DNA of 64,000 bases from Candidatus Latescibacterota bacterium (GTDB lineage Bacteria > Latescibacterota > UBA2968 > GCA-2709665): the NCBI GenBank assembly GCA_963662665.2, contig CAXXJS010000030.1:32001-96000 (forward strand), read 5' to 3'. Both the position numbers and the translations under genes were made by a program. Numbering within the stretch: position 1 is the first letter of the stretch; every line of letters starts with the position of its first letter. Below the pieces are notes generated by a model that ran no database searches, was not told the origin of the DNA, and worked only from the letters and a program-made list of their open reading frames with translations. Positions 1 through 64,000 of the stretch are shown here, in pieces.

Positions 1-1
1 T

Positions 2-352
2 TTAACAATGAATGTGACCGATCGTCGTCGGGAGATAGGAATTCTGAAGGCAATGGGGATGGTCCCGGCGCGGATCGGCCGGATTTTTACCCTGGAGGGG
101 TTGGTGGTGGGCCTGTCCGGTATCGCGATGGGCAATCTGCTGGGGTTTGCGCTCTGCTGGATTCAGAAGCGGTTCGAAGTGATTCGCATACCGGGGGAGG
201 TCTACTACGTCAGTTCGCTGCCGGTGGAGATGCGCCCCGAAGATTTCGGCCTGGTTTCCCTGTGCGCAATTCTGATCTGCTACCTCTTCAGCCTCTTTCC
301 CTCCCGGGATGCCGCGGCGCTGGATCCGGTGGATGCGATTCGCTATGAGTGA
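2..352 (+). CDS. Lipoprotein-releasing ABC transporter permease LolC/E family, 3' part (5'-truncated by the window)
   Basis: FtsX-type C-terminal motif 'RRREIGILKAMG...IFTLEG' and ending 'AAALDPVDAIRYE'; paralog of the next ORF. Confidence 0.85.
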   Translation, partial: LTMNVTDRRREIGILKAMGMVPARIGRIFTLEGLVVGLSGIAMGNLLGFALCWIQKRFEVIRIPGEVYYVSSLPVEMRPEDFGLVSLCAILICYLFSLFPSRDAAALDPVDAIRYE

Positions 353-444
353 CCGTTGGCGCGTACCTGAATCCGGGCACAGGGTGCAGAGGCGCCTGCC
401 CGCGGTTCTTGACAATGTCGGTTGGCCGGGACGGGTGACAGGCG

Positions 445-1695
445 ATGTATGAGTTGACGATTGCACGAAGGTATCTGCGCTCGATGCGCCGCCGCAAGCG
501 GGTGTCGTTCACGGTGATGGTGGCGGTTATGGGCGTGGGTCTGGGCGTGGCGGCCCTGGTGATCGTCCTGTCGGTGTCGAACGGATTTTCGGCGCTGGTA
601 TGGGACCGGTTGCTGGGCGTGAACGCGCACGCGACGGTGAGGAAGGAAGGGCGGCAACGGATCGAGGATCCACAGGCGTTGATTGCAGCCCTGGCCGCCC
701 ATCCCCGGGTTACGGCCGTTTCCCCGTTCGTGGCTTCTGAAGGCGCCCTGTTGCACCGGCCATTTGAAGGCGAAGTATATAGCGCCGGTGTGATGGTCAG
801 GGGCGTAACGCCGGACGGATTGACGGCGGTAAGCGACCTGGCGGACTACGTCTGGGGAGGCGCTCTGGATCTGGGCGCCCAGGAAACGGGAGGCCGCGGG
901 CGGGTGTACGGGATCGTGGTCGGGCGCTATCTGGCCGATCAGTTGGGCGTAAGGGTGGGGTCGGAAGTGCATCTGTGGATCCTGCCGCATGAGGTGTTCG
1001 CCGCACAGACCCGGTTTCGCCGATACATAGTCACCGGCATATTCAGTTCGGGGAACCCCGAGTTCGATAGCGGACTGGCCTATGTTTCGCTTGCGGCGGC
1101 CAGGAGGGATCTGGGTTGGGGGAGCGAGATTACCGGAGTCCGCCTTCGGTTCGGTGATCCCTTTAGCGCGCAGGAAATCAGCACAGGCGTTGAGAAGGCG
1201 TCCAGGAGGCTGGATCCGTCGCTATCCGTACATCCCTGGATGCGGGACCACGGCAACCTGTATTTTTCTATTCATCTGGAAAAGTGGGCGAGTTTTCTGG
1301 GTCTGGGGCTGATCGTGGTGGTCGCGGGTTTCAACATCGTCAGCGTGCTTACCATGAACGTGGCCGAAAGGCGCCGGGAGATCGGCATTCTGAAGACCCT
1401 GGGGGTGCCACCGCGAAGGATCGGCCGTATATTCACATGGCAGGGGCTGGCCGTTGGGTTGTCCGGCGTGCTGCTTGGCAATCTTCTGGGCTTTGCCCTG
1501 TGCTGGGCGCAGCAACGTTACGAACTTCTGAAAATCCCCGGAGACGTGTTGATCACCCAGGCGCTGCCCGTGGAGATGCGGGCGTCTGATTTTCTGGCGA
1601 TCTCGGCTTCCGCCGCCCTGGTCTGTTATCTGTTTACGCTGTTTCCGGCCCGAGATGCCGCGGCGCTGGACCCGGTTGAGGCAATCAGGATGTAG
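445..1695 (+). CDS. Lipoprotein-releasing ABC transporter permease LolC/E family
   Basis: N-terminal 'IARRYLRS', 'GVGLGVAALVIVLSVSNGF', MacB-type periplasmic region, C-terminal 'RRREIGILKTLG' and 'AAALDPVEAIR'. Confidence 0.9.
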   Translation: MYELTIARRYLRSMRRRKRVSFTVMVAVMGVGLGVAALVIVLSVSNGFSALVWDRLLGVNAHATVRKEGRQRIEDPQALIAALAAHPRVTAVSPFVASEGALLHRPFEGEVYSAGVMVRGVTPDGLTAVSDLADYVWGGALDLGAQETGGRGRVYGIVVGRYLADQLGVRVGSEVHLWILPHEVFAAQTRFRRYIVTGIFSSGNPEFDSGLAYVSLAAARRDLGWGSEITGVRLRFGDPFSAQEISTGVEKASRRLDPSLSVHPWMRDHGNLYFSIHLEKWASFLGLGLIVVVAGFNIVSVLTMNVAERRREIGILKTLGVPPRRIGRIFTWQGLAVGLSGVLLGNLLGFALCWAQQRYELLKIPGDVLITQALPVEMRASDFLAISASAALVCYLFTLFPARDAAALDPVEAIRM

Positions 1696-1825
1696 TGCTC
1701 TGTCCCGGAAATATATCACCGTTCTTCCGCCGATTCATCCCGTCTCGCTACGTTGCCTTCGCTCGCCGACCTTGCGCAGGTCGACTCGCTCAGGCGCCTT
1801 GCCAGCCGGGCGACTCGACGGCCGT
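1693..1825. repeat. IS630-end-derived MITE/REP-like element, copy 1
   Basis: Starts TAGTGCTCTGTCCCGGAAATA, 19/21 identical to the IS630 end at 5539-5559; first ~60 bp homologous to 10734-10791; palindromic interior. Confidence 0.6.
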
Positions 1826-1883
1826 CGGTTACGGCGAGCAACCGGTTAGCTCGTCGGAGCGAAAGTGTAACCAAAAGCGCGCA

Positions 1884-2048
1884 ATGGACCCCGATCCGTT
1901 CAAATCGTATCCGCCGGGCGACCCAAGGCGGCCTCCTTCAAGGATCCTCCTGGTTCTTCTGGCCGTTGCCGTTGCGATCGTAGTCACATTGTTCGCCGGC
2001 CTCATTGTTTACTTGCGGGACGTCTGGACTGCGCAGCCGCTGGGTTAG
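1884..2048 (+). CDS. Small single-pass membrane protein (54 aa)
   Basis: ATG at 1884; Pro-rich N-terminus then one hydrophobic stretch 'ILLVLLAVAVAIVVTLFAGLIVYL'; followed by a terminator. Confidence 0.55.
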   Translation: MDPDPFKSYPPGDPRRPPSRILLVLLAVAVAIVVTLFAGLIVYLRDVWTAQPLG

Positions 2049-2072
2049 TGCCGCCGGTCCAGGCGCAACGCG

Positions 2073-2102
2073 AAAAGGCCCGGACAACCGTCCGGGCCTT
2101 TT
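2073..2102. terminator. Bidirectional rho-independent terminator
   Basis: AAAAGGCCCGGAC-AACC-GTCCGGGCCTTTT perfect hairpin with A/T tails between convergent genes. Confidence 0.85.
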
Positions 2103-2127
2103 GCATATCTCCGTCCCTGAACACCGT

Positions 2128-2865
2128 CTAATACGTAGCCCGTCCGCCGCTGACATCGTAACACTGCCCCGTTGTAAAGGTGGCTTCATCGGAGGCCAGG
2201 AAGTGTACCAGCGCGGCGACCTCGCCGGGTTTGCCCAGGCGTCCCATTGGTATTTTGGATGTCAGAAAAGCGGCCCTGTCCGGATCCAGACTCAGGGTCA
2301 TCTCGGTTTCGATGAGTGCCGGCGCGACGCAATTCACACGGATATTGTCGTCCAGCACTTCCCTGGCCAACGCCTTGGTAAAACAGATGACGCCGGCCTT
2401 CGAGACCGAGTATGCCGCCATGTTGGCGTTTCCTTCCTTGCCGGATATCGAAGCGATGGATACGATCGCGCCACGGTTTCGTTCCGCCATGTGCCCGATA
2501 ACCGCACGCGAGCAAAGAAAGACGCCCTTGAGGTTGGTGTTCACTACTCGGTCCCAGTCCGCTTCACTCAGATCCCGCACCGGCGCCTCAGGACCCACGA
2601 TGCCGGCATTGTTGACGAGGATATCAATCTGACCAAGGCGATCCAGCACGGCGGTCACCATTCGGGTGACGTCCTCACCGCAGGAGATATCCGCCTTCAG
2701 GGTAAGGTTGATGGTGGAAGGTGGGACGTTGGGCGGGTCGAGGTCCGCGATGGCGACGGTTGCGCCCGCAAACGCCAACCGGTCCGCGATGGCGGAGCCG
2801 ATGCCCCTTGCGGCGCCGGTAACGAGGGCAACGCGACCGGTAAGGTCCATAAACGTATGTGACAT
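2128..2865 (-). CDS. SDR family NAD(P)-dependent oxidoreductase (FabG-like)
   Basis: TGAARGIG, NNAG, YSVSK (YxxxK); start taken at ATG 2865. Confidence 0.9.
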   Translation of the reverse strand: MSHTFMDLTGRVALVTGAARGIGSAIADRLAFAGATVAIADLDPPNVPPSTINLTLKADISCGEDVTRMVTAVLDRLGQIDILVNNAGIVGPEAPVRDLSEADWDRVVNTNLKGVFLCSRAVIGHMAERNRGAIVSIASISGKEGNANMAAYSVSKAGVICFTKALAREVLDDNIRVNCVAPALIETEMTLSLDPDRAAFLTSKIPMGRLGKPGEVAALVHFLASDEATFTTGQCYDVSGGRATY

Positions 2866-2887
2866 GGTCGTACTTTCGATTGGAGAC

Positions 2888-3976
2888 TTACAGGAGTTTC
2901 GTGCCGTCCATGTATTCGATGAATTTCCGGTTCGCCCGTGAGAAGGCATAGTCTCCGAAACGGTCCGGCCCGACCCACCTCACGTCCGAACAGGTCTTCG
3001 CGCACGCTTCGCCGGCTCTGTATTCGCATTGAAAGGCATGCATGGTTACGCTGAAGTGGGTGAAGGCGTGCTTGACGGTTCTGAACCGGACCCGGACGGA
3101 CGCGTCGACACCGGTGGCCTCACGTACCGCGCGAATGCAGGTGTCGCTTAAGGGTTCCTCCTGAAATTGCCGGGCTGAAGGAAATTCCCAGAGCCCGGCA
3201 AGAAGGCCGTTTTCCGGCCGGCGGGCGATCAGGACACTTTCGTTACGGAAGACGATTCCCACGCCCAGCGTGTAGTGGGGACGCGGTTTCTTCGGGGCTT
3301 TGACGGGGAGTGATTCCGCGGCTCCGGCTTGTAATGCGTCGCAATGTTCGGAGATCGGACACGAAGCGCAGCGAGGCGCCCGCGGGCGGCAGACCGTTGC
3401 GCCCAGTTCCATTATCGCCTGGTTGTACTCGCCGGCGTCGCCGCTTTGCAAAAGGTCGTCGGCCAGTTTCTGAAGACTCGTCCTGGTACGTGTCTGTACG
3501 ATGTCGTCCCGGATATCGAAAAGGCGGCAGAGGACCCGGATGACGTTACCGTCGAGTACGGCGTAATCCCGGTCGTAGGCGATGCTCAGGACCGCGGCCG
3601 TGGTGTATGGGCCGAGACCGGGCAGGGATGAGAGATCGTCATAGACATCGGGTACGGCGCCATGGAAACTGTCCACGATGTACCGGGCCGTTTTGTGCAG
3701 GTTCCGGGCGCGGGTATAATATCCGAGGCCCTCCCAGGCCTTGAGAACGCGGTCACTCGGCGCGCGCGCGAGGTCCTGAAACGTGGGGAATTCCCTCAGG
3801 AAACGCGTGTAATACGGGATGACGGTATCGACCTGCGTCTGCTGAAGCATGAACTCCGAAAGGAGAACGTGGTATGGATCGGTCGTATCTCGCCAGGGGA
3901 GGTCCCGCTTTTCACGCCGGTACCAGCCGAGCAGGCCTTGTTTGATCGCGGTTCGTTTTGACGGGTTGACTTTCAT
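2888..3976 (-). CDS. mutY: A/G-specific adenine DNA glycosylase MutY
   Basis: 'RDLPWR', 'SEFMLQQTQV', HhH 'LPGLGPYT', DGNV, [4Fe-4S] CxxxxxxCxxCxxxxxC, C-terminal NUDIX-like domain. Confidence 0.95.
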   Translation of the reverse strand: MKVNPSKRTAIKQGLLGWYRREKRDLPWRDTTDPYHVLLSEFMLQQTQVDTVIPYYTRFLREFPTFQDLARAPSDRVLKAWEGLGYYTRARNLHKTARYIVDSFHGAVPDVYDDLSSLPGLGPYTTAAVLSIAYDRDYAVLDGNVIRVLCRLFDIRDDIVQTRTRTSLQKLADDLLQSGDAGEYNQAIMELGATVCRPRAPRCASCPISEHCDALQAGAAESLPVKAPKKPRPHYTLGVGIVFRNESVLIARRPENGLLAGLWEFPSARQFQEEPLSDTCIRAVREATGVDASVRVRFRTVKHAFTHFSVTMHAFQCEYRAGEACAKTCSDVRWVGPDRFGDYAFSRANRKFIEYMDGTKLL

Positions 3977-3994
3977 GATTCCAGGAGGTAAAAC

Positions 3995-4312
3995 TTACTT
4001 CGCGGCGCCTGAACGGTTATCCCTACGGCGACGTTTTTGTTCCGCGATATCACTGGCGTGCCCGGTGACGACTTCCGGCGGGCTGCTTCTGATCAGTTGC
4101 TGGAGCGCCAGCAGGAACAACAGGATATCTTCGCCATAGCCCAGATGCGGGAACAACGCCTCCGGCAGCAGATCCACCGGGGATATTCCATAGAGTATGA
4201 TGAGAATGACCAGCAGTTTGCTGTACCAGGGCACCCGCGGGTCTTTCATCAGGCGCCAGGCGAGTCTGATGTATTGAGGCAGGCGAAACAGAATGGAGAA
4301 GATGCCGCGCAT
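3995..4312 (-). CDS. YkvA/DUF1232 family membrane protein
   Basis: 'DPRVPWYSK...YGISPVDLLPE..PHLGYGED' matches the DUF1232 pattern; start could be 4333. Confidence 0.8.
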   Translation of the reverse strand: MRGIFSILFRLPQYIRLAWRLMKDPRVPWYSKLLVILIILYGISPVDLLPEALFPHLGYGEDILLFLLALQQLIRSSPPEVVTGHASDIAEQKRRRRDNRSGAAK

Positions 4313-4376
4313 GGCAGTAGCGAGCGGGGTCACGAGGACGCGATTCTGATCACTCTAATCCAATTGACGATAGTGT

Positions 4377-5465
4377 CTAGTGTCTTGTCCCATGAATTAG
4401 TTCAAAAAGTCTAGTAATCTTGTCAAGGATCGATTCTGCGGTGGCGGTCCAGACGAACGGTTGTGAGTTGGTGTTGTAATGGTTAGTGAAATCCTGAATG
4501 TTGGCGATGAGGTCTTTCACCTTCTTGAAGGTCCCGCGTCGGATGGCTTTCTGGGTAATGATACCGAACCAGATCTCGATTTGGTTGAGCCAAGACGCGT
4601 AGGTCGGTGTGTAGTGAACGTGATATCGGGGCCTGGCTGCGATCCAGCGTTTGATTTTTTCGTGTTTGTGCGTGGCGTAGTTGTCGACGACGAGATGAAT
4701 GTCAAGGTCCTTCGGGACGTTTTGGTCGATATATTTGAGGAATTGCAGGAATTCCTGGTGTCGATGTCGGGGTTTGCATTGGGCCAGCACCTTGCCGGAA
4801 GCGACCTCTAGTGCGGCGAACAAGGTCGTGGTGCCGTGCCGGATATAATTGTGGGTCACCCCTTCCACATAGCCCAACCCCAAAGGCAATATCGGCTGCG
4901 TTCGTTCCAATGCCTGGATCTGGCTCTTTTCGTCAACGCATAATACCATCGCGTTGTCGGGAGGGTTCAGATACAGGCCGACAATGTCACGTACCTTCTC
5001 GACAAAGAACGGATCATTGGACAGCTTGAAGTGTTTTTGCCGGTGCGGCTGTAGACCAAACGCTTTCCACACGCGCTGAACCGTAGACTTGGACAGTTGC
5101 GTCTGGGCCGCCAGAGAGCGGCAGGTCCAATGGGTGGCTCCCGACGGCTTGTCTTTGAGCGTTGTATAAATCAGCGCGGCGATGCGCTCATCGCTGATCG
5201 ACCGGGGCCCCCCGGGGCGCAATTCATCATAAAGCCCCATCAGACCTTGTTCTAAAAACCGACGGCGCCACTTCCCGACTGTGGCTCCCGACAGACCAAG
5301 CTGTCGTCCAATCTGCTGATTCGACAGCCCTTGATCACTCATCAGAACGATCTTCGCCCGACGTACATGACTGTGCGACATGCTTCTTGAACGGGAAATC
5401 GTTTCCAATTGTGCCCGAACCTCATCCCCAATACTCAGTGGCGCTAACGGACGTCCCCTGGCCAT
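4377..5465 (-). CDS. IS630 family transposase
   Basis: HTH N-terminus; DDE motifs 'CVDEKSQIQA', 'VVDNYATH', 'SWLNQIEIWF'; the stop codon uses the target TA. Confidence 0.95.
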   Translation of the reverse strand: MARGRPLAPLSIGDEVRAQLETISRSRSMSHSHVRRAKIVLMSDQGLSNQQIGRQLGLSGATVGKWRRRFLEQGLMGLYDELRPGGPRSISDERIAALIYTTLKDKPSGATHWTCRSLAAQTQLSKSTVQRVWKAFGLQPHRQKHFKLSNDPFFVEKVRDIVGLYLNPPDNAMVLCVDEKSQIQALERTQPILPLGLGYVEGVTHNYIRHGTTTLFAALEVASGKVLAQCKPRHRHQEFLQFLKYIDQNVPKDLDIHLVVDNYATHKHEKIKRWIAARPRYHVHYTPTYASWLNQIEIWFGIITQKAIRRGTFKKVKDLIANIQDFTNHYNTNSQPFVWTATAESILDKITRLFELIHGTRH

Positions 5466-5538
5466 AGATTCCTCCTTTCGCTATAAGAAATCTATGGCAA
5501 ATAAACTATTTTTGCAACTTATTTCTGGGACAGAACAC
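4380..5538 (-). mobile_element. IS630-family insertion sequence (complete)
   Basis: Imperfect terminal IRs GTGTCTTGTCCCATGAATTAGTT and GTGTTCTGTCCCAGAAATAAGTT, flanked by TA (4378-79, 5539-40) within CTAG. Confidence 0.92.
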
Positions 5539-5565
5539 TAGTGTTCTGTCCCAGAAATAAGTTGC
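5514..5565. repeat. 52-bp perfect palindrome (IS630 end plus inverted orphan copy)
   Basis: GCAACTTATTTCTGGGACAGAACAC-TA-GTGTTCTGTCCCAGAAATAAGTTGC. Confidence 0.9.
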
Positions 5566-6558
5566 CTAAATTCCACCGAGGAAAGATCTGACCCTTGGGT
5601 GGTTCAAAACGTCCGGATTGATGATGTGCGCAGGTTTCCGGCCCTCCATGGCGTCGGTGAGTTGCCCGAAGGTCCTGTGGTCCAGGCGTACCGCCGAAGC
5701 GTCGGTCATTCCGGCGTTGTGGTTGGTACAGATGATGCGAGGGTGGCCCTTGTGGATGGCTCGGGGGCCGTCCACGGGGTCGTCTACCACGTAGTACCAG
5801 AGTCGCTTTTCGACAATGGCGCGGTTGACGGCGACGTCGTCAACGAGGGTGCCCCGGGAGGGGTTGATAAGGGAGGCATGGGGCTGCATGGCGCACAGGA
5901 GTTCGTACGTGACGATGGTGTCGGCTCCGGAAACGTGCAGCGAGACGGTGTCGCATTCCCTGAACAGGTCTATGGGATCGCCGACAGGCTCCGCCCCGAA
6001 CCGGGACGCCAGTTCGGCAATGTCCGGCCGCACGTCGTATACGAGCAGGCGCCCTCTTTCACCCAGAAGGGGCTTTGCGCGTTCGGCGACGGCCTGACCG
6101 ATGCGGCCGAATCCGAAAAGGCCCAGCGTGGTTTCGGCGGCTTCGTACGTTCTGATGAGAGAAAAGTCACCGCTGTGGGAGAGTCGGTTCAGGGTGTAGA
6201 CTCTTTTCAGCGTTGCCATCCACTGGGCAATGGCGTATTCGGCTACCGTGACCAGGTGCTCCGGGGAAATGGTTACGATAACCCCGTGTCGCGTGGCGAT
6301 CTCCAGATTGACCTTTTCGTAGCCCACACCCCAGCGCGAAATGATGCGCAGGTCCGCTGCGGTCTCGTAGAAACCCTCGTGAATGAGCGCGGAACTCGCG
6401 ATAACGCCAACCACGCCATCGGCATCGTTTTCCGTAAGTTCGCCAGTGTAGTATTCCACACTGGCATAGTTGGCCAGACCCGCCAGGTGGTTCTGTCGGC
6501 TTTCCGAGTCGAATTCGGGGTTCTGCATGTTGGCTGACAGCAGGAATCTTCGTGACAT
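5566..6558 (-). CDS. D-isomer-specific 2-hydroxyacid dehydrogenase
   Basis: 'RWGVGYEKV', 'VAEYA', Rossmann 'GLFGFGRIG', 'INPSRG', 'NHNAG'. Confidence 0.85.
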   Translation of the reverse strand: MSRRFLLSANMQNPEFDSESRQNHLAGLANYASVEYYTGELTENDADGVVGVIASSALIHEGFYETAADLRIISRWGVGYEKVNLEIATRHGVIVTISPEHLVTVAEYAIAQWMATLKRVYTLNRLSHSGDFSLIRTYEAAETTLGLFGFGRIGQAVAERAKPLLGERGRLLVYDVRPDIAELASRFGAEPVGDPIDLFRECDTVSLHVSGADTIVTYELLCAMQPHASLINPSRGTLVDDVAVNRAIVEKRLWYYVVDDPVDGPRAIHKGHPRIICTNHNAGMTDASAVRLDHRTFGQLTDAMEGRKPAHIINPDVLNHPRVRSFLGGI

Positions 6559-6660
6559 GCAACTCCTCGGTAATTGAAGTGAGGTGGCGCCAGCGTAATC
6601 GAATAGCCGTCGGCATCCGGTTCAGGGCCGGACCGAAGCTGGAATCACCAGGACGGAAAT

Positions 6661-8361
6661 TCAGGGGTTGTCCGGCTGCGTCTTTGCCCGGTCCGCGATT
6701 TCCTGCAGGATGTCGCGCAAGGCGCTGCGTTGCACCTTTCCAGTGGAAGTCATTGGCAGGCGGTCGGCGTTGAACGGTATGGTCCTGCACGGCGCCTCGT
6801 AGGGGCTCAGATCCGGTACGTTCCCCGCGCGTCCCGCATTCCGGATCCTTCCGGCGGCTTCTTCCTGCATATCGGGAGCCATACCGTTGCGGAAGACGAG
6901 CGCGGCGCAGACGTCCTGCCCCCAGCGTTCGTCTTTAAGGCCGGTGACGTAGGCCGCGGCAAGCTCGGGAAAGGCTTCTACCAGTGCGTTTTCTACGGCA
7001 ATTGGCGAGATGTTGACGCCGCCTTTTATGACGATTTCCTTTTTTCGGCTGTGAACGAAGTAGCAATCGCGGCCGCCAATGGCGCGCCGGAAACCGATAT
7101 CGCCCGTGTGGAACCAACCCTCCCTGAAGACTTCGTCGGTGGCGGCCTGCTGGTTGAGGTAGCCGCCCGACACAACCGGCCCGCGAACCAGGATTTCACC
7201 AGGTTCGCCAGGCGGTGGATTCCCCTCCAGGCGTATATTGTTGTTTTCGAGTTCCACACCCGCGGCGTTCCGCACGAGCGCCTCCCGGTAGTCGTCCTCG
7301 GGCAGGTCCGGCGGAACACCGGTGACTCGAAGGCTGACTTCGGTGGTGCCGTAACCCTGGATCAGGCGCACGCCGAATCGATCGTAGAACCTCAGGGCAG
7401 GGCCCGCGGGAACGGGCGCGCTGCCGATCATTATCTTTTTCAGCGCGGAGACGTCGTGTCCCGCCGCGTCAAACGCGTCGGCGTCTGCAAGCAGATCCCG
7501 CATGATCGTGGGAACAATGCTGCTGGAAGTGGCTCTCTCGTCTGCAATGACGGGCCAGAACCGCGAAGCGCTGTACCGGGAGTTGAGAATGAGCGTGCCG
7601 CCCGCCATGAATAGTGCGATCGAGAAGACGGATGAGTTGACGTGATGCAGCGGCAGAACCAGGCTGAGGCGTTCGTTTTCGTCGAAGTGCAGCCAGCGGC
7701 AAATGCCATCCGCGTTGCTTGCGATGCTCTGTCGCGTGAGCAGAACACCCTTGGGGGTACCGGTCGTTCCGGACGTATACAGAACGATCCCGGTGGCCTG
7801 TTCAGCGACAGGGTCCCCGCTCCACTCGGGTTCCAACGCCTTGGTCTCACTTGCCGCGCCCGCGAGAAGGCTGTCAGTATCCGCGGTTGGGATTTCGGGT
7901 GCGATCTTCCGCTCTGAGTCCAGGTGGTCCGGAAGGACGCAAAGCAACCGGACGCGGGAGTCTTCGAGTTTGTACCGTTTTCGTTCGGGACCGTCGCGCC
8001 TGAGATCCAGAGGGACGGCGGTCGCCCCAAGACGGAAGAGGGCCTGGGTGATCAGGAGTATTTCGGGACAATTGGGCATGGCCAGGGACACCCTGTCTCC
8101 CGGGCCGATGCCGTATTCACCTTGAAGTGTGCAGGCCAGCGCGGCCGTGAGCCGGTTCAGGTCGCCGTACGTGAGAACAGAACGCCTCTCCCGGTCCACG
8201 TCGCGAAAAACGATGGCCGCACGATCATCCCGAAGGGCGGCACGGTGTTGAAGAAGGTGAGTAAAGTTCTTCCACGGGAAGCGATAGACGTGAGAGCGTC
8301 CGTTCTTTGTACAGGTGAAAATCTGTGGATCCATAGAGATTGAACCGCGTGCCTGCGACAA
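6661..8361 (-). CDS. Class I adenylate-forming enzyme (acyl-CoA synthetase-like)
   Basis: 'YTSGTTGTPKG', 'QGYGTTE', 'WFHTGDIG', 'TSTGKVQR'; start may be ~8334. Confidence 0.9.
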   Translation of the reverse strand: MSQARGSISMDPQIFTCTKNGRSHVYRFPWKNFTHLLQHRAALRDDRAAIVFRDVDRERRSVLTYGDLNRLTAALACTLQGEYGIGPGDRVSLAMPNCPEILLITQALFRLGATAVPLDLRRDGPERKRYKLEDSRVRLLCVLPDHLDSERKIAPEIPTADTDSLLAGAASETKALEPEWSGDPVAEQATGIVLYTSGTTGTPKGVLLTRQSIASNADGICRWLHFDENERLSLVLPLHHVNSSVFSIALFMAGGTLILNSRYSASRFWPVIADERATSSSIVPTIMRDLLADADAFDAAGHDVSALKKIMIGSAPVPAGPALRFYDRFGVRLIQGYGTTEVSLRVTGVPPDLPEDDYREALVRNAAGVELENNNIRLEGNPPPGEPGEILVRGPVVSGGYLNQQAATDEVFREGWFHTGDIGFRRAIGGRDCYFVHSRKKEIVIKGGVNISPIAVENALVEAFPELAAAYVTGLKDERWGQDVCAALVFRNGMAPDMQEEAAGRIRNAGRAGNVPDLSPYEAPCRTIPFNADRLPMTSTGKVQRSALRDILQEIADRAKTQPDNP

Positions 8362-8391
8362 CGTATGAGGCGGGGAGACTCAGAACCCGCC

Positions 8392-9471
8392 TTATCCGCA
8401 TCGGGCCTTGTGGACGAGATGATGGTCCGCCAGGACGAGCGCGATCATGGATTCAACCATCGGCACCGCGCGCGGCAGAACGCAGGGATCATGGCGGCCG
8501 CGCCCCGATAACGTGGCCGGGTTACCGTGAATATCCACGGTTTCCTGAGATCTGAGGATGGTTGCGGTGGGTTTGAAGGCGGCTCGGACAACGATGTTCT
8601 CGCCATTGGAGATGCCTCCCTGAATACCTCCGGAACGGTTGGTGCGCGTCCTTATCCTTTCCCCGTCGTTGAAGAACGGGTCGTTGTGGCTGGAACCGGT
8701 TAGCGTTGTGCCGTCAAAACCGGATCCGATTTCAAATCCCTTGCAGGCTGGCAGAGAGAGAATGGCTTTGCCCAGGTCGGCTTCAAGTTTGTCGAATACG
8801 GGTTCACCGAGACCCGGCGGCACGTTGCGGGCCACCGCCTCTACGACGCCTCCTAGCGAGTCGCCGTCTTTGCGGGCCTGTTCGATCTGCTTGATCATCC
8901 GGCCCGCAATTTCGGAGTCGGGACAACGCACGATATTGGATTCGACCTGGTCCCTTGTGACGACGTCGGGGTTTACGCCGGCCGTCAGGTCGCGTACGCG
9001 CTTGACAAAGGCCAGGATCTCAACGCCAAGCGTCTGGTGCAGGATTTTGCGTGCGATCGCTCCGGCCGCCACGCGCCCGATGGTCTCACGCGCGCTCGCC
9101 CGCCCGCCGCCTTTCCAGTCGCGGATACCGTATTTAGCCTGGTAGGTGTAGTCGGCGTGGGACGGACGGTATTTGACCCGCATTTCCTCGTAGTCTCTGG
9201 ATCGGGAGTCTCTGTTCCGGACAAGCAGCGAAATGGGCGTGCCAAGGGTCTTGCTTTCGAAGATTCCGGATAGAATTTCAACGCGGTCTTCTTCTTTTCG
9301 CTGGGTGGTGATTCTGCTCTGGCCGGGTCTGCGGCGGTCCAGTTCGTTCTGGATTTCGCGCGGCGTGATATCGAGACCGGGTGGGCAGCCGTCAATAACG
9401 ACGCCCACGCCGCCGCCGTGGGATTCGCCCCAGGTGGTGATACGGAAGAGGTGGCCAAAAGTGTTGCCCAT
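8392..9471 (-). CDS. aroC: Chorismate synthase
   Basis: '[17 protein letters not shown]', 'RPSHAD', '[10 protein letters not shown]', 'GRHDPCV'. Confidence 0.97.
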
Positions 9472-9647
9472 GCGGCGTTCGCTCCTTGGTGTATTCGGCT
9501 GGATTTCCGTTCGCGAGGGCGCGCCCGATCCCGCCGGAAACGGCATCAATTTACCGAATCCCCAAATGCGGGTCAAGCAAAAGTCTGTGCGTGGGAACGC
9601 CATTTCCGGCCCGGCCAGCAATGGCGGAAGCCCCGATCCGCGATATC

Positions 9648-9676
9648 TTGACAGCGTCGGTATGCGGTCCTATCTT
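9648..9676 (+). promoter_or_regulatory. Putative sigma70 promoter for the creatininase-family gene
   Basis: TTGACA-17 bp-TATCTT, then GGAGG and ATG at 9696. Confidence 0.6.
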
Positions 9677-9695
9677 GTCACGGATGGAGGTTCGC

Positions 9696-10478
9696 ATGGC
9701 TGAGAGTTACTCGGGTATTCTCGAAGAAATGACAATCGACCAGGTTCGTGGGCTGAAGCCGGACGTTGCCGTGATTCCGATCGGGTCAACCGAACCGCAC
9801 GGCCCGGCGCTGCCGTACGGGACCGACAGCTATCGGGCCGAGGCGATCGCCTACGGCGCCACCCGCGAGTCCAACGGGCAGGGGGGCCGCGTGGTTTGTC
9901 TGCCCACCGTACGCATCAGCCTGAACAACAATTTTCGCGCTTTTCCTTTCGCCTGCCGCATGCAGGTGTCTACGTTCATGGCGCTGCTGAAGGACCTCGT
10001 GAAAATGTGCGAGGCGGATGGCATCGAGAAGGTGGTATTCGTCAATGCACACGGGGGCAATCCCGATGTGATCCGGGCGGCGATGCGCGACCTTGCTGCC
10101 GAGGACGGCGCATTCGTCTGCCTGATCCAGGCATCTTCCTGCGCGTCGCTGGAGGCGCGGCAGGTTTGCGAAAAACCAAGCGACCACGCGGGCGAGGAGG
10201 AGACGTCACAAATGCTATACCTTCGACCGGACCTCGTCCAATCGGCAAAGATCGGCGACAATCCGCGCATGCGGCCTGCGCTGGAGGTCCTCACGGAATT
10301 TCAGGTGGATTTCGTGAGACCCTGGCATCTTTACATGCCGGCGTCCGCCGGGGGCGATGCAAGCCTGGCATCACCGGAAAAGGGAAGGGTCGTTATCAAT
10401 TCAAGCATCGAGGGTACGGGCAGGTTTCTGGCCGAACTGTCCGGGGCTGACAGGAATCGCAATTTCCCCTACCCCTAA
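9696..10478 (+). CDS. Creatininase family amidohydrolase
   Basis: 'PIGSTEPHGPALPYGTD', 'NAHGGN', 'DHAGEEETS'. Confidence 0.88.
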   Translation: MAESYSGILEEMTIDQVRGLKPDVAVIPIGSTEPHGPALPYGTDSYRAEAIAYGATRESNGQGGRVVCLPTVRISLNNNFRAFPFACRMQVSTFMALLKDLVKMCEADGIEKVVFVNAHGGNPDVIRAAMRDLAAEDGAFVCLIQASSCASLEARQVCEKPSDHAGEEETSQMLYLRPDLVQSAKIGDNPRMRPALEVLTEFQVDFVRPWHLYMPASAGGDASLASPEKGRVVINSSIEGTGRFLAELSGADRNRNFPYP

Positions 10479-10733
10479 CCTTGATCCGTAGTTCTTCGGG
10501 GAAGTAAAACCGAATATATGCACGTAGATAAAGGCGATTCAACCTTGATTCGTTATTTTTCCGGGACGTAAATTCGAATTTAGGCAAGTGGATAAGGGTG
10601 ATTTAACGGCTGATTACCAGGATACACCAGGTCACTGGACGTGAACTGAAAAAACGTCCTTTTTGACGACCGTTTCGCCCCGTTTCAGGGGCTTTCGTCG
10701 CGTCGCCGAGTTGCTGTTTTTTTTAATCGGGGC

Positions 10734-10791
10734 TAATGTCCTGTCCTTTAAATTTCTCACCCTTCTCCCGCCGATTCATCCTGTCGCTACG
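10734..10791. repeat. IS630-end-derived MITE/REP-like element, copy 2 (truncated)
   Basis: TAATGTCCTGTCCTTTAAATTTCTCACCCTTCTCCCGCCGATTCATCCTGTCGCTACG aligns with 1693-1752. Confidence 0.55.
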
Positions 10792-10840
10792 CGACTGACG
10801 GAAGATTCTGTTTTTAATGTGGTCGACGTCAGAGGAATCC

Positions 10841-11938
10841 ATGACTGATTACAAGGATTTGGGGGTAAAACCGTTTATCAACGCCAGCGGTACCATTACA
10901 ACCCTCGGCGGCAGTCTGATGACCTCCGAAGTGCTGGAGGCCATGCGTGAGGCGGCGGGGGCGTTTGTGGATCTTCCGGAACTGAACGAAAAGGTGGGCG
11001 AATACCTGGCCCGAAAAATCGGCGTAGAGGCGGCATTCGTATCCTGTGGAGCGGCCAGCGGGGTTCAGCTTTCGGCGGCGGCGTGTTTGACGGGTACGGA
11101 CACCGAACGGGTTCGGACGCTACCACGTACGGAAGGATGGCAGAACGAGTTTGTGGTCAGCCTTGTAGACTCCCATACGTACATCCACCAGGGGATCGAG
11201 ATCTGCGGGGGAAGGCTGGTTCGAGTGGGCAGCACGTCGGAGGTGACCGCCAGCGACATTCTGGGCGGGATCACGGAGCGGACGGCGGCCGTCGTCCATT
11301 TCCTGGGGACGCAGAGCAAGGCCCAGCTCAAAGAGGTGATCGAAGGGGCGGACGGCATGGGGGTCCCGGTGGTGGTCGACGCCGCGGCCCAGCTTCCGCC
11401 CAGGACAAATCTGACCGAGGTTGTGGAAATTGGCGCGAGCCTTGTGGTCTTCAGTGGCGGCAAGGGTCTGAGGGGGCCGCAGTGCACGGGACTGGTTCTG
11501 GGTAAAAGGGAGTACGTGGACGGGGTCAGGTTGAACGCCAGCCCCTTCAGCGCGGTGGGGCGCGGGATGAAGGTGGGCAAGGAAGAAATCCTCGGGCTGG
11601 TGGCTGCCGTGGATTTGTTTCTGGCGGGGAGCGACGAGGAGGACCTGGCCACCTGGAATCAGCAGGCGAAGCGGGTGGTAGAGGTTGTATCCGAAATACC
11701 GGACGCCGGGGCTTACGTGTTGGGAATGGGCCAGCAGGCGTCTCCGGATTTTGCCCCCAGGGCATACGTGGATCTTCCGGATGAGGAAACAAGAGACGTG
11801 ATTCGGGCGATGAGGGAAGGCGATCCACCGGTGGTGGTCCGTTCAAGCGGGAAGGGAATCGTCGTGGATCCGATGACGCTGGCACCCGGCGAGGAGGAGA
11901 TCGTCGGTCGTCGCTTGAAGGAGGTGTTGAGCCGATGA
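10841..11938 (+). CDS. SelA-like PLP-dependent enzyme (DgaE-like ammonia-lyase family)
   Basis: 'INASGTITTLGGS', 'VDAAAQ', PLP lysine motif 'FSGGKGLRGPQ', 'GRGMKVGKEE'. Confidence 0.85.
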   Translation: MTDYKDLGVKPFINASGTITTLGGSLMTSEVLEAMREAAGAFVDLPELNEKVGEYLARKIGVEAAFVSCGAASGVQLSAAACLTGTDTERVRTLPRTEGWQNEFVVSLVDSHTYIHQGIEICGGRLVRVGSTSEVTASDILGGITERTAAVVHFLGTQSKAQLKEVIEGADGMGVPVVVDAAAQLPPRTNLTEVVEIGASLVVFSGGKGLRGPQCTGLVLGKREYVDGVRLNASPFSAVGRGMKVGKEEILGLVAAVDLFLAGSDEEDLATWNQQAKRVVEVVSEIPDAGAYVLGMGQQASPDFAPRAYVDLPDEETRDVIRAMREGDPPVVVRSSGKGIVVDPMTLAPGEEEIVGRRLKEVLSR

Positions 11939-12771
11939 TCGACGCGCATCTGCACATTGGACATCAGGGCAGGAGTATCGAGAATACGATCCGGCATATC
12001 GACGGTATCGGGGCCGGGAAAGCCGTATTCCTGCCGATCGAGACAGCCGACCGGGAATACGAGTGGCTCACCGAAACGGTGGTTCGGGCTTATGAGCAGT
12101 ACCCGGACAGAGTCATTCCCTTCTGCCACGTGGACGTGACGCGGGAAGACGCGGTTGCGGAACTCGAAAAACGCGCCGCAACGGGAGTTTTCAAAGGATA
12201 TGGAGAACAGAAACAGCACGTGCCATTGAATCATCCGGGGCTGGAGCGCGTGCTTGCGTTCTGCAACGAGATGCGCTGGCCCGTTACCTGGCATTTTCAG
12301 GAGGGTAGCCGGGGATATAACCAGGGAATCGGGTACCTTGAGACGCTGGTGCGCAAGTTTCGGGAAATCCGGTTCATCGGCCACGCGCAGTCATGGTGGG
12401 CCAATATCAGCGCAGTCGTGCCGCCGCCGGAGGAAACGCTTTACCCCCGGGGGCCGGTGGTTCCGGGCGGGCTGGCGGACCGGCTGCTTTCCGACTACGA
12501 AAACGTCTATGCGGACCTGTCCGCCGGTTCGGGGTTGGGGGCGATCACACGGGACGAGGCGTTTGGCGGAGACTTCCTGATGCGTCACCGGCGAAAGCTG
12601 TTATTCGCCACCGATTGCCCGTGCGCCGACGGACGGGGAGGCGATTACCCGCCGGGGTGCTTTGCGGCGCAGAGCCTGCCGTTTCTGAAACGGTTGGTGG
12701 AAGACCCGGAAGCGCTCCAGGACATTCTGCATCGGAACTCGGCTCGCGTTATTGGACTGGAGGAAGATTAA
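11935..12771 (+). CDS. Amidohydrolase_2 family metallohydrolase
   Basis: 'IDAHLH', 'FIGHA', 'YADLS', 'LLFATD'; ATGA overlap with the upstream gene. Confidence 0.82.
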   Translation: MIDAHLHIGHQGRSIENTIRHIDGIGAGKAVFLPIETADREYEWLTETVVRAYEQYPDRVIPFCHVDVTREDAVAELEKRAATGVFKGYGEQKQHVPLNHPGLERVLAFCNEMRWPVTWHFQEGSRGYNQGIGYLETLVRKFREIRFIGHAQSWWANISAVVPPPEETLYPRGPVVPGGLADRLLSDYENVYADLSAGSGLGAITRDEAFGGDFLMRHRRKLLFATDCPCADGRGGDYPPGCFAAQSLPFLKRLVEDPEALQDILHRNSARVIGLEED

Positions 12772-12777
12772 TCGATC

Positions 12778-14229
12778 ATGTCGATCGCGATAAAAGATAC
12801 CGATCTGAACGTATTGAACATGAAAGCGCGGATGCCGTTCCGGTACGGGATCGCGTCTCTCGTTGCCGTGCCCCATCTGTTCGTCCGGGTGACCGCGGAG
12901 ATAGACGGACGCCCGGGGGTCGGGCTGGCCGCGGATGGGCTCCCGCCCAAATGGTTTACCAAGAACCCGGACGCGTCTTTCGAGGACGACCTTGAAGAGA
13001 TGCTGGCGGTCATCCGGCAGGCATGCCGTCTGGCTTTAGTGGCGGGCCCCGTCAGAACCGTCTATGAACTCTGGCGTGAAATCTACGAAGGTCAGAAGGA
13101 ATGGGCGGCATCGGGAAACTATCCGCCGTTGCTTTGGGGGTTCGGCGTGAGCCTGGTGGAACGGGCTCTGATAGACGCGTTCTGCCGGGTAACCGGATCC
13201 ACGTTCGAATATGCGTTGCGGAAGAATGCGTTCGGCATTCGGCTGGGCGACGTACATCGCGGCATGGAGGGGGTCGAACCACGGGCGCTGCTGCCCGAAC
13301 GGGCGAGCAGGTCAATTATTGCCCGCCATACGGTGGGGCTGACCGATCCCCTGACCGACGCGGACGTCCCCGGAGATGAACGCGTGGACGACGGGCTGCC
13401 GCAATCTCTCGAAGCCAGCATACGGGCGTACGGTCTGACGCACTTGAAGATCAAATTGTGCGGTGATGCCGCTCAGGACGCAGAACGGTTGAAACAAATC
13501 GCCGGGTTGATGGAACGGCATTCCGGATCCGACTATGCATTTACGCTGGATGGGAACGAGCAATACACGGAAATCGATCCATTCCGGTCGTTGTGGGAGG
13601 CGGTTGCGGCGGACCCGTCGCTCCATCGGTTCATGGATGGGCTGTTGTTTGTGGAGCAGCCGTTGCGGCGCGACGTTGCCCTGGACGATGGCGTGGGCGC
13701 CGCGCTGCGGGACTGGACGGGCAGTCCGCCGATGATCATCGATGAGTCCGACGGGACGCTGACCAGCGCGGCGGAAGCACTGGAACTGGGATATGCCGGA
13801 ACAAGCCACAAGAACTGCAAGGGAATCATCAAGGGCGTCGCGAACGCGTGTCTCATTGCGGACAGGCGGCAGAAGAACCCAGGCCGGGAGTACGTACTCA
13901 GTAGCGAGGACCTGGGGAACGTCGGCCCGGTCGCGCTGCTGCAGGACCTGGCGGTGGCGGCATGCCTGGGGGTGGGGCATACGGAGCGCAACGGTCATCA
14001 CTATTTCACGGGCCTGAGCATGTATCCTCCGGACGTACAGTTGACGGTTCTCCAGCATCATGGCACGCTTTACCGCCGTCATAAAACCGGGTTTCCAACG
14101 CTGAACTTACAGGATGGACGGCTGAACATCACCAGCGTCGTGGATGCTCCGTTCGGGTACGCCTTCGATCTGGATACCACGAGGTTTACGCCTTTGGAGG
14201 ACTGGTCGGCGGCGTCTCTTGAACTCTGA
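12778..14229 (+). CDS. Enolase-superfamily-like protein of unknown function
   Basis: 'KIKL' (KxK), 'TLDGNEQ', 'FVEQP', 'IIDES' metal-ligand pattern. Confidence 0.7.
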   Translation: MSIAIKDTDLNVLNMKARMPFRYGIASLVAVPHLFVRVTAEIDGRPGVGLAADGLPPKWFTKNPDASFEDDLEEMLAVIRQACRLALVAGPVRTVYELWREIYEGQKEWAASGNYPPLLWGFGVSLVERALIDAFCRVTGSTFEYALRKNAFGIRLGDVHRGMEGVEPRALLPERASRSIIARHTVGLTDPLTDADVPGDERVDDGLPQSLEASIRAYGLTHLKIKLCGDAAQDAERLKQIAGLMERHSGSDYAFTLDGNEQYTEIDPFRSLWEAVAADPSLHRFMDGLLFVEQPLRRDVALDDGVGAALRDWTGSPPMIIDESDGTLTSAAEALELGYAGTSHKNCKGIIKGVANACLIADRRQKNPGREYVLSSEDLGNVGPVALLQDLAVAACLGVGHTERNGHHYFTGLSMYPPDVQLTVLQHHGTLYRRHKTGFPTLNLQDGRLNITSVVDAPFGYAFDLDTTRFTPLEDWSAASLEL

Positions 14230-14310
14230 GTGCCCCCGTGCGGATCCTCGGCCGGATAGCGTCGCGCGCAGTTGGCCGCTCTTGAGATTGACTGACGGCG
14301 AAACCCCGTT

Positions 14311-15678
14311 TTGCGGGAGACAGGTTTGGAACAGATCGACTGGTACGCGGTCCGCGAAGAGGTGACGGGATATCTTCAGGACCTGATTCGCCTGGACACG
14401 ACCAATCCGCCCGGGAACGAGATTCTCGCGGCGGAGTACCTTGCCGGGGTGTTGCGGAGCGAGGGTTTCGATCCCCGGGTGACCGAGTCTCAGCCGGGGC
14501 GGGGTAACGTTACCGCCCGGCTGGCTGGCGGCAAAGAGCCGCTGATGATACTGGGACACACGGACGTGGTGGCGGTGGAACCCGACAGATGGCGGCATCC
14601 GCCGTTCGGCGGAGAGTTCCACGACGGGTACATCTGGGGTCGGGGCGCGCTGGATATGAAAAACATGGTGGCTGCCGAATTGATGGTCTTCCTGCTGCTG
14701 AAGCGGCGTGGCATCAATTTGAAGCGGGATGTAATTTTCGCGGCCACCGCCGATGAAGAGGCGGGCAAGGGAGACCACGGCATCGGCTGGCTGCTGGACA
14801 ACCATCCGGAGCAGGTGGAGGCGCCCTTTGTGCTGACGGAAGGCGGTGGCGCGGACTTTCGGGTGGGTAACGTCCGTTTCTATACGTGCCAGACAGGGCA
14901 GAAGGGCATCTGCAGATTTCGGATGGTGGCCCATGGGCGACCGGGACACGGATCCAGGCCGCACCGGGAAAATGCCGTGGTGACGTTGTCCGATGCGGTC
15001 GCCGCGCTGGGACGTGCCGTGTTGCCAATGCATCCCTCCGCGACCGTAAGGGCTTTCCTGGAGGGTATCGCCGAAACGCAGGATTCCAGCACCGCGGCGC
15101 ATCTGCGTCGGGTCCTGGAGCCTGCGCACAGCACCGCGGCGCTCGAGTCCCTTCCCGTGGCAACCGAGATCGCGTCGAACCTGCGTGCGTCTCTGCGAAA
15201 CACCGCTTCCGTGACTATGCTGCAGGCGGGCCGGAAGATCAATGTGATCCCGGCGGAGGCCACCTCGTGGGTGGACGGGAGGCTGGCGCCGGGACAGACC
15301 GATACAAGCTTCTTCGACGAGATCCGGTCGCTTGTTGGTGACGACGTGCGCATCGAGGTGGACCAGTACAGCCCGCCGCTGGAGGCCGGGACCGACTCGC
15401 CGCTGTACCGGACGATTGTGGACGTAATGGCCGATTATGACCCGGCGGCGCGCGTTGTGCCGTCGCTGTCCACGGGAGGGACGGACGCCAAGCACATCTG
15501 TCCGCGCCGGCCGGGAACACAGGTGTACGGTTTTATGCCCTACAGGGGAGCCCCGGGAGAAGAGGAATGGCAGTTGATTCACGGGCATAACGAACGCACC
15601 TCGGTGGAGAACCTGTTGTTCGGCACCCGGGTGCTGTACGATATCGTACAACGTTTCTGCGGAATTGCAGGCGGATAA
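14311..15678 (+). CDS. M20/M25/M40 family metallopeptidase
   Basis: 'GHTDVV', 'GRGALDMK', 'ADEEAG', 'GGTDA', 'HGHNER'. Confidence 0.9.
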   Translation: MRETGLEQIDWYAVREEVTGYLQDLIRLDTTNPPGNEILAAEYLAGVLRSEGFDPRVTESQPGRGNVTARLAGGKEPLMILGHTDVVAVEPDRWRHPPFGGEFHDGYIWGRGALDMKNMVAAELMVFLLLKRRGINLKRDVIFAATADEEAGKGDHGIGWLLDNHPEQVEAPFVLTEGGGADFRVGNVRFYTCQTGQKGICRFRMVAHGRPGHGSRPHRENAVVTLSDAVAALGRAVLPMHPSATVRAFLEGIAETQDSSTAAHLRRVLEPAHSTAALESLPVATEIASNLRASLRNTASVTMLQAGRKINVIPAEATSWVDGRLAPGQTDTSFFDEIRSLVGDDVRIEVDQYSPPLEAGTDSPLYRTIVDVMADYDPAARVVPSLSTGGTDAKHICPRRPGTQVYGFMPYRGAPGEEEWQLIHGHNERTSVENLLFGTRVLYDIVQRFCGIAGG

Positions 15679-15707
15679 CGTCTCGCTGAGAACCGATCAG
15701 GGGGATT

Positions 15708-16685
15708 TTGATGCGTGTCATGGTAACGGACTATGCGTGGGCCGACCTCAACGTTGAGCAGGACGTACTGGGAGAGCTTGGCGTGGAGCTTGTGCCCGCG
15801 CCGGACGGAAACGAATCCACACTGGCGGGGCTGGCCGTGGGCGCCAGCGGCATTATGACCTGCTGGGCCCAGACCACGAGGCGGGTCATTCAGGCCGCGC
15901 TGCCCGACCTGAAGGTAGTGACGCGTTACGGGGTGGGATTGGACAATATAGACGTTGCCTATGCTACCGCGCAGCGGATACCCGTGGCATACGTGCCGGA
16001 CTATTGTATGGTGGACGTCGCGGAGCACGCGATGGCGCTGTTGCTGGCGCTTTCTCGCAAGGTGGCAGGGTTCGACCGGACGGTTCGTGAAGACGTATGG
16101 GATATCCAGGCCTGTCTGCCGCTCAATCGCCTGACCGGGCGGACGCTGGGGCTGATCGGTTTCGGGCGCATCGCACGGGAAGTCGCGAGTCGCGCGAGGG
16201 TATTCGGGCTTCGCGTGCTGGCGACCGCCCCGTCGCGGACGCCCGGATCCGCGTTGTCCGGTGACGTTCAGGCCGTGACGCAGGATGAATTGTTGCAGAC
16301 GTCGGACTTCGTCTCGATTCATTGTCCATCCACGGAAAAGACGCGGGGACTGATTAACGGGGACGTCCTCCGAAAGATGAAGCCCACGGCCTGCCTCATC
16401 AATACGTCGCGAGGCGATATTGTGGATGAGACCGCGTTGGCCGATGCGCTGGACGCGGGCGAGATCGCAGGGGCCGCCCTGGACGTCCGCGTACAGGAAC
16501 CGCCGGGCGACGACGACCGGCTTATCGGGATGCACCAGGTAATCCATACGCCGCATGCGGCGTTCTATTCAGCGGAATCTCTGATCGAGCTGCGGGAACG
16601 CGCGGCTATGGAGACCCGCAGGGTCCTGCAGGGAGAAGATCCGGAAAACCTGGTGAATCCGGAATACAGGCAAAGCGGCACGTGA
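15708..16685 (+). CDS. CtBP-like D-2-hydroxyacid dehydrogenase
   Basis: 'RYGVGLDNID', 'VAEHA', 'GFGRIA', 'INTSRG', 'TPHAAFYS'. Confidence 0.9.
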   Translation: MMRVMVTDYAWADLNVEQDVLGELGVELVPAPDGNESTLAGLAVGASGIMTCWAQTTRRVIQAALPDLKVVTRYGVGLDNIDVAYATAQRIPVAYVPDYCMVDVAEHAMALLLALSRKVAGFDRTVREDVWDIQACLPLNRLTGRTLGLIGFGRIAREVASRARVFGLRVLATAPSRTPGSALSGDVQAVTQDELLQTSDFVSIHCPSTEKTRGLINGDVLRKMKPTACLINTSRGDIVDETALADALDAGEIAGAALDVRVQEPPGDDDRLIGMHQVIHTPHAAFYSAESLIELRERAAMETRRVLQGEDPENLVNPEYRQSGT

Positions 16686-16789
16686 CGTCAATGCGTACGG
16701 CGTGCCGGTCTTCGCGGGGTCCTGGAAGGACGCGTCGCGGGGGTGGCCGCGCCGACGGTGTCTTCCCCGATTCTTGCAATGGTATCGTG

Positions 16790-18157
16790 ATGTCCGAGAA
16801 ACCCAATATTCTTGTTCTGATGTGCGACCAGCTACGCCGCGACGCGCTGTCGATTCACGGCGACGTGAACCTGCGAACGCCGAATATCGACGCGCTGGCA
16901 ACCAGGGGCGTCAGGTTTTCGAATGCCTGTTCAACCTATCCGATATGCGTGCCGTTCCGTTTCACGTTTATGACCGGCGAGTATGCGCACAGCCGGAAGG
17001 TCCCCGGTATCGAGTACCGCATGTCACCCACCGAATACACGTTGGCCGACGCGTTCAACGAGGCGGGGTACGAAACGGTCTACGTGGGAAAGTGGCACCT
17101 GGACGGCGGCCACGGGCGGATGGGTTCCGCGCTCGAATGCGGCCGTACGCCGGTACCCCGGGCGTACCAGGGCCGGTGGGAGAAGTGGTTCGGATTCGAG
17201 CTCAGAAACGCGCCCTTCGACACGTATTATTTCGAGGACGACGATCCGGCGCCAAGGCCCATCCGCGGTTATCAGACCGACGGGTTATATGATATCGGGA
17301 TGGACTACCTTGCCGGAGAACGGGATACGTCGCGGCCGTTTTGCATGGTCATCTCCGTGGAGCCCCCGCACGATCCGTTCGAAGCGCCACCCGATATCCA
17401 GGCGGCGTGGGAAGCCCGGGAAATTGAACTGCCGCCCAATTTCGAGGCGTCCGACGACGCGCGGCGCGACGCACTTGTACTGGATCGAAAGCGATATTAC
17501 GCGATGGTGGAGAATCTCGACGCCAACGTGAAGCGGATGACGGATTTTCTGACGGCGCAGGGGCTGGCGGAGAATACGGTGGTGATGTTCGTCTCGGATC
17601 ACGGCGAACTGGGCGGCAGCCACGGCTTGAAAGGGAAGCAGTGGCCGTATGAGGAATCGGTGGGAATTCCGGCGATAGTCCAAGACCCCCGTTTTCCAGG
17701 CCGTGCGGGCGCCGCCATCGAAGATCCGGTCTGCACGGAGGATTTCTTCCCGACGCTACTGGGTCTGGCGGGGCTGACCCCCGGCGAACATCTGCCTGGT
17801 ACAGACCTGTCTCCGCTGATTCGAGATGAGACGGAGTCGCTGGATCGGGAGGGCGTGATGCTGGAATTCGTGGCCGAACTCCGCAAGGGGATGGCGTTCA
17901 ACCGGTGGGTGTGGCGCGGGTTTCGCAGCCGGCGGTACAAATATACCGTCCGGGGAGACAAGATGGGCGCGGGCGCCTGGCAGTTTTTCGACCTGGAAGC
18001 CGATCTCTATGAACGCCGGAATCTGATCGATCACCCCGGCTTTCAGGGCGAAATCGCACGTCACCACGGGCTTCTCAGGGAACGGCTGATTGCAACAGGC
18101 GACCATTTCGTACTTCTGCCCGCGTTTGGATGCGAGGGAGTGAATATGTGGCAGTAG
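16790..18157 (+). CDS. Sulfatase (Cys-type, formylglycine-dependent)
   Basis: 'PNILVLMCDQLR', CxPxR 'CVPFR', 'GKWHL', 'SDHG'. Confidence 0.92.
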   Translation: MSEKPNILVLMCDQLRRDALSIHGDVNLRTPNIDALATRGVRFSNACSTYPICVPFRFTFMTGEYAHSRKVPGIEYRMSPTEYTLADAFNEAGYETVYVGKWHLDGGHGRMGSALECGRTPVPRAYQGRWEKWFGFELRNAPFDTYYFEDDDPAPRPIRGYQTDGLYDIGMDYLAGERDTSRPFCMVISVEPPHDPFEAPPDIQAAWEAREIELPPNFEASDDARRDALVLDRKRYYAMVENLDANVKRMTDFLTAQGLAENTVVMFVSDHGELGGSHGLKGKQWPYEESVGIPAIVQDPRFPGRAGAAIEDPVCTEDFFPTLLGLAGLTPGEHLPGTDLSPLIRDETESLDREGVMLEFVAELRKGMAFNRWVWRGFRSRRYKYTVRGDKMGAGAWQFFDLEADLYERRNLIDHPGFQGEIARHHGLLRERLIATGDHFVLLPAFGCEGVNMWQ

Positions 18158-18196
18158 GGCTTGGGAAAGGATATCCGGTGTGTCTTCTTCAATGAA

Positions 18197-19237
<1,041 letters not shown>

Positions 19238-19287
19238 CGGGTGGATCCGCGCGTTCGGTCCCGTTTCCAGGGATGATCCGCACGGCC

Positions 19288-19668
19288 TTAAAGAGAGGGT
19301 GTCTCGGCGAGTGAGGGGTCTTCTTCGATGCGTTCGGCCGGGGCGTCGCCCCAGAGGCGGTCGAGGCGATAGAACGCGCGTGCCTTTGGCTGGAAGATGT
19401 GTACGACAACGTCGATATAGTCGAACAGAACCCAGGTGCGTGATTCCAGGCCCTCAATGTGCCACGGCCGGTAGCCCGCCGCCTTCGTGCCTTCCTGCAA
19501 CCCGTCGGCGAGGGCCTTGACGTGTACAGCCGAATTGCCCGTGCAGATGAGAAAGTAGTCCGCGACGTCGGAGACCGTGCGCAAATCGATCAGAAGAAGG
19601 TCTTCGCCCTTTCGGGACTGAAGGCATTCGACACAGATATCCAGAATTTCGCGTATCTGATTGGACAA
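19288..19668 (-). CDS. rsfS: Ribosome silencing factor
   Basis: 'DYFLICTG', 'EG...WVLFDYIDVVVHIF...RAFYRLDRLW'. Confidence 0.93.
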   Translation of the reverse strand: MSNQIREILDICVECLQSRKGEDLLLIDLRTVSDVADYFLICTGNSAVHVKALADGLQEGTKAAGYRPWHIEGLESRTWVLFDYIDVVVHIFQPKARAFYRLDRLWGDAPAERIEEDPSLAETPSL

Positions 19669-19731
19669 TGCGGTTCCGCTCCGTGCGGAGATTAAGATAA
19701 CTCACGGTCATCGGATGTGCCGCGTCTGACG

Positions 19732-20265
19732 TTATTGTCGCGGCCGATCGCGGGAGATGGCACCCAGACGGTCATAATCCCTGCCGATGATGACCGCGAC
19801 CTGTTCGATGCGATAGGGGTCATGGACGATTTGTTGAATATGCGTCCGAAGCCCCATTGCGCCGGCCACCCTGCGTGCGTTTTCAAGGTTGCCCGTCCGG
19901 TCGATGACGATGGTTTCGGGATAGTTGAAACTGTCGGCGTTCTTCCACGTCATAACGTCGAAGCCGGCATCCCGCAGATGACGACTCACTTTTTCCGCGA
20001 TACCGGAAACCCCGCAGCCGTTGAGTACTTCAATCCGGATTACCTTGAATGAATCCGGCTTTGGACCGGCGAGTGTTTCCGGCTTCAGTTCGGCGGGAAG
20101 GTCAGGCTTCGGTTCGACGGGAGGTCCGGGCTTAGCCCCGGTAACAGCTTCAGGCGATGGTTCGGCGAAAGGAGATTTCGACGGCAGCCGGCGCTGGATA
20201 TCGAGGACGACGAGCGTGGCAAAGGCCAACGCCGCCAGAGCGGACAACACGATTTTTCGTGACAT
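19732..20265 (-). CDS. LytR C-terminal domain membrane protein
   Basis: N-terminal TM segment, 'VLNGCGVSGIA', 'VIIGRDY'; this type commonly precedes rsfS. Confidence 0.8.
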   Translation of the reverse strand: MSRKIVLSALAALAFATLVVLDIQRRLPSKSPFAEPSPEAVTGAKPGPPVEPKPDLPAELKPETLAGPKPDSFKVIRIEVLNGCGVSGIAEKVSRHLRDAGFDVMTWKNADSFNYPETIVIDRTGNLENARRVAGAMGLRTHIQQIVHDPYRIEQVAVIIGRDYDRLGAISRDRPRQ

Positions 20266-20277
20266 CTGCTATGCCCG

Positions 20278-20317
20278 AAAAACGAAACGGGACACTGCCC
20301 GGACCCGGTGTCCCGTT
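20278..20317 (-). terminator. Rho-independent terminator
   Basis: AACGGGACAC...GTGTCCCGTT stem followed on the minus strand by TCGTTTTT. Confidence 0.6.
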
Positions 20318-20343
20318 AGAAAAAGCGACCCGCACCCGACATC

Positions 20344-20838
20344 CTAATACCGATATCTTCCTCTGGATCGATAATAGGGCGAATTGCTGATCTGGATTTC
20401 GATTTGGATGTTTTCTCTGGGCTGGTAAAACATGCCGACGTATGGAATGACAAGCTTCGTGCTGTTACCCAGGGAGGACCCGAACGCGGAGTTGCCCTGA
20501 AGCACGTGTTCGAGGCCGACCTGCGCTTCGAACAACAGGGGCGTTTTCGAATTTGCACGGTAGCTGATGGTATTCAGATAGTACTGGCTCGCGCCGCCGA
20601 ACGCGCCTGAGCGAAAGTTGAATCCGACCGTGTTCTTGAAGGAGAGCCGGCCGGAATCGAACAGGCCGTTGATTTTTTCGCCCAGCCCGAAGGGTTTGGG
20701 ACCAAAGTCGACTGTATTGAGGGCGAAAGGGTTCGCCGGCCGGCGTTCCGGCCGATCATCCGCGGAAGCCAGAGAGGCTGTCATAAAGACAACCGCCAGT
20801 ACACCCGTGAGCATTTTCATTCGGTCATCCTCCTCCAT
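20344..20838 (-). CDS. Hypothetical exported protein (beta-rich)
   Basis: Signal-peptide-like 'MKMLTGVLAVVFMTASLASA'; alternating beta pattern; has its own promoter and terminator. Confidence 0.7.
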   Translation of the reverse strand: MEEDDRMKMLTGVLAVVFMTASLASADDRPERRPANPFALNTVDFGPKPFGLGEKINGLFDSGRLSFKNTVGFNFRSGAFGGASQYYLNTISYRANSKTPLLFEAQVGLEHVLQGNSAFGSSLGNSTKLVIPYVGMFYQPRENIQIEIQISNSPYYRSRGRYRY

Positions 20839-20873
20839 TCCCGGCCTGAATTCAATCAGCAGATTGCGACAAA

Positions 20874-20902
20874 AGGATACGACAATTGTATTTTCTTGTC
20901 AA
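20874..20902 (-). promoter_or_regulatory. Putative sigma70 promoter
   Basis: Minus strand TTGACA-17 bp-TATCCT. Confidence 0.55.
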
Positions 20903-21033
20903 GGGGTATCGACGCCAACCGGCATCCTGCGATTATTGGACGTTTAACAGGTGAAAATCGTTCCATAATCCATCTGCCGGCGCTACCGCGCCCGTGAACG
21001 GCCCGGCGCACCGGAACGTTACGTGGAGATCGT

Positions 21034-22155
21034 CTACGCCTTTTTCATAAGGTCCGCGAACCGGTCGAAGAGATATTCGGCATCGTGAGGGCCGGCGGAA
21101 GCTTCCGGGTGATATTGTACGCAGAAGATGGGCAGGCGCTTGTGTCTCAACCCTTCAAGGGTGTTGTCGTTCAAATTGACGTGGGTGATTTCCACGTCCC
21201 GCTGATCCAGCGAATCCGCGTCGACGGCGAACCCGTGGTTCTGGGAGGTTATTTCCACCCTGCCCGTATCCAGTTCTCTGACAGGCTGGTTGGCGCCCCG
21301 GTGACCGAACTTGAGCTTGTATGTTTTCCCGCCAAGGGCCAGACCCAGAAGCTGATGGCCAAGACAGATGCCGAACGTGGGTTTCAGGTGCATGAGCTGT
21401 CTGATGTTTTCCACCGCGTACGTGACCGGCTCGGGGTCGCCGGGCCCGTTTGACAGGAAGATTCCGTCCGGATCGATTTCGAGCAGTTGATCCGGCGGCG
21501 CGTCCGCAGGGAAAACAGTGACGTCGCAGCCCCGGCTGACGAGGTGCCGCAGGATGTTCCGCTTAACGCCGAAATCATATACGGCCACACGGAAGAGGGG
21601 TTCTTCGCGCAGCGTTTCCGCCCGCCCGTTTTCATAGTTGAACAGTCCCTCGGTCCAGCGGAAGGGTTCGCTGCAACTGGCAGCGCGGGCAAGGTCCCGT
21701 CCCTCCATACCCGGCATCTTCCGGGCCTTTTCTACGAGACGCTCCCGGTCCCGGTCGACCGTGGACAGGACGCTCTTCATGGCGCCTTCCGTGCGGATAC
21801 GCCGCGTGAGCGCCCGGGTGTCTATCCCCTGTATGCCCAGGACGTCGTGGCGTTTCAGGTAGTTGCCGAGGGATTCGCTGGAGCGCCAGTTGCTGGGCAG
21901 TTCGCAGTATTCCCGGACGACGAATCCTTCAACCTGGGGCCGCGCGGACTCGACGTCGTTCGCATTAACGCCGTAGTTACCAATGAGGGGGTAGGTCATC
22001 GTGACAATCTGACCAGTGTAAGAGGGATCGGTGAGGATTTCCTGATAGCCGGTGATGCTGGTGTTGAAGACGACCTCGCCCACGCATTCACCGGGCGCGC
22101 CGAAGGACTCTCCTTCGTAACAGGTGCCGTCTTCCAGGGCAAGTATTGCTTTCAT
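21034..22155 (-). CDS. carA: Carbamoyl-phosphate synthase small subunit
   Basis: '[14 protein letters not shown]', 'LSNGPGDP', 'GICLGHQ', 'QYHPEAS'. Confidence 0.97.
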
Positions 22156-22224
22156 GGTCGGGGGTCGCTCCTCAGGGGTGCTGCATTCAGGTCTGTTTGA
22201 TGGTCTCCGGTTCGGTGTCACGCA

Positions 22225-23544
22225 TCAGACGGCACAGGCCGCACAATCTGTGTGTTCGCCCGCGTTGTGGGTCACGCGTCCGCCGAGGATCGTGAGAATG
22301 GCCCTGCCGGTTAACGTGTGCCCGTGAAAGGGCGTGTTCCGGGATCTGGAACGGAACGTGTTTGCATCGACGGTCCAGGTCCGCGTTGGATCGATGACAG
22401 TGACGTCTCCCGGGGCGCCGGGAGACAGGGTGCCGCCGGCTATGCCCAGGATTCGGGCGGGCGCCGCGGTGAGTTTGCGGATAACTTCGGATGCGGAAAG
22501 GATGCCGGGTTCAACAAGATGGGTAAAAAAGGTCCCCACGGCGGTTTCAAGCCCCAGGATTCCGTTGGGAGCGTCGGGGAAGCACTGGAGTTTTTCCGTA
22601 ACCGTGTGCGGCGCATGGTCTGTGGCAAGTGCATCGATAGTGCCGTCGGTGAGTCCCTCGAGCAGGGCATCGCGATCGTCGGCCGAACGCAGTGGAGGGC
22701 TCATCTTGCCCTGAGTTCCGTAAACGCGCACGTCTTCGTCCGTGAGCGCGACGTGGTGCGGCATGGCTTCGCATGTAACGTCCAGACCCTCCGACTTGGC
22801 GCGGCGAACGAGATCCACGGCGCGCCGAACGCTGATATGGAGAATGTGCAGGCGCCCGCCGACCGAGCGCAACAGGTTGATGTCCCGCTCGACCATCGCC
22901 GCCTCGCCTTCAGCCGGCATGCCGTCAATTCCCAGTTCGCGCGACACGGCGCCTTCGTGCATGTGCCCGCCCTTTGTGAGCGCCAATACCTCGGAGTGGG
23001 GGCAAACCGGAAATCCGTGCCGTTCCGACAGTCGCAGGAGATCGCGCATCACGGCGTCGGATTCTATAGGCAGACCGTCGTCGGAGAAGCCGACGGCGCC
23101 GGCATCCAGAAGAACATCGACGTCGGTGAGTTCTCCTCCCTTCATCCCTTTTGTCCCGCAGGCGATCGGATAGACCCTGGCATCCGCCTTTTTGGCTTTA
23201 TTCAGAATGTACTCGACGGTTTCCGGGGAATCGATTGGCGGGTCGGTGTTGGGCAGGCAGGCGACCGATGTAAATCCTCCCGCCGCCGCCGCCCTACACC
23301 CGGTTTCCACTGTTTCTTTCTCGGGAAACCCCGGGTCCCGCAGGTGGACGTGCATGTCGATCAGCCCGGGCGCGACCAGGTTTCCGGCAACGTCGATGAC
23401 ATGGGCGCCGGCCGGGGGTTCGATTCCTGCGCCAATACGGTCGATGCGGCCGTTGCGAATCAAGAGGTCAGCGTACGCGTCCCCTGCGTTGGCGGGATCG
23501 ATGACCCGTCCGTTTTTGAGGAGAATTGGGGTGGCCGTGCTCAT
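22225..23544 (-). CDS. pyrC: Dihydroorotase (multifunctional-complex type)
   Basis: 'DMHVHLRDPG', 'FSDDG', 'ATDHAPH', 'SRSRNTPF'; adjacent to carA. Confidence 0.95.
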   Translation of the reverse strand: MSTATPILLKNGRVIDPANAGDAYADLLIRNGRIDRIGAGIEPPAGAHVIDVAGNLVAPGLIDMHVHLRDPGFPEKETVETGCRAAAAGGFTSVACLPNTDPPIDSPETVEYILNKAKKADARVYPIACGTKGMKGGELTDVDVLLDAGAVGFSDDGLPIESDAVMRDLLRLSERHGFPVCPHSEVLALTKGGHMHEGAVSRELGIDGMPAEGEAAMVERDINLLRSVGGRLHILHISVRRAVDLVRRAKSEGLDVTCEAMPHHVALTDEDVRVYGTQGKMSPPLRSADDRDALLEGLTDGTIDALATDHAPHTVTEKLQCFPDAPNGILGLETAVGTFFTHLVEPGILSASEVIRKLTAAPARILGIAGGTLSPGAPGDVTVIDPTRTWTVDANTFRSRSRNTPFHGHTLTGRAILTILGGRVTHNAGEHTDCAACAV

Positions 23545-23719
23545 TGGGAGGCGGTGTGACGGCGGTGAGGGATTTTGAATGCAAAGTTACCGGTGGGCGC
23601 CATATCTGTCAAGCGGATTCCATTGAACAGAGGTGAATCGGCTTCGCGCGGCTTGCTGTTTCACGGGACCGTGCGTATCTTCCTTGAGAATCGACGTCGA
23701 AAACGAATGGAGGCATACG

Positions 23720-24850
23720 ATGGTTTCGATATTTCTGATAGCGCCTGTTTTTCTGGCTTTGTTGATGGGTCCCGCGGGGGCCGCCGCCTCGGAAGGGGAC
23801 GATTCGAAGTTGTCCCATATTGCATTGCCAGGGCCTGAAGATCTGGAGATTGCCGCGGACGAAGACGAGGCGTTTTTGGAGGATGTGCTGCGCGGCATCT
23901 TTCCGGAAGGAACCGGGGGGTTGACGGACGAGCAGAAGGGAATCGCGATACTTCGGTACGCATCGTCGGCGCTCGAACTGAAAAACAACGGAGGGTCAGC
24001 CACGAAGATTATCAGGGAGGGTTATGCGATCTGTGGCGGGCTCTCGCACGTGCATCGGGTGCTTTGCCGGATGGTGGGACTGCCCGCCCGGTATATCGGC
24101 GCGTTCAATCTCCGTCCAATCATGGGCAGCCACGCGATCAGCGAGGTGTATTACGGCGGGAAATGGCGTCTGCTGGACCCCACTTTCGGCCTGTTCTTCT
24201 ATTCGAAAGAGCAATATGACGGCACGGGAGAAATCGCGTCGTTTTACGATCTTGTGATGGCGCCGGACCAATGGACGCCGTTCAAGGTGGTGGAACGGCC
24301 CTGGGTTGGCCGGTACGACGATGAGGTGCGGGCGTTCGGGGTTGCGGCGGCGGAAGCGGATTATCTGAAGGATGTGTACCGGACGTCGATCCTGGAACTC
24401 TACGGGAAGTACGCGGCCGAGACATTTCCGATTGCCTACGGACACCGCGACCCGGTTTCCTATCCGGTCGACGCGGACCTGAGGGAACGGGAAGAGATGC
24501 GGGTTGGCGAGGCGGACGGAAACGCCCGGGACGTGCTGAGGCTGGTGTCGAACGGGTCCGATTACGTGGGCGGCCACTATCTGGGCGGGTCGTATCCGCC
24601 CGGATTTCATACCTGGTCGATCAGGACGCCGGGGCCGTGTCGTGTGCGGATCGAGTATTTCAGTACGCACGACGACCCGCCCGGTCTCAAGCCGACGCCA
24701 TTGAAGGCCGCGCGAATCGTCTCCGTTCAAACGGAGGGGAGAAGGGTCGCTATGGACCTCCAGGTGATCGGGCCGGAGGCGATTGTGTCGATCTATTGCC
24801 CCGAAGGAACGTTTGCCGTGGATGCCATTCGGGCTGTGCGTGTGCGTTGA
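23720..24850 (+). CDS. Secreted transglutaminase-like domain protein
   Basis: Signal peptide; Cys-His-Asp triad 'ICGG...HAISEVY..GKWRLLDPT'; GGAGG RBS. Confidence 0.75.
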   Translation: MVSIFLIAPVFLALLMGPAGAAASEGDDSKLSHIALPGPEDLEIAADEDEAFLEDVLRGIFPEGTGGLTDEQKGIAILRYASSALELKNNGGSATKIIREGYAICGGLSHVHRVLCRMVGLPARYIGAFNLRPIMGSHAISEVYYGGKWRLLDPTFGLFFYSKEQYDGTGEIASFYDLVMAPDQWTPFKVVERPWVGRYDDEVRAFGVAAAEADYLKDVYRTSILELYGKYAAETFPIAYGHRDPVSYPVDADLREREEMRVGEADGNARDVLRLVSNGSDYVGGHYLGGSYPPGFHTWSIRTPGPCRVRIEYFSTHDDPPGLKPTPLKAARIVSVQTEGRRVAMDLQVIGPEAIVSIYCPEGTFAVDAIRAVRVR

Positions 24851-24916
24851 ACAGGCGCACCCTCGAACCCGCGCCAGGATATTATTAATGAAATCTTTTC
24901 GTCAAGGAGTCAAATA

Positions 24917-27424
24917 ATGGCCCGTATTCTGCGTGACGAACGTCCCCGGCTGTATCGTCCGGTCGACGATCTGAGGTATACGTTCAGTCCGCCGGAGGAT
25001 TTGGCGCGAGGACGTATTCTGGAAAACATCCTCGCGGACTGCGAGGAATACTATCCTCAGCGTCCGTGGAAACGGATCCCCGAACGGTCGGACAGCCCGC
25101 ACCCTTACCATCAGTTGTACCTCACGTTCTATACAGGGATGCACGCAACGGCGCTCATGGAGAACTTTGCGTTTGCGTGGAAGCTGACCGGAGACCCGCG
25201 CTGGCTGAAACGAGCGAGAGACTGGATGCGGGCGGCGGCGGATTGGGAACACAGTGATCGTGTGGAGGAGCATTTCTATACTGCAAATCGCTATATGCAG
25301 GCGTTTGCGCTCTCGCTGGACCTGCTGGACGACGTGTTGCCGGAAGGTGAGAAGGAACGGGCAACCGCGTGCCTCGTCCGGTTGATGGAGCGCTGGTGGC
25401 CCGACGTGGAACGGTCCAGGCATTCGTCCGACGGACGGCACCACGCCGTCGTCGACAATGGACACTTCGGCGTGGCGGCACTGCATCTGCTGGGAACACA
25501 TCCCGATGCGGAAGCGTGGGTGGCTGCTGTCATCGACAGGTTTCGCAACGGGGTGATGCCCCATGGCTGCGGGCGGGACGGCGAGCCCGGCGACGGCGCC
25601 AGTTTCTGGCCGTGGGAGAATCTGTGGATGCTTCACTTCGCCGACGCGCTGAGAAATGTGACCGGTGAGGATCTCTACAAGGCGTTCCCGAAGCGCCTGG
25701 AACGGCCCCTGAAGTGGTTCCGTTACCACCTGGCGCCGCCGGAGATGATCGAAGACATGGTCTATTATCCGCAGAATTCAAACGTGATTACAGGCAGTCA
25801 GCTCAATGCATGTTCGGTGACCCTGCTTCGCCTGGCGCAGGAGGCGGGAGACGGGGAGATGCGGGACGTAGCGCTTGCCGATCCGAGACTGGGGCGGCTT
25901 TACAGATTCGGGATGGGCGTGAAGGGCACCACGGCCGAGTGCATCGTCTCGTACGGTCCCTACGCGTATTGCTATTGCGATCCGGCGTTCCGGCCTTTGC
26001 GCCGCAGGAAGGCATTGCCGCTGTCCAGGACGTTCATGCGGGCGCACTACGGCGAGGCGGGGCTCCTGCGCAGTGGATGGAACAGGGACGCGGTTGTCTG
26101 CAGCGTGACCGGATACAAGGGCGGGGGCGCCCACGGGTATTTGAACCTGCACGTGCAGTGGTCCGGATATCCGGTCCTGCAGTCGATCTCCGCGGAAGAA
26201 GCGCAGCCGGTGGCGTGCGGGAGTCTTCCCTTCGTGGGCGGACAGAACGAGATCGTTGCGTTTCTGAAGCGGCTGGATACGGATGAGCGGCTCGACCGGC
26301 TGCGCGTCCGGTCCGTTCGAACGGACCAGGAATACTGGCTATTGAAGGGGGCGTCTCCGATCATGGTGACGGCATTGAGACGCCGGCGTCGTGGGGTGAA
26401 GTTTATGAAAGGGCGGGGCGGGGGATTTGCACGATTGAATGGACGGGACTGTCTGCAGTACGAACGCGAGCCGTACTTCAATCCCAGGGCCGGTGAATTG
26501 AAGTTGCGTTTCCGGCTGAACGGTGAGACCAGGGAAGACGGCCCGGGGGTTCTTTTCAATACGGGAATCGGCGTGGGGCGCGTGATGGGAAACCGCGTGA
26601 ACAATTATTCGCTGGCTATAATGGAAGGCAACGCGCTCACGTTTGTCGTGCAGAGCCAGCGGAACACGTCTGTAGAGGTGACGTCGCCCGTGAAAATCGA
26701 ACCCGGCAGGTGGTACGACGCGGCCATACGATGGGGCGGGTTCAACCGCCGGGGCGACAGGCCGTTCATCGAGATCGAAGTTGACGGTCGCCAGGACCGG
26801 TTCGACGATCCCGCGGTTTTCGGAGAACTGGGGGTGGATTCGCAGAATCTCGAGTCGCGCGCCGAGCCCAGGACGTTCTTCATCAAGTCGAATACGGTAC
26901 TGGCCTTCGGCGGCGCGGTCCAGATGCCGGGGACGGGGTTGAAATGCGATCTCGAAATGCTGGACCTGAAGTGCCCCGGGCGCCGGCGACTGATGGTGGA
27001 TTTCGAGACGGACCTGGGGCCCGAAACAGGAAGCGCTGCGCTTGGATGGAAGCTGAACCCGGTGGACCTGCGCGACGTGCGGTCGGACCGCGCGCAATTC
27101 GGGGCGGGGGACCGGACCGTCGACGTGCTGCCGCTTTATGGCGACGATGCCGCGTTTGAGCAGGAGGAAGTCCCCTTCGCGCCCGCCGGACTGGCGGCAG
27201 GGAGCCTGAAGAGCTTCGTCCCGGGCGGCCGGGACGCCAGCACACGCGTGCGACTGTCGACATCAGGAGATATCCTGGTGTTTGCTTTCGTAGACCGCCG
27301 GGCGGAGGCGCAAGTCGTGCCTGGCGAGGACGGGTTTGAGATTGCCGCCGGAAAAGAGCGGTACGCGTTCGACGTGAACAGGAAGGGCGAGGAGATCCTG
27401 TCTATGCGTCGTACACCCGGTTAG
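24917..27424 (+). CDS. Heparinase II/III-like (alpha/alpha-toroid plus LamG-like) protein
   Basis: 'FAWKLTGDPRWLKRA', 'DGASFWPW', 'LLRSGW', LamG-like 'PGRWYDAAIRW'. Confidence 0.6.
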   Translation: MARILRDERPRLYRPVDDLRYTFSPPEDLARGRILENILADCEEYYPQRPWKRIPERSDSPHPYHQLYLTFYTGMHATALMENFAFAWKLTGDPRWLKRARDWMRAAADWEHSDRVEEHFYTANRYMQAFALSLDLLDDVLPEGEKERATACLVRLMERWWPDVERSRHSSDGRHHAVVDNGHFGVAALHLLGTHPDAEAWVAAVIDRFRNGVMPHGCGRDGEPGDGASFWPWENLWMLHFADALRNVTGEDLYKAFPKRLERPLKWFRYHLAPPEMIEDMVYYPQNSNVITGSQLNACSVTLLRLAQEAGDGEMRDVALADPRLGRLYRFGMGVKGTTAECIVSYGPYAYCYCDPAFRPLRRRKALPLSRTFMRAHYGEAGLLRSGWNRDAVVCSVTGYKGGGAHGYLNLHVQWSGYPVLQSISAEEAQPVACGSLPFVGGQNEIVAFLKRLDTDERLDRLRVRSVRTDQEYWLLKGASPIMVTALRRRRRGVKFMKGRGGGFARLNGRDCLQYEREPYFNPRAGELKLRFRLNGETREDGPGVLFNTGIGVGRVMGNRVNNYSLAIMEGNALTFVVQSQRNTSVEVTSPVKIEPGRWYDAAIRWGGFNRRGDRPFIEIEVDGRQDRFDDPAVFGELGVDSQNLESRAEPRTFFIKSNTVLAFGGAVQMPGTGLKCDLEMLDLKCPGRRRLMVDFETDLGPETGSAALGWKLNPVDLRDVRSDRAQFGAGDRTVDVLPLYGDDAAFEQEEVPFAPAGLAAGSLKSFVPGGRDASTRVRLSTSGDILVFAFVDRRAEAQVVPGEDGFEIAAGKERYAFDVNRKGEEILSMRRTPG

Positions 27425-28007
27425 AGTGATGTTGTTCTGAGGTGTAAATTTACCGTCATACCCTAATGTTCCGTTCAATAGAAAGACAGCTATCCATACG
27501 AGTGAAAAATATCAGGGCGGAGCGGATAATATGGCCAAGACATTGACGAGGGATTTTGCAAATAACGGAAGCGAGCATTCTTTGGCTGTGCAGATACTGG
27601 GAGGGATACCGAGGTCGATGATGCCGGAACTAGATGTACCGGTCCGCGCGAAGCCTTGTCGGTTGACGGCACAACAATGGCGGCGCCTCCGCGGCGTTTA
27701 ATCTGTCTTTCTCGAGTGTTTCGATACGAAACATTGCCCCTTCTGCAGCAGATCCGAGGTAATCTCAATTCGGTTTACTGGCCGGCTGTGATGTTGTGTC
27801 GCCTATTATGGATCGGAAGACCTTTGCCGATTGGGATATGAAGTTTGCCTCGGGGTGCCGTTCCTGATGCGCAAGACCTCACTCTGAGTGGTAAAAGTTC
27901 GAATTTAAGCGTTGTTGTTGAACGACGGAGAATGTAGTTTTGCCAAATGGCAGACGTTCGATGTGCTCCGAGACCGGAAAACCAACGTCGTAGGGGGATC
28001 GATATTT

Positions 28008-31000
28008 ATGAGACAAGTACGTCACCTTTCTGTCCGCGTGCCATGGCATGACCGTACATGGGATGGCCGCGTCTGCGATTCACCGGTAGAAAACAGCTCC
28101 TGTTTAGCCCTGAAGTTCATCGCCGAAAACCGCAAGGATGATGTTGAGCAAGGATTCGCGGGCGAATCGTTCGACAAATTGCAGCCAAAGCACCAACCTC
28201 CATGTGTAAGAGTTAGTGCTAGCTTTCTAAGTCGTCACGAGCAAGCGTTTGAAAGCGTGATGGACTATTCGACCTCGAGCAAGGAACACGCACACATTCT
28301 CCCTCGTACTATTCATGTGCCTGCGTGGGGCGCGTTGGTGATACCCTACCGCTGGATGTTGAAAGAAAGTGGATTCAAGATTGCGGAAGAACTTGAGTTG
28401 GATGCCCGTCGCGACAGGGAGCCTAAATACCCGGCGTGGCTAAAGCACACGAGTTGGATTCAAGACTTTTCGAATCAGCAGGCGCTCCTAGCCGCCTTCG
28501 CTGGTCCGCTTGCAGAGGAAGAAAGTCTGATCCTGTTTTACTCGACGCGGACCCCGCTTTCCGAAAACGGACGCCGCGTTCTCTTGGGGGCGGCTCTTCT
28601 TCGAAAGAAGCACGAGCTCAGCGAGTACCCGTATGATAATACGAAAGACGGGCGGCTGCGTGCCACGGTCTGGGAGCGAGCCGTTCAACATAGTCTTCGT
28701 CCGAAGGGTAGTGTGGAAGGTTTCGACGGCGGGTTTGTAATGCCCTACCATGCGTTGATTAGGGAATTGGAGAGACGGCCAGAACTTAAACCGGACGACT
28801 ATGTAGCCTTCGCGCCGGATGATGCGCGAATTCAGTTCTCCTATGGGAGCGAACACGTCACTCACGGTGTCGCCGCTGCGACGCTCCTGGCTGCGCGTGA
28901 TGCGCTTAAGCGTACGGCGAATGTCCTTGAGGGACCGTGGGAGCGTTACATTGGTTGGATTGATGAACGGTTAGGTCGACTTTGGAAACTTCAGGGCCCT
29001 GCTCCCGGTCTGGGTATTGTTCTATCTGCACTTCATCCGGGTTTCAACGGCACGCTGTTCGCAATGGCTTTAAACGAAGAACTAGAAGAGAACGCCGATC
29101 CCTGGCCCGTGGTCGACAGCATACTCTCGGGTGGCCGGCAGCCGCCCAAACGTTCACCGGTCGTTACAAGTATGCTCCGCAGACGCTGGAAGCAGCAAGT
29201 AATGAAGAAACCGCTTCAGTTCGACTTCCTTAAACTTTTGGCACGTATGGAGTTGACCAAGGATCAGGCGGTGCGGTCGTTGGCGTACGATTCGAATGAG
29301 GTCTTGGCCAATCCGTATCGATTGTTCGAAAGTGACCGTATGCAGGTCGAGTCGATCTCATTCGGCGTGGTAGATCGTGGTTTGTATCCGGGAAACGAAG
29401 TGGCAACTGCCCATCCCCTCCCCAAAGCCTGTAATCCAGATCTTCTAGAGTATGACAATGCGCACCGACTAAGGGCAGCGACCGTGGAAATACTCGAACG
29501 CAGTGCAGAGGATGGGCACACCTTGCTTCCTATTGAAATTGTGACTAAGGCGAGTCGTGATCTTTCCGCTGTACACGAGCTACCACTCGACATGGATATG
29601 GTAGACATATGTCGCGACGACTTCGAACCGGTGATTTCAGTGATCGGCGATGAGAAGGAAATGTTGGTTCAGCTTGACCGCTACGTGGATAGCGGGAAGC
29701 TTATTCGGTCAGCCGTCGACGATCGAATTTCGAATGTACCCGAGTCGCCCAAGATTGATTGGCGTATGCTGGTTGACAGAAAATTCGGTCTGATTGGCGA
29801 AGGCGACGCCGACGAGAGTCGTGCCCGCACCGAAAAAGCAATCGCGCTGGAACGACTGGCTACGAGCCAGATGGCGGTACTCATCGGCCCCGCAGGGACG
29901 GGAAAAACAACTGTATTACAGCTGTTGCTGGATGAACGGGAAGTCGTAGGAGACCGCGTGCGCCTTCTGGCTCCCACAGGAAAGGCACGCGTGCGTCTAG
30001 ACCAAGAAACCGAACGCGAAGGAGAAACTCAGACCGTTGCCCAGTTTCTACTCGGATTGAATCGATACGACTCGAAGACCGGGCGGTATTGTGCAAACTC
30101 ATCTGAAGCAAAAACTGAGGCAACTACTTGCGTGGTGGACGAATCGTCAATGTTAACGGAGGACATGCTCGCAGCCATCGTAGATTCATTGCCGGGGAGT
30201 TGCCGGCTGATCCTTGTGGGCGACCCATATCAACTACCCCCAATCGGTGCGGGCTGCCCGTTTGTTGATATCATTGAATATTTGCAGCGCGTAAAGAACG
30301 GAACTGGTGTGGCTGAACTGAAAACGCCCCGCCGCCAAGAAAGCGAGGATGACACTGCAGCACTTTGTAGGTCTGATGTTCAACTCGCGGCGATCTTCTC
30401 TGGTCGGAAGTTGCCGCCAGGCGAAGACGAGATTGCCGTGAATGCAGTCAATGGCTCCGATGACGATACGGTAAAGTACCGTCAGTGGGAGAATCCAACA
30501 GAACTTCCGGACCTTATCGATAGTGTCCTCGCCGAAGATCTCGAGGTAGAAGATGAAGATCTAGTGTCTGCGTTTGAGGCGTCCTTAGGGGCAGAATATC
30601 GCAACAAACAGTACTTGGACTTCCGCCGGGGCAGCGCCAGTGGGGTGGAAAGCTGGCAGATCCTGAGTGTCAACCGCAATGGTCTGGGAGGGTCCATTTT
30701 TCTGAACCGGGGGATCAAAGAGCGACTGCGGAGCGAACGTCTATCCCAGGCAGTGGACTCGAACAACGTCCCTCACTATCGAGACTGGATGCGCTTCACC
30801 AAACCCCGTGGTCCTGAGCAAATCGTCTATGGCGACAAGGTGATCTGCGTGCGCAATCACAATCGAAATCCGTGGGTTTACAATGAGAATGCAAACGGGG
30901 AACGTGAGTTCCTCGCAAACGGTGAGATTGGGATAATTATTGGCCAGAAGAAATGGGGAAGGAGCAATCCGAAATTCACCCATGTGGAATTCGCGGATCG

Positions 31001-31763
31001 AAGCAACCGCAACTTTTCATTCACCCCATCAGACTTTTCCGAGGATGGTGAGCCCTACCTAGAACTAGCTTATGCTCTTACGGTGCATAAGGCCCAGGGC
31101 AGCGAGTTCGGTAGCGTCATTCTGGTGCTGCCGTCCCATAGTCGAATGGTTTCTCGTGAGATGATTTATACTGCTTTGACGCGCCAGAAGCGGCGCATTT
31201 GGATTCTCCACCAAGGACCGTTCGACAGGTTTCTGGCACTCCGTCATTACGTGTTCTCGAACATCGCGTCGCGCTTCACGAACCTGCTCCGGACGCCGGC
31301 ATACGAGGCGGTTCGGTTGCCGGCAGATTTACCCGTTGGCCTTAGTGGATCGAAGCGTGATTTTCTTGAAGAAAGGCTTATTCACCGGACTATTCGAGGC
31401 GAGATGGTAAGTTCGAAGAACGAGTTGGTTATCGCGAATATTCTTTATGACTTCGAGAGGGAAGGGCAACTCACTTACGAAGTTGAACCGCCGCTGAACT
31501 TCGATGGCGCCGGTGGACGGCATTCGGATTTCCGAATTTATGCAAAGGGACAGAATTGGTTCTGGGAACACTGTGGGATGCTGGACAACGTACATTATCG
31601 CAATCGCTGGAACAGTAAAAAGAAACTCTATGCGGAAAATGGCTTCACTGTGTTTTCGAGCGAGAATACGGGTGGTCGATTGATCGTAACGAAGGACGGC
31701 CCGGAACAGGGTTTGGATACAAAAGCGATTGAAGAACTCGCACGAGCGCTTTTTGTGAGTTGA
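28008..31763 (+). CDS. RecD-like SF1 helicase with C-terminal endonuclease-like domain
   Basis: Walker A 'GPAGTGKT', 'VVDESSM', 'LVGDPYQLPPIG', 'YALTVHKAQGSEF', 'YTALTR'; C-terminal 'SKNE...SDF...WEHCG' nuclease-like pattern. Confidence 0.85.
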   Translation: MRQVRHLSVRVPWHDRTWDGRVCDSPVENSSCLALKFIAENRKDDVEQGFAGESFDKLQPKHQPPCVRVSASFLSRHEQAFESVMDYSTSSKEHAHILPRTIHVPAWGALVIPYRWMLKESGFKIAEELELDARRDREPKYPAWLKHTSWIQDFSNQQALLAAFAGPLAEEESLILFYSTRTPLSENGRRVLLGAALLRKKHELSEYPYDNTKDGRLRATVWERAVQHSLRPKGSVEGFDGGFVMPYHALIRELERRPELKPDDYVAFAPDDARIQFSYGSEHVTHGVAAATLLAARDALKRTANVLEGPWERYIGWIDERLGRLWKLQGPAPGLGIVLSALHPGFNGTLFAMALNEELEENADPWPVVDSILSGGRQPPKRSPVVTSMLRRRWKQQVMKKPLQFDFLKLLARMELTKDQAVRSLAYDSNEVLANPYRLFESDRMQVESISFGVVDRGLYPGNEVATAHPLPKACNPDLLEYDNAHRLRAATVEILERSAEDGHTLLPIEIVTKASRDLSAVHELPLDMDMVDICRDDFEPVISVIGDEKEMLVQLDRYVDSGKLIRSAVDDRISNVPESPKIDWRMLVDRKFGLIGEGDADESRARTEKAIALERLATSQMAVLIGPAGTGKTTVLQLLLDEREVVGDRVRLLAPTGKARVRLDQETEREGETQTVAQFLLGLNRYDSKTGRYCANSSEAKTEATTCVVDESSMLTEDMLAAIVDSLPGSCRLILVGDPYQLPPIGAGCPFVDIIEYLQRVKNGTGVAELKTPRRQESEDDTAALCRSDVQLAAIFSGRKLPPGEDEIAVNAVNGSDDDTVKYRQWENPTELPDLIDSVLAEDLEVEDEDLVSAFEASLGAEYRNKQYLDFRRGSASGVESWQILSVNRNGLGGSIFLNRGIKERLRSERLSQAVDSNNVPHYRDWMRFTKPRGPEQIVYGDKVICVRNHNRNPWVYNENANGEREFLANGEIGIIIGQKKWGRSNPKFTHVEFADRSNRNFSFTPSDFSEDGEPYLELAYALTVHKAQGSEFGSVILVLPSHSRMVSREMIYTALTRQKRRIWILHQGPFDRFLALRHYVFSNIASRFTNLLRTPAYEAVRLPADLPVGLSGSKRDFLEERLIHRTIRGEMVSSKNELVIANILYDFEREGQLTYEVEPPLNFDGAGGRHSDFRIYAKGQNWFWEHCGMLDNVHYRNRWNSKKKLYAENGFTVFSSENTGGRLIVTKDGPEQGLDTKAIEELARALFVS

Positions 31764-31813
31764 TTGGAGACGGACCTCAGCCCTAATTTGCCAAGTAATG
31801 TACCGCCCCGTTC

Positions 31814-32188
31814 GGATGGAAGTTGAACCCGGAGGACCTATGCGACGTGCGGCCGATCCTGGTTAAATTCGGGGTGGGGGAGCGGACGATCGACATGGTG
31901 CCGCTTTGCGGCGAGGATGCCGCGTTTGAGCAGGAGGAAGTCCCATTCGCCGCCGCCGGACTGGCGGCTGGAAGCCTGAAGAGCTTTGTCCCGGGCGGAC
32001 GGGACCCGAGCACACGCGTACGGTTGTCCACAACCGGAGACGCCATCGTTTTTGCGTTTTCGGATCAAAACCTGAACGATCAGGTGACGGCTGATGAAAA
32101 TGGATTCGAGATTCACGCAGGAAATGACCGACACGCGTTCGACGTGAACGGGGAGGTGGAGGAAATTTTGTCTGTGCGTCAAATATGA
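31814..32188 (+). pseudogene. Orphan diverged copy of the 3' end of the heparinase-like gene (27044-27418)
   Basis: Colinear; about 85/124 aa identical by manual alignment; no 5' part. Confidence 0.88.
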
Positions 32189-32245
32189 CGCTCTTTAAAT
32201 CTTTCAGGGCTATCGAATTTCAACCACCCATAGAGGTCATGCGAC

Positions 32246-35200
32246 TTAACTAACGACTTCCAGAAGCTCAGCGACAACCTGAAGCTTCCCCTCTTCCCTC
32301 TCTCTCAGGACGATGGGTTCGAATTCGGGATTGTTGGGACGGAGCGTAATGAGTTCGTGCCGCCAGGATTCGCCATATTGGATCTTCTCGCTGTGATAAC
32401 GCTTGATGGTGTAACGCTGGCCAGTTTCGGGATCGGTTGCGTCGCTGAGTTGCACCAGGACGGTCTTTCCCTGGCGTGTGCCTTCCACTGGAGCACGAAA
32501 TAAACCATACGCTCCGTTGGGTACCGCGGGTTCCATTGATCGTCCTACGATCTGCGCGACAAACATACCTGGCCGGAGGCGATGGCGTGAATTCACGGAT
32601 GCCCATTCGAATTCGCCGTCCTCGACGTGGTGCGGATCGCCGAATGCGCCAGCGGCCGCTTTGAGTGGAACGAACGGCACACATGAAACGTATCGTTCCT
32701 CGGGACTACCTTCAACCAGTCTGAGTGCGGCCGGGAACCCGAGATCTGTCGCTGTTTCTTCTGTTACAGCCAAGTTGGATCGCAGCCGTCCATAGGCCTC
32801 GGTGGCCATCCGATTGCGGATAGTATCCTGAAACGAGTCGTCGTTCATATATCGCTGAAAGATCGCCTCGTTTTGATCCATGCGTTCGACGAAGATCTGA
32901 TCCAGGAGACTTCTAAACACCAGTTCGAATTTGTCCTTTGGATTTACCGTTGCCGCCTGACGCATTGCGACGTCAGCCATTGCAGCCTCGACGATATGAT
33001 CGAAGAAGAGTTGATCGGCCTGGTTGAAGTCGGTCCCGAAACGCTCGTTGACGACGTCGATCAGCTGGGAGAACGGGACGGACTCTTCGTGTACTTCGCC
33101 GGTGCCGACCTCTTTCGGGCCGTCCAGGGCGTGCGCGTCCCCCTCAGCCAGTGAAATCGAGCCTTCGCTGATCTTCTGCAGCCTGTAGTATTCCAGTTGC
33201 ACGTCGTCGTCAAAATGATAGGCCGGGCCGCTCCTGCGTTTTCGTAGTTTCGGCGACAGATGTCGAAGGAACACATGCAGGCGTTCGAGGTCCGAGTCCT
33301 GATACGGAATGATCTGGCTCAAAAACCCGTAGAGGTTGCGGAACGCCTGAATCTGTCCGCGAAGGAGTTCCGCGCCGTCTTCATTTTCTTCCCACATTTC
33401 GTTAAAGAGTGTGACCGCGGGATCAAGTGCAGCATTCATATCCTTGTGGTCTTGCACGGTCTGACGCTGCCTGGGCTTGAAATATACGGCACAGAACCTT
33501 TTGATTTCCTCATCCAGATAAATACCTGACGCGTCGAGGTCCCCTTTTACTTCGTACATTCTGGCGGGATCGACTTCCTCACCCATCTCCGCGCCTTCGA
33601 AGTAGACTTTGAACGCCTCCCGGATCTCTTCCCGGTCATTGACGAAGTCCAGCACGAATGTGTCCTCTTTGAGAGGATGGGTGCGGTTCAGGCGCGAAAG
33701 CGTCTGTACGGCCTGGATGCCTGCGAGTCGCTTGTCAACGTACATCGTGTGAAGTAGCGGCTGATCGAATCCGGTCTGGTATTTCTCCGCCACCAGCAGT
33801 ACCTGGTATTCCTGTGTCGCGAACTTCTCCGGAAGTTCCGTCTCGCGAATACCTTCGTTCATCTTTACTTCGGTGAACTCGACGCCCGGAAATTTGTCGT
33901 CTTGTACGGTACCCGAGAACGCGACCAGGGTTTTGATCGGATATCGCTTCTTTTCAATGTAATCATCAAAACTCTGCTTATAACGCACAGCTTTGAGGCG
34001 TGAGTCCGTCACCACCATGGCCTTGGCCCGACCGCCGATCTTGTGTCGCGTTACGGTCTGGAAGTGTTCCACCATTACTTCGGTTTTCTGTGCGATATTG
34101 TATGGGTGCAGCTGCATAAAGCGAGCCAGCCCGCGCGCCGCCTGTTTGCGCTCCACGTTTGGATCTTCTTCGCAGGCCTTGAGAAGTTTGAAGTAGGTCG
34201 CGTAGGTCGTGTAATGCTCAAGCACGTCGAGGATGAACCCTTCCTCAATTGCCTGCCGCATCGTGTATTTGTGGAATTGCTCTCCTTCGCGGCCAAACAC
34301 GGCAAGTGTCCTGTGTTTGGGCGTTGCCGTAAACGCGAAGAAACTCAGATTTTCCTGCCTGCCGCGCTTGGCCATGCTACGGAACAATTCTTCGAGATCC
34401 TCGCTCCCCTCCTCCTCAGCGCGTCTGCGCGCCTCTTCCCGAAGATCTCCTCCACCCAGGACCTCCCGGAGATGCGTCGAAGTCTCCCCGCCCTGAGAAC
34501 TGTGGGCTTCGTCGACGATGACCGCACATCGCCGTGAAGGAAGCGTACCGGACCCGGATGCGCCTTCTTCCTCAGCCATCTTGAGCAAATGTTGTGATAC
34601 GAATGGAAATTTCTGAAGTGTGGTGATGATGATCGGGACTGCATGTTCTAGGGCTTCTGCGAGTTGCCTGGACTGTTCGTCGATCTTCTGAACCACGCCA
34701 TGCTTGTGTTCAAATTGGTAGATGGTGTCTTGCAGTTGCTGGTCCAGGACGACGCGGTCAGTCACAACGATCACGCTATCGAAAACGCGTTCATTCTTCC
34801 TGTCGTGCAGGGAAGCGAGGCGGTGCGCAAGCCAGCCGATTGTGTTGCTCTTACCGCTGCCAGCCGAGTGTTCAACAAGGTAGTTGTTCCCCACGCCCTC
34901 GTCCCGGGCCGTTTTTACCAGTTTGCGAACAGCGTCGAGTTGGTGATATCTCGGGAAAATCATCGACTCGACCTTCACCTTGTGGCCCTGGTCGTCGCGT
35001 TTTTCCTCGATCTGCAGATGGATATAGCGAGCGAGAATGTCGAGCAGACTGTCGCGTTCGAACACTTCCTCCCAGAGGTATGCCGTCCGATAGTTCCGCC
35101 CGTTCGGATCGGGCGGGTTTCCCGCCCCACCATCATTGCCTTTGTCGAATGGCAGAAATTGAGTCGCTTCCCCGGCCAGTCGAGTGGTCATGCGTACGCA

Positions 35201-35782
35201 CTCGGTGTCGACTGCGAAATGAACGAGCGAACGCCGCTTGAAATCGAAGATCGGCTCTCTGGGATCACGGTCCAGACGATACTGGCGCATTGCGTCGTCG
35301 ACCGTCTGCCCCGTCAGCGGGTTTTTGAGTTCAACCGTAGCGACTGGTATACCGTTCAGACTTAACGTTACGTCGAGTGACTTCTCCGATCGAGGTGAGT
35401 ATCGAAGTTGGCGGGTGATTCCCAGCCGGTTTGCTGCGTAGCGTGCTTCGAGTTCCGGGTTCAACTCGTGCGCCGCTTTGAAGAACGCAGGGTACAGCGT
35501 CCGCCCGTAGCACTTGAAGCCGTGTCGCATAGTAGCCAGCGAACCGTTCACGTCCATCCATTTGCAAAGGTCCGTGAAAACCTGCTCTCCAGTTCTATCT
35601 CCGTGCAGCGCTTGCAGTCTGGCCCATTCTTTGGGTTGTGTCTCGCGAATGAACGCCAGAATGACGTCAGGAAAGATCGCCCGGTCCCGGTCAAAACCTC
35701 CTGCGGCGACGGTGACGTAACCATTCGCCAATAGATGTGATTCGATGACGGTCTCGAAGGCGGCTTCACTGGTTTGGTTCAT
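32246..35782 (-). CDS. hsdR: Type I restriction endonuclease subunit R with C-terminal S24 (LexA-like) peptidase domain
   Basis: Nuclease 'LDVTL...VELKN', Walker A 'HSAGSGKS', 'DEAHSSQ', 'FTATP', 'QTGFDQP', 'QTLSRLNR'; tail 'AAAG...GRSMEP...TIKRY...LRPNNPEFEPI'. Confidence 0.93.
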   Translation of the reverse strand: MNQTSEAAFETVIESHLLANGYVTVAAGGFDRDRAIFPDVILAFIRETQPKEWARLQALHGDRTGEQVFTDLCKWMDVNGSLATMRHGFKCYGRTLYPAFFKAAHELNPELEARYAANRLGITRQLRYSPRSEKSLDVTLSLNGIPVATVELKNPLTGQTVDDAMRQYRLDRDPREPIFDFKRRSLVHFAVDTECVRMTTRLAGEATQFLPFDKGNDGGAGNPPDPNGRNYRTAYLWEEVFERDSLLDILARYIHLQIEEKRDDQGHKVKVESMIFPRYHQLDAVRKLVKTARDEGVGNNYLVEHSAGSGKSNTIGWLAHRLASLHDRKNERVFDSVIVVTDRVVLDQQLQDTIYQFEHKHGVVQKIDEQSRQLAEALEHAVPIIITTLQKFPFVSQHLLKMAEEEGASGSGTLPSRRCAVIVDEAHSSQGGETSTHLREVLGGGDLREEARRRAEEEGSEDLEELFRSMAKRGRQENLSFFAFTATPKHRTLAVFGREGEQFHKYTMRQAIEEGFILDVLEHYTTYATYFKLLKACEEDPNVERKQAARGLARFMQLHPYNIAQKTEVMVEHFQTVTRHKIGGRAKAMVVTDSRLKAVRYKQSFDDYIEKKRYPIKTLVAFSGTVQDDKFPGVEFTEVKMNEGIRETELPEKFATQEYQVLLVAEKYQTGFDQPLLHTMYVDKRLAGIQAVQTLSRLNRTHPLKEDTFVLDFVNDREEIREAFKVYFEGAEMGEEVDPARMYEVKGDLDASGIYLDEEIKRFCAVYFKPRQRQTVQDHKDMNAALDPAVTLFNEMWEENEDGAELLRGQIQAFRNLYGFLSQIIPYQDSDLERLHVFLRHLSPKLRKRRSGPAYHFDDDVQLEYYRLQKISEGSISLAEGDAHALDGPKEVGTGEVHEESVPFSQLIDVVNERFGTDFNQADQLFFDHIVEAAMADVAMRQAATVNPKDKFELVFRSLLDQIFVERMDQNEAIFQRYMNDDSFQDTIRNRMATEAYGRLRSNLAVTEETATDLGFPAALRLVEGSPEERYVSCVPFVPLKAAAGAFGDPHHVEDGEFEWASVNSRHRLRPGMFVAQIVGRSMEPAVPNGAYGLFRAPVEGTRQGKTVLVQLSDATDPETGQRYTIKRYHSEKIQYGESWRHELITLRPNNPEFEPIVLREREEGKLQVVAELLEVVS

Positions 35783-35911
35783 GTATTCTCGTAAGCATCA
35801 ATTTGGTCATTCGTGATCTTTGATTTGCATCTTGCAGAGAAACTGAGGCGGAGCTTTTGGAAAGCCATAGTATTGGTGCGACTTGGTGATCGTCAGTAGC
35901 TCCTTTACAAC

Positions 35912-37045
35912 TCATGCTGGTTCATGGTTTTTCAGATAGAGAACCCTTATCTCGCGGCCCGTGATAGCGACTTCCTCTATTTCCTCATCACAGTAAAATC
36001 TGTAACCCCCGCCGACCTCCAAACCATCTAGACTTGGCCCCCCTCCCTTAACCTTGCCCGAACGTTTTCCTTCGTTCGTGAGCAATCCCCAAGAGCCGTT
36101 TCCACGGTTAAATCTCTCGAAGGTTCCCTCCAGCGTTATTGATTCACTTCCCAGATTCGTAACACTCGAAAGCGTTTCTATCAGCTGGCTTGCCTCGGAC
36201 TGCGATACCGCGCGGCTGCTTGGGCGTTCTGATTTCGGTTCGGCCCACGAGTAGCGCAGCCCCGTTTCTCGTTCAACCAGAAAACGCAAGAGCTTCAGGT
36301 ATGTCCCTGCCAGGTGCCCACGTTGTTCCTTTACGGTGAGAAGTGTTTTCTGAGGGTTCGCAGTATCCTCAAATAACACATCGATTCGTCGCAGTGCTCT
36401 CGCAAGTTTACTGCCTCCGAAAAAATCCGCCATACTCGCGGCTTCTAGGACAATCTGAAATGATCCGGCTGCCGCTGGAATAACGACATCCATCATGTCT
36501 TCGTCCGGCTGCCGATAGCGAGGATCATCTCCCTTCATTTCTGCTTTGTAAGCGTACTTGACCATGCCCTGAACGAGATTCAACATCCCTGCGAGCGTAT
36601 TCACACGGATACGATGTTGCATCGCCGCCTCTGGTGGCTCTGCAACGACCTTAAGTACGAGGTTGTTGCGCTCCCGGGCTTCCCTGAGCACAGAATCGTC
36701 AGGAGAGCGGTCGTGTAACACAAAACCAGCATCTGGAAGAAATCCACTATCCATGAGCGTAGTAGACAGATTATTAAGCACTAGTGGATGGTCCAGGTCC
36801 GTATCTAATGTCGCCAGAAACCGTTCCTCTTCGTCCGATTTTATCAGCAATGAGCGAAGATCGACTGCGCCTGAACGGAACTCCCGCAATTGCTCGGGAG
36901 CGACACCGGCCACGAGATAACGTTCACTTAGATTATCAGACTCCACCATGACCGCAACATAGTGTCCACCGATCGCATCGTGGGCCTCGAAGACCTGGGG
37001 GCCATCGTAATAGAATAGAGTCCTGGTGTGTCGGATCTTTTTCAT
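35912..37045 (-). CDS. Uncharacterised protein, N-terminus resembling DUF6575
   Basis: 'LFYYDGPQVFEA' N-terminal motif (recalled, not searched); ATGA coupling with the upstream gene. Confidence 0.65.
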   Translation of the reverse strand: MKKIRHTRTLFYYDGPQVFEAHDAIGGHYVAVMVESDNLSERYLVAGVAPEQLREFRSGAVDLRSLLIKSDEEERFLATLDTDLDHPLVLNNLSTTLMDSGFLPDAGFVLHDRSPDDSVLREARERNNLVLKVVAEPPEAAMQHRIRVNTLAGMLNLVQGMVKYAYKAEMKGDDPRYRQPDEDMMDVVIPAAAGSFQIVLEAASMADFFGGSKLARALRRIDVLFEDTANPQKTLLTVKEQRGHLAGTYLKLLRFLVERETGLRYSWAEPKSERPSSRAVSQSEASQLIETLSSVTNLGSESITLEGTFERFNRGNGSWGLLTNEGKRSGKVKGGGPSLDGLEVGGGYRFYCDEEIEEVAITGREIRVLYLKNHEPA

Positions 37046-37419
37046 TGGGTTTCCACTACACAGTTGGCCAAGATGTCAAAATCTGCTAGCGGCCACCAGG
37101 TATGATGTGACCGGTGTCCTGTCTGTAAAATGGAGCCTGCACCCGTTTCAAGTACTACTCGGCAAATTAAACGTTCGCGTAGGCTCGGGAGCATCAACGC
37201 CTTTTGGGAATGGCTTCGTTCAGCAAAAACAGATAGTCCCCTGGCCTGGCACTCGGAGATCTTGCCGAAGTCACGGTCCGGATTTTCAGCTCGCTGGGAT
37301 GCGAAGTCCTCCTCCGTCGGTGGGCTGGTTCGCACCAAGCGAAAAACCACTCGTGTTGCTGTAATGTCTTCTGCGACATCAGGTGGGCAACCTTCAGGTA
37401 ACTGCTCTCGGTAATTCAT
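37042..37419 (-). CDS. Small protein with ADP-ribosyltransferase-like R-S-H pattern
   Basis: 'GCPP', 'VVFR', 'RGLSVF', 'HHTWW'. Confidence 0.55.
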   Translation of the reverse strand: MNYREQLPEGCPPDVAEDITATRVVFRLVRTSPPTEEDFASQRAENPDRDFGKISECQARGLSVFAERSHSQKALMLPSLRERLICRVVLETGAGSILQTGHRSHHTWWPLADFDILANCVVETQ

Positions 37420-37554
37420 AGGCTGACAGAGATTGCTTAGCTTGGTCGTTCAAGGCAATGCCGCCCTGGACGTCGAATTCTCCGGTCACCGAGGCAGTTT
37501 TGTGCGCGGAGCCGCGTTCTTTGATCAGAGGAAAAATATTGCTCGCGCTGGCTC

Positions 37555-37805
37555 GTAGCCAACAAGCCATCTGCGTCCATCCATTTGCACAGATCCGTCA
37601 AATCTTGTTCTCCCGTTCTGTCACCGTGGAACGCGTTGCGCCTAGCCCATTCCTTGGGCTGAGTCTCACGGATAAACGCAATTACGACGTCGGGCAAAAT
37701 CGCACGGTCGCGGTCGAAACCGCCTGCGGCGACGGTGAGGTAACCATTCGCCATTAGATGTGATTCAATGACCGTCTCAAAGGCAGCTTCAGTGGTTTCG
37801 CTCAC
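37555..37805 (-). pseudogene. Orphan diverged copy of the hsdR 5' end
   Basis: Colinear with 35532-35782; 68/84 aa identical by manual alignment; homology stops abruptly. Confidence 0.9.
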
Positions 37806-37865
37806 GTATCGACTCCCAAAAGGAACAGCGTCCAGTTGCGTCGTTATATCTTGAGTTTGGTTGTA

Positions 37866-39455
37866 TCAACCTTTGGACCTCTCACGTCTCCGAAGCCATT
37901 CGGAGTTATCTGTCGCTACGCGTGATAATCCTGATGCGAAGTGTTGTGCCACCCGCTGAGCGAAATCAGCTTTAAGATCTCCGATCCATTTGAATCTCAT
38001 TCCATCCGTGCACGTAAAGAAAAACTGTCCATCTGTGGCTTTCTCTGCAACTACGCACTTCTTAGAGTCATCCGGCGCAAACTTCGGCAGCAGCCATTGA
38101 GAAGGATTCGTGCATACGCTTCGACGTATATAGCCATCCTGGGCGTTTTTTACAACAACCTGAGTTTGTTTTTGCTGCGGGTTTATCAACGGTAACAAAG
38201 GGAAACACTCGTCACTTTGCAAGCGAACACTGTCACATCTCGGCCTCACACAGAGAAAGAATCCCCCTCCACCGTCGAGATTCTCTTGCTCAAGAGCAGT
38301 ACCCAATTGCAGTATGGGTGGCAGAGAATTGCTTACTGTCCGAAAGTTAAACATCCAGGCAAGCTGATGATCAAGGTCTTCCGATCCGTTTCCACTATTC
38401 GCAAATTTAGAGGATAGGGACCTGTAGTCTTGTCCGCTCAGCGAACTTAGATCTATGCCTTCCTTAAGTAGACGCAGAACATCGCTAAAGGATAGTTCCT
38501 TCTTCGGAAATTTAAATTTCATTTCTTGGCTGAAGTTCGAGTACAGCCAATCACTGACCGCATCGAGGCTCGCCGGATTCACTTCCATTATTGCGTCATC
38601 CATTATCGAATTCAACTCGCTATCAAGTAAGCTTACCATGTGCTGTTGAGAATCTTCCGGCGAGGAAAGACACGCACGATGTGCGAGGAACGCCGGATCA
38701 AGGTCTGCTGAAAAGGAATCGAGGACTCGATGTGCGTTCTCACGTACTGCTGCAAGTGATGTGAGCGCAATACTGGGCAGTAACCCCTTTGTCATATCTG
38801 CGAAGTCTTTAATGAGACGCTTCGCAATTTCACCCTCCGAAATTGCTCTATCCGTCAGCTCTGAGGGCAACAACGTCCCGGATTTCGCGTATATAACGAT
38901 ATGACAATGCCCATAGAAGAGATCGACACTCTGACCACACGGTTCAAAGTTCCAGCCTTGGTTACTCAACGCCCGCTTAATGCTCGTTTGTATTCCAATC
39001 AGGTCGTTTTCTCCGGTATAAATAGCGACCAGACGCAATCGGGCGACTTCGCTATTTTGCAGGAGGTTTTTCAACAATTTAAGGGTCCTCGCCCCATCGT
39101 CGTCGTGCAACTGCCAGTCCAATATCACAATGTCAGCCCGTCTCGCGGCTGGTAGTACACTAGCAACCAACGAATCATTTTCCCAAGGTGCCGTTACGGC
39201 GCAGATCAACCCTCGTTTGGCGAAGGTTTCTACTATCGTTCGTGCGTCCAAGCTGTGGGTAGTAGCCCTTCGTCTTGCATTTCTACCGTCAGGGACGGTT
39301 CCAACCGTGCGACGACTCGGAGTCTCCAAAGACTCGGTTGGCTTAGGCAAATCCGAAATCTGTGCTTCGTCATCCACGATTACGGCGGTAAGAAGAAATC
39401 GCTCTGCAATCTCAGCACATCGTTTCTCAAAATCGTCCATTTCAGTTGTTTCCAT
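37866..39455 (-). CDS. Response-regulator receiver domain protein with large uncharacterised C-terminus
   Basis: 'VIVDDE', 'DIVILDWQL' (phospho-acceptor Asp), 'IYTG', 'YAK'; start 39455 or 39440. Confidence 0.8.
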   Translation of the reverse strand: METTEMDDFEKRCAEIAERFLLTAVIVDDEAQISDLPKPTESLETPSRRTVGTVPDGRNARRRATTHSLDARTIVETFAKRGLICAVTAPWENDSLVASVLPAARRADIVILDWQLHDDDGARTLKLLKNLLQNSEVARLRLVAIYTGENDLIGIQTSIKRALSNQGWNFEPCGQSVDLFYGHCHIVIYAKSGTLLPSELTDRAISEGEIAKRLIKDFADMTKGLLPSIALTSLAAVRENAHRVLDSFSADLDPAFLAHRACLSSPEDSQQHMVSLLDSELNSIMDDAIMEVNPASLDAVSDWLYSNFSQEMKFKFPKKELSFSDVLRLLKEGIDLSSLSGQDYRSLSSKFANSGNGSEDLDHQLAWMFNFRTVSNSLPPILQLGTALEQENLDGGGGFFLCVRPRCDSVRLQSDECFPLLPLINPQQKQTQVVVKNAQDGYIRRSVCTNPSQWLLPKFAPDDSKKCVVAEKATDGQFFFTCTDGMRFKWIGDLKADFAQRVAQHFASGLSRVATDNSEWLRRRERSKG

Positions 39456-42417
39456 TTGACTCCTTTGGTGCAACAGACACGGGGCCAATGGCAAAGGTAG
39501 CGCCTTTCATATCGTTGGTAGATCTCAAATACAAATCGTAACCTACGCGCCGAAGCACCTCTCTGGCAATGTGCAGCCCCATTCCACGTCCTCCCGGCTT
39601 TCTCGTAAACCCTAACTCAAATATCGCATCTCGATCACTTGGATTCACACCGGGCCCTGAATCTGAAACCAAAAATGTGCCATCTGTCGCGTCAAGGACG
39701 ATCCGGCGCTCGTCCGCAGGATTGTTCTGTGAGACCCAATAGACTGCGTTGTCGATGAGATTCACGAATACCGGATAGAAGGATGAAGGGAAACCATGAA
39801 TTCTCATTCTGGAAAATGCCTTGGTTTGTTGGAATTCTATTTCGTGACCTGTGAATCTCTCCTCGAAAAGGTCATTTAAGAAGGTGTAGATATCAGAACC
39901 AGGAATATCCACTGCTTTTCTCTGAAGCCTTCGATGTAGTGGTGTAAACAGCGTCAGGTATCCGTCCAAATGATCGAAGCTTGCACGAATGTCGTTGTAA
40001 AGTTTTTGGAGATCCTTATTGATGTCTGCCCATGCTCTTAGCCGACGAAGATTATTGCGAATGGAACGAATTGTTGAATTGAACTCGTGATTAATGACCT
40101 CAACTGCCATTCCGAGTTGGGCAAGTTGCAAGTCGCCCTCAACTTCCTCCTCGAGTGAGAGGTTTCGATGTTCGATCGCAACGAGTTGATCCAATACTGA
40201 TGTCTCACCGCTTAAGTCAATAGCTTGTAATTGATCAAAAAGCGATTCAAAAAAGCTAGTTTTGTCTTCCGCAACCGCCAGAATACGCGACTCTAGATCG
40301 ACGCGGAAATCAATTAAGTCCTCATTCGAAAGCCTTGAAACATCAATCCGTTGAAATTCGCCAACGACAGAGCGTAGCGCGGTTTCCACTTCGCTCAGGT
40401 GCGAACTAGCTAATCCTCGGACCTCCTCGGCTACCTTATTCGCTTCTTGTTTTACGCTGGTTCCACCCGCTCTCGTTTTCTTTATAGCATGTCTTGAAAG
40501 CTCATCGAGCGTCGTTTCGACCTGAAGTCTCCGGTCGATGCTCACGCGAGCTTTGTCGGCTTCATCTCTAACAACATCTGAGATCAAATCTCGAGTCGGA
40601 GAAAAGACTGTCTCCGAAAGTTCGGAAAATGCCAAATTGTAGTCATTCCACTCTCTTTGCATTGCCTTGCTAAGTGCTATCCTGGGTCGTGAAATTCTAT
40701 ATCGGGATTCGATCCTTCTAAGTTCCGTTTGGGCATCCTGCTCAACATGGATGAACTCTTGCGCCGCCCTGTGAGGATCCGATATGCGGCAAGCCATCTT
40801 GAGCCTCTGTGTAACATCCTCGCTCAACTTCAGGGCTTCATCATGAGGGTTTTTAGATGACACCTGTTCAAAAAACCAGACTAAATCTTTCGACAACTTC
40901 CGTTTCTTGATGGATACGAACCGTTCACGTCGTTTTCTATCCGAATCAACTTTTGAGAGTTCCTCCTTTTTCTTTTCAAACCTTTCGCTGTGGACACCTT
41001 CCTTTCGGAAAAAATCCGCAGCCATCTGCAAAAAAAAGTGCTTCAAAATGCTTTTGAATTGTCGATAAGCCTTGTTCTCTCGGAAACCTTCTCTACCAGC
41101 TTTTTCGTTGAGTTGCTGATTGTCTCGGTTGTTTATTTCTATAACACCGAACATTTTTCGATGTGAGAAATAGTAGTAGTAAGCGCTTTTTGTTCTATGG
41201 AGTTCTATATCAAGCCAATCATAATCCGTGTCTCCATACGGTAGTATCCTTATCCCATCCCGATAGATGTACAACCCGCCAATTTTACCCATTTTTTCGG
41301 CCATTCGAGCGTGGTCTTCAGCAGGAAGTGTTGAATGTCTACTCTCTCCCTCGATCGCGGCAAAGCTAATGAAAAAGGGACCGCAGGCGGTTGTGATCCC
41401 TCCCGCACCGGTCCAGGGAATAACGTGACTCTTTACTAATTCCCCATATATTAACACGTCTCCTTTGAATTGGCCGAATTCATCGAATTTTCCTGTGACT
41501 TGATGGTCCGCGTTTTGAAATTGCTCCGGCGTAAAGAACTCGCCTTCCTCGATAAGATCGTCTACGAGGTCGTCTGTCTTGTGGTCTCTGAATGCAGTGC
41601 GTATCACGGGTGACGAATGGTCCGGCGTCATTGTATTGGAGAATCCCAACAGTGCTTTCGTCAATGGTGTTGCCTTTTGGTCCTGAGGTTCTCCGTCGAT
41701 ATCCGTGGGTAGAAGGTCCGATGCAGGAAGAATGATGAAATGTGTACCTGTTCCGCCGCCGCTTAGTGTCGGATCACCGAGATAAGAATCAATGTCCTGA
41801 GGATCGACTCGAAACCCATCGAGTTCCTGTCGAAGACGGCTATAAAATCGTCCGCCAATCTTGTCTTTGAGATGCTCGTTATTTTGGGTGAATGCAGAAA
41901 CCATCTGATACACATCATGGCCTGACGGCAACTTGCCCCCGGGAAAGGTTCGAATGGGAACCTGGATATCTTCTAGATCGATTCCAGGACATTCAAAAAG
42001 GGTCCAGTTAACGAACGCCGCGGTGAGATCGGAGAGCGTACCGCTGTTTCGGGCGCGCGTCAACACAAGTACCTGCGGGCCGATGGTTGAAATTGCCAGG
42101 CGGCCGATGCCCTTTTCGCCCAGCATTGGTCGTTTTTTCTTGCCTGGATCGTGCGGTATCGGTTCCAACCCATCAGCATTGAGTTTGCTCTCGGTCCCGA
42201 TTGTAAGCCAACGGGTAGAAAAATCGTCCCGACTCATCCCAATCCCATCGTCACGTAATACGAACAGACCGTCACTGCGGTAGTAGTCGATCTCTACGCG
42301 GTCGGCATACGCATCGTGAGCATTCTTGAACAATTCACTGATTGCTGTTGGGATTCCCGCAATCTGTTGTCGTCCAAGCATGTCAAGCGTTCGAGCTCGT
42401 GTCTTAAATGTAGCCAT
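39442..42417 (-). CDS. MORC/MutL-like GHKL ATPase fused to a C-terminal histidine kinase
   Basis: N-terminal 'ELFKNAHDA', 'DDGIGM', 'GEKGIGR'; coiled coil; C-terminal H-box 'INHEF', 'NLIDNA', 'DSGPG', 'GRGMGL'. Confidence 0.87.
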   Translation of the reverse strand: MATFKTRARTLDMLGRQQIAGIPTAISELFKNAHDAYADRVEIDYYRSDGLFVLRDDGIGMSRDDFSTRWLTIGTESKLNADGLEPIPHDPGKKKRPMLGEKGIGRLAISTIGPQVLVLTRARNSGTLSDLTAAFVNWTLFECPGIDLEDIQVPIRTFPGGKLPSGHDVYQMVSAFTQNNEHLKDKIGGRFYSRLRQELDGFRVDPQDIDSYLGDPTLSGGGTGTHFIILPASDLLPTDIDGEPQDQKATPLTKALLGFSNTMTPDHSSPVIRTAFRDHKTDDLVDDLIEEGEFFTPEQFQNADHQVTGKFDEFGQFKGDVLIYGELVKSHVIPWTGAGGITTACGPFFISFAAIEGESRHSTLPAEDHARMAEKMGKIGGLYIYRDGIRILPYGDTDYDWLDIELHRTKSAYYYYFSHRKMFGVIEINNRDNQQLNEKAGREGFRENKAYRQFKSILKHFFLQMAADFFRKEGVHSERFEKKKEELSKVDSDRKRRERFVSIKKRKLSKDLVWFFEQVSSKNPHDEALKLSEDVTQRLKMACRISDPHRAAQEFIHVEQDAQTELRRIESRYRISRPRIALSKAMQREWNDYNLAFSELSETVFSPTRDLISDVVRDEADKARVSIDRRLQVETTLDELSRHAIKKTRAGGTSVKQEANKVAEEVRGLASSHLSEVETALRSVVGEFQRIDVSRLSNEDLIDFRVDLESRILAVAEDKTSFFESLFDQLQAIDLSGETSVLDQLVAIEHRNLSLEEEVEGDLQLAQLGMAVEVINHEFNSTIRSIRNNLRRLRAWADINKDLQKLYNDIRASFDHLDGYLTLFTPLHRRLQRKAVDIPGSDIYTFLNDLFEERFTGHEIEFQQTKAFSRMRIHGFPSSFYPVFVNLIDNAVYWVSQNNPADERRIVLDATDGTFLVSDSGPGVNPSDRDAIFELGFTRKPGGRGMGLHIAREVLRRVGYDLYLRSTNDMKGATFAIGPVSVAPKESNGNN

Positions 42418-42418
42418 C

Positions 42419-43513
42419 TTAGCGGAGTACTCCCACTTCCTTCAGATGTTTGTTGATTTGTCGTCCGATTGATGCTGCCAATTTAACTGGAACAGCATTG
42501 CCGATCTGTCGTGCCATCGAGGCGAGGCTTCCTTCGAATTTGAAGTCACGCGGAAAAGTCTGCAGACAGGCTGCTTCACGGATGCTGATAGCTCGATCCT
42601 GATCCGGGTGTCCGAAACGACCGTTGGAGTAACTGATGCATCTTGTCGTTAACGCCGTGGCCGGTCGGTCCCACGCCATACGGCCGTAGACGTCGCTATA
42701 TCCCGTTGTGTTATTGTGGCATTCTAGACGAAATCTTTCCGGCCAATCTTTACGGCCTCCGCCTTCCGGCGTCGCTCGAATACGCTCCAGATTTAGTTCT
42801 GACAGTCTCGCGGCACGATGATTTAGAAAGGTCTCATGTTCGTCGCCTGCCTCGATCGGTGGAAGATTTCCGATCCAATTCCTGACCGTTTCGTAACTGG
42901 GGTTGTCCGTTCCAGGCCCGTTTGTCTCCGATGGGAGTTCGATTGGACCGTGACGGCTTGCCAGAAGAACAAGGCGACAACGACACTGCGGGATTCCATA
43001 TTTCATGGCCCGCACTTTGCTGTACTTGATATAATCGTAGCCGGCTGAGCGAAGACTTTGAAGGAATTCTCCGAACGGCCGAGTACTCGATTTCTCTTCC
43101 TCAAGACCGGCCACATTCTCGATGAAGACGATGTCTGGTTTGCAGGCTTCGACAAACTCGGCGAACCGGGACAACAGTGTTTTCCGGTCGTCATCTTCTT
43201 TTTCGATTTGCTTCCTGTTATGCCTTGTGAATGGCTGGCATGGCGCGCATCCGCAAAATAACAAGGGGTTAGGTCTTTGCGCATCAACAATTGAACGAAC
43301 TTCAGAGATTGGTGTCTTGCGAATATTCTTGAATACGTAATGAGTCGAAGGGAAATTCGTTTGATAGGTACGTCGAGAGTCAGGATCGAAATCGAGCGCA
43401 AAGACGATCTCCATGCCAGCATCCCTGAACCCACAACTCGCCCCACCGCAACCCGAAAAAAAGTCGAATACTTTGACACTCACGCCATTACCTTTATATG
43501 GGAAATTAACCAT
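42419..43513 (-). CDS. dcm: DNA (cytosine-5) methyltransferase
   Basis: 'DFFSGCGG', 'PCQ', 'ENV', 'PQCRCR', 'REAACLQTFP', 'QIGNAVP'; start uncertain (43483-43513). Confidence 0.92.
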   Translation of the reverse strand: MVNFPYKGNGVSVKVFDFFSGCGGASCGFRDAGMEIVFALDFDPDSRRTYQTNFPSTHYVFKNIRKTPISEVRSIVDAQRPNPLLFCGCAPCQPFTRHNRKQIEKEDDDRKTLLSRFAEFVEACKPDIVFIENVAGLEEEKSSTRPFGEFLQSLRSAGYDYIKYSKVRAMKYGIPQCRCRLVLLASRHGPIELPSETNGPGTDNPSYETVRNWIGNLPPIEAGDEHETFLNHRAARLSELNLERIRATPEGGGRKDWPERFRLECHNNTTGYSDVYGRMAWDRPATALTTRCISYSNGRFGHPDQDRAISIREAACLQTFPRDFKFEGSLASMARQIGNAVPVKLAASIGRQINKHLKEVGVLR

Positions 43514-43916
43514 CAAAATACCGGCGCATCGACTGCTCAACGAGATCCCGATCCGCTGTCTCACATTCCCATATAATTAAGGACTTCCAACCTGCTTCCT
43601 CCAGAGCAACTACATTTCGCCGATCACGTTCGATATTTCGTGACAGTTTCTCGTCCCAGAAGATTCTGTTTGTTGTAGGACGTCTCGCCTTCGGACAGTC
43701 GTTGTGTCCGTGCCAGAAGCAGCCGTGGACAAAGATCACTTTCCGGTGCCGGGGAAATACCAGATCAGGCTTTCCAGGCAGACCATCGTCGTATAAACGA
43801 AAGCGATAGCCCAGATTATGGGCGATTTTTCGGATGCGATTTTCAGGCTTTGTGTCCTTGTCCCGGACTCGCCCCATAATTTCGCTTCGTTTCTTTTGGT
43901 TGTAAATATCTGCCAT
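43506..43916 (-). CDS. vsr: Very short patch repair endonuclease
   Basis: 'KRSEIMGRVRDKDTKPE', 'LPGKPDLV', 'FVHGCFWHGH', 'IWECE'. Confidence 0.95.
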   Translation of the reverse strand: MADIYNQKKRSEIMGRVRDKDTKPENRIRKIAHNLGYRFRLYDDGLPGKPDLVFPRHRKVIFVHGCFWHGHNDCPKARRPTTNRIFWDEKLSRNIERDRRNVVALEEAGWKSLIIWECETADRDLVEQSMRRYFDG

Positions 43917-44014
43917 GACGTAAACGGAAAACTGATTATATAGAATAGCGAAAATGTGTTGCCTCAGACAAGGCTGGGTCTCATTCGCATGATATTTTCG
44001 GTGATTGCCGCAGT

Positions 44015-45286
44015 TTAAGCGGATTCTGAGGAATTGATTGAGATCTGTCCGTTCACGGCAGCCGCGATAAGGGCAGAGCGGCGCTCCTTGAGGAGTGAAA
44101 TGGTGCGTTCTGTAGATTTGCGGACGCTATCGATTTCGGCAGTGTGACGAGCGATGTGGTCAACGACGCGCTTCTGCTCTTGATCGGGTGGTGTGAGGAG
44201 CGGCATCTCACTCAGGTTCGATGCTGAAATCGACGCCAAATTAGTAGACTGCTTAGCGCGGCTTTCAAAATACGCCTTGGCTACTTCACTTGTAGTATAG
44301 GTGTTAAGCCAGTCAGGCGATACCCGCCGTGGTCGCACTGCGAATACGTGGTTTTGATGTAAGCAAGGGTTGATCTGACCAGTCCAGATTGCTCCGCGCC
44401 CCAGCTTGTCCGCGTCTCCGCCTTCATTCATTAAAACGTCTCCGGCCCGAAGGTGGCACAGAGAGGCCTCTTTGTTCGGCACGGAAATAGACTTCACTTC
44501 GGTAAGATCAAAGTAGCCATCTTGAACATTCGCAACCCGCAGATAGGGAAACTCCCTCGTCGACTTGTTTCCAAAGCTTTTGCCCAAGGCAATCCCGGTC
44601 TGGACGGACGCTACGAATTTGAGACGAGTCACCTTCCAATGCGCCGGGATCTTGCCTAGCCAAGAGATGCCCGAGTGGCGGAACGGGACGTTCGGGTCGA
44701 GACCACGGGTCACGGCGCGGGTGATGAGCGCACGGCGCTTCTCGGCAACCAGGTCCAGCAGCCGTACGTTCTCCTTTACAAGCTCATCCAGCCTCGATGT
44801 CTCGTGGTCGAGATAGTCGGCGATGGCGCGTTGCTGATTCGGACCCGGGATCTGAATACGTAGATTAGCAAGGAACTCTCCGTTCACATGCGGAATACCC
44901 ATTCCAACTGTCTCGGCTTTAATCGTATCTTCCTGTGATTTACATGCCCAAAACAAAAACCTCGGATCAACAAATTTAGGAATGACGAGCGCGGCTGTCG
45001 ATGAGACAATACCCCGCTTAGCCCTTAGAAATTCCCCCGCATTTGATCCATCCCACAAGAGTAAGGTGTCGTTTTCGGAAGCCACAAGGGCATTGGGACC
45101 GAGACTGACGAGCGTCGGGTCATTAATCTCTCCGCGAAGAAACTCCATCGTGAGATAAGGTGCGACTTCGACATTGAGACCTGCCTGATCAACTGAAGTT
45201 GGTAAGTTTCCTTTGTGGACATCGGCCAGGTATCGAAATCGAACTTCCTTCCACATTTCCGTGGCTGTTTTCGTAGCGGCGTTCAC
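44015..45286 (-). CDS. hsdS: Type I R-M specificity subunit
   Basis: Two TRD plus conserved-helix repeats ('QQRAIADYLD', 'EQKRVVDHI...ERRSALIAAAVNGQ'); GTGA overlap with hsdM. Confidence 0.92.
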   Translation of the reverse strand: MNAATKTATEMWKEVRFRYLADVHKGNLPTSVDQAGLNVEVAPYLTMEFLRGEINDPTLVSLGPNALVASENDTLLLWDGSNAGEFLRAKRGIVSSTAALVIPKFVDPRFLFWACKSQEDTIKAETVGMGIPHVNGEFLANLRIQIPGPNQQRAIADYLDHETSRLDELVKENVRLLDLVAEKRRALITRAVTRGLDPNVPFRHSGISWLGKIPAHWKVTRLKFVASVQTGIALGKSFGNKSTREFPYLRVANVQDGYFDLTEVKSISVPNKEASLCHLRAGDVLMNEGGDADKLGRGAIWTGQINPCLHQNHVFAVRPRRVSPDWLNTYTTSEVAKAYFESRAKQSTNLASISASNLSEMPLLTPPDQEQKRVVDHIARHTAEIDSVRKSTERTISLLKERRSALIAAAVNGQISINSSESA

Positions 45287-47268
45287 GCCGTCACCTCGCG
45301 AAGCAATCGGATGATCTTCTCTTCCGCCTTCTTCAGGTCCGCGTCGATTTCCTCCAGCGGTCGGGGTGGCGTGCATTTGTAGAAGTGCCGATTGAAGTTG
45401 ATCTCGTAGCCGACCTTGTCCTTTCCGCGGTCCATCCAGGCGTCGGGGACGTGAGGGCGGACCTCACGTTCGAAGTAGGCGTCGACGTCGTCTTTAAGCG
45501 GCACATTCTCGAAATCGCGTAGCGCGGTGTCAGGCTCGTATCCTTTCTCTCGGCCATCCTTCCTGACGGGCTCGCCGTCTGGATCTTTCACGGTGAAGAC
45601 GTCTCGGAAGAGCCTCTGTTCTACCTTCTTCCAGCGCGATTGGCGCTTATGCAGGAGAGCGCTGATATTTTCCCAGGTCGCGTTCCAGTCGCGCTGGGGC
45701 TCGCGCCCGAACACCTTATCTATGTCCTGGACGTCATCCAGCAAGTACGGACATGCATCCAGGAAACGCGCTTTGTCTTCAAAGGTCATCTGATAACGCA
45801 GGCGCAGAGGGCGCTCCACGGTGACACGGGAATAGCCGAAGTCATCGTTGTCGAAAATCTTTGAACGCTCGTCCTCCTGGAAGCGGCCATACAGTTGCAC
45901 GATCTCCTCAACATGCTCTGCGGTTAAATGCCGGCGCTTGTCGCCCAGACTTCGCCTGTTGTCTTCGCTACCGCCCGCCATCCACATATCGCGGGCGTCG
46001 ACCAGCTGAATCCGTCCTTTCCGGTGATCTTTTTTGCGGTTGGTGACAATCCAGATATACGTGGCGATGCCTGTATTGTAGAACATCTGCTCTGGTAAGG
46101 CAATGATGGCTTCGAGCCAATCGTTTTCGATAATCCACTTGCGAATGTCGCTCTCGCCGGAACCGGCGCCGCCGGTGAAAAGCGGGGAACCACTGAACAC
46201 AATGGCCAGACGCGAGCCGTGCTGGTGCTTTGCCGGCTGAACTGGTTCAAACTTATGTACCATGTGCTGCAGGAATAACATAGATCCATCGTTTACGCGG
46301 GGGAGTCCTGCGCCGAAACGGCCCGCGAAACCAAGCTTTTCGTGCTCATTGCGGACGTCGTTGCGTTGTTTTTTCCAGTCCACGCCGAAGGGGGGATTGG
46401 TAAGAAAATAATCAAAGGTGTCGTCCTCGAATTGGTCCTCTGTAAGGCTGTCGCCGTATCGGACACTATCACCGACACCAATGTGGTCGACCTGCTTCAT
46501 CAGCATGTCTGAGGCAGCAGTGGCAAAGGCGCGCTGGTTATAGTCCTGTCCATAAACGAAAAGACGCGCAACATTGTTATGCTCTCGCAGGTAGTTCTGC
46601 GCTTCGGCCAACATGCCACCGGTTCCGCAAGCGGGATCGAGAAGCTTGCGCACTGCACCGGGCGTAGCGAGGAGCTCATCGTCGCTAATGAATAGGATGT
46701 TTACCATCAGCCGGATGACGTCCCGTGGCGTGAAGTGGTCGCCCGCGGTCTCGTTGGCCAATTCATTGAATCGACGAATCAGATTCTCGAAAATAAGTCC
46801 CATCTGGTCGTTTGGGACACGCTCCGGATGGAGATCCACGTCGCAGAACTTCGAGACAACGAGATAGAGGATGTTGGACTCCTGCATTTTCCCGATTTCT
46901 GTCTCAAATTCGAAGTATTCGAAGATTTCGCGAACGTTCTTTGAAAAGCCATGGATGTAGCTGACAAGGTGTTGGGCGACGTGGTCCGGATCGCCTTTGA
47001 GCTTATCGAAGTCGAGGGGTGAGTGGTTATGGAAACGCTGGTCAGCAGCGCTGTTCAACTTGCGTTCGAGCGCACGACCTTCAAACTTGCCTCGGGAGCG
47101 TTCGTACTCAGCAAGCACGCTGGACTTGGTCGGTGAGAGCACGCAGTCAAATCGTCGAAGTACGGTCATGGGCAACATCACACGTTCGTACTGTGGAGGA
47201 CGGTACGGCCCACGTAGCAAGTCGGCGATTTGCCAGATCAGATTCGCGAAGTAGCTGTGGTCAGGCAT
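45283..47268 (-). CDS. hsdM: Type I R-M N6-adenine methyltransferase subunit
   Basis: 'IWQIADLLRG', 'HFTPRDV', 'LDPACGTGG', 'NPPF', 'GYEINF'. Confidence 0.95.
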   Translation of the reverse strand: MPDHSYFANLIWQIADLLRGPYRPPQYERVMLPMTVLRRFDCVLSPTKSSVLAEYERSRGKFEGRALERKLNSAADQRFHNHSPLDFDKLKGDPDHVAQHLVSYIHGFSKNVREIFEYFEFETEIGKMQESNILYLVVSKFCDVDLHPERVPNDQMGLIFENLIRRFNELANETAGDHFTPRDVIRLMVNILFISDDELLATPGAVRKLLDPACGTGGMLAEAQNYLREHNNVARLFVYGQDYNQRAFATAASDMLMKQVDHIGVGDSVRYGDSLTEDQFEDDTFDYFLTNPPFGVDWKKQRNDVRNEHEKLGFAGRFGAGLPRVNDGSMLFLQHMVHKFEPVQPAKHQHGSRLAIVFSGSPLFTGGAGSGESDIRKWIIENDWLEAIIALPEQMFYNTGIATYIWIVTNRKKDHRKGRIQLVDARDMWMAGGSEDNRRSLGDKRRHLTAEHVEEIVQLYGRFQEDERSKIFDNDDFGYSRVTVERPLRLRYQMTFEDKARFLDACPYLLDDVQDIDKVFGREPQRDWNATWENISALLHKRQSRWKKVEQRLFRDVFTVKDPDGEPVRKDGREKGYEPDTALRDFENVPLKDDVDAYFEREVRPHVPDAWMDRGKDKVGYEINFNRHFYKCTPPRPLEEIDADLKKAEEKIIRLLREVTA

Positions 47269-47420
47269 GGCTGACTATTCTCAACCCGAAGAGTGCGAGA
47301 AAGACAACGTCGGCAATCGATTGCTAAATGTCCGAACGTTTTGTTGGCCGTAATACCTGTAGGCTGTCGTGGCGCAGTGCTCTCTCCGTCAGTGACTGGC
47401 TACACCAGGTTATCGTACAT

Positions 47421-47457
47421 ATTTTCGCCGTATCGCCCAAATTTTCGCCGTATCGCC
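47421..47457. repeat. 17-bp direct repeat upstream of hsdM
   Basis: ATTTTCGCCGTATCGCC at 47421 and 47441. Confidence 0.75.
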
Positions 47458-47569
47458 GCCAATTTCTTGGGTAGCCAAGTCGTAATCGTCCGTGTGGGCC
47501 ACTTGACGGATCTCCAATAGAGTTCGGTCTCAGTCTATTGAAGTAAATGGGACGAATACGTCAACCCAT

Positions 47570-48868
47570 TCATAAACCTATCTTCAAGCCTGCCGCAGTT
47601 GCTTTCTTTACCGCAGAGCAGAACCTCTCGTAATCCCGTAGGGTTATCGGCCTATAGTGTGCCACTGCATTGCGGAGTTGTCGCGATTGACGCACCAGTG
47701 GAAGCCATCGCTGTTCCACCTGTATATTGGGACACTTCTGCAGCAGATATTCCAGGTGTCCCCATTGACAGGCAAAGGGCGTCTCTCTCACTTCCTGGCA
47801 TTCTATTACTGTATCCGGCTCCTGCCATTTGTAAGGCCAATTCAATCCGTACGAGTGGTTAAGGTGGGTACATAAGCCCAATCGAATTTCGTCAATTTCC
47901 GCCAAAAGAAACCCTGCTTGTCCTCGCCACAATCGATGATCCAACGTTTCCCTTTGATCCAATAGAGCCAAGACTGCACTATGGCGTTCCAGCCCATATT
48001 CCGGCGTCCAATGAACCATTCCCCGAGCCCAAATCTTATACAATGTATTTGGTAACGCCCAATCCTCTTGCCAAAGTGTGGAATTTCGGGGATGGCTATG
48101 TAGAGGCCAATACTCCAATTCCGTTTGATCCCAGCCACGTCTCTGACCATAGGCCCGCAGTAGGTCCGCTAGTTCGGCGTTATCGCGATATTCCTGAGAC
48201 CAAAGAAAATCCGCCAATCCTATATCAGAGCCCGCAATGGCTGGAATAGTGTGCTCTTTCCATCGGCTTGAGGGACCAGTATCCTGTTCGGATGCCAGTC
48301 GACACAAGAGTCGCATCTCCAATGTCGTGGGGATGCCTTTCCAAGGACGGATAGACAGGAATACATTCGTTTGGGGAAGCAGGCACGTCACTTGCGACGC
48401 TTGCGTTAGCAAACACAATGCCGGGGGGGTCTCTGAGCCACCTTCAGCGGTGGAGTCCCTACCTTGACATACCTGAGCCCACTGCACCATGAAATTTAGC
48501 CAATGCTCTCGATCTTCTTCAGTCAATTCATCGAAACCATCGAGAAACAAAATCTCAGGTAAGTCTGCTTGATTCAGGAGATTCTCTACTGTACGAGGCG
48601 CGTTGGAGGTACCCCAATCGACTTCGAGAATCAGACCTAATGCTCCAGCTGGCGTTTGGGCATCCAATTGGGATATCAAAACATCATGGATTTGTAACTG
48701 CCATTGTCCGAGTCCATCCCATAATTCAGATCGGAGCAGGCTTGATTCCACGCCTTCGGGAAACAAGGCCAAAACACTGCGGCCGTTCCGCAAGTCGTCC
48801 AGTATCAGGTCTAGCAAACGCCGAGCAGTTGGCATCTGCATTACGAATCTGGTCAGTTCCAAGCTCAT
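47570..48868 (-). CDS. Uncharacterised protein: degenerate P-loop-like N-terminus, C-terminal HEPN-type RxxxxH motif
   Basis: 'ILFLDGFDE' Walker-B-like; 'RQLRNAVAH' near the C-terminus; ATGA overlap with the upstream ATPase. Confidence 0.65.
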   Translation of the reverse strand: MSLELTRFVMQMPTARRLLDLILDDLRNGRSVLALFPEGVESSLLRSELWDGLGQWQLQIHDVLISQLDAQTPAGALGLILEVDWGTSNAPRTVENLLNQADLPEILFLDGFDELTEEDREHWLNFMVQWAQVCQGRDSTAEGGSETPPALCLLTQASQVTCLLPQTNVFLSIRPWKGIPTTLEMRLLCRLASEQDTGPSSRWKEHTIPAIAGSDIGLADFLWSQEYRDNAELADLLRAYGQRRGWDQTELEYWPLHSHPRNSTLWQEDWALPNTLYKIWARGMVHWTPEYGLERHSAVLALLDQRETLDHRLWRGQAGFLLAEIDEIRLGLCTHLNHSYGLNWPYKWQEPDTVIECQEVRETPFACQWGHLEYLLQKCPNIQVEQRWLPLVRQSRQLRNAVAHYRPITLRDYERFCSAVKKATAAGLKIGL

Positions 48869-51545
48869 AGATGTCCGATTATTCGGCCCAGGACTGGTTC
48901 AACACGGCACTCTCCATTTCTTATATCTAGGCAACCCAACCGACTCAAGAACTCCACAACCGACATACAGTCCTCGTGGGAAAGGTCGGGTGTTCCTTCA
49001 ACCAAATCGCGCAATGTATCTAAATCTTCGTACGAGAATCTTCCAAATTCCACTAAAGTCCGTAACACCGGTAACGACTCATCCTGAGAAACCAATCCAG
49101 TCTGCTGTAACAATTCGTCACCTAACTCTGATGAGGGACGGTCCAAATCCTCGATTAATGCGTTTGCGAACGAGCGGGGATCGTCATGGTCTTGGCACCG
49201 ACGCAAAAGATCATCCAGCAAGAAAGACCATCCGCCGGTGGCTTTCATCACCATCTGGTAGACCTCGGGCGAATCTAGCTTACCCGCCTGGCTTAGTCGC
49301 TGTCTTATCCCCACTTCGTCCCAGCGGCGGAGGTAGATGGGGTCAACCTTATCTTCCAGACCGGTTCGCCGGTCAGGGGGCACCTTTAGCCACGTCCAAG
49401 CAGCCTCTGGCTTAAGCAGAAAAACCACCTGAAGAGGCCGTCTACGCCTCTGGTTAAAGTCTCTGCACATTTCAGATACGTTCCAAACGCATCGCGCCAT
49501 TTCCCCACCGGTTCCGCGAAGCCGGCCATAGGTTAATGATTGCTCGACCCCTCGTTGCTTTCGGGCGTGGGAATTCAACCAGGCACAGGTTCTGTCGGCT
49601 TGGATCAATTCTTGGGCAGGGATCTTAATGCCTCCCATACGGATTAAAGCGCGGTCCAACACGTCAAACCCTAATGCTTGCGAGCCGAAGACTAAACTCA
49701 CGCCGGACCGCCCTGTTTGTTGCAGACGGCCTTCCTCCACCAGCGTCAACGGACTGTATCTTCGGCCTCGGTCGTCTAATAGTCGGTGATGACTATCAGG
49801 TTGAAACTGAGTCGGCTTAGGTTTATCCAATAGCTCCAGCAGTCGGTCTTCGATGTCCTCCTCGGTACCCATGAGACGGACTAAATTGGGACTGCGTAGC
49901 AAGTATTGATTTTCATCCAAGTTGTGTACCAATATGCCCAAGCCGACCATTTCTCCCAGCAATCCCCTCAATGCTTCAGTGTCGACCTGATCGAAACCCT
50001 GAGGCCACCATTCTCGCGCCAGGCGGAGAAGCTCGTTCACACTGAATGAACGGACATAGCTGTCTCGTTTCTCTTTTTGCACATAAATCATGGCCCACGC
50101 GATGCACTGATACCGTGAATCCAGTGCCAGAGTCCAATCGAGCCTTTCCCGAATGACCTGTCGAGCTTGAGACGATCGATATACCGCTTCGACATCCTCC
50201 GATAGTATCTTGTAAGGCGGTCCAGTTGTGGACCTTTTGGCTTGCAGCCGACGTACGAGTTCATGACAGAAATACTGTATTAGACCCGGATGGTAGTTGG
50301 TGTATGAAAGGACTTTGAGCACCGTGGTCTCATCAACGAACCGATATCCCAGCGTTTCCAATGGCTCTCGAACCAATTGCCGGGCAGACGGGGCTTCGAG
50401 TGGTCCCACTAGCAAGTTTTCCCCAAAATGCGCCAGCGGCTGGTTGGGGATATCGTTGAACCGCTGCACGTTATGTAGACCGGCAAAGACCACCTTGAAA
50501 CGGGATTGCGTATTCTGCATAAGGGATCTGAGTCTTTCGACGACTTGAAAGCTATTCTGAGCATCTGCACCCAATAAGGAATCGGCTTCATCAAACAGGA
50601 CGAGAACACGCCGTTGCGGAGATTCATCCATTGCGTTCTGCATGTGTTTGATGATATTGTCAGGCTGGTTCGCCGTTATGCTGTCCCTAATAAGTGAGTG
50701 TTTCTTAAAGCCATCGCGCAACTTGATCCATAACTGGTCGGGCTGTTCGCCCGCCAGGGCATCCCCCAATAGCTTGATGTCCTCGACCCAAGCAAATCGC
50801 TCCTGATCTGGCTGGTGAAATGTGCGCTCCACTTGGCGCAATAGAGCGGACTTGCCCAACTGTCTCCCACCGAATACGATGCAGCTACCGGCGTTTTGTA
50901 GCTGACGGACCATCCTGTCGCGGCCGTAGTACATTTCGGGCGGTACATTTCCGGCCTGGAACGGTGTATAGGGATTGAGAGCAGCGTAGGGTAAGCTACA
51001 ACGCAGGAATGCTGGAAGGCGGGTATCGTCAAACTTGGCCAAAAATACAAGTAGGACTTCATCTAGAACAACGAGAGCCAATTCCCGTTCTCCAGCGCGG
51101 GTGGCTATGTCGCGTCGCCGCCGCTCAGTTAATCGCCCGAGAAAAAAGACGATGACCGTCTTGGTATCCAGTCCTATGTCACGCAAGAACGCTCCGATCG
51201 AGGCCGCCCCGGGCCGTTCCCACAGACATACTACATTGTAGCAGCCATTGGCTTGCGAGCCCAACTGAGGGATCGGTCGTGCGAGATCGCTGGCCGACGC
51301 ATCTACCTCGCAGTGGAGCCAATCCCGGCCGCGACTCTTCACACTGACGGTCGACGCATTCCCCGGTAGATGAAAACCAAGATATGCCAACAAGACCGGG
51401 ACATGCCGATCGGCAACTGTTGGTTGGTCCTGATGGCGTTTGAGTAGGTGCCAGGATTTAAGTGCCCTAGCGGCTTCATCTCGGCGGGTTTTGGGTAACT
51501 CACCGAACGCCACCTTACCCCAAGTTTTGCCTTTCTCAATCACAC
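48865..51545 (-). pseudogene. 3' half of the IS-interrupted giant STAND-like NTPase
   Basis: 'NPYTP...YYGR', Walker A 'GGRQLGKS', Walker B 'VLFDEAD', 'TNYHPGL'; joins 52770-55389 in frame once the IS is removed. Confidence 0.85.
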
Positions 51546-51554
51546 TAGTACCTA

Positions 51555-51584
51555 TTGACTTCTAAGACTGGGCGTGCTTATAGT
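51555..51584 (+). promoter_or_regulatory. Putative transposase promoter
   Basis: TTGACT-18 bp-TATAGT; AAGGAG RBS before ATG 51620. Confidence 0.5.
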
Positions 51585-51619
51585 TCGATGTCTCCCCTGA
51601 AGACGAAGGAGCCATCGGC

Positions 51620-52755
51620 ATGCCGAAGAAATACGTCGTACGTCTGAGTCCCGAAGAACGGGAACGGCTGCAGGATCTGGTAAGCAAAGGCAAGACGCAA
51701 GCGTACCGAATCAGGCACGCGCATGTGCTTCTCAAGGCCGATGCAGAGGGTCCGGCCTGGCTGGATCGGCAGATCACGGAGGCCTTTTCGTGCAATCGGT
51801 CTACGGTTGAGGGCATCCGGAAGCGTTTTGTGTTGGAGGGCCTGGATTCGGCCCTTGAGCGAAAGAAGCGCGCCCATCCTCCCACCGAAAGAAAGCTGGA
51901 TGGTGCTAAGGAAGCCCGATTGATCGCGTTGGCTTGCAGTGAACCTCCAACGGGACGTAAGCGGTGGACGCTGAAGCTTTTGGCCGATGAGCTCGTAGCC
52001 CTGGAGATCGTCGATAGCATCTCATACCGGACGGTGCAGCGAACGCTTAAAAAAACAAACTTAGGCCTCACCTGAGAACGTGCTGGGTGATTCCGCCCAA
52101 GCAAAACGCCGCGTTTGTCGCCGCGATGGAGGATATCCTGGATGTCTATCAGCGGCCGTACGACGCCCTGAGGCCCGTTGTCAATATGGACGAACACCCG
52201 GTTCAGTTGGTCAAGGAGACGCGTGTTCCGGTCACTACACGTCCGGGCAAACCTGAACGCTACGACTACGAGTATGAACGTAACGGAACCGCCGTGAACT
52301 TCATGTTCACTGAACCGCTTTCGTGCTGGCGCAAGGTCCGTGTAAGACAACGCAAGACCGCACTGGACTGGGCCCAGGAGATCAAGGAGCTTCTGGATAC
52401 GGACTACCGTGAAGCCGAAACCGTCGTCCTGGTGTGTGATAACCTCAACACGCACACGCCCGCGGCACTCTACGAGGCGTTCTCACCCGAAGAAGCTCGC
52501 CGTCTGGCCAGGCGTCTCGAAATCCACTACACGCCCAAACACGGGAGTTGGCTCAACATCGCCGAGATCGAACTGAGTGTCTTGAGCAACCAATGCTTGA
52601 AGCAGCGCATCCCCGATATCGATTCACTCAAAGAGCAGACTTCCGCTTGGACGAATGATCGCAACAACAATAGCAAGGCCGTCCATTGGCGGTTCACGAC
52701 CGACGATGCTCGCATCAAACTGAGAAAGCTGTATCCAGACTACGCCGTGCTTTAG
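51620..52755 (+). CDS. IS630 transposase (OrfA 51620-52075 plus OrfB to 52755, -1 frameshift)
   Basis: HTH OrfA; A7C slippery site at 52049-52056; OrfB DDE 'NMDE', 'CDNLNTH', 'SWLNIAEIE'. Confidence 0.92.
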
Positions 52756-52769
52756 CCGTCAAAGGGTAC

Positions 52770-55389
52770 TAGCCAATTGATTGACATTCCCCAAACTAGT
52801 AAGCCCCGATTCGATAACAGGACTAGCAACTTGGAACTCCGTTAAGATGTCACGCTCGTACGGTGGGGCAAACCACGCGCTCTCCCATTCTCTCTCGCCT
52901 TGGAGGACTTCGCGTAGGTGGGCTAAGCCTTCGTCTACGACTCTGGTGTCGCTCTGTTGAAAAGCTTTATCGAAAAATACCTCTACGGTTCTTAGCTGCT
53001 CAACTTGGATCTTTTGCTCTAGCACTTGCCGAATTTGTGCCCATTGACTCTCCAACTCTTGCAATCGGTCTGCGCGCTTTTGTTTCAATTGCTTCTCAAT
53101 ATCATCTAGCCGTCGGAACAGGGGCCCAAAGCGCAAGGGCTCTTCAATAGCCGCCGTTTCCATCGCGGCACTCATATTGGTACGTTCTTTTTCAACCAGC
53201 AGCCCGTCCACCATACCCTGTTCAATTTCGCTCCGCACTTTGGCGACCCCTTCCAATAAAGCCGTCCGGGATCCTTTGAGAGACTCTTCGTTTCGATCCA
53301 CAAATAACCTGCGCTCCTCGTCGTCCTTTAACGCGCTCTGTAATACATCGGTGAAGCGAAAATCCTGTCCTTCAATACGCATGCTACAGGCCGTACTTAA
53401 TTCACGTTCCTCAGCCAAAGATTGGCGCAAGAACGTGGCGATCTCGGCTTTATTATCCTCTCCAGGATAGCCGTCGTCGTCAAGGGACACTTCAGGGAGC
53501 CATAATAGGCGTCGTGCCAACGCCTGCTGCAACGAGATGCTCTCTCGCCGCATCCACATGTGGGGTTCTTTCATATTTGATTGTTCCTCTAACCCTAACA
53601 TACCTACTACCTGGTCAAAAGCCCGACGAAGAACATAACCACAGGCGGCTTCCGGCTGGGCTTGATCATCTCGTTGCATTAGGTCCAGTTCGGATTTGAT
53701 TTCCGGCCGGACGGTGTGTATATGATCATGCAACTCCTTCACTTGATCCGTCCACCAGTCACCCTTGTTTCTAACGAACTCTTGCTGCTCAATTAAGGAA
53801 CACCAGTTGTCCGCCAATGTTACTGCTTCTTCGACACTTCGTACTAATTGATCTCGGAAAACCCCGGACAGTGGCTTGGACGGTCGAGAAGATGCCAACT
53901 CTTGGTCGATCTGGTGGATGCGGTCTACAATCTGGGCTCGCCTTTGGAAACGCAAAATGCGCTCCCGGACCTGAACTATTTGATCTACTTGGTTATCCTT
54001 TACGGGAGTGAGAATGAAACTTAAATCGCCCTCTCGCTCAACTAGATACCGCAATATGTGAGTCGCCCTCGGGATTATCAGTCTCCGGTTTTGATTATTT
54101 TCCAAGAGCCGGCCAGCGTCTTTTGCAGTCCCGTCGATTTTTTCATTGATAATTGCCTGGTTCTCGACTCCTCGTAGATCGTCGTTTCGGAGAGGAAAGC
54201 CCGCTCTGGCAAAAACCCGGATAGCGTCGGAGAGTGCACCAAAGGCGGGATTGACTTCATCTCTTTGAGGAAGCCACCCGACGAGCCCGGCATGCGGGGC
54301 AATCAAGCTGGGACGAAGTGCCGCAGCCAATCCCAGTAGTTTTTCCGTAGTAGTTTGAGGTGCCCAATCCGAAGCAATTTCCAAAATGTCGCGGACTAAA
54401 CTGTCAGCATCGTCTTCCAACCAACGTGAACCCTGAAGCACGGTGAGCAGTTCAGGCGCAACAGGTACGTCACGACCGGATGCTCTTAGAGAACGAACCA
54501 GCCAATAAGCTCCGGCCGAATCACCTTCAGCTAATAGGCTCCAACTCAATGATTCCCAGTTTTCATCGGAGTCGTCTTTTTGTAAAAGTGCCGCTACATC
54601 CTGAACGGAGCGCAACGTTGGTGGCTTTTTTTCGGGGGGCTGGGGTGCGGACGTGGTCGGCTGGGTAGGCTTTGGTTCGGACTCTTCTCGCTTGTCTAAA
54701 CGTTCGGCTTCGTCCTTTTGCCCTGTGGAACTGGTTTCCCTCTTGGATTCTTCTTCGGATGGATGAGTTTCTTTTTTTTCCTCAAGCTGTTCGTCAGAAT
54801 CTGGGCGGTCGCCAGAAGTACCTTTTCCGGGCTTAGGGGGTTCCGTGCCGGGGTCGTCGTCGTCTTCAACTTCCTCATCTTGAGTCTGTTCCGGCTCCGG
54901 TTTGGTCGCCGCAAACCCCTGGTCGAGTTGCTTCGCCAGTGAATTTATCCGATCTTCCGTGTCGTTCAAGTCCGTCCGATGCTTGCGGGTTTCCTGGAAG
55001 TTTTCAGGCGATTGCTGCTTTAACAAGCGAAGCCCATTTAACTGCTCCAGCAGACTTCCCACCGTTTTCGCACGCTCCGAAACTTCGTCAGTAGGGCAAT
55101 CAGCCGCAAGCCAGTTGGCTATGTCCAAGTTCTCGAATTCAAAAAACACGATCTCGCTGGCGTAGTCCGCTCGCAATTGGTCCAACGCCCGTTGAAGATG
55201 CATGCGTCCGGCCTTCTTCCGCTCGTCGGACTTCCGATCAGCAATGAGCCGTACCTGTTCGACGAATCCGCTGACCTGATCTGATTCCCATTCCGAAGCA
55301 TCGGAAGGCCACTCTCGCAGTTCCTCAATAACATTGGCCCATCGCGTAACCTTCAGGCTCTCGTCATTGTGAATTTTGGCATCTCCCAT
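52770..55389 (-). pseudogene. 5' half of the IS-interrupted giant STAND-like NTPase (helical, with acidic/Pro-rich linker)
   Basis: Reads ...QLAS then VIEKGKT across the restored junction; restored product 1766 aa. Confidence 0.85.
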
Positions 55390-55454
55390 ATACGATCCTC
55401 AAAGTAGAATAAGCAGGATACGTTCCCGCATCATTTCGACCGTTGCCACCCCCC

Positions 55455-56753
55455 TCAATCCGCGGGGACCATTTCGGGGGCTTTGCGCGCGAAGGTATCG
55501 ATGGGCGGGAGGTTGCGGTCCGGGCCGAGTTCGAGCTGGCGTGGGCCGACCAGGATGTCCAGGTTGTCGCGCGTTTCGGCCATGTCCAGGTAGGCGGTGG
55601 AGGCTTCGACTTCACCCAGGTCCAGCGTATTCCTGATCCAGAGCACTTTGGCGTCGCACGGCTCGATGAGTCCGATGGATTCCAATCCGATCTGCAGGGC
55701 GTCCTCGTCGGTGGGAAAGTGCATGGGGATGGAGGCGGCGGGTGGATGCTGCCCGGTAATGGCGTTGATGTTCGTCGCGTAATGGTCGATTTTCTCGACC
55801 AGCCGGTCCGTGGTGAATTCGGCCATACCCACGCCCACGGCGTTGCCGTGGGTTTTTTCCGTGAGATCCCGAACGAAGATCCGCAGCACGCGAGGCGTGT
55901 CGCCGTCCATCGCACGGCGTTCGTTGCGCTTGCGCCCCACCACGTTGGTATCGATTCCGGAGCCGCTGATATCTTTACCCATTTCATCGATAATCAGCAG
56001 GTCCACGTCGTCGAACGGCAGCCGGGGGCACCAGGCCTTGGCCTTGACCAGAAGTTCCTTCTCCGCGCTTTCGAAATCCCGCGCGGGAACCGCGGCAATT
56101 TGCGCGGTTTCGTCGTAGCCGTTTTCAAGCAGGGCAATACCGAACGAAATCGGCATCTTTTCCCGGACCGTCTTTCCTACAACGCGCACGATCTTGTCGA
56201 AAGAGTGGTGGATTATGGCCCGGTGGTAAATCGTTGCGCCCTTGTGCTTTCCCAGGCCGATGAGCATCATCTTCATCAGTCCGCTTTCGATTTCACCCAC
56301 GAAGCCGGTGTGGGGTTTTACGCGGTTGACAACGACCACGTGGTCGGCCTCGGAGGCGCATTTGTCGAAATAGACCGGCATACCGAAATCGGTGACGCCA
56401 ATTTCAATCACGTCCATGGAGGACCTGACGGGGGCGCCAACCGCTGCTTCGGTAATGCCGTAATCGGCGAGGATCCCGGCCTGACCCTCCGCCGTGCCTC
56501 CGCCGTGGCTGCCCATTGCGGGAACGATAAAGGGCCTGGCGCCCAGCCCCACCATTTCGCTGACAATTGTCGCGATGACCGTGTCCAGGTTGGCGATGCC
56601 CCGTGACCCTGCGGCGATTGCTACGGTGTGTCCGGGCTTGATGGTTTCACCTGGGTTGAGGTTCCGGATTTCGCGCCGCGTGGCGCCCGGAATATCGTCT
56701 ACGCGCGGCGCGTCGAAATGTTGGCGAATCCGAAACATGCTGGGGTATTGCAT
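55455..56753 (-). CDS. Lactate racemase (LarA/DUF2088)-like domain protein
   Basis: 'AIAAGSRGI', 'PAMGSHGG', 'NRVKPHT', 'GLGKHKGA', 'GKDISGSGIDTNV'. Confidence 0.78.
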   Translation of the reverse strand: MQYPSMFRIRQHFDAPRVDDIPGATRREIRNLNPGETIKPGHTVAIAAGSRGIANLDTVIATIVSEMVGLGARPFIVPAMGSHGGGTAEGQAGILADYGITEAAVGAPVRSSMDVIEIGVTDFGMPVYFDKCASEADHVVVVNRVKPHTGFVGEIESGLMKMMLIGLGKHKGATIYHRAIIHHSFDKIVRVVGKTVREKMPISFGIALLENGYDETAQIAAVPARDFESAEKELLVKAKAWCPRLPFDDVDLLIIDEMGKDISGSGIDTNVVGRKRNERRAMDGDTPRVLRIFVRDLTEKTHGNAVGVGMAEFTTDRLVEKIDHYATNINAITGQHPPAASIPMHFPTDEDALQIGLESIGLIEPCDAKVLWIRNTLDLGEVEASTAYLDMAETRDNLDILVGPRQLELGPDRNLPPIDTFARKAPEMVPAD

Positions 56754-56840
56754 ATGGGGCCTCCGGTAGTCGAGGACGCTGGTCAGGTATCAAGCGGCAA
56801 TTAAACGGGTTTGCCGTTAAGGATCGGATGCGATGGACCA

Positions 56841-58013
56841 TCACATCGCGGCTTCGTACAACGCAATAATGTCCTTGAGTGTGGTGTGGCGGGGGTTGAT
56901 CCGGATATTTCCGCTCTTCATCGCATCTTCCGCCAGTACGGAAATGCCTTCGGGCGGGACGCCGACTTCGGAAAGCGTTCCTGGTATACCCACTTCCGCC
57001 GCCAGGGCTTTCACGGCTTCCACGGCAACGTCGGCGGCCTCCACGTGGGACAGGCCATCGATATTCTCACCCAATGCAGCGGCGATATCGGCGAAACGTT
57101 CCGGACAGGCGACTTTATTGAAGTCCATCACCCGTGTGAGCAGGATGGCGTTGGCAACGCCGTGAGGGACGCCGTAGTGGCCGCCCACGGCGTGGGACAT
57201 GGCGTGCACGTTGCCAAGGCGCGTCTGCGAGAAGGCGATGCCCGCCATATTGCTTGCGAGAAGCATCTGTTCGGTGGCGCCGTAATTGTGGTGGCTTGAC
57301 GCGGCCTGCCGGAGGTTGCGCGCAATAAGCCGGATCGCGTGCAGCGCCAGACCGTCGGAAATGGGGTTGGAGGCAAGGGCCACGTAGGATTCCACCGCGT
57401 GGGTAAGCGCGTCCATCCCGGTGGCGGCGGCGATTGGCATGGGCAGGGCAACGGCCGCATTGGTGTCGAGGATGCCGACGTCGGGAATGACGTGCGGGCC
57501 GCCAACAGTCGCCTTGAAGTGGTTCCTGTCCGTGACAACGGCGAACGGAGTGACTTCGCTGGCGGTGCCGTAGGTCGTGGGAACGCACAACAGGAAGGGT
57601 ATTCGTTTCCGGTCTTGAAGCAGGCCGAAGTGGTCTTCGATTCGGCCCCCGTTGGCGGAAAGCACCCCGGCACACTTGGCGGTGTCCATAGAAGACCCGC
57701 CGCCGATGGCCAGCAGCCAATCGCAGGCTTCTGACTCGTACAGATCGAAACAGGCCTGAACGACGTGAGCCGGAGGGTTTTCTTCCACGTCATTGTAAAC
57801 CACAAACGGGATACCCGCAGCCTCCAGGACTCTGGTGGTCTGCTGCGCCACGCCTGCCTTGACGAGGCCTTTGTCGGTAACGACGAGGGCCTTTTTTTCA
57901 TGGCGTTCGGAGAGAAGCTTTGGTATTTCCGAAACACTGCCGCGGCCGACAATAAGGCGGGTGGGGGAATGGAAAGAAAAGATATTCTGATCGGACACGA
58001 AACGTGCTCCCAT
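56841..58013 (-). CDS. Iron-containing alcohol dehydrogenase
   Basis: 'GGGSSMDTAK', 'PTTYGTASE', 'GMDALTHAVE', 'HAMSH...PHG'; start uncertain. Confidence 0.92.
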   Translation of the reverse strand: MGARFVSDQNIFSFHSPTRLIVGRGSVSEIPKLLSERHEKKALVVTDKGLVKAGVAQQTTRVLEAAGIPFVVYNDVEENPPAHVVQACFDLYESEACDWLLAIGGGSSMDTAKCAGVLSANGGRIEDHFGLLQDRKRIPFLLCVPTTYGTASEVTPFAVVTDRNHFKATVGGPHVIPDVGILDTNAAVALPMPIAAATGMDALTHAVESYVALASNPISDGLALHAIRLIARNLRQAASSHHNYGATEQMLLASNMAGIAFSQTRLGNVHAMSHAVGGHYGVPHGVANAILLTRVMDFNKVACPERFADIAAALGENIDGLSHVEAADVAVEAVKALAAEVGIPGTLSEVGVPPEGISVLAEDAMKSGNIRINPRHTTLKDIIALYEAAM

Positions 58014-58094
58014 TAGTAAAGATAGAATCCGAAAATGCCGTTCCATAATTTAGGCGTTACGTCACGTGCGGACAAGCAGATTCAGCGGTAAAGG

Positions 58095-58379
58095 CGGTGA
58101 GACGTGAGAGGGGAGACGGGAGATGATGCCTCCGCGTCTACAGGATATCGCTATGGCCTGGCGATGTCTATCAGCGTTACGGGCGGGACCTCTCCCCGCG
58201 GCCGCTCACCCCCGGGTGAGACGGAAGACGGGAGAGATTGCCTGCCCCGTGCGGTTTCATATCTTGCCAATGGCATTGAGGACGAACCAAACGGGCAAGG
58301 ACATCTTCTACCGTCTCACCTCTACCCTCTTCCCGCTTTCAGGTTTTTCCTCTGCCGGCTTACGTCTTACGTCTCACCG
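58095..58379. repeat. Intergenic element with nested inverted heptamer-repeat tracts
   Basis: GTGAGAC-type heptamers at 58097-58124 and 58216-58236; complementary GTCTCAC/GTCTTAC at 58311-58320 and 58357-58377. Confidence 0.6.
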
Positions 58380-58402
58380 GTTTTAGGGATTGATCCCGGT
58401 AG

Positions 58403-59416
58403 TCAGAAGATCTTGCCGATTTCATCCCGGTCGAATTCGGGGAGATCGGTCCAGCGGTTCTGAACGCGAACCCTGATTCCGAATTCCGGTGATTCCACGC
58501 GGCCGATGATCTCACAAGGGATGCCCGCGGTTCGGATGGCATCGCGAACCCGTCCGGTGTCTTCCGGCGCCAGGCCGATGAGCAGCGCGCCGGAGGAGAT
58601 AACGCCCAGCGGATCGAGTTGGAAGGCGTCACAGAGGAGGCGCGTTTCTTCCGAGGCGAAGAGTGCCTCCGAGTCCAGGGATAACCCGCAGTCCGAGGCC
58701 GCGGCGAGTTCGCGCAGCGCAGTGGCGACACCGCCTTCGGTGGGATCGTGCATCGCGTGTACAGAAGCGGTTTCGCAGGCGATGCGAGCCTCCTTAAGGA
58801 TACTGATTCCCGGTTCGCGAAGGTAGTCACGCGCGATCCTGAGCAGGGCCGGGTCGAATCCCCGTTCGCGCAGTTCGGTTTCTTTCTCCCTGGCCAGGAT
58901 GGCGGTGGCCTCGACCCCCAACCCCCTGGTCAGCAGAATGCTGTCGCCCGCCTGCAGGCCACTCGACCGTACAAGTTTATCGCGCGAGACCTCGCCCAGC
59001 ATCTGGCCGGCGACGATCGGCCGGTCCAGCCCCGCGGTGATTTCGGTATGGCCGCCGCAGAGGGAGACACCGATTTCACCCGCCGCGCGGCGGAGCGAGT
59101 CGAAGATGGTCCGGACCAGCGTTCCGTTCGTCTGGCCTTCCGGCAGGAGCAGCGTGGCCAGGAACCAGCGGGGAACGGCCCCCATTGTCGCAACGTCGTT
59201 CGCGTTGACGTGGACCGCATAGTGGCCGATTTCGTCCGTGGCGAAGGTGATGGGGTCGGTTTTCACCACGAGGCAGGTCTCGCCGAAATCGATGACGGCG
59301 GCGTCCTCGCCCACCTGGGGCCCCACCAGAACGCGCTTGTCTTCCACGACACAATCTCGAAGAAGACCGGAAAGCAAATCCAGCGGGAGTTTGCCGGTTG
59401 GCAGGAAGGTACACAT
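58403..59416 (-). CDS. AIR synthase-related (HypE/ThiL/PurM superfamily) protein
   Basis: 'GEDAAV', 'KTDPIT', 'VNANDVA', 'GGHTE', 'MHDPTEGG'. Confidence 0.85.
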   Translation of the reverse strand: MCTFLPTGKLPLDLLSGLLRDCVVEDKRVLVGPQVGEDAAVIDFGETCLVVKTDPITFATDEIGHYAVHVNANDVATMGAVPRWFLATLLLPEGQTNGTLVRTIFDSLRRAAGEIGVSLCGGHTEITAGLDRPIVAGQMLGEVSRDKLVRSSGLQAGDSILLTRGLGVEATAILAREKETELRERGFDPALLRIARDYLREPGISILKEARIACETASVHAMHDPTEGGVATALRELAAASDCGLSLDSEALFASEETRLLCDAFQLDPLGVISSGALLIGLAPEDTGRVRDAIRTAGIPCEIIGRVESPEFGIRVRVQNRWTDLPEFDRDEIGKIF

Positions 59417-59475
59417 ATTCGCGGGTTGACTGAAAGGTCGACAGAAGCCTGGGGTGTTCACCGCCACTGGAATTT

Positions 59476-59504
59476 ACGATAGGCCAAATCCGGGGGGTTG
59501 TCAA
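59476..59504 (-). promoter_or_regulatory. Putative sigma70 promoter
   Basis: Minus strand TTGACA-17 bp-TATCGT. Confidence 0.55.
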
Positions 59505-59613
59505 TGGTTTTGCGGGGTCACATTGCGATCCATCCCGGGAAGGTCGGCAGAACCGTCGATTGGATGATTTTTCAATCCGTGCCGGTTGCCTGTTGACGGA
59601 ACCCGTAGCGGGA

Positions 59614-60666
59614 TCAGGATTCGAAGCAGGATCTGAGCTCTGCTGTGCGGGGATCGGGGCTGAGGGGCGTTGCGAGAATTTGTCGAAGTTGCTCCAGCCG
59701 TGCTTTGGGGTTCCGCCAGCTATGCAGCAACGGATGATGGGGATCGGGCAGGGCACCCAGGAGAGATTGCGCGGCCAGCAGGTGGAAAACAAAGTGGTGT
59801 CCGTCCAGCAGGGCCGCAATCTCCGTTTCCGGCTCTGTTCGGTATTCGGCTGCAAGGGCGGCATATCGCGCGGCAAGCGCAGGCGTCAGCGCGCTGCAAG
59901 TCCTGCCCTCCGGTCGACCTGCGCCATGGGAGGTCGTGTACTGGGTCAACCGGCGCTCGGGCCAGTCCCAGCCGATTTTTGAGAATTCAATAAAACGCAG
60001 GGTTTGCGCGGCCGGGTTGATGACGATGTTGCGGGCCTGATAGTCGGTCGGGCCGGGCAGCGGCGTCGCCCGTTCGAGGAACTGAAGAAGCTCAGCGAGT
60101 ACATTGCGGATTCTGGTGGAACGCTTGCGGATCGCAGTTTCCGAGAGCGCTTCAGCGAGACGCGGCAGGGCAAGAGGTCGGGTGGTTCGCCGCCAGGTCC
60201 GACGCAGTTCCTGCGGGCAGCAACCCGGAAAGGACCGCGGAGAGAAAACTTCGCGCTGTGCGTGAAAGGCGGATTGAATTTGGGAAAAACCCACCACGGC
60301 GAGACTGCCGTAGCCTTCCGCGGCGCCATCCTGGCAGACGTCGTCGAGGGTGTGGTCTCCGCACCATTCGTAAAAAACCAGGTCGTGTTCCAAATCGGCG
60401 GCATAGAGCCTGGGGATGGGTCCATCGGACAGGCACGCGTGGACAAGCTGTTCAACGGCGAGCAGGTCGTGGGGTCTGCCGCGTGTCAGGGGAGCGAATA
60501 CGTGGTGTTTGGCCACGAGGAGTGAGCCGTCGCCGAGAGCGACTCTCCAGACGTTCGGGTGCCGTGGAACGGGCTGGATTTCCGTCACCGCGAAATCGCC
60601 GGGAACGGTGGTGGGAGCGATACGCCGGACGGCCGCGATCAACGGGTCGGTGGAAGGAACACGCAT
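59614..60666 (-). CDS. Aminoglycoside/choline phosphotransferase-fold protein (atypical motifs)
   Basis: 'VAKHH', 'IPRLYA', 'TDYQARNI' (HxDxxxxN-like), 'FIEFS' (DF-like). Confidence 0.55.
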   Translation of the reverse strand: MRVPSTDPLIAAVRRIAPTTVPGDFAVTEIQPVPRHPNVWRVALGDGSLLVAKHHVFAPLTRGRPHDLLAVEQLVHACLSDGPIPRLYAADLEHDLVFYEWCGDHTLDDVCQDGAAEGYGSLAVVGFSQIQSAFHAQREVFSPRSFPGCCPQELRRTWRRTTRPLALPRLAEALSETAIRKRSTRIRNVLAELLQFLERATPLPGPTDYQARNIVINPAAQTLRFIEFSKIGWDWPERRLTQYTTSHGAGRPEGRTCSALTPALAARYAALAAEYRTEPETEIAALLDGHHFVFHLLAAQSLLGALPDPHHPLLHSWRNPKARLEQLRQILATPLSPDPRTAELRSCFES

Positions 60667-60683
60667 GGATCGAGAAGGACGCC

Positions 60684-61955
60684 TTACTTCTGCCGGGTCT
60701 GCCTCTTTCGCAGGGTCAGAAATTCCGGTGCTTCACGAATGCAGGAGACAAGGATGCCCAGAGAACGACGGAATGCGCTGAACCCGGTGCGTTGGATCTC
60801 GGCGGCGGCGTCTCCCACGTTCTCAAAGCCGGCGTCCGTCGGGACCGCGACCTCCCAGTTTCTGAACAGCCGGCCCCAGGCGCTTTCCAGAACCTCCCGC
60901 ATGCGTTTCCTGGCGAGAAAAGGGTACCAGAAGCTGTCGTGGTAGAGAACGCTGGCGAGATAGGACCAGGGCGCGAGGAACGTCTTGAGAGACCACTCGA
61001 CGGGCCTCTTGAGAGGTCCCCAGTAGATCTTGTGCTGCATTCGGGAGGCAAAGGTCATTTTACGGAAGGGTCCCGAGAATTGCCAGTTTTCCCCGGCCGC
61101 GGCAATATCACCAACAATCTGAATCCGGCGCGGGTCGCCGCAACCCAGGCCCCGGTCGTGGGCGAGCCGGATGTATTTGATGGAGAGCGGATCCATTCCC
61201 ATCATTTTAGCGGCCACCGCATCGATGGCCACCTGGTCGGCGCCAGCCAGGATTACGTTCTTAACAAACGGAACCATGCACCGTGGGCCGGGTCCGTCTC
61301 CGGCAAACGTGCCGTCCATCACGGCGAATACACCGGGATGGATCTTCTTCTGGATCATCAACAGGTCTACGAGGGTCTCGTGAATGACCGGATGGGTCCA
61401 GTGACGCCGTTCGTTGAGCAGACCGCCGAACGCGTTTTTCATGGCCCCGGTTGTGGTGGTAAATACGTGGGTCTTTACGGTGGGCAGATGGACGATGTTC
61501 TCCCCGATCAGGCGTCTGGGAATGTGAAAGCCTTCCGGATAGACCTGGTTAAGGCATATGAACTCATCGGCGAGGCTGCCCACCGCATCCCGGACGTGGA
61601 TCCATTCTTCGCCTTCATAGAGGTGGATATTGCGCAGGCCGTGGGTGTTTACCACGTTGACCTGTTTGTTCTCACGCTCGCCCAGGCGTGCGTCGATAAC
61701 GACCGTTCGGTTATGGCAGGCGTGGATCAGGTCCTTGCGATAACCGTCCTTTGCCATGGCGCGGATCACGCCTTCGAGTTGCCACGGGGTCGTGGAACTT
61801 CCGGGGTAGAAGAAATGCCAGGAGATATTGACCTTGAGGGCGGTGTCCAGCCCCTTGTCCAGGACGTCCTGGTACCCGGCCAGGTTCATGAGCCTGTGAT
61901 AGTCTCTCAAGACGGTTTCAGGTCTGGTTTTTAGAACGGCAACCTGGCTCTGCAT
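60684..61955 (-). CDS. DUF362 domain protein
   Basis: 'LKVN', 'LPTVKTH', 'TGAMKNAFG', 'MDGT..GDGPGP', 'DQVAIDA'. Confidence 0.82.
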   Translation of the reverse strand: MQSQVAVLKTRPETVLRDYHRLMNLAGYQDVLDKGLDTALKVNISWHFFYPGSSTTPWQLEGVIRAMAKDGYRKDLIHACHNRTVVIDARLGERENKQVNVVNTHGLRNIHLYEGEEWIHVRDAVGSLADEFICLNQVYPEGFHIPRRLIGENIVHLPTVKTHVFTTTTGAMKNAFGGLLNERRHWTHPVIHETLVDLLMIQKKIHPGVFAVMDGTFAGDGPGPRCMVPFVKNVILAGADQVAIDAVAAKMMGMDPLSIKYIRLAHDRGLGCGDPRRIQIVGDIAAAGENWQFSGPFRKMTFASRMQHKIYWGPLKRPVEWSLKTFLAPWSYLASVLYHDSFWYPFLARKRMREVLESAWGRLFRNWEVAVPTDAGFENVGDAAAEIQRTGFSAFRRSLGILVSCIREAPEFLTLRKRQTRQK

Positions 61956-62017
61956 TTCGCGTGCTTTCGAGCGGAGGCGGGGAGGCGGTGGGGCCGGCAG
62001 AGGTCGAACGACAACGG

Positions 62018-62887
62018 TTACTCGAAATAAAGGACGGCGACTACGGCAAGAAACCAGAGGCCGCCGTTAATCAGCAGCGATGGGTCGCCCAGAATGGTGG
62101 AAGACGGATTACCTCCCTCGTTCCTGGCGTAGACCAGATAGAGGTAACGCAGAAGCCCGTAAATCACGAAGGGGATGGTGAGGTTGAGATGCGGTGTTCC
62201 GAGCTTCTGTACGACGTCGGGCGACATGGTGTACAGCGCGTATGAAACGAGAGCGCCGGCGGTTACAACGGCAATCATCTGGTCCAGAAACCGCGGCGTG
62301 TATTCATCCAGAATACGTCGATGACCGGCAGCGCCGGATTCCAGGAGGATCAATTCCTGCCGACGTTTGACAAATCCCATAAAGAGCGCCAGCAACACCG
62401 TGCATAGAATGAGCCACGAGGAGATTTCCACGCTGATGACGAGGGCGCCGGCAATCGCCCGCAAAAGGTATCCGGAGGCAATGATCATCACGTCCAGAAT
62501 GACGACGTGCTTGAGAAAGAGCGAATAGGCGACGTTCATCAGTCCGTACGCCAGCAGAATACAACCGAAGGGGACACTCAGCAGAAAAGCAAGCGGGAAG
62601 ACCGAAAGCGCGATCACAATGGAAGCAATCCCCGCGGCGGCGGGGCTCAACCGCCCCGCCGCAACCGGCCGGTTACGCTTTTCGGGATGCCGACGGTCGG
62701 ATTCGACGTCTCGAATGTCGTTCAGAAGGTAAACGGAACTGGAGACAAGACAGAAGAGAAGGAATGCGCCGCCGCTACGCGTGAGATAGCGACCGTCGAG
62801 CAGGTGTTCCGAAAAAACAAGCGGCGCCAGTACGAACACGCTCTTTATCCACTGTTGCGGCCGCAGGGATTGAATGAGTGGACGCAT
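62018..62887 (-). CDS. UbiA-family prenyltransferase (decaprenyl-phosphate phosphoribosyltransferase-like)
   Basis: 'LRPQQWIK', 'YLLNDIRDVESDRRHPEKRNRP', 'KRRQE'. Confidence 0.88.
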   Translation of the reverse strand: MRPLIQSLRPQQWIKSVFVLAPLVFSEHLLDGRYLTRSGGAFLLFCLVSSSVYLLNDIRDVESDRRHPEKRNRPVAAGRLSPAAAGIASIVIALSVFPLAFLLSVPFGCILLAYGLMNVAYSLFLKHVVILDVMIIASGYLLRAIAGALVISVEISSWLILCTVLLALFMGFVKRRQELILLESGAAGHRRILDEYTPRFLDQMIAVVTAGALVSYALYTMSPDVVQKLGTPHLNLTIPFVIYGLLRYLYLVYARNEGGNPSSTILGDPSLLINGGLWFLAVVAVLYFE

Positions 62888-62972
62888 TTGGGTGGGGGCC
62901 CGGATGTCGGAATGCAGGGATTGAAGTCTGAACAGGTCGAACGCGCTTCTTGATTCGATCCAGCCACAATCG

Positions 62973-64000
62973 TCAGATTGTCAATCCGAAGTAGATGCGG
63001 CTCTTGTCTATGTCGACGCCCTGGATGCGCTGGCGGGTGGGAAAGGCAATCTGAAAATAACCGTACATCGGAAGTCTGTAGTTGGTGAACATCTGCATCC
63101 GGAGTTCGAAGCCCCAGTCGGTGAGGAACGCGGAGCGTTTGAACCTGTCGTCGGAGTCCAGCAGGGCGCGCAGGCTCTCGAAATTGCCCGTGGCGCCGGT
63201 TTCCACGAAGAGGGTGCCGTAGACTTTATCGAAATGGAATGGAGGCAGTTCTTTCGCCGCGTTCTTGAAGATGGGAAACGTCAGGCTGGCCCTCGCGAGC
63301 AGGGCTTTCCCGCCGGACGTGGAGAAATACGGGTATCCCCTGAGCGTGCCAATTCCGCCAAGATAGTACCGCAGTGGATAATAGAATACGCCTTCCGCAG
63401 ACGAGGTGTTCTCCTGGACGTCTTTTATGGGTTTGTCTTTGTACGCAAGAAAAGCCTGGAGGGCAAACGTGGCTCGCCCGGGAAGGCCGATGAATTCATT
63501 CCACGACACAATGTATTCGTTGATACCCAACTTTGTCGGGTCGGACCGGTACGTCGTGGCGGCAACGCCGTCCTGGTTTAACTGGGTCTGAAATAGCGAG
63601 TCAGTAACGGCGGCGTTGATCCGCCGGTATCTCAACGTGATTGCCCTGCCCCGGGAGGGGTTCACGAACATATCTTTTGAGGGCAGGAAATTGAGGTATC
63701 GCCATCCGACGGCAAGGTCGTTACTCTTGAAGAAGCTGAGGTCCCGGTAGAGGAAATCGTCGAATACAACCTCATCTTCTCCAAGTCCTGGAATCTGGTC
63801 GGTAATATCGGTGATGACGCCGCTTCTGTTCTGAACCAGCCGCGTGCTGTCCAGTATGACCTGGTTCGTAAAGGTGCTCTCCTTGTACTGCCGGCGGCTG
63901 TACGTTATCGAAAGCACCTGACGCCTGCCGATACTCGCTTCAACGCCCATCACAAAATCGTTAAACATGTTTTTGTACGTGTCTTCCTGGGAGAGCGAGA
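62973..64000 (-). CDS. BamA/TamA-like outer-membrane beta-barrel protein, 3' part (5'-truncated by the window)
   Basis: 'LGGIGTLRGYP' (VRGY-like loop); C-terminal beta-signal 'RIYFGLTI'. Confidence 0.7.
   Translation of the reverse strand, partial: SLSQEDTYKNMFNDFVMGVEASIGRRQVLSITYSRRQYKESTFTNQVILDSTRLVQNRSGVITDITDQIPGLGEDEVVFDDFLYRDLSFFKSNDLAVGWRYLNFLPSKDMFVNPSRGRAITLRYRRINAAVTDSLFQTQLNQDGVAATTYRSDPTKLGINEYIVSWNEFIGLPGRATFALQAFLAYKDKPIKDVQENTSSAEGVFYYPLRYYLGGIGTLRGYPYFSTSGGKALLARASLTFPIFKNAAKELPPFHFDKVYGTLFVETGATGNFESLRALLDSDDRFKRSAFLTDWGFELRMQMFTNYRLPMYGYFQIAFPTRQRIQGVDIDKSRIYFGLTI

Follow-up and report, generated by a model that had tools for sequence, protein, structure and literature searches.

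What does a LexA-like domain do at the end of a restriction enzyme? The question is raised by a type I HsdR encoded in a 64,000-nucleotide window of a Candidatus Latescibacterota genome (positions 32,001 to 96,000 of the forward strand of contig CAXXJS010000030.1), the last ~160 residues of which are a LexA/S24-type module. To our knowledge, the way in which restriction enzymes spare their host cell after DNA damage is mechanistically understood only for EcoKI-type enzymes, where it relies on ClpXP, and other families and types have no clear answer. The occurrence of the module on HsdR and on many other defence nucleases suggests a switch at the protein level that has not been described before, its likeliest task being to turn restriction off once the host's own DNA has been damaged.

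Domain organization of HsdR-S24

The features concerned are listed below, with positions counted within the window.

32246..35782 (-): hsdR-S24 gene of 1178 codons, followed by a stop codon at 32246-32248; PADLOC REase_I
32744..35782 (-): HsdR core, residues 1 to ~1013, with PD-(D/E)xK HSDR_N nuclease, SF2 motor and helical C-terminal region
32249..32728 (-): S24 module, residues ~1019-1178, with a conserved lead-in strand, cleavage-site region and Ser-Lys protease core
32648..32653 (-): predicted scissile bond Ala1044-Gly1045 in VPFVPLKAAA/GAFG, from sequence and conservation
32528..32545 (-): GRSMEP, with the predicted nucleophile Ser1082 (32537-32539); matches the GxSM motif of LexA
32396..32410 (-): TIKRY, with the predicted general base Lys1127 (32402-32404); matches TVKRY in the genome's own LexA
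45283..47268 (-): cognate type I hsdM gene, with HsdM_N and N6_Mtase; PADLOC MTase_I, 864 bits
44015..45376 (-): cognate type I hsdS gene, with Methylase_S; PADLOC Specificity_I

Translation of 32246-35782 (-) gives a single uninterrupted frame of 1178 amino acids. Pfam matches in the core are HSDR_N (116-205), SWI2_SNF2 (280-521) and T1R_D3 (652-705), and the protein belongs to the HsdR class, with nuclease and SF2 translocase in one chain (PF04313, PF18766, PF22679, PF04851). The HsdR of EcoR124I is collinear with this core (E = 3e-11). The hsdM and hsdS genes lie upstream of hsdR on the same strand, with ~8 kb and six other ORFs in between. The initial annotation had described the gene as an HsdR fused to an S24-like tail; the Pfam domains of the core and the S24 fold and profile matches agree with this description, and translation located all four hallmark motifs where it had placed them, in the order Ala-Gly site, GRSMEP, TIKRY and terminal LRPNNPEFEPI.

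Profile and fold of the module

A match to Peptidase_S24 (PF00717) was obtained at residues 1041-1170, scoring 22.9 bits (E = 7e-5) for the whole protein, where the cut-off is 23.3, and 26.8 bits, above that cut-off, for the same stretch in a six-frame search of the genome. Scores of up to 59 bits were reached among relatives. A phmmer search of the PDB with the single tail sequence returned 0 matches at E ≤ 1, and the 23 sequences found at E ≤ 1 by a profile of 41 tails (best E = 0.0016) are exclusively LexA, UmuD or lambda cI. The relation to S24 is visible only to profile and fold searches.

The tail was modelled by AF2 with a pLDDT of 91.5 and a pTM of 0.86. Among the Foldseek matches listed for this model, all to E = 0.0065 are LexA, lambda cI or UmuD. 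With VIA, a Z of 12.2 was obtained both for Thermotoga maritima LexA (rmsd 3.3, 127 aligned) and for lambda cI (rmsd 2.7, 118 aligned). The LexA, lambda cI and UmuD matches span Z 12.2 to 10.3, and signal peptidases reach Z ≤ 6.4. Residues 20-164 of the model align with residues 75-197 of E. coli LexA, the cleavage-site region included. S24 membership is thus upheld by both profile and fold. The module lies barely at the Pfam threshold and is a distinct S24 subfamily; it is only ~30% identical to each of the two ordinary LexA-like genes found elsewhere in the genome.

Conservation of the cleavage site and catalytic residues

Conservation was tabulated for 107 non-redundant tails. Ser1082 is present in 107/107 and Lys1127 in 105/107, and the residues flanking them in the motifs are kept to a similar degree (Gly1080 106/107, Met1083 106/107, Thr1125 104/107). 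At the predicted cleavage site, the P1' Gly occurs in 102 tails, the P1 Ala in 105, the P2 Ala in 106 and Ala, Val or Ile at P3 (residue 1042) in 102, and P2-P1 reads Ala-Ala in 105-106 of the 107. The Ala-Gly, Ser and Lys positions that the initial annotation had singled out are therefore nearly invariant (102-107 of 107 tails). The distance from Gly1045 to Ser1082 is 37 residues. Several conserved features have no LexA counterpart, namely W1060 (104/107), GTRQGK, DPETG and a long hairpin that bears W1140/H1142. The module usually sits at the extreme C-terminus, with 97 of 106 representatives ending within 17 aa.

The C-terminal domains of LexA, cI and UmuD are dimerisation domains. Dimeric entries are among the fold matches of the module, and many of the enzymes that carry it cut upon collision or dimerisation, so its main role might be independent of cleavage: the S24 fold would serve for dimerisation or docking, whether to pair nucleases for double-strand cuts or to bind a RecA filament or another partner, with proteolysis secondary. 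We consider this improbable, as Ser, Lys and Ala-Gly would be superfluous for pure docking, yet they are retained in almost every tail, and the repressor domain of phage 186, which does not cleave, is a far weaker match (Z 8.5-8.7 at 10% identity). A homodimer prediction for the tail, made without controls, scored 0.00 (mark 0.42) and is uninformative on LexA-like dimerisation.

LexA has a pocket for RecA-F203, and F111, V79 and V153 of LexA were among the pocket positions mapped onto the module by motif offset. The candidate equivalents in the 107 tails are F1074 (106), which corresponds to F111, L1109 (102), Y/F/L1124 (104) and A/V/I1042 (102); the putative pocket positions thus appear to be hydrophobic and conserved. 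By simple offset, the equivalent of V79 is Pro, Ser or Asp, and the Tyr at the V153 position could mean that the RecA pocket is self-filled.

These departures bear on the possibility that self-cleavage is real but independent of RecA, either as constitutive maturation or in response to another cue, be it pH, stress, a phage protein or a stall of the enzyme during translocation. Precedents exist among S24 proteins, for example IrvR, as described in PMC7101444. The features peculiar to the module, a loop longer than that of LexA and the aromatic residue at the V153 position would suit such a cue, as would the result that RecA (PF00154) was not found in the source assembly (92% complete, 66 contigs). 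On the other side, the entire cleavage-site region and F1074 are kept, RecA is present in 5/5 relatives bearing HsdR-S24, and a domain that always cuts itself would be a costly route to a shorter protein, yet it is under purifying selection. RecA-independent cleavage therefore appears to us rather unlikely.

Reality and maintenance of the fusion

In genomes of the phylum, all 14 places with at least 80% identity to hsdR-S24 have frames of 1180-1242 aa, whereas HsdRs of the same family at ≤70% identity have open frames of ~1000-1040 aa and are tail-less. The tail-less proteins align to residues ~1-1003 of the query and end opposite residues ~1001-1013, so that the tail does begin after the normal HsdR end, as had been read from the sequence. 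Truncated or frameshifted copies occur at several related loci. In a comparison with the closest relative, the tail has a dN/dS of 0.16 and the core one of 0.10, indicating that the tail is under purifying selection and not decaying.

A similar picture might arise if the contig were wrongly assembled, or if the frame happened to run on into the decaying remains of a repressor gene next door, particularly as the source assembly is fragmented and incomplete and damaged copies exist. Such an artefact is hardly credible here. The junction, which the initial annotation had flagged as a possible assembly error, recurs in the same frame in 14 genomes of the phylum, single-contig ones included, and of 120 database proteins, which come from independent assemblies, 80 have the fused frame; assembly error is ruled out on these grounds. 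The 70 representatives scanned have no repressor HTH on the S24 module, the sole exception being a weak MerR_1 match inside a helicase, and this absence together with the tail dN/dS of 0.16 rules out a leftover repressor gene. Identity as a repressor of the LexA/CI type was likewise rejected, since the N-terminal partner is HsdR and not an HTH.

A portable cassette in many nuclease families

The fusion turned out to be numerous: 1917 proteins carry the module at E ≤ 1e-3, and a separate search of representative clusters gave 1710. The initial annotation had seen one HsdR fusion, but the real unit is a portable cassette found on many nuclease families. Its partners include HsdR (two families), Type ISP/IIG, MmeI-type and Type III Res endonucleases, McrC and LlaJI, and further PLD, HNH, Schlafen-like/AlbA_2, DUF2075 helicase and DEAD+MZB proteins. 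Among the best 120 matches, 80 share the HsdR core and 37 have no core match, and tails are ~71-76% identical even where the cores are without similarity. No match to the module was found in phage records at E ≤ 1e-8, and a plasmid search gave one record with the module, a Halomonas megaplasmid. A cultured carrier is Corallococcus sp. RDP092CA (locus L031).

In PF11867-type HsdRs the cassette is internal, at ~aa 300-460 between HSDR_N and Walker A, in 68 of the 116 clusters listed. The series AG...GxSM...TxK is kept in 67/68 of these internal forms, GSGKS follows within 80 aa after the module in 67/68, and most have an AAA/G cleavage site. Comparison of two proteins, P0272 and P0336, reveals a clean cassette move: the P0336 core is aligned by residues 1-302 and 476-1206 of P0272, and the P0336 C-terminal tail by residues 301-468. 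Wherever a nuclease domain can be recognised in an architecture, it precedes the Ala-Gly site in the chain.

A proposed one-shot off switch

Because the module is portable across unrelated cores, its output is expected to be generic (chain scission and a new terminus) and not a tailored inhibitory contact. Internal placement means that a cut would separate the nuclease from the motor, which favours a disabling cut. Between the two outcomes offered by the initial annotation, switching off in SOS and switching on by phage-derived ssDNA, the internal variants tilt the choice towards off.

In the case of UmuD, S24 cleavage activates the protein instead of destroying it, and both UmuD and UmuD' are among the fold matches of the module. 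By this precedent, the S24 domain would restrain or tether the nuclease until a phage infection gives rise to RecA filaments; these would set off cleavage and so release an active, possibly less specific nuclease, as in abortive infection. Carriers without a methylation partner (Schlafen/AlbA_2, DUF2075 helicases, PLD, HNH) would suit such an infection-triggered licence, and in the internal form the cut would detach the HSDR_N nuclease from the motor. However, a near-identical module would need to inhibit unrelated cores; in the internal form the S24 domain would stay on the motor after cleavage, so that nothing inhibitory would be removed from it; and restriction-modification enzymes, which use methylation to tell self from non-self, would have no need of a licence. 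We also know of no free type I nuclease domain that is active alone. Activation by cleavage is, on this balance, fairly unlikely.

The reading we put forward, tentatively, is that the tail functions as a LexA-type Ser-Lys autopeptidase cassette and gives the nuclease a one-shot off switch. At rest, HsdR would function as usual inside the type I complex. We infer that the trigger is a DNA-damage signal, most likely the RecA-ssDNA filament, by which all classical S24 proteins are stimulated. The cleavage-site loop would then enter the Ser1082/Lys1127 site and the protein would cut itself between Ala1044 and Gly1045. The nuclease-bearing fragment would end in ...VPLKAAA-COOH, similar to an ssrA tag, and could be removed by ClpXP, with the HsdM2S methyltransferase spared. 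The net result would be restriction alleviation hard-wired into the enzyme. A possible logic is that an attack on the chromosome itself would, through RecBCD/Chi-dependent loading of RecA, produce RecA* and thereby self-destruction of the nuclease, whereas foreign DNA lacking Chi would send no such signal.

The off switch is consistent with the intact S24 machinery (conservation across the 107 tails and Z of 12.2 to LexA and lambda cI), with a nuclease always upstream of the cut, with Ala-Ala at P2-P1 and with the conservation of the putative RecA-F203 pocket positions, as placed by motif offset. The genome has a gene with a ClpX zinc finger (56.8 bits), the carrying relatives have RecA, and the tail is under purifying selection. 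LexA(1-84) reportedly ends in VAA and acts as a signal for ClpX. Precedents are available: HsdR of types IA and IB is degraded by ClpXP during damage repair, according to PMC12707154, and ClpX acts on the N-terminal fragments that S24 cleavage releases from LexA and CI while sparing the intact proteins, according to PMC10584840.

Several points weigh against the off switch. RecA was not found in this assembly, RecA-independent S24 cleavage exists in IrvR (PMC7101444), and the module departs from LexA in loop length, Ser-Lys spacing, the hairpin and the V79 and V153 positions. Single-chain restriction-modification enzymes would lose the methyltransferase along with the nuclease, and where the cut is internal the halves might remain joined and active. 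Restriction alleviation is classically explained by the unmodified sites that arise after repair, and this rationale does not apply to modification-dependent carriers (McrC, PLD, Schlafen-like).

A broader version of the off switch would have the LexA-derived module, appended to or inserted in members of more than ten unrelated restriction and defence families from at least ten bacterial phyla, act as a portable 'self-destruct' cassette that reads the RecA filament directly, with Chi-dependent RecA loading as a second self/non-self check. Cutting of self DNA would lead to RecA*, upon which the nuclease would split and expose a ClpX tag, whereas the cutting of foreign DNA that is poor in Chi would have no such effect. 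As a whole this scheme is possible but doubtful.

If the off switch is real, a damage-sensing, self-cleaving domain within the nuclease would be a general solution to self-protection, and the SOS signal would be tied to innate immunity at the protein level, without a transcription step. The cassette might also be usable in engineering as a transferable, damage-triggered protein off-switch.

Comparison with known systems

The initial annotation knew of no such mechanism for a restriction enzyme, and no description of S24 joined to restriction enzymes was found in our literature searches, made partly by title and abstract. The terms 'S24' and 'LexA' are absent from the main texts, to which the search was confined, of the YprA preprint, the Dnd paper, the EcoSal restriction-modification review, the CoCoNuT preprint and the BREX paper.

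The module resembles the C-terminal domains of LexA, lambda cI and UmuD (MEROPS S24, PF00717) in its fold, in the Ser-Lys dyad within GxSM and TxK(R), in the Ala-Gly on a loop ~35 residues before the Ser and in the terminal L-x-P-x-N-x-x-F-x-P-I strand. It differs from them in having no HTH or polymerase partner and in being joined to nucleases, C-terminally or internally. Compared with LexA, its cleavage loop is 3 residues longer (Gly-Ser 37 versus 34) and its Ser-Lys spacer 8 residues longer (45 versus 37), with the long conserved hairpin that bears W1140/H1142.

Like other type I HsdRs (EcoR124I-like and PF11867/HindI-like), the host protein has an HSDR_N nuclease, an SF2 motor and domain 3, with hsdM and hsdS upstream; the S24 cassette of ~160 aa is extra, and is absent from same-family relatives at ≤70% identity.

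The closest functional parallel is the ClpXP-dependent restriction alleviation of EcoKI and EcoAI (types IA and IB), in which, according to PMC12707154, HsdR alone is removed post-translationally after damage and the methyltransferase is spared, an outcome that we propose here as well. For EcoKI, the target that ClpXP recognises is an HsdR that has stalled while translocating on the chromosome, with neither self-cleavage nor RecA contact, whereas HsdR-S24 would bear its own sensor and scissors and its degron would be made by the cut. A second parallel is the action of ClpX on the LexA N-terminal domain and on the CI of Staphylococcus aureus phage phi11, where it takes autocleavage at Ala-Gly to uncover a latent signal (PMC10584840); the terminus predicted here is ...KAAA. 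Those fragments are small DNA-binding domains, whereas the substrate proposed here would be a motor nuclease of ~1040 aa.

The hsdR-S24 gene and its locus

The product of hsdR-S24 was assigned by PADLOC as a type I REase, and its match to Pfam Peptidase_S24 (22.9 bits) lies marginally below the family cut-off of 23.3 bits. The cognate hsdM and hsdS are upstream, across a gap of about 8 kb holding six ORFs (35912–43564, minus strand), which may either form a separate system that has inserted into the type I operon or serve the type I system as an accessory. In the closest relative (locus L006), a DUF6575 gene is again directly upstream of hsdR-S24. A PDC-S68-type helicase gene is convergent with hsdR, and three large ORFs upstream of hsdM gave zero Pfam or PADLOC matches. 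Overall, the window resembles a defence island.

Features of the hsdR-S24 locus
27912–31763 (+), RecD-like AAA_30/UvrD_C_2 helicase, 1283 aa; PADLOC candidate defence family PDC-S68, full length, 1353 bits
32246–35782 (−), hsdR-S24, one open frame, 1178 codons
Residues 116–205 (−), HSDR_N nuclease domain (Pfam)
Residues 280–521 (−), SWI2/SNF2-type motor (Pfam)
Residues 652–705 (−), HsdR domain 3 (Pfam)
Residues 1041–1170 (−), Peptidase_S24 (Pfam, E 7e-5)
32648–32653 (−), predicted cleavage site LKAAA/GAFG, Ala1044-Gly1045 (sequence motif)
Ser1082 (−), GRSMEP (sequence motif)
Lys1127 (−), TIKRY (sequence motif)
Tail (−), LRPNNPEFEPI (sequence motif)
35912–37045 (−), DUF6575 protein, between hsdS and hsdR
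37866–39494 (−), Response_reg_2 protein, between hsdS and hsdR
39442–42417 (−), 991-aa protein, MORC-like HATPase_c_3 + HEF_HK + HATPase_c, between hsdS and hsdR
42419–43564 (−), C5 DNA methyltransferase, between hsdS and hsdR
Within 35912–43564 (−), two small ORFs, one weakly PD-T4-10_A-like, between hsdS and hsdR
44015–45376 (−), hsdS
45283–47268 (−), hsdM
47570–48868, 51562–52455 and 52759–55389 (−), three large ORFs
48865–51543 (−), nSTAND1-type NTPase, upstream of hsdM

S24 identity of the tail

The initial annotation had read four motifs in the tail as S24 hallmarks, and translation of 32246–35782 puts all four exactly where it had placed them. A PDB search with the single tail sequence gave zero matches, and the tail is only ~30% identical (E ~1e-3) to the genome's own two ordinary LexA proteins. 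A profile of 41 tails retrieved 23 PDB sequences at E ≤ 1, all LexA, UmuD or lambda cI (best E 0.0016). The tail was modelled confidently by AF2 (pLDDT 91.5, pTM 0.86), and the Foldseek matches listed down to E 0.0065 were LexA, lambda cI or UmuD without exception. VIA-align of the model gave Z of 12.2 to LexA and lambda cI, with E. coli LexA 75–197 (the entire C-terminal domain plus the cleavage-site region) aligned to model residues 20–164; signal peptidases ranked next (Z ≤ 6.4). Since profile, model and fold matches agree, the S24 fold and catalytic apparatus are present in the tail, and the proposed membership is borne out at a marginal Pfam score. A repressor architecture is absent from hsdR-S24: its tail represents a distinct subfamily within the S24 fold and catalytic family and is not a LexA/CI repressor.

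Junction and conservation

The HsdR core alone was searched against 168 genomes of the phylum. All 14 places with at least 80% core identity have open frames of 1180–1242 aa, while same-family HsdRs of 70%, 67% and ≤53% identity end at ~1000–1040 aa, opposite query residue ~1001–1013. Given this split of frame length by core identity, the tail does follow the normal HsdR end, as first supposed, and an assembly artefact at the junction is ruled out. A further same-family HsdR is encoded in the source assembly (G000, contig C51:56907–59729; 40% identity) by a 1003-aa frame without S24 tail. Another HsdR sub-clade (genomes G101, G107, G049, G052, G055 and G057; 46–47% identity) has open frames of 1177–1388 aa; no further match to the S24 tail was seen in G049, G052, G055 or G057, and the sub-clade may carry a different C-terminal extension.

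That other S24 fusions exist was confirmed by a tail-only search, in which 1917 proteins (647–2062 aa) among 3235 candidates matched at E ≤ 1e-3, with 1710 representative clusters at 50% identity, 957 of them at E ≤ 1e-10. From the best 150 of the 1710 representatives, 106 whose match spans query positions 25–155 were kept and 44 left out as fragments, giving 107 tails with the query. Ser1082 is kept in all 107, Lys1127 and P1 Ala1044 in 105 each, P1' Gly1045 in 102 and P2 Ala1043 in 106; P3 is Ala, Val or Ile in 102. The Ala-Gly, Ser and Lys positions are thus conserved among the fusions. The reading of the S24 tail as a docking or dimerisation element, to be set beside this conservation of cleavage-site and catalytic residues, appears quite improbable.

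At most 17 residues follow the module in 97/106 representatives. The module occurs at E ≤ 1e-20 in 20 of the 168 genomes of the phylum and in 5/15 of the genus, source genome included; the nearest records with a name come from Candidatus Latescibacterota MAGs (92% and 91%). In a comparison with the closest relative, dN/dS was 0.10 over the core and 0.16 over the tail, and the tail is kept by selection.

A portable cassette

Among the best 120 tail matches, 80 share the HsdR core over at least 600 aa (median identity 80% for core, 71% for tail), 3 further ones are HsdR fragments, and 37 have no core similarity, their tails still being 71–76% identical to that of hsdR-S24. Precomputed Pfam domains place Type_ISP_C in 36 of these 37 and DEAD+MZB in one. 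The real unit is a portable cassette. Recognisable partner domains were found in 43 of 70 representatives of at least 280 aa (S24 only in the other 27): Type ISP/IIG, MmeI-type, two HsdR families, Type III Res endonuclease, McrBC family, LlaJI, PLD/NgoFVII, HNH, Schlafen AlbA_2, DUF2075-type helicases and DEAD+MZB giants. A repressor HTH was found in 0/70. In some automated annotations, these proteins already appear as 'helicase/SOS-response repressor LexA'.

Named genomes with the module belong to Latescibacterota, Acidobacteriota, Myxococcota, Nitrospirota, Gammaproteobacteria, Planctomycetota, Chloroflexi, Gemmatimonadota, Binatia, Verrucomicrobia and Kiritimatiellae, and include the cultured Corallococcus sp. 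RDP092CA (L031). Among phage records there were zero matches at E ≤ 1e-8, and among plasmid records one, on a megaplasmid of the cultured Halomonas sp. PA16-9 (L084:4983–7453). There, a 686-aa DUF2075/Schlafen-type helicase ORF is followed by the module in a different frame with a 70-base overlap, an arrangement that may reflect a frameshift, an error of sequencing or a split form; the neighbourhood includes AbiE and PIN_8 genes. Some Type ISP-like proteins (P0125, P0142, P0152 and P0114) have an extra conserved domain of ~140 aa after the module, 48–55% identical among three of them and lacking a Pfam match at E ≤ 1e-4. Frames of ~290–430 aa with a Type_ISP_C piece and the module (L008, L011, L026, L038, L040, L043, L051 and others) may be truncated or frameshifted copies, which suggests that decay is frequent or that long-read MAGs contain sequencing errors.

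At locus L034, the module lies within an HsdR frame, and its junction as query yielded 116 new clusters: 68 have more than 300 residues after the module, 47 have it at the C-terminus, and one is a protein truncated at 716 aa with 198 residues after it. In the internal form the cassette sits at ~aa 300–460, between the HSDR_N nuclease domain and Walker A; 67/68 retain the motifs Ala-Gly, GxSM and TxK, and GSGKS follows within 80 residues in 67/68. In pairwise alignment, residues 1–302 and 476–1206 of the module protein P0272 match 2–305 and 308–1038 of P0336, whose C-terminal tail (1044–1214) matches P0272 301–468. By alignment, this is a clean cassette move inside one HsdR family.

A candidate OFF switch

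Since one and the same module is found on cores unrelated to each other and, in one core, at two different positions, its output should be generic. The simplest such output would be chain scission at Ala-Gly. The recognised nuclease is upstream of the predicted cut in every architecture that has one; in the internal form, the cut would separate nuclease domain from motor. We tentatively favour, at somewhat less than even confidence, an OFF switch, a predicted restriction alleviation built into the enzyme. The nuclease fragment would keep a C-terminus ...(L)(K)AAA; LexA(1–84) reportedly ends in VAA, which is ssrA-tag-like. Two studies describe ClpXP removing type IA/IB HsdR during damage repair (PMC12707154), and ClpX engaging the N-terminal fragments that S24 cleavage leaves of LexA and CI but not the intact proteins (PMC10584840). 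The source genome has a ClpX gene. To our knowledge, the RecA filament is the trigger of all classical S24 proteins, and by analogy it would most likely trigger tail cleavage.

The LexA pocket receiving RecA F203 comprises V79, V82, F111, L113, V146 and V153, according to a preprint (10.1101/2023.10.30.564768). Equivalents in the tail were mapped by motif offsets; the spacing in the genome's own LexA is as in E. coli (manual count).

Tail equivalents of the LexA pocket and their conservation
LexA V79, Pro/Ser/Asp by simple offset, uncertain
LexA V82, A/V/I1042, 102/107
LexA F111, F1074, 106/107
LexA L113, A1076, 94/107
LexA V146, L1109, 102/107
LexA V153, Y/F/L1124, 104/107

Several points weigh against an OFF switch. 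RecA (PF00154) was not found in the 92%-complete source assembly (66 contigs), though it is present in 5/5 relatives carrying hsdR-S24, and the source genome's RecA is probably in the unassembled part. The Tyr at the V153 position might, judging from sequence, fill the RecA pocket in cis, and RecA-independent S24 proteins exist, as reported for IrvR (PMC7101444). Alongside the otherwise largely conserved pocket, RecA-independent self-processing seems improbable. The rationale of unmodified sites after repair misfits modification-dependent enzymes with the same tail, and the two pieces of an HsdR cut at the internal site might remain associated. That cleavage instead activates the nuclease, as an ON or abortive-infection switch, is unlikely.

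Comparison with known systems

The initial annotation knew of no such mechanism for a restriction enzyme, and our literature searches likewise found no description of an S24-restriction-enzyme arrangement in the mostly open-access literature, including the main texts of comparative-genomics papers and reviews. Another point against the OFF switch is that the module departs from LexA: both its cleavage loop and its Ser-Lys spacer are longer, and it carries a conserved hairpin of its own. The outcome predicted for the OFF switch is like the ClpXP-dependent restriction alleviation of EcoKI, whereas in hsdR-S24 sensor and scissors would lie within the substrate.
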